Shown: piece by piece, positions 1-32,000 of the stretch
Layout of the letters: each line of letters begins with the position of its first letter
Position numbering within the stretch: position 1 is the first letter of the stretch
Source of the DNA: Candidatus Electrothrix sp. GW3-4
Lineage (GTDB): Bacteria > Desulfobacterota > Desulfobulbia > Desulfobulbales > Desulfobulbaceae
Direction of reading: 5' to 3'
DNA length: 32,000 bases
Assembly: GCF_037902255.1 (NCBI RefSeq)
Contig: NZ_CP147990.1
Span: forward strand, 4,410,001-4,442,000
Position numbers and translations under genes: made by a program
Notes under the pieces: generated by a model
What the model was told of the DNA's origin: nothing
Seen by the model: the letters and a program-made list of their open reading frames with translations, nothing else
The model's database searches: none

Positions 1-1
1 A

Positions 2-229
2 CGGACCACGGAAATTGCCTATTGTCCAACAGGTTCCTCTGCGCTGTATCTTAAACTCTGTCCTTATAAGGAGAAACATGCGAGTATCATAGATGTTTTT
101 ACGACGACTGAGGAGCATCCTGTCCCCCGCTATCAACGAGTGCATCCAGCAAGAACGGATGAAGAATTCACCCGTATTGCCATATTCGGTCCTGATGCAA
201 CATTGAAGTCTGCCCTCATTCTTGTGTAA
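2..229 (+). CDS. 3' end of an unidentified protein-coding gene (partial, runs off the left edge)
   Basis: Frame 2 is open from position 2 to TAA at 227-229 (75 codons: ...TGSSALYLKLCPYKEKHASIIDVFTTTEEHP...ATLKSALILV*). No family recognised. Confidence 0.35.
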   Translation, partial: RTTEIAYCPTGSSALYLKLCPYKEKHASIIDVFTTTEEHPVPRYQRVHPARTDEEFTRIAIFGPDATLKSALILV

Positions 230-280
230 CCGAATAGTTTTCTTTGTTTTCCCTTTTGTTTTTTCTGTAAACAGGATAAA

Positions 281-300
281 TTTTGAATCGTTATTCAAAA
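281..300. promoter_or_regulatory. 8-bp-arm palindrome TTTTGAAT-N4-ATTCAAAA flanked by direct repeats ACAGGATAA (271-279 and 307-315); candidate operator upstream of the PilZ gene
   Basis: Read directly from the sequence. It lies about 125 bp upstream of ATG 426 in an otherwise unstructured T-rich spacer. Confidence 0.25.
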
Positions 301-425
301 TATCGGACAGGATAAGACAGAAGAGCGGATTCTGTGTCCAGGAAAGGCGCATCGAATACATCGGCTGGTTATATTCTGTTGTGAATCTCCGCCTCATCCT
401 CTTGTTGTTGAGTTAAGCAGGGACC

Positions 426-1205
426 ATGGATGCAACTAATCGTATACTTTGCCCGATTCCAGACGACGAACGAACCCCGTTTGTTGATGTCTTGTTGAAG
501 TTTATTGACTGGCAGAAGGTGCGTATTGACAACGCAGAAGAGGAGAATGAGCGGCTGCAAAAGGAGATTAACAAGCTGCAAAAGCAAGCGCTCAGTGAGA
601 GAGAGCAAAGACCCTTTAAGAGCATTGCCAACAAGAAGATAAAAAGAATACCAAAGCGCAGCAAGGTTTTTGCCCCTATCAAAATCCAGCAACAGGACCC
701 TGTAAAACCGGAAAACGTACAGCAGTTGTTGGTAAAGAATATTCAACAACTGCTGGTGAGTATCGGCAGTAAAAACAAGCGCCAATTCACTCGGCTACAT
801 ATTCATTTAGATGCTAATTTGGATTTTGGCGCACAGCGCTATTACAGACATGCTGTAGAGAATATCAGTCTTGGCGGCCTTTATGTGCGGGGAGATTTTA
901 AGCAGCAGTTGGGGGATATTTGTACAATCAGTCTCAATCAGTCAGAACTTGACGCTACTCTTGAGATTCACGCCACCTGTTCAGTGATCAGGAGCAGCGA
1001 ACAGGGGATAGGGCTTGAGTTTATCTCTATGAAACTGGATGATTTTTGTCATTTGCAAACCGTTCTTCTCTATCAGGCCGATGATCCTTTTGTTCTGGGG
1101 ACGGAATTTGTCAATAATATGAACCTGGAATTGGAAAACGACCTCATCTTATGTAAGGCCTTTCATTTTCATCGAGATAGGGACGTAGAAAGGGGCGTTG
1201 GCTGA
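426..1205 (+). CDS. PilZ-domain c-di-GMP receptor with a charged coiled-coil-like N-terminal half
   Basis: The C-terminal half carries both PilZ binding motifs: RxxxR (KRQFTRL) and D/NxSxxG (ENISLGG). The N-terminal part is EEENERLQKEINKLQKQ-like. Confidence 0.8.
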   Translation: MDATNRILCPIPDDERTPFVDVLLKFIDWQKVRIDNAEEENERLQKEINKLQKQALSEREQRPFKSIANKKIKRIPKRSKVFAPIKIQQQDPVKPENVQQLLVKNIQQLLVSIGSKNKRQFTRLHIHLDANLDFGAQRYYRHAVENISLGGLYVRGDFKQQLGDICTISLNQSELDATLEIHATCSVIRSSEQGIGLEFISMKLDDFCHLQTVLLYQADDPFVLGTEFVNNMNLELENDLILCKAFHFHRDRDVERGVG

Positions 1206-1220
1206 AACCTGTTCTTTTTT

Positions 1221-1745
1221 TTACCAGCTTGTCTGCTCAATCCCCTTTTGTCCGTTGTTGGCTTCCTGTTCTGCCAGCAGCCTGACCACGGTCTTGTTGA
1301 ACAGGGGATGCGTAAGCTGCGGCCCAATCTCTGCCAACGGAACCAGCACGAACAGCCGCTCATGCATTGCCGGATGGGGGAGGACGAGCCGTTCGGTCTG
1401 CCTGATACAGTCATCATAGAGGAGGAGATCAAGGTCCAGGGTCCTGTCCTGATAGCCTTCCAGTTCTGGATGCCGGACCCTGCCAAATTGCTGCTCTGTT
1501 GCCAGGAGGAGATCCAGGAGGGCCTCTGGAGACAGTGCCGTCTGCAGCCGTCCCACGGCATTGATAAACCAATGGTCGCTCTCCATGCCCATTGGCCGGG
1601 TGCGATAGGGCGAAGAAAGGGTCTGGAGGCTGATCAAGGGATGCTGATCAAGGGCCTGCCAGGCCTCCCGCAGCAGGCTGCGGGAGTTGCCAAGATTGGA
1701 GCCAAGGCCGATGGAGGCGGAATGGGAAAAGGGAATGCTGTTCAT
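1221..1745 (-). CDS. folK: 2-amino-4-hydroxy-6-hydroxymethyldihydropteridine diphosphokinase (HPPK)
   Basis: HPPK hallmarks are present: SIGLGSNLGN, DLDLLLYDD, LVLPHPAMHERLFVLVPLAEI. The ORF-track start at 1847 would overlap the upstream H-NOX gene by 50 nt. The internal ATG at 1745 (MNSIPFSHSASIGLGSNLG) gives the usual HPPK N-terminus. Confidence 0.85.
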   Translation of the reverse strand: MNSIPFSHSASIGLGSNLGNSRSLLREAWQALDQHPLISLQTLSSPYRTRPMGMESDHWFINAVGRLQTALSPEALLDLLLATEQQFGRVRHPELEGYQDRTLDLDLLLYDDCIRQTERLVLPHPAMHERLFVLVPLAEIGPQLTHPLFNKTVVRLLAEQEANNGQKGIEQTSW

Positions 1746-1797
1746 GAACAGGTTCGGAGAAAGCTGGGCGTATTTATCCTGAAAGGGGCTCAGAGGC

Positions 1798-2481
1798 CTA
1801 CCTGAAAAATGAGAATATTTTGTGAAGGAGGCCCTTATGTTCCTCATGCTCCTCTGCTTCCTCCACCTCAGGTTCTTGTGACCTATCAGGCCCAGCCTGT
1901 TGCACCTCTTGTTCCGGTGTGCTCACTTTCGCTTTTGGGGCGCCTTCTGATGAAGGTTTTTCCAGAAAAACGATTTCAACCGCTGTTTCGCTTTTTTGGG
2001 AGACCCTCAGCTCTTCATTATAATATTTGCCCACCCCTTTGACCAGGCCGATAAAGAAATCAAGCAGCCCTCTATGGGATTTATAGTGCATAATCAGGGT
2101 GTGTTCATCCTGCCATTCGTAGTCAAAGCGGGGTGGGTGGGCATCTGGTATGCTGGACGTCACTGTCTCATGCAGTTTATCCATGTGGAGCAGCATTTCT
2201 TTGGCAGAATGCGCTTTTCTATAATACATACTGTATACTTTCGGCGCATAGATATTGACCCAGTAGTCACCAAAGGCATCAGCAGCCTGAGGCAGGGTGA
2301 TATTTAAGACCTTGCAGGTGGCGTTAACAATCTCCAGGACCGCCTCGTCCTCAATATTTGAAGTCATATTGAAGAGGGTGTGTCTCTCCAGCCCCGCTTC
2401 TTCAAGGATATCTTCCCAGGAATGTTGTCCGAATTGCTCTTTGATCAAACTTTCCAAACACGTAACAATAACACCTTTCAT
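1798..2481 (-). CDS. Stand-alone H-NOX (haem NO/O2-binding, HNOB) sensor protein with an acidic C-terminal tail
   Basis: HNOB-type N-terminus MKGVIVTCLESLIKEQFG, candidate proximal His in MDKLHETV, and haem-propionate motif Y-x-S-x-R (YKSHR). A C-terminal acidic tail of roughly 45-55 aa follows (EPEVEEAEEHEEH). RBS GAGAGG lies 6 nt upstream of the ATG. Confidence 0.85.
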   Translation of the reverse strand: MKGVIVTCLESLIKEQFGQHSWEDILEEAGLERHTLFNMTSNIEDEAVLEIVNATCKVLNITLPQAADAFGDYWVNIYAPKVYSMYYRKAHSAKEMLLHMDKLHETVTSSIPDAHPPRFDYEWQDEHTLIMHYKSHRGLLDFFIGLVKGVGKYYNEELRVSQKSETAVEIVFLEKPSSEGAPKAKVSTPEQEVQQAGPDRSQEPEVEEAEEHEEHKGLLHKIFSFFR

Positions 2482-2544
2482 AACAGCCTCTCTTTTTCAA
2501 GTGTATTCGATGGTATCTTCATAGCGCTCATGTGAAGCCGATTG

Positions 2545-2574
2545 ACAACCCCAGCCCTTTCGGATTGGGGTTGT
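2545..2574 (-). other. GC-rich stem-loop without U-tract between dapB and the H-NOX gene
   Basis: ACAACCCCA...TGGGGTTGT forms a 9-bp stem, with an inner CC-GAAA-GG extension. No T-run follows on the minus strand. Confidence 0.4.
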
Positions 2575-2620
2575 TCTTGTGTATGTGTACTGTTTTTTTT
2601 GCGGACTGGGAACAGGGAAA

Positions 2621-3433
2621 TTAGAATTCGGACAGCCCCAGGACATCGAACATGGTGTAGAGTCCCTTGGGCTGGCTGACCACCCAGGCGGCGGCCTTGG
2701 CTGCGCCACCGGCAAAGTTGTCCCGGCTATGGGCCCGGTGGGTGATTTCAATCCGCTCGCCAGGACCGGCAAAGTAGGCAGTATGTTCACCGACGATGTC
2801 GCCAGCCCGAATGGTCTGGATACCGATTTCCTGATCAGTGCGCTCACCGATGATACCGTTGCGCTCAAAAACACCGACCTTGGCCAGGTCTCTTCCCAGG
2901 CCCTTGGCCGCCATTTCTCCGATCTTCAGGGCTGTTCCAGAGGGGGCATCCTTCTTCATCCGGTGATGGGCCTCGACAATTTCCACGTCATAGCCATCAC
3001 CGAGTACGGCAGCTGCCTTTTCCACCAGCTTGAACAGGACATTGACGCCCACGGCCATGTTTGGGGCCTGGACACAGGGGAAATGCTCGGCAGCGGTGTT
3101 GCGGAGGATGGTCAGATCCTCGGCACTGAGGCCGGTAGTCCCGATAACCATAGCCCGACCATGCTTGGCTGCGACCTTGACGAATTCCATGGTGGCCTTA
3201 TGAAAGGTAAAATCAATGATGACCTCACCCTGCTCAATCACTGCCTCCAGGTTATCGGCGATGGTCACCCCTGCGGTGCCGATGCCCGCTATTTCTCCGG
3301 CATCCTTGCCCACATTCGGGCTGCCAGCCTGTTCAAAGGCGCCAGCCAGGCTAAGATCCGGGTGCTGATGCACCATGTAACAGATACGCTGTCCCATTCG
3401 ACCGGAGGCTCCGGCTACAATTACTTTGGTCAT
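2621..3433 (-). CDS. dapB: 4-hydroxy-tetrahydrodipicolinate reductase
   Basis: MTKVIVAGASGRMGQ dinucleotide-binding start and VEAHHRMKKDAPSGTA signature. Start moved from the ORF-track position 3553 to ATG 3433, which gives a typical 270-aa length. Confidence 0.95.
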   Translation of the reverse strand: MTKVIVAGASGRMGQRICYMVHQHPDLSLAGAFEQAGSPNVGKDAGEIAGIGTAGVTIADNLEAVIEQGEVIIDFTFHKATMEFVKVAAKHGRAMVIGTTGLSAEDLTILRNTAAEHFPCVQAPNMAVGVNVLFKLVEKAAAVLGDGYDVEIVEAHHRMKKDAPSGTALKIGEMAAKGLGRDLAKVGVFERNGIIGERTDQEIGIQTIRAGDIVGEHTAYFAGPGERIEITHRAHSRDNFAGGAAKAAAWVVSQPKGLYTMFDVLGLSEF

Positions 3434-3606
3434 GGTTTTCTCTCGTCTTGTATAAAAGTTCTTATTTAACAGCTTGGTGAGGAAATAGTCATAGGTTGTC
3501 CTGCCAATACTGTTGTACACATTCTCCCCGGTCAGCCCTTTGCAGACAAACAATGTCTGCTCCCCTTTTTGGAGAGCATCTGATGCTTGTTGTGGCTGCC
3601 TACCTT

Positions 3607-3837
3607 GAGAAAAGGACCTCTTCTTTTAAGAAAAGGCCTCGTGCTTTTTTAAAAAAATACCGTCCATTTTAAAAGAGGACTGGTCCTTTTTACGAAAGGT
3701 CTTCCTCTTTTTAAAAGAGGAGTCCTGCATTTTTAAAAAGAAGCGGTACGAGTTAAAAAAGGAGTAGTCCTCTCTCAAAGAGGAGGTCTTATTTTTTAAA
3801 GAGGATCGCATCATTTCACGAAAGGACACGGCCTTTT
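3607..3837. repeat. Eleven tandem, degenerate, exactly 21-bp-phased units (plus-strand consensus about TAAAAGAGGA-N5-TCCTCTTTT)
   Basis: Cutting 3607-3837 into 21-mers aligns every unit without an indel. Each unit is a purine-rich half followed by its imperfect complement, bracketed by A- and T-tracts. The array is AT-rich inside a GC-rich operon. Confidence 0.85.
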
Positions 3838-3856
3838 GCAAACAGGGCACCTCCTG

Positions 3857-4267
3857 TTACTGATTGCTTGTCTCCTCAGCTGATTCAGGTGTCGTCGCTT
3901 CTTGTTCAGGGGCAGCCTGTTTCGTATTATTAAATTGAAAGATTGATGAGAGTTGTTTGTGTTCACTGGAGATGATCTGAGTGATGTAGATGAGAATCAT
4001 GACTGTCAGCAGCAACAGGTAATAGAGAAAAAATTTCCTCCTGGATCTTCTTTTCTCTTCCTTCTGATTTTTTACCCATTTACGAAAGTTCGATTGGCTC
4101 TTTTCGATATCATACTCGATATCTGTTCTTCTCTTCTCGTCACCTTGTGTTTCTTCATCGAGCCATTTTCTGAAAGAATCTATAAAGCTATCTTCCGTTC
4201 TGCTTATTACTACTCCTATGAGGATGCCAGCTATAAAGGCGAGAAGAATGGCGAGAAGAATGTCCAT
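3857..4267 (-). CDS. Small two-TM membrane protein, paralogue 1 (unknown function)
   Basis: N-terminal TM (MDILLAILLAFIAGILIGVVI), a highly charged loop of about 55 aa (TDIEYDIEKS...QKEEKRRSRRK), a second TM (FFLYYLLLLTVMILIYI) and a polar tail. Clearly alignable with the adjacent ORF at 4410-4814. Confidence 0.7.
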   Translation of the reverse strand: MDILLAILLAFIAGILIGVVISRTEDSFIDSFRKWLDEETQGDEKRRTDIEYDIEKSQSNFRKWVKNQKEEKRRSRRKFFLYYLLLLTVMILIYITQIISSEHKQLSSIFQFNNTKQAAPEQEATTPESAEETSNQ

Positions 4268-4409
4268 CTGTCTATAGATAGCATGTGATCATCATCTCAT
4301 GCAGTGTGGTCACTCACGATAGGGTGGATGTTGTGATTGTTTCTTCACACATGTGTTTTTTTGCTGATGATCGTTTTATCACCTGATTCGGGTCTCGCCG
4401 CTTCTTTTT

Positions 4410-4814
4410 TCAAAGATTGAGTTGCATGATGTAGATGAGAACCATGAGGTTCAGCGCCAACAGGTAATAGAGAACATACTTTCTCTTGGATCTTCTTTTC
4501 TCTTCTTTCTGTTGTGTTACCCACTTGGAGAAATTTGGCAGGCTCTTTTCGATATCATACTCGATATCTGTTTTTTTCTTCGAGTCCCCTTTTGTTTCTG
4601 CTTTCAGCCATTTTTTGAAAGAATCCATAAAGGTATCTTCCGTTCTGGTAACTACTACTCCTATGAGGCTGCCCGCTATAGCGGCGAGAAGAAGGTTCAT
4701 TTTAATTGCTTCTTGTAACATTTCAGTTGCTGGATCTTTAAATAATCCAACAATAGAAGCAATTGCGCCTAATGCTGCAATTTTATCCCAGAAGGACAAC
4801 TCTCGAAATTTCAT
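4410..4814 (-). CDS. Small membrane protein, paralogue 2 (unknown function)
   Basis: Same core as 3857-4267 (TDIEYDIEKS and QKEEKRRS are identical) plus an extra N-terminal hydrophobic segment (IAALGAIASIVGLF). Start set to ATG 4814 (MKFRELS). That start has AAAGG 5 nt upstream and lies just downstream of the dapA terminator hairpin. The ORF-track start at 4883 would overlap dapA. Confidence 0.7.
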   Translation of the reverse strand: MKFRELSFWDKIAALGAIASIVGLFKDPATEMLQEAIKMNLLLAAIAGSLIGVVVTRTEDTFMDSFKKWLKAETKGDSKKKTDIEYDIEKSLPNFSKWVTQQKEEKRRSKRKYVLYYLLALNLMVLIYIMQLNL

Positions 4815-4820
4815 GACTAC

Positions 4821-4861
4821 CTTTTTATTTAAAAGAGGACGACCCAATAAAAGGTCGTCCT
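4821..4861 (-). terminator. Intrinsic-terminator-like hairpin after dapA
   Basis: Minus strand: AGGACGACC-N8-GGTCGTCCT (9-bp stem, 4836-4844/4853-4861) followed by CTTTTAAATAAAAAG. The T-run is only 4 nt, so termination is probably partial. Confidence 0.55.
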
Positions 4862-4870
4862 TGTAGTCAA

Positions 4871-5767
4871 TTAGATCAAGCAAATAGCCTTCATCTCCGT
4901 CATCAGCTTATTCAGCGAAGCCTCATCCATTTCCGTCATGGGCAGACGAACCTCTGGGGTGGCGATCTTACCCATCAGGTGCAGCCCCTTCTTGGCCGGG
5001 GCCGGGTTGGGATAGCAAAACATGGTTCCCATCAGGGCAAAGAGCTTGTAATGCAGCTCATTGGCCTTGGCCAGATCACCCTTCAGTGCCGCTTCCATCA
5101 GCTCGGACATGGCCTTGGGATAGACATTGGAGGTAACAGAGATAACCCCCTTGCCGCCGATGAGCACGGTGGGCATGGAGGTGAAGTCATCACCGGAGAG
5201 GACAACAAAATCCTTGGGGCAAAGACGAATGACCTCAGAGATCTGATTGAGGCAGCCGCAGGCCTCTTTGATGGCAATGACATTGGGCAATTGAGCCAGG
5301 CGAGCTGTTGTGGCCGGGGCCATATTGGTTACGGTACGGCCAGGCACATTATAGAGCACCATAGGAATATCCACAGCATCGATAATGGCTTTAAAATGCT
5401 GGTACAGACCTTCCTGACTCGGCTTATTATAATAAGGAACCACGGAGAGCACTGCGTCAGCACCGCTTTCCTTGGCGGATTCGGTCAGCTCAATGGCCTC
5501 TGCGGTGCTGTTGGCCCCGGTTCCGGCAATGACCGGTACCCGTCCGTCAACCACCTTAACAGTGATATCAATGACTCGTTTATGCTCGTCAAAGCCCAGG
5601 GTCGCAGATTCCCCTGTGGTTCCACAGGGCACCAGGCCGTGAATGCCGTTGTCGATCTGGAAATTAATCAGATCGGTCAGGCTTTGTTCATCAACCTTGC
5701 CATCCTGCATTGGGGTGACAATGGCGGTAAAAGCACCTTGGATATCTTTTCCTTGTGTCGTCATCAC
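4871..5767 (-). CDS. dapA: 4-hydroxy-tetrahydrodipicolinate synthase
   Basis: Typical DapA translation: GAFTAIVTPM, GLVPCGTTGES, YNKP, and the Schiff-base lysine context VIAIKEACG. Confidence 0.95.
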   Translation of the reverse strand: MMTTQGKDIQGAFTAIVTPMQDGKVDEQSLTDLINFQIDNGIHGLVPCGTTGESATLGFDEHKRVIDITVKVVDGRVPVIAGTGANSTAEAIELTESAKESGADAVLSVVPYYNKPSQEGLYQHFKAIIDAVDIPMVLYNVPGRTVTNMAPATTARLAQLPNVIAIKEACGCLNQISEVIRLCPKDFVVLSGDDFTSMPTVLIGGKGVISVTSNVYPKAMSELMEAALKGDLAKANELHYKLFALMGTMFCYPNPAPAKKGLHLMGKIATPEVRLPMTEMDEASLNKLMTEMKAICLI

Positions 5768-5842
5768 TCTTCTCCTTAGTAATCTTTATATGAAACGAGT
5801 CAGTGATTCCTTGAATAATCGCTTCACTTTCATGCGTTGTTA

Positions 5843-5861
5843 CCCACCCAGAAAGGGTGGG
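5843..5861 (-). other. GC stem-loop without U-tract just downstream of dapF
   Basis: CCCACCC-N5-GGGTGGG, 9 nt after the dapF stop. No T-run follows on the minus strand. Confidence 0.35.
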
Positions 5862-5869
5862 GAGGGAGC

Positions 5870-6724
5870 TTAAAGCAACGCCTCAGCGTCGAATTCTCCT
5901 GAATAAATGGTATGGGCCGGTCCTTTAAGAAAAACATTATGGACAGCACTGTCAGTTCCTTTCTCCATGCCCTTCTTGAGATCAAACATGATCGTTAGCC
6001 GATCGCCACCAGAGGTGGTGATGTCCACCGGTGAGGCGGCCTGACCCAGGAGGGCGGCAATGATAGCAGAGGCCGCTGCCCCGGTCCCGCAGGCCAGGGT
6101 CTCATCTTCCACGCCTCGTTCATAAGTCCGGACCTTGATGGCATCTTCTTGCCTCTGGGCAAAGTTGACATTGGTGCCAGCAGGTATAAAGGTCTGGTGA
6201 TGGCGGATGCCGCTGCCTATGGCCCGGACATCTGTCTGGTCGATATCATCAACAAAGAGCACGGCATGGGGGACACCCGTATCGATACTGTGGACCGTAT
6301 ATTCTTTCCCCTCCACCTGAAGACGTTGATCCATCTTCAGGTGAACCGGATCGGTCATCTTGACGGCAACATCCTTTCCTATAACGCTGGCCTCAATAAT
6401 GCCAGCCAGGGTGGCAAAGCGCATCTCTGCCGGGGCAATCCCCTGGAGGAAGGCAAAGCGGGCTGCACAGCGGGCCCCGTTTCCGCACATCTCGGCCACC
6501 GAACCATCCGCGTTAAAGAACTGCCATTGAAAATCCGCCTCAGCAGAGTCCTCAATAAGGATCAGGCCGTCTGCACCGGCAGAGAATTTTCTCCGGCAGA
6601 CCTTGGCAGCAAAATCGGCCATGGCCTCGGGAGCAATGATGGGTTTGCGGTGATCAATAATAATGAAATCATTGCCTGTACCGCTCATCTTAATAAAGGG
6701 GACAGGAAAGTCAGGTGTCTGCAT
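5870..6724 (-). CDS. dapF: Diaminopimelate epimerase
   Basis: FIKMSGTGNDFIIID N-terminus and both catalytic-Cys motifs (MCGNGARCAARF and LACGTGAAAS). Confidence 0.95.
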   Translation of the reverse strand: MQTPDFPVPFIKMSGTGNDFIIIDHRKPIIAPEAMADFAAKVCRRKFSAGADGLILIEDSAEADFQWQFFNADGSVAEMCGNGARCAARFAFLQGIAPAEMRFATLAGIIEASVIGKDVAVKMTDPVHLKMDQRLQVEGKEYTVHSIDTGVPHAVLFVDDIDQTDVRAIGSGIRHHQTFIPAGTNVNFAQRQEDAIKVRTYERGVEDETLACGTGAAASAIIAALLGQAASPVDITTSGGDRLTIMFDLKKGMEKGTDSAVHNVFLKGPAHTIYSGEFDAEALL

Positions 6725-6788
6725 GGTCGTTGTCTGTTTTTCTCGGTAAGGGAGTCTATCTCTATGAAAAAGTGTTTATTAAAAAGCC

Positions 6789-6817
6789 ACTATAGTGAGT
6801 TCCCCAGGGTCTATCAA
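6789..6817 (-). promoter_or_regulatory. Candidate sigma70-type promoter for dapF
   Basis: Minus strand TTGATA-17 nt-TATAGT (-35 at 6817-6812, -10 at 6794-6789), about 65 nt upstream of ATG 6724. Confidence 0.4.
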
Positions 6818-6880
6818 GGGGAAATATCTTTTTATAGTCTTTGCCCTCTTTCCTCAATACAACTGACAGGGGAAGAATGA

Positions 6881-6912
6881 AAAAAAGCCGCATCCCAAGA
6901 AAGGATGCGGCA
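6881..6912 (-). terminator. Rho-independent terminator of the Cys-rich protein gene
   Basis: Minus strand GCCGCATCC-N7-GGATGCGGC (9-bp GC-rich stem) followed directly by T7. Confidence 0.75.
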
Positions 6913-7007
6913 AGAAGATAGGCGTTCTCTTGCTGGTATCACGTTCTTTTTACAGAGAGGAGAAAATCAAGAAAACAGGATTTCTCCAGGAACCGGTTGA
7001 AACCTGA

Positions 7008-7466
7008 TCATTGTTGCGGGAAAGAGCATCTCCATCCGCAGGGGTCGCCCGCCGGGTTGCCATAGCCTCGACAACCAGGACAAGGGTGGTCTTCTATGAT
7101 AACCCTGCCGTCAGACCATTCCTGGGTGCAGCGGACAACACCAGGGGCCTGACAGCGATCATAGGCCCGGGTGACATAGGGATGATGGGGTTGGGGAAGC
7201 GGATGAGGCCCAGGAGGGGCCGTATTCTGGATATCACAATATGCATCGCGATAAAAATACGGTTCTCTGTTCCTAAGTTGCCGTAGCCTGCTCTGGCAGC
7301 TCCTCATGACGGCATTGCAGTTTGGCCCGTGAAAGATATCAATGATGATCCCACCCCTTCCGCTGAGGAGTTGGGCCCTACATCCCTGAGCAAATGCTTG
7401 GTTAACAAAAAGCACGCTCGAACATATTAAGAAGACGAAACCGAACAGCAAATATTTGCCTTGCAT
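7008..7466 (-). CDS. Secreted cysteine-rich protein, unknown function
   Basis: Signal peptide (MQGKYLLFGFVFLICSSVLFVNQAFA-QG). The mature part has 10 Cys and a P/H-rich linker (PPGPHPLPQPHHPY). AGGAGG lies 6 nt upstream of the ATG, and the gene has its own terminator. Confidence 0.7.
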   Translation of the reverse strand: MQGKYLLFGFVFLICSSVLFVNQAFAQGCRAQLLSGRGGIIIDIFHGPNCNAVMRSCQSRLRQLRNREPYFYRDAYCDIQNTAPPGPHPLPQPHHPYVTRAYDRCQAPGVVRCTQEWSDGRVIIEDHPCPGCRGYGNPAGDPCGWRCSFPQQ

Positions 7467-7594
7467 AACGATCCTCCTGAAGATGAGTTTTTTTCAGCTG
7501 CTCTCGCAGCTGATGTTGTCTTTCCCCTTTTACCATAATGCAACTTTTTAGAGAATGCATCTCTTATTCTTTGTCTCTCTCAAACTCCAGTGAG

Positions 7595-8914
7595 TTAGGT
7601 CGTTGAGACAAGCTTGTCTCCTGCTATATCCTCCTGAAAGACCTCGGTCCCCTTCTTCATCGCGCAGAAATCACCGCACATGGTGCAGGTGTCGCTTTTT
7701 TCCGGCATTCTCTGCTGGCGTACTTCCTTGGCAATCTCTGGAAAGAGCAGGTGTTGTTCCAGATCATGCCAGCGCATGTCCCGCCGGGCCATTGCGGCCG
7801 CCTTTTCGTTCTCCCGCCGTTCAGGATACTTGGCGATATCGCCAACCCGGACCGCCAGCCGGGTAGCCCGGACCCCTTCCCGGACATCGTTTTCATCGGG
7901 CAGGGCCAGATGTTCGGCCGGAGTGATGTAGCAGACCAGGTCGGCGCCGTGCCGGGAGGAGTTGGCCGCACCAATGGCTGCGGTGATATGATCGTAGCCA
8001 GCGCCGCTGTCCAAGGGCAGGGGGCCGAGCACATAATAGGGCGCATTGCCACTCATTCGTTTTTCCAGCATGATATTGCCTGCAATCTCATCCAGGGGGA
8101 CATGGCCTGGCCCCTCCACCATCATCTGGCAGCCCATCTCCCGGCCTAACTCGGCCAGCTCACAGTTGATGATCATCTCTGCCATCTGGGCCCGGTCATG
8201 GCTGTCATGGATAGCCCCGGCCCGGATCCCGTTGCCCAGGGAGAGGATGGCATCGTATTTTTTCATCAGGCCACAGACCCGATCAAATTGCTCGTACAGG
8301 GGGTTCTCTTTACCGTTGATGTCCATCCAGGCCACCATAAAGGTCCCGCCTTTAGACACCAGTCCACCGTAGCGATAGCCCTGTTTGCGCAGGCGCTCAA
8401 TCGTGTATTGATTGATCCCACAGTGAATAGCCATAAAGCTGATACCATCGGCCAGTTGTTGCTCGATCAGGTCAAAGAGGTATTCTGGATCCAGTTTACC
8501 GGGATTGGCGTATTGGGCCGTGGTCTCCTTAAAGGCCTGATAGAGGGGAACGGTGCCCACAGGGAGGTTGGTGGCCGCCAGCACTGCCTGGCGGATGGCC
8601 GCAAAATCACCAGCAGCCGACAGTTCCATCAGGGTATCGGCCCCTTCCTGTTCCGCGATTCGCGCCTTGCGCACCTCCATATTGATATCACAGATATCGG
8701 AAGAGGTACCGATAGAGGCATTGACCTTGGTACGTAAGCCGGTACCGATACCGACGACCTTTTGCTGTGGACGTAAGGGGTGGTTGGCAATAACGATCTC
8801 GCCCTTGGCTACCCGGCTCCTGATGAGCTCCGGGGCAAGGCCCTCCTTTTGGGCAACGGTGTTGATCTGCTCTGTGATTTTTCCGGCGCGGGCCAGTTCT
8901 AATTGGGTCTGCAT
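7595..8914 (-). CDS. thiC: ThiC-family radical-SAM enzyme. By homology it is phosphomethylpyrimidine synthase, but the cobalamin-riboswitch leader suggests a BzaF-type 5-hydroxybenzimidazole synthase.
   Basis: ThiC-like along its full length: GTVPLYQA, FMAIHCG, MVEGPGHVPL, GYDHITAAIGAA, and the C-terminal CxxCxxxxC cluster motif CTMCGDFCAM. Start placed at the second ATG (8914, MQTQLELA) because GAGGA lies 5 nt upstream of it. The ORF-track start is 8926. Confidence 0.9.
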   Translation of the reverse strand: MQTQLELARAGKITEQINTVAQKEGLAPELIRSRVAKGEIVIANHPLRPQQKVVGIGTGLRTKVNASIGTSSDICDINMEVRKARIAEQEGADTLMELSAAGDFAAIRQAVLAATNLPVGTVPLYQAFKETTAQYANPGKLDPEYLFDLIEQQLADGISFMAIHCGINQYTIERLRKQGYRYGGLVSKGGTFMVAWMDINGKENPLYEQFDRVCGLMKKYDAILSLGNGIRAGAIHDSHDRAQMAEMIINCELAELGREMGCQMMVEGPGHVPLDEIAGNIMLEKRMSGNAPYYVLGPLPLDSGAGYDHITAAIGAANSSRHGADLVCYITPAEHLALPDENDVREGVRATRLAVRVGDIAKYPERRENEKAAAMARRDMRWHDLEQHLLFPEIAKEVRQQRMPEKSDTCTMCGDFCAMKKGTEVFQEDIAGDKLVSTT

Positions 8915-8948
8915 TGCTTTCCTCATTATCTATGCGCCCTGCCGGAAG

Positions 8949-8993
8949 AAAAAAAGGGCACCGGCAGAGCAATTGCTCTTCCGGAACCCTTTG
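8949..8993 (-). terminator. Intrinsic terminator forming the expression platform of the riboswitch upstream of the ThiC-family gene
   Basis: Minus strand AAGGGTTCCGGAAGAGC-AATT-GCTCTGCCGGTGCCCTT forms an extended stem with one mismatch, followed by T7. It lies 22 nt upstream of the first in-frame ATG (8926). Confidence 0.7.
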
Positions 8994-9019
8994 CCATCGC
9001 GTTCCATATTTCTTAAATA

Positions 9020-9170
9020 TTCAGTTCGTCTTCTGGCTTCCCCTCTCCTGCAGCGGCCTTCCCGTTTCTAAGAGGAAACAGTGACCATAACTGTGCAGGA
9101 CATATAACAGGGGTTACAGCATTGGGTATGCCACGGATTCGCACCGTGTTCCGTTCACTGAACATCATCT
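9020..9170 (-). promoter_or_regulatory. Cobalamin (B12) riboswitch aptamer
   Basis: The minus strand contains, in the correct order, the conserved cobalamin-riboswitch blocks ACGGAAC, GGTGCGAATCC, GCTGTAACCCC, GTCACTG, GGGAAGGCC and the B12-box-like AGCCAGAAGAC. No TPP-riboswitch blocks (CTGAGA, ACCTGATCTGGATAATGCCAGC) are present. Confidence 0.8.
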
Positions 9171-9204
9171 GTTTTTTCTGGCGTGCGTATCGCAGCGCCG
9201 GGGT

Positions 9205-9233
9205 ATTATAAACAGCTTTTTGAGTCGTGGCAA
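9205..9233 (-). promoter_or_regulatory. Sigma70-type promoter of the riboswitch/ThiC-family unit
   Basis: Minus strand TTGCCA-17 nt-TATAAT (-35 at 9233-9228, -10 at 9210-9205). Confidence 0.55.
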
Positions 9234-9253
9234 GGAGGGAGGGGGGAAAGAAG

Positions 9254-9306
9254 AACCGGGAACACAGCAGCCTCATGTATTCGGGCAAGAAACTTGGTTC
9301 CCGGTT
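9254..9306 (-). terminator. Possible terminator hairpin after the OMP gene
   Basis: Minus strand AACCGGGAAC...GTTCCCGGTT (10-bp stem, 33-nt loop) followed by CTTCTTTCC. The large loop and weak T-run make it uncertain. Confidence 0.3.
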
Positions 9307-9330
9307 GGGACATAGCAAATATGCATGGGG

Positions 9331-9984
9331 TTAGAAGGCGTAGGAAACCAGAGCAAGGAGGCCGAGCTGACTGGTCTCTTTAAAGCGTACCGCTGTCTCC
9401 CCTTCTGGCAGAGGCTGGTTTTCTTCGATGCCATCCCCCAAGACTTTCGCTGAAGGATCTACGACGATGCCGAGTCCTATATTGAAGCTGTTTGTACTTC
9501 CTGTGCTTCTCCTGAACCCAAGCATGATTCCTGCACCGATATATTCAACGAATTCATTGGAACCATTTTGTATAGCTACGAAGGGGCCAAACCCCAATTC
9601 TCCCTGTTTGTGGTCAAGGTAATCGGCAATTGTTTTGCCAAATATTTTTTCGGGTGGTGGGGTAAAAAAGTAATGCGTCTCAAGCATAATTCTTGGAACG
9701 TCATTTTCCTCCTTGGTCACTCTGACGATACCGTTGACGACGTCCGCGCTTTCAACTCGATTATTATCGCCGAGATCCATGGTTAAACCGAGTGCAACGC
9801 CAAATTTAAAGCCTCCTAATAATTCCGTGTTGGCACCCGTTGATTCTTCACTTCCTGTGGCTCCATTACCTACCTCTGTTCCTGCGTCATTCGTTTGGTC
9901 TTCCGCAAAGACCTGTGGAGCGACAGCGAGGAAAAATAATACTGCACAGAGAAAGATGGTTGTTTTTGGGGTATAAGTATCCAT
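9331..9984 (-). CDS. Small outer-membrane beta-barrel protein (predicted)
   Basis: Signal peptide ending VFA-ED, alternating hydrophobic beta-strand pattern and a C-terminal aromatic OMP signature (LVSYAF). AGGAGG lies 6 nt upstream of the ATG. Confidence 0.6.
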   Translation of the reverse strand: MDTYTPKTTIFLCAVLFFLAVAPQVFAEDQTNDAGTEVGNGATGSEESTGANTELLGGFKFGVALGLTMDLGDNNRVESADVVNGIVRVTKEENDVPRIMLETHYFFTPPPEKIFGKTIADYLDHKQGELGFGPFVAIQNGSNEFVEYIGAGIMLGFRRSTGSTNSFNIGLGIVVDPSAKVLGDGIEENQPLPEGETAVRFKETSQLGLLALVSYAF

Positions 9985-10019
9985 TGGATTCCTCCTTTTT
10001 TTCTTGGATTGTATTTTGA

Positions 10020-11498
10020 TTAATCACCTTGAGCGGGAAGATGTGCTCCTTTCCATACTTCGGGGAGCCAGAAGGGAAGTTCGTCAAAGTCTCCGTGCTC
10101 CTCGGCGGTGCAATAGAGCGTCTTTTTAGGGAATTTTTCTAGTCCTTTAATTTTAAGACTCTTTAATTCTTCCTTAGTGCATTCTTTACGACCTTGAATG
10201 CCAAATATTGTGAAATGCATATTGCGTTTTATATGGTCAGGATCATTAGGTATAAGATCAATTGCTCTCGCCATGTTATCCCATCTTCCTGAACGCTTAC
10301 TCATAACGGTCTCCGGGACGGTATACTGATTATCAATCCAGGTGAGTAAACTACCGCTTGGGGTTAACCCCGAAGCGCTGGCTTCTCGATCTTCATTCTT
10401 AGGATGGAGAGCCAAACTGTAAAATTGGACCTCCTTATTTTTAGAAAGATATGGAATGACTAAGTTAAACAAATTCTCAATGGAATCTGCGGCCCCCATG
10501 TGAACTATATTTTTATATGGGAGGTTAAATCCTTGATTGATAATCTTGTTAACGACAATGGCTCCCATGCTATGCCCTATTATCTCAACACCTAATGTTG
10601 GGCTATATTGATTGCTCTGTATCTTTTCTTCTAGCTTGGCAAGAAATTGATATAATGCTCCACTCCCGGGTGCTCCATATTTCGGAGCGTACTGTACGGC
10701 GTTGGCTTTCAATTCCAAATCAGATGGGGTATAAAAAAGGGTATTCGTTCTCCTCAGCATAATATCCCAGGCAGGCTTGCCCAAGGTATAAGCGAAAGGA
10801 GTCGTGACTACTTTGCTGGGACTTGTTATAATCCATTTTAATTTCCTTCTTACATTCCAATAATCGGCATTGTCTTTTGTACAACGAATGTTTAATCTGT
10901 TTCCGTTATTACAATAACTTAACGAGTCGTATTCTTGAAGAAACGTTGAATTGAGCATGTGTCCCCCTGATACCAGCCATGCCTTTGGGGCGGTGATAAG
11001 TGTATTTCCAATATCGGTTAGGAGGTAGAAGGGGGCTGTCAACTTTGCCCACGGTGAAATGTCGCCCTGCCGAATCCTTATTAGATGTGATCCATAGGAT
11101 CGAATTCCCTCTGAATTCCAATTGATGAAAACCGGATACTTTCCGCTGGCTTTGATTAACGGATAGGTTTCTAAAGCTCTTTTGAGAGCACCAGCTTCAT
11201 GAGCTAACCCTCCGTGTATAAAGAGGACTAGCTTGGCATTCTTGCCATTACTCTTTTTCTCTTCAATATAGGCTCTGATTCTATTTACTATATTGTTTAA
11301 ATAAGCTTCTTGCCCCCCTTGGGCTATCTTGTCTCCAGTTAGAGGTGCTCTCAATTCCCCGTCTTTCCCTATTGTTATTACATGATCTTGTATTTCAGTC
11401 TCATACTGATCTGTTATCTTTGTATCTAGAGGCAGTCCTGTACACCCCGAAAGAAAAAATAGAGCAATCGAGCCGAGCAAATAATGTTTTTTTAGCAT
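10020..11498 (-). CDS. Lipoprotein, alpha/beta-fold serine hydrolase (esterase/lipase-like)
   Basis: Lipobox LFFLSGC, an HGG-type segment (LVLFIHGGLAHE) and the nucleophile elbow GHSMG. Start moved to ATG 11498 (MLKKHYLL), which has AAGGAGG 7 nt upstream. The ORF-track start is 11558. AT-rich gene. Confidence 0.7.
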   Translation of the reverse strand: MLKKHYLLGSIALFFLSGCTGLPLDTKITDQYETEIQDHVITIGKDGELRAPLTGDKIAQGGQEAYLNNIVNRIRAYIEEKKSNGKNAKLVLFIHGGLAHEAGALKRALETYPLIKASGKYPVFINWNSEGIRSYGSHLIRIRQGDISPWAKLTAPFYLLTDIGNTLITAPKAWLVSGGHMLNSTFLQEYDSLSYCNNGNRLNIRCTKDNADYWNVRRKLKWIITSPSKVVTTPFAYTLGKPAWDIMLRRTNTLFYTPSDLELKANAVQYAPKYGAPGSGALYQFLAKLEEKIQSNQYSPTLGVEIIGHSMGAIVVNKIINQGFNLPYKNIVHMGAADSIENLFNLVIPYLSKNKEVQFYSLALHPKNEDREASASGLTPSGSLLTWIDNQYTVPETVMSKRSGRWDNMARAIDLIPNDPDHIKRNMHFTIFGIQGRKECTKEELKSLKIKGLEKFPKKTLYCTAEEHGDFDELPFWLPEVWKGAHLPAQGD

Positions 11499-11695
11499 AT
11501 CAGACCTCCTTTTTTGTTTGATATGGTTTATCACTAAGTATAAAATATTATATATCACCGTGCGGTGGTCGCTGTCAAAGGAATAATGCTAAGTTGTTGA
11601 TAGTGGGTGACCCTGGTTGTTGCGTACGGGCTTGTTCTGAAATGCTTTATGGAGAAAGTGCAAAGGAAGCTGTCTTTACATCAAAGATCAATTCT

Positions 11696-11724
11696 TGACA
11701 AGAAAGAGGGAGGAAGGTAAATTC
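11696..11724 (+). promoter_or_regulatory. Sigma70-type promoter of the orphan cobalamin riboswitch
   Basis: TTGACA (11696-11701), 17 nt spacer, TAAATT (11719-11724). A 5' hairpin GAGCATC-N6-GATGCTC follows immediately. Confidence 0.55.
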
Positions 11725-11744
11725 TGAGCATCTTTTCAGATGCT

Positions 11745-11890
11745 CCTAACCGAGCTTAATAGGGAACCCGGTGTGAATCCGGGACGGGCCCGCCGCTGTA
11801 ACCGGGGACGAAGGCTGCATAACGCCACTGCAGAGATGCGGGAAGGCGCAGCCGGGAGGATGATCCGGGAGTCAGAAGACCTGTCTGGAA
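11745..11890 (+). promoter_or_regulatory. Cobalamin (B12) riboswitch aptamer
   Basis: Near-consensus blocks: AATAGGGAACCCGGTGTGAATCCGGGACGGGCCCGCCGCTGTAACC, GCCACTG, GGGAAGGCG and the B12 box AGTCAGAAGACCTG. Confidence 0.9.
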
Positions 11891-12036
11891 AAAGAGCAAC
11901 CTGGCGCATCGGAGGATATGTGCGCCCAGGTGAACCGTCCTTTTTTTCTTTTTATTGCTCCAGGGGTATTTTTCTGTGGTAGAAAGAAGGGCGGTGGAAA
12001 AAGAGTTTATTCGTGGAAAAACAGGGCATCCTCGAA

Positions 12037-12074
12037 TCTGTTAATCAGGTTCGGGGATTTTTTTTGCCTGCATC
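12037..12074 (+). terminator. Rho-independent terminator about 150 nt downstream of the orphan riboswitch
   Basis: ATCCTCGAA-N13-TTCGGGGAT (9-bp stem with one G-U pair) followed directly by T8. Confidence 0.75.
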
Positions 12075-12109
12075 TCCGGGCCCTTTACACCATGCAAGGA
12101 GGATTTGCT

Positions 12110-12271
12110 ATGACTGCAAACGAACAGGCTTATTGTAAAATTACCTTTTTTTTACTTACGGATTGGGATTCCTTCCAGATGGTCATGCGGGGAGGTCTAC
12201 GCCGGATGGAGAGAAAAGAAACCGTTCAGGGGGCAACCGATCGTGCAACTGATCGACCAGAAAGGAAGTAA
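12110..12271 (+). CDS. Candidate 53-aa small protein (very uncertain)
   Basis: ATG preceded by AAGGAGGA with a 6-nt spacer. Translation MTANEQAYCKITFFLLTDWDSFQMVMRGGLRRMERKETVQGATDRATDRPERK has no recognisable family. It lies after a strong terminator and no promoter is evident. Confidence 0.25.
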   Translation: MTANEQAYCKITFFLLTDWDSFQMVMRGGLRRMERKETVQGATDRATDRPERK

Positions 12272-12295
12272 TCGCTTAGATTGGAGATGTTGAGC

Positions 12296-12347
12296 CCAGG
12301 AGATATTTTTCAGCCAGCTGCTTTCGTTGCTGAAAGATATCTCCTGG
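12296..12347. other. 19-bp-arm inverted repeat (long hairpin) between the convergent units
   Basis: CCAGGAGATATTTTTCAGC-N14-GCTGAAAGATATCTCCTGG. The single non-Watson-Crick position is a G-U pair on the plus-strand RNA and an A-C mismatch on the minus-strand RNA. No flanking T-run on either strand. It sits 44 nt beyond the dapL stop. Confidence 0.7.
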
Positions 12348-12391
12348 TTCCTGCAAAGATCCTGCAAAGAAGATGGGGAGGTGGTATGGGC

Positions 12392-13615
12392 TTAGGCCAG
12401 GGCCTTTTGGATCCTCTCCATCGCTGTAATTACATTCTCACGGGAATTGAAGGCAGAAAGACGAATATATCCCTGCCCGCATTTCCCAAAGCCTTCACCC
12501 GGAGTGCAAACTACTCCGGCCTCGTTCAGCAGCATATCAAAGAAGTCCCAGGAATCACGCTGGCCCTGGATCCAGACATAGGGAGAGTTGGCTGCTCCAG
12601 CATATGCAAAGCCCAGTTCCCCGATTGCCTTGGCGATCAGGTCTGCGTTTTCAAGATAGGAGTTGACCAGTTCGTTAATCTGGGCCTGTCCCTCATCAGA
12701 GTATACCGCCTCAGCAGCTCGCTGGACAGGATAGGAAACCCCGTTGAACTTGGTGCAGTGGCGTCGATTCCAGAGAGGGTGGATCGCCTGCGTATTGCCT
12801 GCACTGTCAAAGGCCCGACACTCCTTGGGAACAACGGTGTAGGCGCAACGGGTCCCGGTAAAACCGGCATTCTTGGAAAAGGAGCGGAACTCAATGGCCA
12901 CTTCTTTTGCACCCTCAATCTCAAAGATGGAGCGGGGCAGAGAGTCATCCCGGATAAAGGCCTCATAGGCCGCATCAAAGAGGATCAGGGCCTTGTTCTC
13001 CTTGGCATAATCCACCCATTTTTTCAGTTCTTCCTTGCTGGCTGTGGAGCCGGTGGGGTTATTGGGGAAACAGAGGTAGATCAGGTCAACCGGTTCTGTA
13101 GGGAGATCTGGGACGTAGTTATTCTCATGGGTTGAGTCAAGGTAGACCATGCCCTGATAGCGGCCGTCGCTGAAAGTGCCTGTGCGGCCAGCCATAACAT
13201 TGGTGTCCAGATAGACCGGGTAGACCGGGTCCGGGATGGCGATCCGGGCATCTCTACTGAAGAGTTCCTGAATATTTCCGGTATCGCATTTTGCCCCATC
13301 AGAGATAAAGACCTCATCCGGGCTGATATCAGCGCCTCTGGCCTGGAAATCATGTTTCGCGATGGCCTCGCGCAGGAAGGCGTAGCCCTGTTCAGGGCCG
13401 TAGCCGCGAAAGCTGCTGTCTTCTGCCATTTCATCAACCGCCCGGTGGAAGGCCGCAATACAGGCCTTGGGCAGTCCATGGGTGACATCACCGATTCCTA
13501 AGCGGATGATATCTTTATTCGGGTTGGCTTCCTGAAAGGCCGTTACTCGTTTCGCAATATCGGAAAAGAGGTACGAGGCCTGGAGTTTCAGATAATGTTC
13601 ATTTATTTTCAGCAT
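12392..13615 (-). CDS. dapL: LL-diaminopimelate aminotransferase
   Basis: N-terminus [20 protein letters not shown] and PLP-lysine motif [17 protein letters not shown] are typical of DapL. Start set to ATG 13615, which has GAAGG upstream. The ORF-track start at 13651 has no RBS. Confidence 0.9.
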
Positions 13616-13704
13616 ATCTTTTGCCTTCTTGTATGGATTTTCTGTTAACATATATAATATGTAAGGAAAATATAAACGTCTTTCCTTGGCGGAGCTTTTT
13701 AGCG

Positions 13705-13732
13705 ATAGTACTTGATATCAATAAAAAGTCAA
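13705..13732 (-). promoter_or_regulatory. Candidate promoter for dapL
   Basis: Minus strand TTGACT-16 nt-TACTAT, about 90 nt upstream of ATG 13615. Confidence 0.3.
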
Positions 13733-14064
13733 GCTGCCAGCTCTCTCTTTTTTCTTCCTAACAGCGTGTTGTTGGGAGGCATGAGGTGGAGAGGAAGCGA
13801 TGGCCTTTATTGGCTTCCGGGCTTTGGTGGACAGGAAGGTTTTATGCTTTCCCCAAGAACCGGCAAGATTTTCTTGTCATTTGGGGATAAATGAACAATA
13901 GTTATCCTGTGTTGGTAGAGTAACCAGCTATTTTTTCGTTCTGTTTTATCGGCCTCATTGGGGGGTGGTCTCCCCTTTGCCCAGCGGAAAGGGGGAGTTG
14001 GTCAACTCCTGCAGGAAAGGCATGAGGATGGCCTTATGATTATCAATTTTGACGGAGAAAATAT

Positions 14065-14880
14065 ATGATACCGCGTCAACAGCATCTTGAGCAAGGTAGA
14101 GGTAATGGCAAGAGGAATTCGTCTCGACCCGCAAAGGTCTGTTCGGTTGCCTTTCTGTCTATAGGATTATGTCTTTCCCAGCTTTCTCCCGTTTTTGCCC
14201 GCAACGGTTTTAATGGTCCTGTGGTGCCAGGTTATCCGTCGCCACGGGTAGCTCGTCCAGTAGCTCGTCCAGTAGCGCCGGTTCCCCGGCCTGTTCGCTC
14301 AGTGGCTCCTGCTCGGCGTGTTTTTCCAGGGCCACGGGTTCGTCCGGTTGTTCGTCGTCCTCCCGTGGTACGGCGTCCTTTGCCCGTCGGAAGAGTATTA
14401 CGGGCCCTGCCGTTGGGATATGCAGCAATTATGTTGGCCAACAGTCTGTATTACTACCATGGAGGAAGTTTTTATCGCCAAGGTCCTGGCGGATATGTTG
14501 TTATTGAGGCCCCGGTCGGGGCTGTGGTCCCGACATTGCCTGCCAACTACAGCTTCCTCATTATCGATGGGGTACGATATTATACCCATGCAGGAGTATA
14601 TTATCTGCAAGTTCCTGAGGGCTATCAGGTTGTAGCGGATCCGAGCAGGGCGACCCCGCAACCGGTTGTGAGTAATAAGGTCGTTGTGACGTCAAATATG
14701 CTCAATGTTCGCTCGGGCCCTAGTCGTCAATATTATATCACCAACAGGGTCTATTACGGTAATCTCCTGTTGGTTCTCCAGAGGCAAGTGGATTGGCTCT
14801 ATGTGCAGTTACCCGATAATAGTCGGGGCTGGGTGATGACGAGATTTACCGAGCCTGTGAGACAACGTGTCGATGGGTAG
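14065..14880 (+). CDS. Secreted protein with a P/R/V-rich repeat region, a Tyr/Gly-rich middle and a C-terminal bacterial SH3 domain
   Basis: GGAGAA RBS. Hydrophobic signal-like segment VCSVAFLSIGLCLSQLSPVFA. Low-complexity ARPVARPVAPVPRPVRSVAPARR...VVRRPPVVRRP. C-terminal SH3_3-like MLNVRSGPSRQYYITNRVYYGNLLLVLQRQVDWLYVQLPDNSRGWV. Confidence 0.75.
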   Translation: MIPRQQHLEQGRGNGKRNSSRPAKVCSVAFLSIGLCLSQLSPVFARNGFNGPVVPGYPSPRVARPVARPVAPVPRPVRSVAPARRVFPGPRVRPVVRRPPVVRRPLPVGRVLRALPLGYAAIMLANSLYYYHGGSFYRQGPGGYVVIEAPVGAVVPTLPANYSFLIIDGVRYYTHAGVYYLQVPEGYQVVADPSRATPQPVVSNKVVVTSNMLNVRSGPSRQYYITNRVYYGNLLLVLQRQVDWLYVQLPDNSRGWVMTRFTEPVRQRVDG

Positions 14881-14962
14881 GCTGGTCTCGCCCAACAATG
14901 CCAGGCCATGATTTTTTTAAGAGGTATTCCTGAAGAAACTAAACCAAGCGGAGTCCGAGATA

Positions 14963-16420
14963 ATGGAGAAACGATCCTGCGATTTTATCATCTTCGGTAT
15001 TATGGGGGATCTGGCCCAGCGCAAACTCCTGCCTTCACTCTATCAGCTGGAGAAGGCAGGGATGCTCAACTACGATACCAGGGTTATCGGGGTAGCCCGC
15101 CACGATCTTGATCAACAGGCCTTTCTGGTCGAGATGCGAAAGAGGTTGGAGACGTTTGTTGAGGAACCCCTTGATCAGGCAGCTGCGGAGCAACTCCTGG
15201 CCCGGATGCAGTACGTATTGGTTAATCTTGATCGTCCAGAACAGTATACTCGTCTCTGCCAGGTCACCAATCAGCAATGCCGGGTGATGGTGAATTATTT
15301 TTCCGTTGCCCCCTCCTTGTTCGGGGATATCTGCACCGGTCTGGACCATGCCGGTTTAATCAGCCCGGAGACCCGGGTGGTCTTGGAAAAACCCATCGGA
15401 CGTAATCTGGTCACCTCCCGCCAGATCAACGATTTGGTGGCCAGGTTTTTTCATGAAGATCAGGTTTATCGGATTGATCATTACCTGGGCAAGGAGACCG
15501 TGATGAACCTGCTGGCCCTGCGTTTTGCCAATTCTATCTTTACCACGAACTGGGACCATAACACCATCGATCATGTCCAGATTACCGTGGCAGAGCAGGT
15601 GGGGATTGAGGGCCGTTGGGGGTATTTTGATACGTCTGGCCAGCTGCGGGACATGGTGCAGAATCATCTGATGCAGATCCTGACCTTGGTTGCTATGGAG
15701 CCACCGGTCAACCTGCATGACGAAAGCCTGCGCAATGAAAAATTGAAGGTGCTCAAGGCTCTGCGCCCGATTACAACGAAAAATATCGAGCGGAAGGTGG
15801 TGCGGGGGCAGTACGGCCCAGGTTTTATTCGGGGCAAGCCCGTTCCCGGTTATCTGGAGGAGGCTGGGGGAGATCCAATGTCCACTACCGAGACCTTTGT
15901 CGCCATCCGGGTGGATATCGACAATTGGCGTTGGGCTGGCGTGCCTTTTTATCTTCGGACGGGCAAGGCAATGGCCACCAAACGTTCTGAGGTGGTGATC
16001 AACTATAAGCAGCTGCCCCACAACATTTTTACTGATTCCTATCGCTGTTTACCAGCCAATAAGCTGGTGATTCGCCTCCAGCCCGACGAAGGGGTGGAGA
16101 TAGAGATGCTGAATAAGGCGCCGGGAATCGGGGACGGCATCCATCTTCAGCGTACCATGCTGGATCTCAGTTTTTCCGAGGCCTTTAAAAAGGAGCGGGT
16201 TGCCGGTGCCTATGAACGTCTTATTTTAGATGTGATGCAGGGGACGCAGGCCCTGTTCATTCATCGGGATGAGGTCGAGTATTCCTGGACCTGGATTGAT
16301 TCTATTCAGGAGGCCTGGCAGAAGTCCAATGAGTCGCCCAAGCAATACCCGGCAGGCACCTGGGGGCCAGTGGCTTCGGTGGCCCTGTTGGCACGCGATG
16401 GGCGGGAATGGGAGGAGTGA
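14963..16420 (+). CDS. zwf: Glucose-6-phosphate 1-dehydrogenase
   Basis: NADP motif FGIMGDLAQRKLLPSLY and active-site motif RIDHYLGKE. Full-length 485 aa. Confidence 0.95.
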   Translation: MEKRSCDFIIFGIMGDLAQRKLLPSLYQLEKAGMLNYDTRVIGVARHDLDQQAFLVEMRKRLETFVEEPLDQAAAEQLLARMQYVLVNLDRPEQYTRLCQVTNQQCRVMVNYFSVAPSLFGDICTGLDHAGLISPETRVVLEKPIGRNLVTSRQINDLVARFFHEDQVYRIDHYLGKETVMNLLALRFANSIFTTNWDHNTIDHVQITVAEQVGIEGRWGYFDTSGQLRDMVQNHLMQILTLVAMEPPVNLHDESLRNEKLKVLKALRPITTKNIERKVVRGQYGPGFIRGKPVPGYLEEAGGDPMSTTETFVAIRVDIDNWRWAGVPFYLRTGKAMATKRSEVVINYKQLPHNIFTDSYRCLPANKLVIRLQPDEGVEIEMLNKAPGIGDGIHLQRTMLDLSFSEAFKKERVAGAYERLILDVMQGTQALFIHRDEVEYSWTWIDSIQEAWQKSNESPKQYPAGTWGPVASVALLARDGREWEE

Positions 16421-16434
16421 TTTCGCTTTATTGC

Positions 16435-17571
16435 TTACGCGTTCCAGCATCCACGAACAATCCTGACAATTTGTTCCAGGTCCTTATCGTTCATACTTGT
16501 GCCGGAGGGCAGGCAAAGGCCAGTGTGGAAAATTTCTTCGGCAACCTGTCCGCCAGCAACTTCGCATCCCTTGTACAGGGGCTGGAGGTGCATGGGCTTC
16601 CAGGTGGGGCGTGATTCAATATTGTGTTTTTCCAGCTCCTGAATGACGGTGTCTCGGTTGGTACCTGCCTGGGCAGGGGCAATGGTTAGGCAGGTAAGCC
16701 AGCGGCTGGAGCGGGCAAAGTCTGGTTCCGGCATAAAACGGACTCCGGGTAGATCGCCCAACTGTTCACGATAATAGGCAAAGATTTCTCGCTTTCTCTG
16801 TACACGCTCATCCAACACCCGGAGCTGGCCCCGGCCTATGGCGGCCAGTACATTGCTCATCCGGTAGTTATAGCCCATTTCAGTATGTTGATAATGGGCA
16901 GCATTATCTCTGGCCTGGGTGGCCCAGAATTTCACCTTGTGGATCAATGCTTCATCGTTGGAAACAATCATGCCGCCGCCGGAGGTGGTGATGATCTTAT
17001 TGCCGTTAAAGGAATAAAAACCGGCCAGGCCGAAGGTGCCTGGAGTCTTGCCTTTATACTGCGCCCCGAGGGCCTCGGCGGCATCTTCAATCAGAATGAC
17101 GCCATGTTTGTCACAGGCGGCTTTGATGGGGGCAATATCAGCGGGCTGGCCATAGAGATGGACCAGCACCACCGACTTGGGCAGACAGCCTTGGGCTGCA
17201 CGCTGTTCCAGCTCCGAGGCCAGCAGGACCGGGTCCATGTTCCAGCTGGAAAAATCAGAATCAATAAAGACAGGTGTGGCTCCCTGATAGAGGATGGGAT
17301 TGGTAGAGCCGACAAAGGTGAAGGTGGAGCAGAACACGACATCCGCCGGTCCGACCCCGACATAGCGCAACAGCAGGTGCAGGGCAGCCGTCCCGGAGGC
17401 AACGGCGGCAGCGTACTTTGCTCCAACGGTGTTGGCAAATTCCTGCTCAAAGGCGTCGAGTTGAGGACCGACCGGGGCGATGTAGTTGGCGGCAAATGCT
17501 TGGTGGACAAAATCCAACTCTTGGCCGCCCATATGGGGGGGGGATAAAAATATTCGTTTATTGGGACTCAT
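16435..17571 (-). CDS. DegT/DnrJ/EryC1/StrS-family sugar aminotransferase (PglE/EpsN-like)
   Basis: Family-typical N-terminus (FLSPPHMGGQELDFV) and PLP-lysine segment FNGNKIITTSGGGM. Its start overlaps the upstream stop as TAATG. Confidence 0.9.
   Translation of the reverse strand: MSPNKRIFLSPPHMGGQELDFVHQAFAANYIAPVGPQLDAFEQEFANTVGAKYAAAVASGTAALHLLLRYVGVGPADVVFCSTFTFVGSTNPILYQGATPVFIDSDFSSWNMDPVLLASELEQRAAQGCLPKSVVLVHLYGQPADIAPIKAACDKHGVILIEDAAEALGAQYKGKTPGTFGLAGFYSFNGNKIITTSGGGMIVSNDEALIHKVKFWATQARDNAAHYQHTEMGYNYRMSNVLAAIGRGQLRVLDERVQRKREIFAYYREQLGDLPGVRFMPEPDFARSSRWLTCLTIAPAQAGTNRDTVIQELEKHNIESRPTWKPMHLQPLYKGCEVAGGQVAEEIFHTGLCLPSGTSMNDKDLEQIVRIVRGCWNA
17535..17543. repeat. G9 (coding-strand C9) homopolymer in codons 10-13 of the aminotransferase gene
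   Basis: Counted directly: TCC CCC CCC CAT encodes S-P-P-H. Confidence 0.9.
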
Positions 17572-17978
17572 TATGGCCTCATCTCTCGAATAACCTTAGC
17601 TGGTACGCCAACGGCAATAGTATTAGCTGGAATGTCAGAAGTAACGAAGCTATGGGCGCCTACAATAGCATTTTTACCTATTGTTACTCCTGGCATTACT
17701 GTTGAATGAGAGCCCAGTTTACAATTTTCTTCTAAAACAACCTTGCCTTGTTTATCGTCAATTGTAGAAACAGAATATATTGAACAATGTGACCCTATTT
17801 GCACGTGCTTCTCTATCACGACTCCAAAAAGGGCATTAATATATGTAAATGCACCAATATCAGTACGATATCCTAGCGTTAAGCCAGGTGCGTTCTGGAC
17901 CAGCCAATTAAATTTTGTTGGAACGCCATCTTCAATATCTGGATACTTCCAATTTTGAAATCGTTCGCTATCTGACAT
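17571..17978 (-). CDS. Hexapeptide-repeat (left-handed beta-helix) sugar N/O-acetyltransferase, short form (PglD/EpsM-like)
   Basis: Hexapeptide pattern IGSHCSIYSV...LGSHSTVMPGVTIGKNAIVGAHSFV...IAVGVPAKVI. It sits between the PglC-like and aminotransferase genes. Confidence 0.8.
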   Translation of the reverse strand: MSDSERFQNWKYPDIEDGVPTKFNWLVQNAPGLTLGYRTDIGAFTYINALFGVVIEKHVQIGSHCSIYSVSTIDDKQGKVVLEENCKLGSHSTVMPGVTIGKNAIVGAHSFVTSDIPANTIAVGVPAKVIREMRP

Positions 17979-18597
17979 GATTGTGTAGTTCAGTTTCTTG
18001 GTTGAGGTGGCTACCTTGAAATTTACTCATTGTTTCCTGTCCCTCTTGGCTAATTCCCTCGCGTCTGAAAACTTTCAGGAAGGTTATCCAGAGTATTTTG
18101 ACATCCAGCCATAACGAATGATTATCTACATACCAAACATCCCGGTCAAATTTTTCTTCCCAAGAGAGGCCATTTCTCCCGTTTACCTGGGCCCATCCGG
18201 TAATGCCGGGCAGGACATCATGTCGTCTCGCCTGCTCCGGCGTGTAGCGGTCAAGGTATTCCATAAGCAAAGGCCGAGCGCCTACTAAACTCATATCGCC
18301 TTTGAGGACATTAATCAGTTCGGGCAGTTCATCCAGACTGGTACTACGCAGGAAGCGGCCAAAGGGGACAAGCCTTTTGCCATCGGGAAGTAATTTGCCA
18401 GCAGTATCTCTTTCGTCAGTCATAGTCCGAAATTTATACATCCGAAATGGTTTGCCGTGCAGACCGGGACGTTCCTGGATAAAGAGAATAGGTTTACCTA
18501 TCCTGGCTCTTACCAATAGAGCAGTCAACAGTATCAGCGGAGAAAGACAAAGGATACCGGGAAGAGTGAGGAACAGGTCAAAAAAACGTTTGGTCAT
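17968..18597 (-). CDS. Small monotopic phosphoglycosyl transferase (bacterial sugar transferase family, PglC/EpsL-like), initiating enzyme
   Basis: N-terminal re-entrant helix FFDLFLTLPGILCLSPLILLTALLV, plus KFRTM and DELPELINVLKGDMSLVGARP motifs. Start set to ATG 18597 (MTKRFFD), 2 nt after the upstream stop. Confidence 0.9.
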   Translation of the reverse strand: MTKRFFDLFLTLPGILCLSPLILLTALLVRARIGKPILFIQERPGLHGKPFRMYKFRTMTDERDTAGKLLPDGKRLVPFGRFLRSTSLDELPELINVLKGDMSLVGARPLLMEYLDRYTPEQARRHDVLPGITGWAQVNGRNGLSWEEKFDRDVWYVDNHSLWLDVKILWITFLKVFRREGISQEGQETMSKFQGSHLNQETELHNHVR

Positions 18598-18599
18598 AA

Positions 18600-19967
18600 T
18601 TACCTTTTCTCCACATTCTGCAAAACAATCCACTGCCCTGAACGCGCACTCCCCTCACGCCTCAATACTCCTTTTGCCTTCAATCGTCCGAAATACTCCT
18701 TGATCGTATCAGAACGCATGGACAGCAGATCAGCAAGTTCCCTGCTGCTGGCTTTGGGGTTTTTCTGTAGCAGCTCTAAAATTTTCTGTTCAAGTTCGGT
18801 GATCGGGGGGTGATCGGGGGGTGATCGGGGGGTGATCGGGGGGGCATCTTCCGTCAATTCAAAACTGACCAGTAACCCTGAACCGACTTCTTCAATGCGA
18901 AAACGGAGGTCAGGATATTCAGCCAGTTCTTTCCGAATACGGACAAAACCGCTTCCGTATTTTTCAATATTCTTTGTTAAATAAAATGCCTCGGCTATCA
19001 GCTTGTTGCGCAGGTGCGACGAGTAACTGTCCGTCTCCAGCTCGGCAAGAGTTAAATCACCGTAGAGTTTCCCCGGACTGAAAAAAGTAATGCTGTTATC
19101 AAAGACCTTGATCTGAATATCAGAAGGGTTGGTATAATCCCGATGGACAACAGTATTGAGCAACACCTCACGCAAGGCTGCCAGAGGATAGGAAAACCGT
19201 TCTTTCCGCTGCAAACTCCCGTCAAATGCAAACGCCACGCGGATATTGGCAATGATATACTTCATGGCCTGTTCCACAGCCTTGAACAGGGTGTCGGTAA
19301 TCTGTCGGTCGTCAATAATTATGCTTGATGTTTTGAAACGTCCGATATGAATATGATGCCGCAACGGTTCATCGGCAAACAAGAGCATGGCCGCCCAAGT
19401 CGGCTTTCCTTGGGAAATAAGTTTGAGTTTCTCTAAAGCCAGCAGAGGGGAGGGGTCCAACATGAAACGACCACTCTGGTTTACTTGGGCGATAAACTTT
19501 TCAATCTTGTCCGGAGACAAGGCATCCAGTGATGCTCCCGGAGCTTCATGGGCATCCCAGGAAATCTGTAATGACTGAAGATAGAGGTCTGTGATCTCGC
19601 TTAACGAGAGCTGATGATTTGAGGTGGCGATTCGCTTAAAATAGCGTCCCTTTGTGTTGACCGGTTTTACCGGATACTCATTAATATGAATTCTGACAAT
19701 CGGTTGATCATGCAGGGTAACGAGTTCTATATCCGGAATAATTGAAGGACTTGTAGCGGACTTAATCTGACCGAGCCACTCGTTGAGTGTTTCTTTGCCC
19801 ACAGATACACCGCAGGGAGTGCCGTCATCCGCTACGCCGATCAACACTGTCCCGCCTTGAGCGTTGGCAAAGGCTACCAGTGTTTCTATGGTCTCACGAC
19901 CAAAGGATTTTTTGAATTCGATGGTCTGGGATTCTCCGGTTTTTAAGAGATTTTCAATGTTCACCAA
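18600..19967 (-). CDS. AlbA_2 (Schlafen-like divergent AAA) + HATPase_c_4-like + C-terminal winged-HTH protein; putative regulator
   Basis: N-terminal ESQTIEFKKSF...VAFANAQGGTVLIGVADDG (AlbA_2 signature). Middle ALREVLLNTVVHRDY (RecG-C-terminal/HATPase_c_4-like). C-terminal ELEQKILELLQKNPKASSRELADLL (wHTH). TTG start at 19967, with GTG as the next codon. Confidence 0.8.
   Translation of the reverse strand: MVNIENLLKTGESQTIEFKKSFGRETIETLVAFANAQGGTVLIGVADDGTPCGVSVGKETLNEWLGQIKSATSPSIIPDIELVTLHDQPIVRIHINEYPVKPVNTKGRYFKRIATSNHQLSLSEITDLYLQSLQISWDAHEAPGASLDALSPDKIEKFIAQVNQSGRFMLDPSPLLALEKLKLISQGKPTWAAMLLFADEPLRHHIHIGRFKTSSIIIDDRQITDTLFKAVEQAMKYIIANIRVAFAFDGSLQRKERFSYPLAALREVLLNTVVHRDYTNPSDIQIKVFDNSITFFSPGKLYGDLTLAELETDSYSSHLRNKLIAEAFYLTKNIEKYGSGFVRIRKELAEYPDLRFRIEEVGSGLLVSFELTEDAPPITPRSPPDHPPITELEQKILELLQKNPKASSRELADLLSMRSDTIKEYFGRLKAKGVLRREGSARSGQWIVLQNVEKR
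18800..18844. repeat. 4 x 11-bp perfect tandem repeat TGATCGGGGGG (coding strand CCCCCCGATCA) inside the AlbA_2/wHTH gene
   Basis: Counted directly; the last unit has G7. It is translated in all three phases as PPITPRSPPDHPPIT. Each unit contains GATC. Confidence 0.95.
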
Positions 19968-19987
19968 CTAAGTTCCCTTGCGTATTT

Positions 19988-21151
19988 TTATATATTTTTA
20001 ATTTTTTTATAAAAAGTCGGGTTGGTGTTGGATTGTTCAAGCCCCATAATTGCCATTAGCTCCTTATTGATTTTTTGTACATCAAATTTTTCTTCTGCTA
20101 TTTCTCTGCTTCGTTTTCCCATACGCTTCCATTCTTCGGGATGCTCAATAAACCAAGTCATACGTTCTGCGAGGGCCTCGGCATTTCTTACAGGAACTAA
20201 GAAACCATTTTCGCCCTGAATGACGGTTTCCCGACATCCCGGTGTATCTGTCGTTAAAACAGGCCGACCTGTGGCCATTGCTTCCAAAACACTTCGAGGC
20301 ATCCCTTCATGATACGAAGGTAACACATAAGCATGGCAGGAGGTAAGAAAGGGGCGAACATCGTCGGTTACCCCCAAGTATTGTATTATTCCTTTATCGT
20401 GCCAAGCCTGAATTTTTGTTATAGACACTCCATCTGGCGAAGGATCTTCTGGGCCGAGTACATTAAAGACGGCATCTGGGTATCGCTCCTTTACTTTTCG
20501 GGCTGCACGGGTATATTCCCTGATTCCTTTTTCCTGAAGAAGACGAGCGATGAGTAAAAAAATGGGTTTACCCGCCTTCATTTGTGCCACCTGAAAATGT
20601 TTAATATCTACACCAGAGCCGTCAACGACAGCGCATTTATCCGCAGAAACGATATGTTTCTTAACGAATTTTTCTTGGTTATCATAATTTTGAAAAATAA
20701 CTCGGGTTGCCTTTCGTAAAGAGAGGTTGTATAGCCATGAAGCTATTTTGCGAAGTAGCCTTCGCTGGGTATTTTTTCCTTCAAAAACATATCCAAGTCC
20801 TGTAATTAACGCATAGAATGGAACATTTTTGTTTAGGCAGGATATAGCAAAACCTCCGAAGATAACAGGTTTGATTGTATAGGCAAAAACAATATCGGGC
20901 TTTTCCTGACAAAATATTTTGTACAGGGAGATAAATGTCTTAAAGTCATTCCAAGGATTCAGGCCATTACGTTGTATAGGAAATGCACGGAAATCAGCAC
21001 CAAGAGATTGCAGTTGTATGATAGTTTCTTGGGAAGCAGGAGCTGCCATTGCTGTGACTTGGTGGCCTGATTGTACGAGGGTACTTATAAAATCTCCTCG
21101 AAAATTAACCAATGATGGAGGGTATGCCCCTATAATTAAAATTTTTTTCAT
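19988..21151 (-). CDS. Glycosyltransferase, GT-B fold (GT4-like)
   Basis: MKKILIIGAYPP N-terminus and the EX7E-type region HEGMPRSVLEAMATGRPVLTTD. ATG 21151 preferred over the TTG at 21166. Confidence 0.85.
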   Translation of the reverse strand: MKKILIIGAYPPSLVNFRGDFISTLVQSGHQVTAMAAPASQETIIQLQSLGADFRAFPIQRNGLNPWNDFKTFISLYKIFCQEKPDIVFAYTIKPVIFGGFAISCLNKNVPFYALITGLGYVFEGKNTQRRLLRKIASWLYNLSLRKATRVIFQNYDNQEKFVKKHIVSADKCAVVDGSGVDIKHFQVAQMKAGKPIFLLIARLLQEKGIREYTRAARKVKERYPDAVFNVLGPEDPSPDGVSITKIQAWHDKGIIQYLGVTDDVRPFLTSCHAYVLPSYHEGMPRSVLEAMATGRPVLTTDTPGCRETVIQGENGFLVPVRNAEALAERMTWFIEHPEEWKRMGKRSREIAEEKFDVQKINKELMAIMGLEQSNTNPTFYKKIKNI

Positions 21152-21189
21152 AAATTTGTAAGTCAATTAAGGCCGCTGTCACTTGCTCT

Positions 21190-22278
21190 TCAACGTACAA
21201 CATCCTGTATAGCTATTGCAATATCATCAGCATATAATAATGGGTTCCTCCAGGAGGAAAGGGCGTTTTTTTGTAATTCACAATAGTTCTCAGTGTCTTT
21301 CAAGAGAGAAAGTATTCTCTGAGTAGCAGTGTCAATATCTTTAATTATCAGAGAATTTTTTGAGTCCTGGCAATAATTTTTTATTTCCCCTACAGGTGCG
21401 ACTATAGGTACCAGTCCTAGCTGCATAGCTTCAATAACTGACAGAGCCATACCTTCTTTTCGACTTAACTGTAAGTAGAATGAATAGTTATGGGAACTGT
21501 TTTTAATTTCTTTAAACTCTTGAAGTCCCAGAAAGTGAACACTGTTTGAAATTCCAAGTTTCCGAACAAGTTTTTTTAAGTTTGCTTCTTCTCCGTCATC
21601 AGAGCCATATATAAAGAAAGAGGCTGTAGGAATTGTCTGATGAATATTGGCAAAGACTTGAAGTGCCCGGTCAATACCTTTCCAATAATTTAGCCTCCCC
21701 CAATATACGAAAAATGGATTATTTTTCGGTAGGCTATGAGGAGGAATTATACGGCTCAGGATAAACGAGATAACCCGCAACGGTTTTCGGGAGGTTAGTC
21801 GGGAAGGCACACGGATAGTAATTGTTGTTTTGGAGTCAGCCCAGATTGCATCAGCAACGGCCATTCCACAATGGTTTATTAATTTATCAATAAGATTTGT
21901 TGTTCCGGCGGAATGTAAAAAACAGACAAGTTTGACCTTGGGACACAGCAGCTTGTATAAAATACCTGCGAATAAGGTTCGCCACAGCGAGCATATGAGG
22001 ACATCGGGTTTCTGCCGGATCAATGTTAATAAAGCCCAAAAATGTGCTATGGGATTATTAAGATGGGTACGAAGGCGAGCGAGTGAACGTACTATGGTAA
22101 ACGCAAAAATTTTGTTTTTATCCTGATCACTCTTCTCTTTAAAAGATGCCCATCCTACAAGGCACATTAAACGAAGATCAACCTCTTTCGCTGAAGCTCC
22201 TTTCATGATACATGAACGTGCTGCTGTCTCTACTCCTCCGACACCATCAAATGGGATGAAATGAATACATTTGATCAT
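21190..22278 (-). CDS. Glycosyltransferase, GT-B fold (GT4-like)
   Basis: The C-terminal half has RKEGMALSVIEAMQLGLVPIVAPVGE. AT-rich. Confidence 0.75.
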   Translation of the reverse strand: MIKCIHFIPFDGVGGVETAARSCIMKGASAKEVDLRLMCLVGWASFKEKSDQDKNKIFAFTIVRSLARLRTHLNNPIAHFWALLTLIRQKPDVLICSLWRTLFAGILYKLLCPKVKLVCFLHSAGTTNLIDKLINHCGMAVADAIWADSKTTITIRVPSRLTSRKPLRVISFILSRIIPPHSLPKNNPFFVYWGRLNYWKGIDRALQVFANIHQTIPTASFFIYGSDDGEEANLKKLVRKLGISNSVHFLGLQEFKEIKNSSHNYSFYLQLSRKEGMALSVIEAMQLGLVPIVAPVGEIKNYCQDSKNSLIIKDIDTATQRILSLLKDTENYCELQKNALSSWRNPLLYADDIAIAIQDVVR

Positions 22279-22300
22279 AAGAACGCTTAGAATAAAAAGG

Positions 22301-23431
22301 TTATGCTACTTGCCGATAAATATGAGTAATCTGTTCAGCACACGCATTCCAAGAAAACTGCTTTGCTCTTAGCCTGCCATATCTTCTTAGCTGGTCAGCT
22401 AATTTTTTATTTGTACACACTTCGTGAATCGCCTCAGCAATTGCAGAAACATCATATGGGTCTACAAGCAAGGCCGCATCTCCGGCGATTTCAGGAAGCG
22501 ATGAAATATTTGATGTCACCACTGGACAGCCTGAAGCCATAGCTTCAAGTAGGGGGAGGCCAAATCCTTCGTAGAGAGATGGGTGAATGTAGAGACTAGC
22601 CATACTATACAACGTATGGAGTTGTTCATCTGAGACATAGCCAAGTAAATGAATACGCTTTCTTAGTTTTTCAGACCCTTCTATTTGATTACTAATTTCT
22701 TTCATATCCCAGCCATCTCCACCAACAAGAAGTAAATGGTGTGGAATAACGTCAATCAATTGTGAAAATGCCTGAATGACACGGGCACCATTTTTGCGCG
22801 GGCTGATTTTTCCTGCCGTAAGGATATAGGGTATATCCGGCTGAGGCATTTCTGTAAGTGAATTGATGCTAGTCAACTCAGGTGCTTCAAGAAAAAGAGG
22901 TGCAATACCCTCATGAACGACATGAATACGTTCTGAAATCTGAGTATCGACATACGATTCCAATTCATCGGCACTGCTTTGGGATACACAGATAAAGGCA
23001 TCCGCTTTGCGAATAGCCTGCTGTAAGCAGCGTTTCATAACCCAAGGATTAGTATTGGAAAAAAATTCTGGATGTGTCAGAGGACCAAGATCATGGATTG
23101 TTACGACATACGGTTTATTTGTCGAAATTGGATACCCGAGGGATACGGCATGGACTACGTCAATTGCCTCAGGCATCCAGCGTTCAAGAGGTGGCCAGTT
23201 GAGAAATGTCCAGCTCACTGATGTACCTACTCGTCCCCATGGCATCAAACGGAGACCGGTCTGACGGATTAATTCTTTTTTCTTATCGTCTGAGTGGTTG
23301 CTCCAAGCGGCAACCGGTGTGATAGAAATATCAGGGTAGGTGTTTAATTCTTTAAAAAGCTGACGCGCATATCGGGCTATGCCATGCCCTTGATTAGTAG
23401 CAAACTGATTAGAAAAGTAGGCGACATTCAT
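22301..23431 (-). CDS. Glycosyltransferase family 4
   Basis: LYEGFGLPLLEAMASGCPVVTSNISSLPEIAGDAALLVDP. Confidence 0.85.
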   Translation of the reverse strand: MNVAYFSNQFATNQGHGIARYARQLFKELNTYPDISITPVAAWSNHSDDKKKELIRQTGLRLMPWGRVGTSVSWTFLNWPPLERWMPEAIDVVHAVSLGYPISTNKPYVVTIHDLGPLTHPEFFSNTNPWVMKRCLQQAIRKADAFICVSQSSADELESYVDTQISERIHVVHEGIAPLFLEAPELTSINSLTEMPQPDIPYILTAGKISPRKNGARVIQAFSQLIDVIPHHLLLVGGDGWDMKEISNQIEGSEKLRKRIHLLGYVSDEQLHTLYSMASLYIHPSLYEGFGLPLLEAMASGCPVVTSNISSLPEIAGDAALLVDPYDVSAIAEAIHEVCTNKKLADQLRRYGRLRAKQFSWNACAEQITHIYRQVA

Positions 23432-23447
23432 AATTTTTTCAAAGCAG

Positions 23448-24440
23448 TTAGTGAGCTTTTATTGAGAAACATGTCTTTCCGAAGATACGATTCCAGACAA
23501 CATGCATGTTTTGCCGGAAGTTTTTTGGGAGAAACATTCCTGCCAATGCTGCGTAAGAATCAAATGCGAATGGCCAGATAACAAGAGAAAGAAAATACAT
23601 TCTGAGTGCTAATTGCTTTGAGATTCCACGATGAAAATAGACCCGTCCACGTCTGCGATACATTGCAGCACGAGCGGCTTGAGAAACTGAAGGTGGAAAT
23701 TTTGCTCGAAGATAAGCGTATTTTTCAAAGATTATCTGATGAGCTGTTATTTCTCTTTGTGGGTTTGAGCGTACCCGTTCTCCTGTATGCTCTCCTTGTT
23801 CAACTAAAATTTCTGGAATAGAGCCTATATGAAAATGTGTAGCCAGACGGATCCACATATCCCAATCCTGCCTGGCCGGGAGTGTGATATCAAACAGCCC
23901 AGTCTTCTTAAAACATTCTTTCCTGACAACCCAGCAAGAAGTTGGCTCCGTGACATCTTGAATTAAAAGTTGTCGCAATAAGTACCCTTCGGGATAGTTT
24001 TTGGGCACAACCTTTGCTCTTTTTTGGGTATTGATATCAAAATGTCGTAATCCACAGTATATGCCTCCAATTGAATGATTCGACCTCAATGCAAGGATTT
24101 GTTTTTCCAATTTTTTGGGCATCCAAAGATCATCGCTATCTAAAAAGGCGATAAATTCCCCTGTTGCCTCTTCAATTCCCCTGTTGCGTGCTGCGTTAGC
24201 TCCTTGATTTTTTTGTTTAATGCACTTTATGGAAAATTCCCCTGTAATATTATATAGCTCTGACCATTTCTGGACAACCTTAACTGTGTCATCTGTAGAT
24301 CCATCATCCACAACGATAATTTCTAATGGACGGAACAACTGGTGACGAATACTTTCCAGAGAAGATAAAATTAATTTTGAACGATTGAATACAGGAACGA
24401 CTACTGTAACCAAAGATTCTTTATTATATTGGTCAGGCAT
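23448..24440 (-). CDS. Glycosyltransferase family 2
   Basis: VTVVVPVFNRS...EIIVVDDGSTDDT and a DSDD motif (FLDSDDLW). Confidence 0.9.
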   Translation of the reverse strand: MPDQYNKESLVTVVVPVFNRSKLILSSLESIRHQLFRPLEIIVVDDGSTDDTVKVVQKWSELYNITGEFSIKCIKQKNQGANAARNRGIEEATGEFIAFLDSDDLWMPKKLEKQILALRSNHSIGGIYCGLRHFDINTQKRAKVVPKNYPEGYLLRQLLIQDVTEPTSCWVVRKECFKKTGLFDITLPARQDWDMWIRLATHFHIGSIPEILVEQGEHTGERVRSNPQREITAHQIIFEKYAYLRAKFPPSVSQAARAAMYRRRGRVYFHRGISKQLALRMYFLSLVIWPFAFDSYAALAGMFLPKNFRQNMHVVWNRIFGKTCFSIKAH

Positions 24441-25320
24441 TTTTTATCTTATTTATATCCTTTATTTTTTCGTGGTATTCTTGCCAGGTTTGTGAAAACA
24501 TTGCTTCTATCTCCTGACGTGATATGTGATGTTGTTGGTCCCAAGCCAATGCATAACTTCGGAAGGTAGCATCTGCTGCATGTAACGCCCATATCAGTCC
24601 AGGAATTCCATCTTGGTAACCGTGCTTGAAGATGAATTGTTTAGCAAATTCGATAAACGGTCGTATGAAAAAAGAGTACCAGTGTATTTTGCATGTTTTT
24701 TTGCTAATTTTATTTGAAAGCTCTGTACAGTAAAGTAGGCTTTTACTCATACGTTTTTCATAACCATCCTCATTAAGATGCCACATTTGTGCGTTGAGCT
24801 GCCCAATGCGCTCTGGAGGTACTTGAACAATGCATTCTTCATGATACATTCCACCAAATTTAAATATATCCCGTCTTGACAAATGGATAAGGTTCCAATC
24901 TTGTAAGCCGCCTCCCCGCATTGGTCGGTGCAGGAAAAAATTCAATCTTCGAAATTTGTAAGCATCTTTTTGTGGTTCTATGATTGCTGCTTTAATTTCG
25001 CAGGCTAGTTCCGGTGTGACTCTTTCATCAATATCCATGTGAAGAAGCCAATCGCTGGTAGAGGCTGCAATCCCTTTATTTCGCTGATCACTAAAATACT
25101 CACCTTCACTGCGTGGAGAAGCAAGAAAGTTAACCTTTGGGCCTCCCTTCATCGCAATTTCAGCTGTCCGGTCGGAAGATCCATCGTCAACAATGACAAT
25201 TTCATTTACCCATGGAAGAAGATGCTCTATAAAAACGGGAAGATTCTGTTCCTCATTATAACTGATAGCTACAACGCCCAGCGTTGGAGAGGTATCGCAT
25301 CTTGTGGAATTCTGCGGCAT
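24433..25320 (-). CDS. Glycosyltransferase family 2
   Basis: LGVVAISYNEEQNL...EIVIVDDGSSDRT and HMDIDE (DxD-like). Overlaps the next gene by 8 nt. Confidence 0.85.
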   Translation of the reverse strand: MPQNSTRCDTSPTLGVVAISYNEEQNLPVFIEHLLPWVNEIVIVDDGSSDRTAEIAMKGGPKVNFLASPRSEGEYFSDQRNKGIAASTSDWLLHMDIDERVTPELACEIKAAIIEPQKDAYKFRRLNFFLHRPMRGGGLQDWNLIHLSRRDIFKFGGMYHEECIVQVPPERIGQLNAQMWHLNEDGYEKRMSKSLLYCTELSNKISKKTCKIHWYSFFIRPFIEFAKQFIFKHGYQDGIPGLIWALHAADATFRSYALAWDQQHHISRQEIEAMFSQTWQEYHEKIKDINKIKNA

Positions 25321-25324
25321 GCTC

Positions 25325-26251
25325 TTATTTATTTTGTATAGTTAAAAAAATGGGTTTAACTAATCTGGAATACAATCTGGCCGTCATTAACTTCATCGTT
25401 TTTTGCGTTGTGCCGATAATTCGTTCATATGTTGCCGGGCCCGGTTTGGGAGGGTTATACATCTCCTCTTCTCCGTAGCCAAAATGCTCGGCAAATCGCA
25501 TTACACTTTCATGGAGCTGTAGTGTAAAAGTTGGATCATCTCTCCATAGAGCAACTGACTGTGCATGAACGTTTTCCCCTATCTCTTTGCACGGCTCAAC
25601 GCCCAAGTACTCGCAAACTTTTTGAAAAGTCTGTTTGGGCTGAGTAATCAGATCTTCATAACGAAGCATATGAAACCGCTCGCACCCAACTATATCACGC
25701 ATTGCTAAAATGTTACGATAGCTCTGTGCCCACCCAAACTGACGTTCGTCGGGGTTGGTTGAAAAAAGCTTGTGCGCGGAGTACATAACGGACATGGGAT
25801 TTCGGACTAATCCAATCAGGCGTACATCAAATTCAGTTCGTTGCATCCATTTCAGGATTAAGTCTAAGGCTGCCCATTGAGCAGGGTACTGCGGTGATTT
25901 TTCAAAAAATACAGGATTCGCAAGAGTACGACATAAGGCTTCCCATCCCTCAAATACAAGTGATTCATCATTATCAGGGATGGCAAAATCCGGGACATTG
26001 CCGCGAATAGTGTCAATAAGGTATTGCCTTGCTCCTGTCCGAGAGCCGTAGCCCTTGTATATCTTATGCCCGTAAAATAGTTGTTTAGGCGTGTTAAGGA
26101 TGCAAGCCGCTTTCAACCAATGATGGGTTTCGAAATACGTATGTGAGGAATAGGTAACATGGTTCACCTTTGGATGCTTACATAATTCTTTTTCGAATAT
26201 AGTGGAGCCTGAACGTTTGTCGGACAGAAGAATAACTACAAGTGGCTTCAT
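25325..26251 (-). CDS. Sulfotransferase (PAPS-dependent family, Sulfotransfer_3-like)
   Basis: 5'-PSB loop LSDKRSGSTIF, 3'-PB segment LVRNPMSVMYS, and the C-terminal LRYEDLITQPKQTFQKVCEYLGV pattern typical of sulfotransferases. Confidence 0.8.
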   Translation of the reverse strand: MKPLVVILLSDKRSGSTIFEKELCKHPKVNHVTYSSHTYFETHHWLKAACILNTPKQLFYGHKIYKGYGSRTGARQYLIDTIRGNVPDFAIPDNDESLVFEGWEALCRTLANPVFFEKSPQYPAQWAALDLILKWMQRTEFDVRLIGLVRNPMSVMYSAHKLFSTNPDERQFGWAQSYRNILAMRDIVGCERFHMLRYEDLITQPKQTFQKVCEYLGVEPCKEIGENVHAQSVALWRDDPTFTLQLHESVMRFAEHFGYGEEEMYNPPKPGPATYERIIGTTQKTMKLMTARLYSRLVKPIFLTIQNK

Positions 26252-27675
26252 TATTGATTTTCCTCATCTGTCTGTTCCGTAAATATTCTGTCACAAGCCA
26301 TCATAAGGCCGTAAAACAAGAACATATGCATTGATCCGCGTGTGTCAGAAACAACAGCATGACCGGGTAGCCACCACATCAATAAACCGATCCAGTTCAG
26401 CAGAAAAGCCTGCCAAGTGATTTTATAATAAGGCATCTCAGGTGGAGGGGGCTTTCTTAAACGATCCAAAATGAATCGGAGCCCTGTTAATATAAGAAAT
26501 ACGTGAAGGATTGCGGCGATCATTCCGTAACAATAATAAGCCATCGCGAATGCCGAATGCTTCGACAGGCCTGCAAGATCACGCAATTCAGCTCCAATAT
26601 CTCCATGAGAACGCATTTTTGAACCGGATCGACCTGTACCAAGAAACAGCCAGAGTGGATTATCTGACAGGTGCGAAAGCGGCTGGGTATATGACAGAAT
26701 GCGAATGTTCAGGTTGGACTCTTCACTAGGATTTTCAAGTGCCTGATTTGTTTTGTTCACCACTCTTGATACCATGAGTGCTTCCGAGTCCCAACCAACC
26801 CAAGAGACAGTAATAGCTAATCCTATGAGCATAAGCAAGGTGTTACGTCGACTTCCGGCAAACCCAAAGAACAGGGCTATTCCACTGATAACAATAACGG
26901 TCAGCCAGGCCGCACGACCGTATGTCATCAATATTGCTACCGGAGTCACAATGGATGCGAGCTGAGCCAACATTTTCCATTTTCCGTAGATTCCAGGCCA
27001 CTTTGCAGCCAGAAAACTGTAGCCCCAAGCAATTCCCAAAACACCAGTGGTAAAGGTTGAGACACCAAGTAGTGAATATCCCCGTGCAGCTCCATCTACA
27101 CCTGCTAATTGTAACGTCCTCCGTGCCAAACTTTCAGCAGCAGGAACCAGGAAATCATAGGAAAGAATTGTTTTCATCACAAACGGTCGAGTGAAGGGGA
27201 GGGAATACATAATGGTGACCGCAGATGCGCAGAGCATTCCTGCTGTCAGTGCTTTCAGCACCATGGCTACGGATTCCGTGTCTTTTACTACTCTGGGAAC
27301 AAGAAAGAATAAGGCAAGCGAGAGGGTGAATTCTCCCATCATGTAGATGGGCTCAAAAACTGACCCGTAAATGAGTATGGCGTGCAGTTCCCCGAGATAG
27401 ATAAAGAACAGATACAAAGAAACCAGACCGGCCAAGGGCCTGAGCGGCTTTATTCTTGGCATCTGTGTTGCTTTCAGGAGAAGGAGAAAGAGCAGAACAT
27501 TATGAAAGTATAAAGGAATAGGTCCGACTGTGGCTCGTAACTTGGGTGCAGCCAAGATAAAAAAGGCAAACACAACGAGCCAGCGAGCAGATTTGCTTTT
27601 CCTCGGCACAGCAGGCTCTGCTAATGCATAGTCGGTTCGTATGTCGCTCATTGGAGCCTCAGCAGCATTATTCAT
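26251..27675 (-). CDS. Polytopic membrane protein, O-antigen polymerase/ligase-like (Wzy_C-type)
   Basis: At least 10 hydrophobic segments. A periplasmic-loop-like polar region (SRVVNKTNQALENPSEESNLN...GTGRSGSKMRSHGD) precedes the final TMs. Located inside the glycan operon. Its stop and the next start overlap as TAATG. Confidence 0.6.
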   Translation of the reverse strand: MNNAAEAPMSDIRTDYALAEPAVPRKSKSARWLVVFAFFILAAPKLRATVGPIPLYFHNVLLFLLLLKATQMPRIKPLRPLAGLVSLYLFFIYLGELHAILIYGSVFEPIYMMGEFTLSLALFFLVPRVVKDTESVAMVLKALTAGMLCASAVTIMYSLPFTRPFVMKTILSYDFLVPAAESLARRTLQLAGVDGAARGYSLLGVSTFTTGVLGIAWGYSFLAAKWPGIYGKWKMLAQLASIVTPVAILMTYGRAAWLTVIVISGIALFFGFAGSRRNTLLMLIGLAITVSWVGWDSEALMVSRVVNKTNQALENPSEESNLNIRILSYTQPLSHLSDNPLWLFLGTGRSGSKMRSHGDIGAELRDLAGLSKHSAFAMAYYCYGMIAAILHVFLILTGLRFILDRLRKPPPPEMPYYKITWQAFLLNWIGLLMWWLPGHAVVSDTRGSMHMFLFYGLMMACDRIFTEQTDEENQ

Positions 27676-28918
27676 AATAATGATCTGACAGACCGGTATA
27701 AAATAATCCGTTTTTGACTATACGCTTCACAGGTTCTGGTAGAAGAGATTTCCAGTTATTGCGCTGTACAAATGCGGGATCAGGTTGAAATGCAGACCAA
27801 GGTAATGGAGTCCATGACAGTGGAGGAGAGTTCATAACTTCTTTAAATACTCCGGCATAGTCTTTAGCAGCCTTTTCTTGAGAAAAACGTTTCCGAGCAT
27901 CAGCTGAAGCAGCGACCGACATTTGGCGTAATCGGTCTCGGTTGGAGGACAGCTCGGCAATACTTGTAGCAAAGGCTTCACAATCTCCCATGGGACAGAC
28001 AAATCCAGTAATACCGTTTTTTACAATAAAATCAGTGGTACCTTTAATAAGAAATGTTACTGGAACACATCCAGCCATCATTCCCTCCAGTAAGGCATTT
28101 GGACAACCTTCGAACTGAGAAGGGAAGAGAAAAATATCCGTTTCTCCTAAAAAATCTAAGACGCTATCTGGTGAAAGAGCTCCTTCAAATACGACACGTC
28201 CTTTTTTGATAGAAGAGGCAAGTTTTCGTTCCAAATTTTTTTTATGGATTCCTTTGCCAGCTATACGAAGTTTAAAGTCTATCTCTCGTTTTTCAAGATG
28301 TTGTATGATTTCCGGTAAGAATAATACTCCCTTCTGATTATGCTCAAGCCGGCCTAGAAATCCTAAACGTAGCGTTTTCTCCTGTCCTCGCGGAGATTGA
28401 GAAATTCCTTGAAAGCGGTCTGGTCCAATGCCGTTAGGAATGAGGGTGATTTTATTTTCTTCTGCTCCGTAATGATTGATCAAATCTGATTTTAAACGAG
28501 GAGTAAGTGCAATGATACGTGCCAGCCGCTCGTAACATGACAGAGTGATTTTATAACCATGATCAAAGCCATTAGCACAGCGGGAGAGTACCCTAATATG
28601 TTCGGGTAAATGTGGCAATGCTGACAATATCGGTTGTGAATTAATGCCTATAACAATATCAATCTGATGGTCAATACACCATTCACTAAAGGCTATAGCT
28701 TGTGCCTTAACAGAGGTTTCATCTTTTGCCAACAAAACACATCCGTCGTCAGCAAACGTTTTATCCCACAAATCAGCATCGTGTTTTCCTGTCGAAATAC
28801 AACGTAAATCAATACCATATTTTAACAGCGCAGGACGGAGGTTACGATAAAATGTAAAGGTCCCACCATCCTTGGGAATGGAGCCGAAGGCGATCAGCAT
28901 AGCCTTGTTTTTTTCCAT
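27668..28918 (-). CDS. Glycosyltransferase family 4
   Basis: QFEGCPNALLEGMMAGCVPVTFLIKGTTDFIVKNGITGFV. Confidence 0.85.
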   Translation of the reverse strand: MEKNKAMLIAFGSIPKDGGTFTFYRNLRPALLKYGIDLRCISTGKHDADLWDKTFADDGCVLLAKDETSVKAQAIAFSEWCIDHQIDIVIGINSQPILSALPHLPEHIRVLSRCANGFDHGYKITLSCYERLARIIALTPRLKSDLINHYGAEENKITLIPNGIGPDRFQGISQSPRGQEKTLRLGFLGRLEHNQKGVLFLPEIIQHLEKREIDFKLRIAGKGIHKKNLERKLASSIKKGRVVFEGALSPDSVLDFLGETDIFLFPSQFEGCPNALLEGMMAGCVPVTFLIKGTTDFIVKNGITGFVCPMGDCEAFATSIAELSSNRDRLRQMSVAASADARKRFSQEKAAKDYAGVFKEVMNSPPLSWTPLPWSAFQPDPAFVQRNNWKSLLPEPVKRIVKNGLFYTGLSDHYYE

Positions 28919-29850
28919 GCCGACAAATCCCTTGAGATCATTTCTTCTAAACGATCTATCTCATCTTTGTAAATATCATGCAGTATGATACTGACCTCAT
29001 TGCTCATTTTTTCTCTCTTGAGAAAAAACTTGTATGCATAATACCTCAACTTAATGCGTGTTGAGTGAGGCATTATTCTCTTTAAGTTTCTTTTGACAAA
29101 ATTATCTGTATTGAGCCCTTTCATAATTTTGCTGGAAATTGGCTTACCAGATGCTTGGGCATGGATAGGCACTGGTTGAAAGGCCATATCAACCCCAAGC
29201 CATGAGTAAAGTTTTCGACAAAACTCTGCAGGATCACCTACCATATCTTCAAAAAGAAAAATTTTAACATTTTCAACTCCAAAAAACTCAATCCAGGGGA
29301 TTATTTGTTTTGAATAAAAGCCTTTATTGAGACGACTAATAGGTGCGGCATTCCATATATTCTTCTCCTTGTTCCATACAATTGCCTTTGATATAAAATT
29401 GTCAAAAGTTATGCTAACTTTTGAATCCCGCACATACAACATATATTCAGAATAGATTCTCTCTATTGGATTACGTAAACAAATAATTATTTTCGAATTT
29501 GGATTGTATTCATGGATTAGCTGGGCTGTGGCAGGATGGTGTAAATAATGGGAGGCTTCTCCAACATACTGATGCTCTTCAACTTTATTAAAAAGCGACT
29601 GGTACGCTTCTGCTGTCCGATATTTTCCGGAATTGATGCTAGCAGTCAGGCACTTATATTCTTCCGTTGATAAATCATTCTCATTTACAAGTCTTCTTCT
29701 GCAAAACTCCGCATGAAAATAGTACGGCTCTTTTATCGGCGACATATAGATTTCAGGATGCTGGTCCAAAAAATGATAAATAGACGTGGAACCAGCTCGC
29801 ATTGCGCCGATTGAAAATAAGTTGACTTTCAAAATACCGTTCCCTTTCAA
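28894..29850 (-). CDS. Sulfotransferase (Sulfotransfer_1-like, carbohydrate-sulfotransferase type)
   Basis: 5'-PSB FSIGAMRAGSTSIYHFL, 3'-PB ICLRNPIERIYSEY, and LFEDMVGDPAEFCRKLYSWLGV. The start is TTG at 29850. A second in-frame TTG at 29832, with AAGGG upstream, is an alternative. Confidence 0.85.
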   Translation of the reverse strand: MKGNGILKVNLFSIGAMRAGSTSIYHFLDQHPEIYMSPIKEPYYFHAEFCRRRLVNENDLSTEEYKCLTASINSGKYRTAEAYQSLFNKVEEHQYVGEASHYLHHPATAQLIHEYNPNSKIIICLRNPIERIYSEYMLYVRDSKVSITFDNFISKAIVWNKEKNIWNAAPISRLNKGFYSKQIIPWIEFFGVENVKIFLFEDMVGDPAEFCRKLYSWLGVDMAFQPVPIHAQASGKPISSKIMKGLNTDNFVKRNLKRIMPHSTRIKLRYYAYKFFLKREKMSNEVSIILHDIYKDEIDRLEEMISRDLSAWKKTRLC

Positions 29851-29907
29851 ATCCAGAGTTTATTGTTTTTCTTTTTGAGCTTTGGGCAAATACTGTTTGA
29901 AAAAGCA

Positions 29908-30030
29908 TTACCCCAAAAAAATTGCCACTGAGCCGATATAGGCATTATCGCCGACCACAGTCCCCGTAGCAATATTGACACGAAAATGAATCTTGGCGGA
30001 GTCATCCCAGACAAATCTTTTCTTAATCAA
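29908..30030 (-). pseudogene. Possible remnant of a hexapeptide-repeat acetyltransferase
   Basis: The 41-codon frame (40 aa plus stop) reads LIKKRFVWDDSAKIHFRVNIATGTVVGDNAYIGSVAIFLG*. It shows about 4 consecutive [LIV]-x-x-G-like hexads and then stops prematurely. It lies in the only long (203-bp) gap of the operon. Confidence 0.3.
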
Positions 30031-30053
30031 TACGTTCCATTTACTTTCTTGTC

Positions 30054-31079
30054 TTATTCCGGGATGTTCATCTTTATTATCTCCAACAGGAATTCCGCCG
30101 CCTTTGCGATGTCATAATCCGTCACCACCTTTTCCTTTCCTTTCTGGCCCATGGTCTTTAGCAGTTCTTCCTGCGCCACAAGCCGGTAGATGAATTCATT
30201 CCAATCCTTTTCCGCCCCGGCCAAAAAACCTTGTTTGCCGTGCTCAATTATGTTGCTCAACACCCCCACAGGGCTGGCGATCACCGGGATGCCCATTGCC
30301 ATGTATTCCAGGGCTTTAAATCCACATTTTTTTTCATTAAACGCATTGGGTAGAACCGGATATAGCCCGATATCAAAGTCCGCAAGCTGGTTTCTAACCG
30401 CCTCAGAATCCCCCCAAGGGATTTGGTCGATAAGTTCCGCTTCAACTCCGGCAATATTGGAGAACGCATTATAGAGCCGTCTATCCCCGCATGCGCCAAC
30501 CAGTTTGAACCGCACCTGAAGGGTTGCCCCGGTCTGCTGAAGCGGCCCGGAAAGAATTGTAATCAGATCCTCGGCATAATGGGGACCATTTCCGATCCAG
30601 CCTAAACAAACAGGCCTTCCCGGTGCTTTTTTCTCCAGTGGGGCATAATTTTCCAGTTTCACGCAGGTTGGCAGATAAAACGTATTTTCATTATATTCTT
30701 TGGCATATTCCAACAAGGATTGGCTGCCAGCCATGACTGCTGATGCGTTTGACATCATTTTTCCGGCGTTTTTTAAAGTTACCGGACTGTTGATCCGGGA
30801 CGGAGCATCATCCAGATCAAAAATGGTGATTTTGCCGAGACTGTTGGCCAGACCCATCAGCCGGACATGCCATTTGGAAGCATTTTTCTGGAAAAAAATC
30901 ACATCATGGATCGGTATTTTTTTTAGGATTTTCAGCAGTGCCTGTCGCCCGCCTCCGGCAACTATGGTGCATTTAATGCCCCGCTTTTCCAGCTCTTCGG
31001 CCATCCAGTACCCCCGCACTCGGGAGCTGGCCTTGGTCCGGTCGCCCAGCAGACAGAAGAGGATTTTTAATTGCGGCAT
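30054..31079 (-). CDS. Glycosyltransferase, GT-B fold (GT1/GT4-like)
   Basis: C-terminal donor-binding region FNEKKCGFKALEYMAMGIPVIASPVGVLSNIIEHGKQGFL. Confidence 0.8.
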   Translation of the reverse strand: MPQLKILFCLLGDRTKASSRVRGYWMAEELEKRGIKCTIVAGGGRQALLKILKKIPIHDVIFFQKNASKWHVRLMGLANSLGKITIFDLDDAPSRINSPVTLKNAGKMMSNASAVMAGSQSLLEYAKEYNENTFYLPTCVKLENYAPLEKKAPGRPVCLGWIGNGPHYAEDLITILSGPLQQTGATLQVRFKLVGACGDRRLYNAFSNIAGVEAELIDQIPWGDSEAVRNQLADFDIGLYPVLPNAFNEKKCGFKALEYMAMGIPVIASPVGVLSNIIEHGKQGFLAGAEKDWNEFIYRLVAQEELLKTMGQKGKEKVVTDYDIAKAAEFLLEIIKMNIPE

Positions 31080-31837
31080 CTTGTTATTCTCTCACCGCAT
31101 AATTCTGAAAGAATTTCATCATTTGAAAACGCCTCATGTCGCTTGTGGCCAAGGAAATACAATGCAGACGCCCCCCCCAGTGCTCCCTCTTTTGAAATCA
31201 GGAAATAATCAAAATATTTTATCCAGAATCCGGAAAACAGTGCCAAGCGCAGCAAAAGCGCCTTTACATATTTACGATCTGAAAATGAAGACAAAAAAGA
31301 AACCCAAGCCCAGAACAAGGCAGTTGCGGGCCCAGCAATGGGGCCGCTTTCAACTTCATCAAACTCACGGAAAAGAAGTCGGTGCCCCAAAAAAGTGAAT
31401 CGCTGGAAGTCATAGGGAAATTCATGTACCTGCTGCAAAAAAGGAGTTTCTGCGTAGATATAGCCTTTTTCCCTCAGCACCCGGCTCATTTCACTGACGC
31501 ACTGAATCGGATCAAATACATGCTCCAGCACCGCCTGAACCACGACCGCGTCAAAACAGCCATCCGGGAATGGCAGCGCATGGGCGTCGCATAGCATTTG
31601 CACGCGAGGGCCATGTTGAATATCAGTTTCCACCGCTTCAATCCCCGCAGTGCCTAAAAGTTCACTCATGCCAGCGCCCAATTTCCGGCCGCCGACCACA
31701 AGCACCTGCGGGCGGTTATAATCTTGCGTCAGCCTGCTGGCAAGGAGACGATAATTGTTGACCGAACGCAGATTTAGGGATCGTGAAGGCGTACATGCTG
31801 CTAAGCATTTTTTTATGAATATTTTCATATCTGTCAT
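31067..31837 (-). CDS. Class I SAM-dependent methyltransferase
   Basis: Motif I-like VLVVGGRKLGAG, followed by LPFPDGCFDAVVVQAVLEHV (Methyltransf_11-type). AAGGA lies 7 nt upstream of the ATG. Overlaps the next gene by 13 nt. Confidence 0.8.
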   Translation of the reverse strand: MTDMKIFIKKCLAACTPSRSLNLRSVNNYRLLASRLTQDYNRPQVLVVGGRKLGAGMSELLGTAGIEAVETDIQHGPRVQMLCDAHALPFPDGCFDAVVVQAVLEHVFDPIQCVSEMSRVLREKGYIYAETPFLQQVHEFPYDFQRFTFLGHRLLFREFDEVESGPIAGPATALFWAWVSFLSSFSDRKYVKALLLRLALFSGFWIKYFDYFLISKEGALGGASALYFLGHKRHEAFSNDEILSELCGERITRCRN

Positions 31838-31873
31838 CGAAATTTCCTTGAGACCTTCCCGTGCCAGATGATA

Positions 31874-32000
31874 TCAGGTCTTGAAGATGGCGCGTATATT
31901 CTGCCCCATACGCCCTTTTACTGAGCGAAGATGCCGAAGCCACCGTTTCCGTTCCAAAAAAAAACGAAGCGCAATCGTTTGCACGCCGTTCACCAATCTG
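31874..32000 (-). CDS. 3' end of an upstream gene of the glycan operon (partial, runs off the right edge)
   Basis: The frame reads ...RLVNGVQTIALRFFLERKRWLRHLRSVKGRMGQNIRAIFKT* with its stop at 31874-31876. That leaves a tidy 36-nt gap with an RBS before the methyltransferase. An alternative open frame (the 31716-31943 ORF) would overlap the methyltransferase by 122 nt. Confidence 0.35.
   Translation of the reverse strand, partial: RLVNGVQTIALRFFLERKRWLRHLRSVKGRMGQNIRAIFKT

Follow-up and report, generated by a model that had tools for sequence, protein, structure and literature searches.

The dapA-dapB junction and its repeat array

The window, i.e., the whole 32,000-nt stretch of “Ca. Electrothrix” DNA analyzed here and the frame for all array coordinates, carries a 21-bp repeat array of 12 units between a gene for a small membrane protein and dapB. 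The features at the locus are as follows:

2621..3433, minus strand: dapB (4-hydroxy-tetrahydrodipicolinate reductase), ATG at 3433
3434..3604, minus strand: nonrepetitive spacer (171 nt) between array and dapB, with a terminator-like hairpin at 3558-3578
3605..3856, minus strand: 21-bp repeat array, 12 units, delimited by periodicity, unit profile, and unit-by-unit orthology with relatives L002, L207, and L085
3615..3638, minus strand: terminator-like hairpin across units 11 and 12, GGCCTTTTCTTAAAAGAAGAGGTC then CTTTTCTC, by consensus match only
3626..3850, minus strand: mechanical 74-aa ORF across the array, S/K/F heptads, by translation
3836..3856, minus strand: unit 1, CAGGAGGTGCCCTGTTTGCAA, by orthology and comparison with relatives
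3857..4267, minus strand: TM2, gene for a two-helix membrane protein of 136 aa without known family
4410..4814, minus strand: TM1, paralogous gene for a small two-helix membrane protein
4836..4861, minus strand: strong intrinsic terminator 3' of dapA, 10-bp stem with 6 G-C pairs
4871..5767, minus strand: dapA (DHDPS)
5870..6724, minus strand: dapF

All genes around the array lie on the minus strand, and further neighbors include an H-NOX gene and folK (both also on the minus strand) and a PilZ gene. TM1 is 68% identical to TM2 over 71% of the latter, no array lies 3' of TM1, and searches of both proteins against Pfam and NCBIfam returned nothing above cutoff. TM1, TM2, and the array have a G+C content of 0.39 to 0.40, whereas that of dapA and dapB is 0.53 to 0.58; the module thus seems to have been inserted into what was ancestrally a dapA-dapB junction. 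The initial annotation placed the array inside a dap operon, a placement that is qualified by the low-G+C insert and by the strong terminator that dapA has of its own. The base of that terminator's stem, with its flanks (AAAAGAGGA...TCCTCTTTTAAA), matches the arms of the array units, and the likeness between unit arms and terminator base that had been pointed out earlier (AAAAGAGGA...TCCTCTTTT, 4836-4861) is real. Terminator-like consensus matches numbered one across units 11 and 12 (3615-3638) and one in the spacer (3558-3578), single units being too weak. No DNA-binding, rep, or par gene adjoining the array was found among its neighbors; the array contains no match to the sigma-70 promoter consensus, and no promoter-like site was found in or beside it.

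Read in the sense direction (minus strand), the array opens with the first base past the stop codon of the membrane-protein gene (3857-3859), and unit k runs from 3856-21(k-1) down to 3836-21(k-1). Identity at lags of 21, 42, 63, and 84 nt was 0.58, 0.52, 0.60, and 0.63, respectively, over 3605-3856; the lag-21 value compares with 0.26 +/- 0.03 in 5000 shuffles (z = 11.3), and the top identity at any lag in any of the 5000 shuffles was 0.40. A lag-identity scan found no comparable 252-nt stretch elsewhere in the 32-kb window. Repeat finding returned one family of 10 copies with a start-to-start spacing of 21 (in one case 42); Tandem Repeats Finder, which had been proposed as a check, detected the array but, given the strong degeneracy of the units, reported only 2 copies (3608-3648). 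Splitting bore out the 11 indel-free 21-mers originally described at 3607-3837, all in register, but there are 12 units in all, the adjacent stretch 3838-3856 being unit 1.

A second phased run was found neither in the 32-kb window nor in ~850 kb of Desulfobulbaceae loci (the source genome comprises 4.64 Mb), and within the sequence sampled the array is a single locus. A scan of metagenomes for three units in phase (CTNTY-N3-AA-N2-G at 21 nt) gave at least 120 stretches; dapB, dapA, or the membrane-protein gene was on none of the matches listed, and the high scorers among the matches listed were unrelated, mostly near-perfect 21-bp tandem repeats, for which the pattern itself selects. Comparison of the array with plasmids and phages by blastn gave chance-level matches of 23 to 39 nt only, and nothing relevant came up in the literature when it was searched for tandem or intergenic repeats of Electrothrix and for palindromic intergenic repeats of 21 bp.

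Unit motif, register, and history among relatives

Unit profiles were built from 40 and from 60 units. The sense consensus of the 60 units reads A A G g A s s n C T C C T y T T T w A A A, or in palindromic form AAAAAG(g)A-NNNN-TCCT(y)TTT(w), and has a conserved core, AANAG-N8-CTNTT, with about seven positions per unit at 82 to 93%. In the 60-unit profile, G3, C12, and T15 each occur in 56 of the 60 units, T13 in 51, T16 in 50, and A21 in 49, while positions 4 and 6 to 8 are conserved at 35 to 45% (heterogeneity across unit positions, chi2 = 194, p = 2e-30). Summed over this profile, the information comes to ~16 bits per unit, a content that would be typical of a protein-binding site. The best mirror axis of the unit consensus scores 0.53 (other axes, 0.14 to 0.41), and the consensus has two dyad centers, 10.5 bp apart, that share the half-site AANAG. 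The unit had been described as a hairpin-like palindrome: the dyad is there at the level of the consensus, with Watson-Crick pairs at 58% of the 8 mirrored unit positions, but the hairpin is weaker than was stated. Conservation is somewhat higher in the pyrimidine arm than in the purine arm (pair 4/11, p = 0.005; asymmetry in three further mirrored pairs, p of about 0.05 to 0.1). For a regulon of the unit motif, the window was searched with CTNTTTWAAANAG and AAAAG-N8-CTTTT; outside the array, the former had 4 matches (~1 expected in the whole window), one of them the flank of the dapA terminator, the latter had 1, and no regulon was evident in the window.

The dapB gene of the window is 92 to 94% identical to those of “Ca. 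Electrothrix marina,” E. laxa, and E. aarhusensis, which makes the source a cable bacterium; a look-up of its exact sequence found no record. Orthologous loci were drawn from genome contigs, from contigs with TM2 homologues, and from contigs with close dapB homologues. In four relatives an orthologous array lies directly 3' of the TM2 orthologue, its first base following the stop codon in every one of these genomes, with 16, 18, 14, and 5 units, counts that may be imperfect since the relatives are short-read metagenome or MAG assemblies; collapse of the array in such assemblies is unlikely because the units are degenerate. The relatives are as follows:

L002: 16 units; TM gene gutted by a deletion of ~250-300 nt; Uma2-like gene inserted before dapB
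L207: 18 units; alcohol dehydrogenase gene inserted before dapB
L085: 14 units
L082/L083: 5 units, one of them 22 nt
L084: two proto-units
E. laxa (L003), E. aarhusensis (L004), and L206: unit 1 only
E. marina, L208, and strain YB6: TM gene absent, without array; in L208, dapA lies directly beside dapB

The look-ups with dapB, which brought in the array of L207, also gave loci with other upstream contexts and without the array (L206, L208, L209, and L210). In the dapB tree, all TM-containing lineages, with or without the array, fall in one core clade, and in the simplest history the array would have arisen once and then been reduced or lost in the laxa/aarhusensis group, L082 representing an intermediate. 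The AACAG half-site of unit 1 (3854-3858) extends into the stop codon of TM2, and array-less relatives keep unit 1 as a single hairpin-like dyad (CAGGATATATCCTG in L003, CAGGATGCATCCTG in L004); to judge from these alignments, unit 1 is the probable seed of the array.

The four large arrays (12 units in the window, 16 in L002, 18 in L207, and 14 in L085) hold an unbroken 21-nt phase from the stop codon to the array end and, in a unit-level alignment, differ by substitutions and whole-unit indels only. Between L002 and L207, for example, 17 units align at 79% identity with two whole-unit indels. Unit order is conserved across lineages, and there are no small indels in 252 to 378 nt per array despite 20 to 30% substitution between orthologous units. 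The spacer, in contrast, shows several 1- to 3-nt indels between the window and L082 and varies in length among relatives (176/183/108/69/84/67 nt), and so serves as an internal control for the fixed register of the array.

The variable cores of the units tell how old the duplications are. Paralogous units within an array are 23 to 30% identical in the variable core, which is the random level, whereas orthologous units are 46% (window-L085), 62% (window-L002), and 72% (L002-L207) identical there; for comparison, four-fold sites of dapB are 72% identical between the window and L002 and 54% between the window and L085, where, as for L084, only 57 to 68 dapB codons were available for dating. With orthologous cores alike and paralogous cores random, the duplications must be much older than the species splits, and there has been no concerted evolution; the alignments thus show the unit-by-unit orthology to be ancient. 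Motif positions nonetheless retain 85% identity between any two units, and a motif that is kept while the cores of its units are randomized points to selection rather than to drift or homogenization. The suggestion that the strict period is under selection is upheld on two counts, namely, the exact register of three large orthologous arrays with whole-unit indels only and the conserved motif positions set against randomized cores; together, these unit comparisons show both motif and register to be under constraint.

Possible functions of the array

The 74-aa minus-strand ORF (3626-3850) that had been noticed across the array does exist, and a metagenome gene caller had it as a 71-aa gene; it would encode a basic heptad-repeat peptide of 61 to 74 aa. 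It is preceded by AGGAGG in the window and is open across the array there, and L002 has a 75-aa open frame with the same stop unit (KHEAFS* in the window, KHETFS* in L002) and a shared ATG-CGN-TCC start. Yet the heptad frame contains 5 stops in L207, 4 in L002, and 2 in L085, as well as a frameshift in L082, and no frame of the six is open in all arrays. A coding signature is likewise missing: putative third codon positions are the most conserved (0.74/0.59/1.08 bits for positions 1/2/3), identity by codon position is flat among orthologous units (0.70/0.65/0.69), and orthologous codon changes comprise 4 synonymous versus 48 nonsynonymous. A search of 5.8 billion proteins for homologues of the peptide found only the window's own gene call (contig L081, identical to the window), and Pfam gave no match to the ORF. 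By hand count, an in-frame stop, which arises only when the junction of T-run and A-run slips one position, is present in ~1/6 of units, and a ten-unit open frame would occur by chance in ~15% of arrays; with stops this rare, an open frame such as that of the window is expected as a by-product. A peptide product is scarcely credible and was rejected, and the comparison of frames across arrays shows the array to be noncoding. Intrinsic curvature, also proposed initially, would place a bend, caused by phased A/T tracts, upstream of dapB and thereby modulate its promoter. The 21-bp period does equal two helical turns, and A- and T-runs are found in every unit, but these runs are arranged T(n)A(n), the classic straight layout. 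In a wedge model, whose controls behaved (GT4A4C, 0.99; GA4T4C, 0.46) and whose result is approximate, the end-to-end/contour ratio of the array was 0.87, within the window background (mean, 0.91; 5th percentile, 0.77) and compared with 0.92 for array shuffles. The prediction run thus gave no curvature, the array is moreover retained 0.7 to 1.2 kb from dapB in L002 and L207, and we consider this reading very improbable.

A functionless minisatellite would have formed by slippage, which multiplied a 21-bp hairpin unit within a low-G+C insert prone to rearrangement, and would now be drifting, its period kept only because slippage adds or removes whole units. Such an origin would agree with the position of the array in low-G+C, probably acquired DNA at an insertion hotspot upstream of dapB, with its varying copy number (12, 16, 18, 14, and 5), and with its absence or reduction in several close relatives. 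Uniform drift, however, cannot leave seven positions at 82 to 93% while the cores of the same units stand at 23 to 30%; small indels are absent from the arrays despite their many A/T runs, although the flanking spacer accumulates them; and unit order is conserved across lineages. The initial annotation had held that an array absent, or freely variable in phase and length, among close relatives and giving no transcript or peptide signal would be neutral junk: absence was indeed found in E. laxa, E. aarhusensis, and E. marina, but free variation in phase was not. Neutrality appears improbable and, for the lineages that keep the array, is disfavored by these alignments. An RNA element, possible but less likely than the DNA platform described below, is the main rival. 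The array would then be transcribed as the 3' UTR of the membrane-protein gene or as an intercistronic region before dapB, and might fold back on itself along its length or form A-tract/weak-stem/U-tract modules in series; it might serve in partial termination, in RNase III/E processing or stabilization in the manner of REP/BIME elements, or as a multisite sponge for an RNA-binding protein that recognizes AANAG or CUNUU. Consistent with this, the seed unit, which array-less relatives retain, is a hairpin immediately 3' of a stop codon, unit arms equal the base of the dapA terminator, the last two units form a terminator-like hairpin, unit conservation shows a mild strand asymmetry, and, in L002, the deletion that destroys the TM ORF spares 120 nt of promoter-proximal TM sequence plus the array. 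The whole-array fold also beats shuffles (-86.7 and -89.3 kcal/mol on the two strands; z = -4.4 and -4.3), but it is equal on both strands and is an automatic by-product of palindromic units. The series of weak RNA hairpins suggested at the outset is possible, but the hairpins are very weak and lack covariation: unit hairpins are marginal (mean MFE, -1.6 kcal/mol in sense and -2.2 kcal/mol in antisense; 12 to 16 of 37 below -2), and mirrored pairs numbered 194 observed versus 198 +/- 3.7 after column shuffling, with no pair enriched. Nor do RNA models demand an exact 21-nt register. Rfam gave no family match, either at gathering thresholds on the window or at permissive E values on 3350-4000, where only subthreshold noise appeared. 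A Rho rut site was rejected as a candidate, the composition of the array not being rut-like (C/G = 1.1).

By these comparisons the array is an old, noncoding tandem array, selectively maintained in the lineages that keep it. Our best guess for its function, to which we would give a probability of roughly 0.35, is a helically phased double-stranded DNA platform for cooperative protein binding. The array would probably have arisen by amplification of the dyad/hairpin unit on the TM2 stop codon and would work as duplex DNA, as a row of 12 to 18 dyad-symmetric sites (AANAG-N8-CTNTT, the half-site being AANAG). Because neighboring sites are separated by exactly two helical turns, all of them would lie on the same side of the helix, where a dimeric or oligomeric protein might bind cooperatively and form a filament, a wrap, or a titration platform, much as operator arrays, iterons, and plasmid centromeres are bound. 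Symmetry without covariation marks half-sites that are read on duplex DNA, not a stem that is being maintained. We infer that the constraint acts on the duplex and that a protein is the ligand. Helical phasing also predicts a ban on +/-1 indels across A/T homopolymer runs, which the arrays fit and for which RNA hairpins or linear motifs have no need. The array further seems to be autonomous, keeping a good consensus despite a gutted upstream gene (L002) and despite genes inserted before dapB (L002 and L207).

Several observations nevertheless point away from a DNA platform. The lack of an adjoining DNA-binding, rep, or par gene is one, and motif sites upstream of other genes in the window are not beyond chance. 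The better-conserved pyrimidine arm hints at strand-specific (RNA) reading, and the hairpin seed after a stop codon and the terminator-base arms point to an RNA origin. The array is also dispensable, E. laxa, E. aarhusensis, L206, and L084 having 0 to 2 units, and L082 has 5 units, one of them a 22-mer; the relatives are all metagenome assemblies, in which unit counts could be off.

A bolder and rather doubtful proposal is that the array might be a chromosomal nucleoprotein element of a new kind in cable bacteria: a single-locus row of 12 to 18 helix-locked dyad sites, coated or wrapped by protein, that would predate the divergence of core Electrothrix and be unrelated to replicon maintenance. 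Examples, equally tentative, would be a locus that titrates a regulator or a site that anchors DNA in concert with the small membrane protein next to it, to which it is always linked.

The array is a clean natural case in which what selection preserves is neither a coding frame nor a stem but the register of a degenerate repeat: the 21.0-bp spacing and seven positions in each unit have survived, and the rest of the unit has been randomized. If the ligand is a DNA-binding protein, the array would be a rare chromosomal counterpart of plasmid iteron and centromere arrays in an uncultured multicellular bacterium, and a ready-made bait for finding that protein. It also holds a caution, in that a repeat with a multiple-of-three unit gave a 74-aa open frame that was automatically called a gene, yet is no gene.

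Comparison with known repeat arrays

Iteron arrays and plasmid or phage centromeres (the 22-bp iterons of R6K and pPS10, R1 parC, the 20-bp repeats of pSK41 parC, and tubC) are carried by mobile replicons, beside their own rep or par genes, and usually consist of direct repeats instead of dyad-symmetric units. Like the array, they have tandem units of ~17 to 22 bp, i.e., about two helical turns, in which filler varies around a conserved core, and their copy number changes by whole units; in all four large arrays the units follow one another at exactly 21 bp, with the AANAG-N8-CTNTT core. They are platforms for many-site cooperative binding or titration, a property that in the array is predicted from its sequence. 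In contrast to them, the array occupies one chromosomal site between a membrane-protein gene and dapB, without rep or par genes nearby and without plasmid or phage similarity. Phased operators offer a second likeness: ARG boxes are 18-bp palindromes spaced 21 bp center to center, and LytTR and PhoB sites are direct repeats at 21 to 22 bp, with 2 to 4 sites at promoters and the bound subunits on one face of the helix. Dyad or direct sites repeated at 21 to 22 bp are thus common to both, whereas the array has 12 to 18 sites, another consensus, and no recognizable promoter.

Other resemblances concern sequence context or composition. Mycobacterial MIRUs, like the array, are tandem repeats placed between the genes of an operon whose unit length is a multiple of three and that contain small ORFs abutting the upstream stop; they are 40 to 100 bp long, are dispersed over ~40 loci, are polymorphic and not palindromic, and have no per-unit motif or orthology. 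Sponge RNAs (CsrB/RsmZ and CrcZ) likewise present a short purine-rich motif (AANAG/AAAGGA-like in the array) many times in a few hundred nucleotides, but with irregular spacing, in loops, and from a promoter and terminator of their own, whereas the array has its motif in the arms, rigid spacing, and no Rfam match; compared with CsrB-type sponges in particular, GGA occurs in under half of the sense units (G4, 45%; A5, 72%). REP/BIME elements are enterobacterial extragenic palindromes that occur in tandem after stop codons and between genes of a transcription unit, bind IHF and gyrase, and stabilize upstream mRNA; their units of ~35 to 40 bp form G+C-rich stable stems, alternate in orientation, and are found at hundreds of loci together with a RAYT transposase. 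The array shares with them extragenic palindromic units in tandem directly after a stop codon and differs in its 21-bp units, A/T-rich arms, marginal stems, single orientation, and exact register; neither the window nor ~850 kb of related loci yielded a second copy of it. The array is therefore nearest to REP/BIME clusters in position and palindromic units and probably, by analogy, nearest to iteron/centromere arrays and phased operators in its working; we file it as a phased extragenic repeat array that belongs to no named family.

The dapA-dapB junction

TM1 and TM2, the paralogous small membrane-protein genes between dapA and dapB, had together with the array (window 3605-4814) a G+C content of 0.39-0.40, versus 0.53-0.58 in the flanking dapA and dapB. 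One relative (L208) had dapA directly adjoining dapB, and the gene just upstream of dapB differed in almost every lineage, being Uma2-like, an alcohol dehydrogenase, MurD-like, or others.

Loci compared at the site upstream of dapB
Window, 3605-4814
L208, 1451-1979: dapB-homologue locus without an array
L002, 1831-2397: related locus with an array
L207, 750-1802: related locus with an array
L209, 859-2503: dapB-homologue locus without an array

The inserted genes in L002 and L207 start immediately after the array. As judged from these sequence comparisons, the site upstream of dapB is a recurrent insertion hotspot.

Candidate expression signals around TM2 and the array

A block of ~30 nt abutting the TM2 start codon (GATGATCACATGCTATCTATAGACAG followed directly by ATG) was conserved in the window, L002, and E. 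laxa (L003), and was retained in L002 despite deletion of the ORF. No Shine-Dalgarno sequence was found in the block at these three loci, and it may represent the promoter of a leaderless or very-short-leader mRNA.

Block upstream of TM2 and its counterparts
Window, about 4268-4300, minus strand
L002, about 1300-1330
L003, about 5500-5535

The array-dapB spacer held a pair of neighboring terminator-like hairpins on opposite strands, which jointly could terminate transcription arriving from either direction; they were not conserved in the array-bearing loci L085 and L082.

Terminator-like hairpins within window 3542-3578
Minus strand: TGCTCTCCAAAAAGGGGAGCA
Plus strand: GCAGACAAACAATGTCTGC then TCCCCTTTTT

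Other elements in the window

Two cobalamin riboswitches scored above the Rfam gathering score.

9006-9177, minus strand: cobalamin riboswitch (68 bits)
11721-11902, plus strand: cobalamin riboswitch (119 bits)

A perfect tandem repeat of GGTGATCGGGG (4.2 copies, 18798-18843) sits within a 455-aa ORF (18600-19967, minus strand). Its unit is 11 bp long and thus not divisible by three, so gaining or losing copies would put the ORF out of frame; the repeat may therefore mark a site of slippage or phase variation, or else an assembly-sensitive spot.

21-bp arrays elsewhere and spurious ORF calls

Among the matches listed, 21-bp tandem arrays with the A-run/G/N8/C/T-run layout of the Electrothrix array also occurred in unrelated metagenome contigs. 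In one Bacteroidota-type contig, for instance, six copies of AAGACCACCCCCTTTTTAAAA lay just 3' of a SusD-like gene, and a 1.5-Mb contig had a degenerate 5-unit array within an intergenic region of roughly 1 kb.

21-bp arrays in unrelated contigs
L193, about 11138-11305, minus strand
L098, 8014-8118 (same as L132)
L124, about 800-1560
L159, L103, L118, and L205

This likeness may reflect selection bias, since the search pattern itself forces that layout. Automatic gene callers placed a 52-aa "protein" across the array at L083 (852-1010) and a 71-aa one at L081 (285-500), a contig identical to the window, in frames that are not conserved from genome to genome; these calls illustrate how repeats whose unit length is a multiple of three give rise to false small-ORF annotations.

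Follow-up and report, generated by a model that had tools for sequence, protein, structure and literature searches.

A riboswitch is usually taken to govern the enzyme or transporter gene that follows it, which raises the question of what a cobalamin riboswitch controls in Candidatus Electrothrix sp. GW3-4, where no such gene can be seen. In the stretch of 32,000 nt analysed here (hereafter, the window), no conventional B12 gene (btuB, cob/cbi, metE or nrd) lies downstream of this riboswitch, as the preliminary description had stated correctly, and no gene on the same strand follows the small open reading frame (ORF) behind it. When the whole window was searched by tblastn with six TonB-dependent receptors, in case a remnant of such a gene persisted, noise was all that came back. 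That description took the element for a riboswitch without cargo, heading a noncoding RNA, and called the 53-codon ORF doubtful. The answer proposed here, which we consider probable, is that the locus is a complete small B12-regulated gene, made up of a riboswitch with its terminator and a mini-protein ORF, and not a cargo-less riboswitch. Computational support comes from the homology of the aptamer, the coding signature of the ORF, the linkage of riboswitch and ORF, the covariation of the terminator and a competitor strand that accompanies it.

The riboswitch itself, first placed at 11745–11890, was confirmed by cmscan as an RF00174 match at 11721–11902 on the plus strand (119.3 bits, E 1.3e-29, against a gathering threshold of 31.5 bits), spanning the full model (1–189) without truncation. 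The core blocks GCCACTG and GGGAAGG and the B12 box AGTCAGAAGACCTG are all present in the cmscan alignment and invariant among relatives. Orthologous aptamers at 12 Electrothrix loci score 114–125 bits, and the aptamer is 86–96% identical to those of relatives, versus 53–71% at the four-fold degenerate sites of dapL. By homology, therefore, the window carries an intact cobalamin riboswitch. It is preceded by the sigma-70-like promoter TTGACA-17-TAAATT reported earlier, found at 11695–11723 on the plus strand with 10/12 consensus matches. Across four Electrothrix genomes the -35 hexamer does not vary and the -10 hexamer reads TAAATT or TAGAAT, with 61–89% identity among relatives over the region; since a scan showed no excess of promoter-like sites around 11695–11723 over shuffled sequence, the case for this promoter is one of conservation. 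Transcription would be expected to start near 11730. A second B12 riboswitch nearby, also noted before, corresponds to an RF00174 match at 9006–9177 on the minus strand (68 bits); it lies upstream of a gene of the ThiC family.

The ORF occupies 12110–12271 on the plus strand and encodes 53 residues, MTANEQAYCKITFFLLTDWDSFQMVMRGGLRRMERKETVQGATDRATDRPERK, with a conserved core of 31 residues and a basic C-terminal tail which is variable and bears indels. Its ATG (12110) lies 208 nt after the aptamer and is preceded, at a distance of 6 nt, by the Shine-Dalgarno sequence AAGGAGGA (12096–12103), the latter being part of a nearly invariant spacer, GCCTGCATCTCCGGGCC..., that runs from 12066 to 12109; segment 12078–12109 is 69–97% identical to relatives. 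Both Shine-Dalgarno and ATG are conserved in every copy. Far from being doubtful, the ORF recurs as a conserved element at 14 or more Ca. Electrothrix loci; within Electrothrix its variable sites are distributed 9/5/18 over the three codon positions and dN/dS is 0.12. The identity of its core (78–94%) again exceeds the 53–71% of the dapL four-fold degenerate sites. Over 73 distinct family members dN/dS is about 0.2, and the frame is open in 100% of these sequences, versus 15–73% for the other frames. Among relatives the ORF thus displays a coding signature; the terminator helix described below covaries.

The peptide matches the hypothetical protein WGN25_19715 (Ca. Electrothrix sp. GW3-4) with 100% identity. 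Profiles built from two alignments, both headed by the window peptide, retrieved a family with E values as low as 1e-35; at 50% identity it counts 33 representatives, and at 90% identity 216 clusters. The clusters are labelled Desulfurivibrio, Desulfobulbaceae, Desulfobulbales or Thermodesulfobacteriota, and all of them are named "hypothetical" or unnamed. The family consists of peptides of 27–57 aa from Desulfobulbales and relatives with the core K..T.....DWDxFQ...R, or, in a fuller form which the window peptide fits, E-Q-x-x-(C)-K-x-T-L-(F/L)-L-x-x-D-W-D-x-F-Q-x-x-M-R. An AlphaFold model of the peptide shows two helices, with a mean pLDDT of 73. No homologues were found in Pfam, NCBIfam, the PDB sequences or by Foldseek against the PDB, and literature searches returned no description of a DWDxFQ peptide or of the GW3-4 locus. 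As judged from its sequence, the product of the 53-codon ORF belongs to a mini-protein family that had so far gone unannotated.

The linkage of this family to the riboswitch is widespread. Of the 76 metagenome loci whose upstream sequence extends for 300 nt or more, 71 have a B12 box ahead of the peptide gene, and among 20 loci sampled a full RF00174 match was obtained in 18. Riboswitch and intrinsic terminator precede the peptide gene on the same strand in those 71 loci, as they do in the window and at 12 other Electrothrix loci, where the riboswitch lies about 180–225 nt upstream of the small ORF. Moreover, at 45 of 80 loci the peptide gene abuts or overlaps a gene for a TonB-dependent receptor; for 27 of the 35 distinct junctions the gap is -4 or -1 nt. 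CbiK also appears among the downstream genes of the module in relatives. In a Desulfurivibrio MAG the module heads a full btuB-tonB-btuFCD-like operon, and at locus L171 the order is Plug/barrel, TonB_C, Peripla_BP_2, FecCD and ABC_tran. Other copies stand alone: about 15 such units lie opposite unrelated convergent genes, and those elsewhere oppose FeoB, SerB-like, DAO, Ppx, PGK, ferredoxin or DsbA genes. The gene dapL is convergent at most Electrothrix loci but not in E. communis, where riboswitch and ORF are still together without dapL downstream. Both this persistence of the ORF and the B12-uptake operons that the module heads in relatives speak against the notion of a riboswitch without cargo.

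Between aptamer and small ORF, every copy carries an intrinsic terminator. The strong terminator that had been placed at 12037–12074 is real, its coordinates being slightly different: a 13-bp stem at 12028–12058 followed by a T8 run at 12058–12065, on the plus strand. Taken over 56 family members, this helix is paired in 96.7% of cells and 8 of its 13 pairs show compensatory changes, values attained by 0 of 500 shuffles. Just upstream, the candidate antiterminator strand GTTTATTCGTGGAA (12005–12018, plus strand) repeats the terminator 3' arm in degenerate form and can pair with the 5' arm, with a computed energy of -8.8 kcal/mol (RNAduplex). The family mean of this duplex is -9.2, versus -4.9 for shuffled strands, and the corresponding fraction for permuted strand/arm assignments is 0.001. 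In the fixed register 82.6% of cells pair, versus 22–54% when the strand is slid, and the covariation score lies above all 500 shuffles. Since the terminator is present in every copy and its competitor strand is conserved, it looks like the expression platform of the riboswitch and not like the close of a transcription unit that has no gene.

In equilibrium folding, the terminator forms whether or not the 3' strand of P1 is free, so no thermodynamic switch is visible. RNAalifold found no compensatory pairs in 12 Electrothrix leaders, because these are too similar to one another, and a long-range pairing which it proposed between the B12 box and the Shine-Dalgarno/start region of the ORF was rejected, being supported by invariant bases only. 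A scan for upstream partners of the competitor strand yielded two recurring possibilities, the 5' side of the first hairpin after the aptamer and the GAUGAUCCGG region of the aptamer, neither of which gives an unambiguous polarity. A hairpin sequestering AAGGAGGA was not significant in GW3-4 (z -0.12); plausible-looking hairpins of this kind were seen in other lineages.

On this basis, a mechanism may be proposed. Transcription from the sigma-70-like promoter would begin near 11730 and produce the intact cobalamin aptamer. With a cobamide bound, the terminator at 12028–12065 would form and transcription would stop about 45 nt before the ORF start, leaving an RNA of about 335 nt. With B12 scarce, the strand at 12005–12018 would pair with the terminator 5' arm and allow read-through, so that the ORF could be translated from its strong Shine-Dalgarno sequence. 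We infer the OFF polarity, the disabling of the competitor strand by the ligand and a role for the peptide; termination ahead of the mini-protein gene in the presence of B12 is the most likely behaviour.

An alternative is that the product is a riboswitch-gated noncoding RNA, either the terminated transcript of 335 nt or an antisense RNA to dapL, with the ORF being incidental. A working attenuator must indeed give rise to a terminated leader, and Listeria SreA is a precedent for trans action by an RNA that a riboswitch has terminated. Furthermore, the 80-nt block around the terminator, 88–96% identical across Electrothrix, is conserved beyond what a simple hairpin needs, and E. laxa retains it without the aptamer. 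As regards antisense action, dapL, the gene for LL-diaminopimelate aminotransferase, is convergent as first described (12392–13651, minus strand; TIGR03542, 599 bits versus a cutoff of 365), and read-through would reach its 3' end 120 nt past the ORF. (The 419-aa DapL ORF had no match in an exact look-up, and the gene call in public assemblies is of 407 aa.) A transcript antisense to dapL, as previously envisaged, is thus geometrically possible, but the arrangement is not conserved: the E. communis unit has no dapL behind it, and stand-alone units elsewhere oppose seven unrelated kinds of gene. ORF and dapL are, besides, separated by a hairpin at 12296–12347 (no strand assigned), which was known as a 19-bp structure and in fact measures about 22 bp (z -2.9). 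It is kept at loci L001–L004 and missing at L005, has no T-run beside it on either strand, and is probably, from its predicted fold, a 3'-end or terminator structure for the small ORF and/or dapL. Nor do the predicted loops of about 10, 4 and 5 nt resemble the paired hexaloops of the ANTAR-binding EutX and Rli55, and a permissive search of 11880–12420 on both strands against the Rfam families returned sub-threshold noise only. The ORF, for its part, bears clear signs of coding, with a conserved Shine-Dalgarno sequence and ATG in every copy; computationally, the unit does continue into a conserved protein gene. We therefore regard a noncoding product as unlikely.

It may also be asked whether the locus is a decaying remnant of a btuB-type uptake operon, in which the operon was deleted and aptamer, terminator and leader ORF are no longer functional. 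The preliminary description had connected such decay with relatives that carry an ordinary B12-regulated gene at this spot. Relatives of this kind were found computationally, since the carriers of the most similar peptides have the module before btuB-tonB-btuFCD-like genes, but decay does not follow. Signs of erosion exist: the aptamer has been lost in E. laxa, where terminator and ORF are retained; the first 9–10 codons of the ORF are lost in E. marina, leaving it 5'-truncated; no unit is found beside dapL in E. gigas and Electronema; and the C-terminal tail varies. These losses mean that the unit is dispensable in some lineages. Nevertheless, the aptamer is intact in at least 12 Electrothrix loci, at scores equal to or above those of the transporter-linked copies; aptamer, terminator and ORF core are 78–96% identical, with the low dN/dS given above, versus 53–71% at neutral sites; and stand-alone units recur in several other lineages, as in the six loci that adjoin feoB. 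Decay is accordingly an improbable account of the locus.

The segment between aptamer and terminator holds two further hairpins. The first, bulged and in the P13 position, had been reported at 11900–11930; it is present at 11899–11931 on the plus strand, with GGAGGATATG spread over its loop and 3' arm. Its Electrothrix form is longer and bears CGGAGG in the loop, after which comes ATG or GTG; the loop CATCGGAGG is nearly invariant over 12 loci; in other lineages it is shorter and has a CCGYGGA loop at the same position. No consistent complementarity for an L5–L13 kissing loop was found here or in other lineages, L5 being here a GAGA tetraloop or a 3-nt loop. The second hairpin (11934–11995, plus strand) is a predicted fold in which a T-rich arm pairs with AGAAAGAAGGGCGG. 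This arm contains the T7CT5 run (11941–11953), which had been seen correctly; by this fold the run belongs to the hairpin and is no terminator tail. The hairpin is the least conserved segment of the leader (17–77% identity), specific to Electrothrix and missing in most relatives outside the genus, where the aptamer-to-ORF spacing is mostly 115–160 nt, compared with about 208 nt in Electrothrix. An ORF of 117 codons from 11918 was discarded because it is not conserved: it exists in GW3-4 only, and the frame from the homologous start closes after 8–47 codons in relatives.

That the riboswitch controls an upstream ORF starting in the first hairpin (11910–11922), with ribosome movement deciding terminator formation, is highly improbable, for although a Shine-Dalgarno-like motif (here GGAGG) with ATG or GTG occurs in 12/12 Electrothrix leaders, both of its variants (GGTGA, GAAGG) remain Shine-Dalgarno-like, the upstream ORF ends within the terminator loop in three leaders and B12 riboswitches over translated upstream ORFs are known from M. 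tuberculosis (PMC11260477), its length (8–47 codons in 11 relatives), frame and stop position are unconserved, the motif lies just 2–5 nt from the start, and members outside Electrothrix, with their CCGYGGA loop, have no such start site yet carry the same terminator and small ORF.

The reading as a small B12-regulated gene can be compared with known systems. The closest likeness is found in the ppe2 locus of M. tuberculosis, where the first target of a cobalamin riboswitch is the short translated uPPE2, which has its own Shine-Dalgarno sequence (Kipkorir et al., NAR 2024, PMC11260477). There, the end of uPPE2 overlaps the next gene's start (AUGA), and expression of that gene depends on uPPE2; the switch is a compact translational OFF switch, and uPPE2 is described as only partially conserved (PMC11260477). 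In the window, too, the ORF directly behind a B12 riboswitch is short and has a ribosome-binding site of its own, and in relatives the small ORF meets the receptor gene by the same kind of 4- or 1-nt junction in most of the cases counted above (27/35). The differences are that an intrinsic terminator lies here between aptamer and small ORF, that a whole bacterial order conserves the core of 31 residues, at the dN/dS of about 0.2, and that Electrothrix and other lineages have no downstream gene to couple to, the window showing no stop/start overlap.

Classical control by a cobalamin riboswitch is exemplified by the E. coli btuB leader, where plentiful B12 leads to repression of the uptake genes. 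Aptamer family and repression logic would be the same here, and relatives carry genes for a TonB-dependent receptor, TonB and BtuF-, BtuC- and BtuD-like proteins behind the module; in contrast to btuB operons, a mini-protein gene is interposed between riboswitch and receptor gene, and the window lacks transporter genes. EutX of Enterococcus and Rli55 and AspocR of Listeria are noncoding, working through decoy hairpins for ANTAR proteins or as antisense to a fixed target. They share with the present locus a B12 riboswitch followed by a terminator, the lack of a conventional B12 gene and a convergent gene that could be opposed. Here, by contrast, a conserved, translated-looking ORF follows, the predicted folds hold no tandem hexaloop hairpins, and the convergent gene varies by lineage, so that there is no fixed target. 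Finally, in the Mg2+-sensing leader of Salmonella mgtA, mgtL lies within the leader and acts in cis through the position of the ribosome, its peptide not being known to act in trans. Although a ligand-sensing leader RNA is likewise joined to a short ORF, the ORF considered here lies after the terminator and is retained even without a downstream gene.

In Desulfobulbales and relatives, genes of this predicted two-helix family stand as the first cistron after B12 riboswitches; in Ca. Electrothrix, which has no transporter genes at the locus, purifying selection has retained riboswitch, terminator and mini-protein gene. Such retention argues that the peptide has its own role in the low-B12 response and would act in trans, beyond serving as a coupling device for the next gene. 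More tentatively, and only as a possibility, the mini-protein could be a trans-acting signal of B12 shortage, the riboswitch heading a small regulatory cascade. If this were true, a two-helix protein of 30 residues would act on proteins or RNAs concerned, for example, with corrinoid uptake, salvage or B12-dependent enzymes, providing a protein counterpart of riboswitch-gated regulatory RNAs, and cable bacteria and several lineages would have kept just the sensor-plus-signal unit, with the adjacent transporter genes lost or relocated.

The importance of the locus lies in the fact that an unannotated, conserved peptide of about 30 residues appears as the first target of B12 riboswitches across an order of sulfur-cycling bacteria, and that in cable bacteria and some other lineages it would be the sole thing controlled. 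It is thus a testable candidate for a small-protein player in cobamide homeostasis. The case also recommends that "orphan" riboswitches be checked for small ORFs before they are labelled noncoding. Furthermore, the comparison suggests that Ca. Electrothrix lost a riboswitch-linked B12-uptake operon which its relative Desulfurivibrio kept, a loss which bears on the vitamin dependence of these uncultured electrogenic bacteria.

The cobalamin riboswitch proposed in the preliminary description was borne out by an RF00174 match at 11721-11902 (+), which is intact over the full model (119.3 bits, E 1.3e-29) and is preceded by a promoter-like site, TTGACA-17-TAAATT, at 11695-11723 (+). The aptamer is followed by a bulged hairpin with GGAGGATATG (11899-11931, +), a T7CT5 run (11941-11953, +), a strong terminator-like hairpin (stem 12028-12058, T8 run to 12065, +) and, 6 nt after AAGGAGGA, a small ORF at 12110-12271 (+). 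Between this ORF and the convergent LL-diaminopimelate aminotransferase gene, dapL (12392-13651; TIGR03542, 599 bits), lies a hairpin of about 22 bp (12296-12347). The dapL product shares 90-93% amino-acid identity with those of Ca. Electrothrix species, which assigns the window to the cable bacteria. These elements had been described accurately, with slightly shifted coordinates and one misreading: the T7CT5 run, taken for a terminator tail, makes up one side of a hairpin with poor conservation. The hairpin at 12296-12347 has no T-run on either strand, is kept in the relatives' loci L001-L004 and missing in L005, and may act as a bidirectional terminator without a U-tract or stabilise a 3' end. 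The predicted transcript start coincides with a perfect 8-bp inverted repeat, GAGCATCT-TTTC-AGATGCTC (11726-11745, +), which competes with the 5' strands of aptamer P1 and P2. Four Electrothrix genomes share this repeat unchanged, and other lineages show no obvious counterpart; it could serve as a protein operator or form an alternative 5' hairpin.

A ThiC-family radical-SAM gene follows a second cobalamin riboswitch (9006-9177, -; 68 bits) at a distance of 80 nt, both lying within 7595-9177 (-). The gene scores 558 bits with the NCBIfam ThiC model, above its cutoff, and 496 bits with the BzaB lower-ligand model, below the cutoff of 700; that this ThiC homologue carries a B12 riboswitch in place of a TPP riboswitch suggests a 5-hydroxybenzimidazole synthase of the BzaF/BzaA type. 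The same combination of riboswitch and gene is seen in Electrothrix loci L001, L002, L081, L083, L086 and L087. Between both riboswitches, and transcribed divergently from the riboswitch promoter, lie two ORFs of 217 and 512 aa (9331-11558, -) with no Pfam or NCBIfam match, and similar-sized genes without Pfam match occupy this position in L081, L086, L087 and L088. Further on, sugar transferase, glycosyltransferase, sulfotransferase and O-antigen-ligase-like genes form a long cluster on one strand (17571-31837, -), broken at 18600-19967 by a Schlafen/AlbA_2, HATPase_c_4 and wHTH gene. The Electrothrix-like metagenome contig L084 has two overlapping Acido-Lenti-1 RNA matches (RF01687), one per strand (9339-9448; 45.8 and 37.7 bits), beside a large NRPS gene.

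The 53-codon ORF had been considered doubtful and the riboswitch the head of a noncoding RNA without cargo; instead, a conserved ORF with a coding signature follows the aptamer. Its 53-aa product is identical to hypothetical protein WGN25_19715 of Ca. Electrothrix sp. GW3-4. The riboswitch-ORF arrangement was present at three Electrothrix genome loci adjoining dapL, at nine more found via the ORF product, and also in E. communis, there without dapL downstream. Over the first 31 codons of 14 distinct Electrothrix sequences, codon positions 1, 2 and 3 hold 9, 5 and 18 variable sites and dN/dS is 0.12, while indels in the C-terminal tail keep the reading frame. Identity among the same genomes amounts to 86-96% in the aptamer, 88-96% in the 80-nt terminator block and 78-94% in the ORF core, and to only 53-71% at four-fold degenerate sites of dapL.

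As judged from sequence comparison, the small ORF is real and is one of a broader family that lacks annotation. Among 1.84 billion representative proteins, a profile search returned 33 relatives, nearly all of 30-90 aa. A second search gave 216 clusters, which go by "hypothetical protein" where a name is given and are labelled by organism as Desulfurivibrio, Desulfobulbaceae, Desulfobulbales, Desulfobacterales and Thermodesulfobacteriota. The family shares the core M..EQ..(C)K.TL(F/L)L..DWDxFQ..MR, with a dN/dS of about 0.2 (23-codon core, 73 distinct nucleotide sequences); the coding frame is open in all 73 sequences, the other five frames in 15-73%. AlphaFold predicts two helices (mean pLDDT 73) for the mini-protein, which had no match in Pfam, NCBIfam, PDB sequences or, by Foldseek, the PDB; neither it nor the locus was found described in a literature search.

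The genomic context of the family was sampled at 80 loci returned by a metagenome scan. Where 300 nt or more of upstream sequence was available (76 loci), a B12 box lies within 700 nt upstream on the same strand in 71 (chance expectation about 0.01 per locus). A full RF00174 match ends 115-210 nt before the ORF in 18 of 20 sampled loci, and a hairpin with a T-run precedes the ORF start by 45-70 nt in nearly all loci of the family. The next gene is a TonB-dependent receptor (Plug and beta-barrel domains) in 45/80 loci, its best NCBIfam models being heme-receptor and B12-receptor ones, both under cutoff. At 27 of 35 distinct junctions the receptor start codon overlaps or abuts the ORF stop by 4 or 1 nt, and the ORF tail usually carries a Shine-Dalgarno-like motif. 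In a Desulfurivibrio MAG the ORF comes first in an operon that continues with receptor, TonB, periplasmic binding protein, FecCD permease and ABC ATPase genes; elsewhere CbiK or a GFO/IDH/MocA oxidoreductase lies downstream. About 15 loci are stand-alone, as in Electrothrix, with unrelated convergent genes after the ORF (FeoB in six; elsewhere SerB-like, DAO, Ppx/GppA, PGK, ferredoxin or DsbA). In a Desulfobulbaceae MAG (L172), the stand-alone ORF (8001-8147, +) and a convergent Gate-domain gene (8121-9419, -) share 27 nt at the 3' end of the latter, and a CbiK gene lies 1.4 kb further on, on the same strand as the ORF. In E. communis (L081), dapL's place is taken by a minus-strand cluster (6601-12174) of PqqD-like, ScmC-like (faint match), ABC-transporter and nucleotidyltransferase genes, which suggests a RiPP-type cluster inserted beside the riboswitch unit.

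Every copy has the terminator between aptamer and ORF. When 56 family members are aligned, its 13-pair helix is paired in 96.7% of cells and eight pairs show compensatory double changes; none of 500 shuffles reached these pairing and compensation values, and pairing collapsed once the partners were slid. Directly upstream, a 14-nt strand (12005-12018) resembles the 3' arm and can pair with the 5' arm (family mean -9.2 kcal/mol vs -4.9 for shuffled strands). Such competitor strands match the terminator arm of their own locus more closely than those from other lineages (permutation fraction 0.001), and pairing in a single fixed register reaches 82.6% of cells, compared with 22-54% after sliding; their covariation is modest, yet exceeds all shuffles. 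The terminator covariation and the conserved competitor strand together give the layout of an attenuator with an antiterminator, the terminator being, on this comparative evidence, the riboswitch expression platform. Equilibrium folds always contained the terminator, with no switch visible; no consistent L5-L13 kissing loop was found, and candidate partners of the competitor strand gave no unambiguous polarity. From the general behaviour of cobalamin riboswitches and the uptake genes regulated in relatives, we infer that B12 would switch the unit OFF.

The unit in the window is most likely a B12-repressed gene for a conserved mini-protein. The simplest explanation of the Electrothrix layout is that the transporter genes were lost and that sensor, attenuator and peptide gene were kept, since the closest relatives of the peptide (MATREQSFCK... 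group, Desulfurivibrio among them) carry a transporter operon behind the module and the transporter-linked form is commonest across subfamilies; no receptor relic was found within the window. The preliminary description had also considered a remnant of a deleted gene, and relatives do carry ordinary B12-regulated genes behind the module. Decay finds some support in the loss of the aptamer in E. laxa, the truncated ORF in E. marina and the absence of the unit beside dapL in E. gigas and Electronema, but is contradicted by the selection measured on aptamer, terminator block and ORF core, and by dN/dS. In E. laxa (L003, 7500-7720, -), promoter, aptamer and first hairpin are deleted, with the breakpoint inside the variable hairpin that holds the T7CT5 run elsewhere, and what is left, namely competitor strand, terminator and intact small ORF, stands directly behind a 349-aa ORF, putatively ruvB-like from its translation. 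In E. marina (L004, 7367-7749, -), the initial 9-10 codons of the ORF and all that lies before them have given way to unrelated sequence; a 47-aa product could still begin at an internal ATG (Met11 in some species), which lacks a Shine-Dalgarno sequence.

A side issue is whether the first hairpin holds a functional start site, as its Electrothrix-specific loop (11910-11922, +, with homologous sites in L001-L089) shows CGGAGG (variants GGTGA, GAAGG) followed by ATG or GTG in 12/12 leaders; however, the frames opened in relatives span 8-47 codons, conserved in neither length nor sequence, and motif and start codon are missing in other lineages. The window's 117-codon ORF arises because the frame of this ATG by chance continues into the small ORF. 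The reading as a noncoding RNA, or as a read-through RNA antisense to dapL, is contradicted on three counts: the ORF has a coding signature, E. communis lacks dapL behind the unit, and the convergent neighbours of the stand-alone loci vary.

Among described systems, the M. tuberculosis ppe2 B12 riboswitch comes closest; its first target is a translated upstream ORF that overlaps ppe2 by AUGA and is required for PPE2 expression (PMC11260477). By its sequence layout, the present unit can be classified with such riboswitches with a translated leader ORF; unlike ppe2, it has a terminator between aptamer and ORF, a peptide sequence conserved across an order, and copies with nothing downstream. That the unit is kept under strong purifying selection with no gene behind it, and that independent stand-alone units exist elsewhere, argues that the peptide would act on its own, as more than a coupling device.
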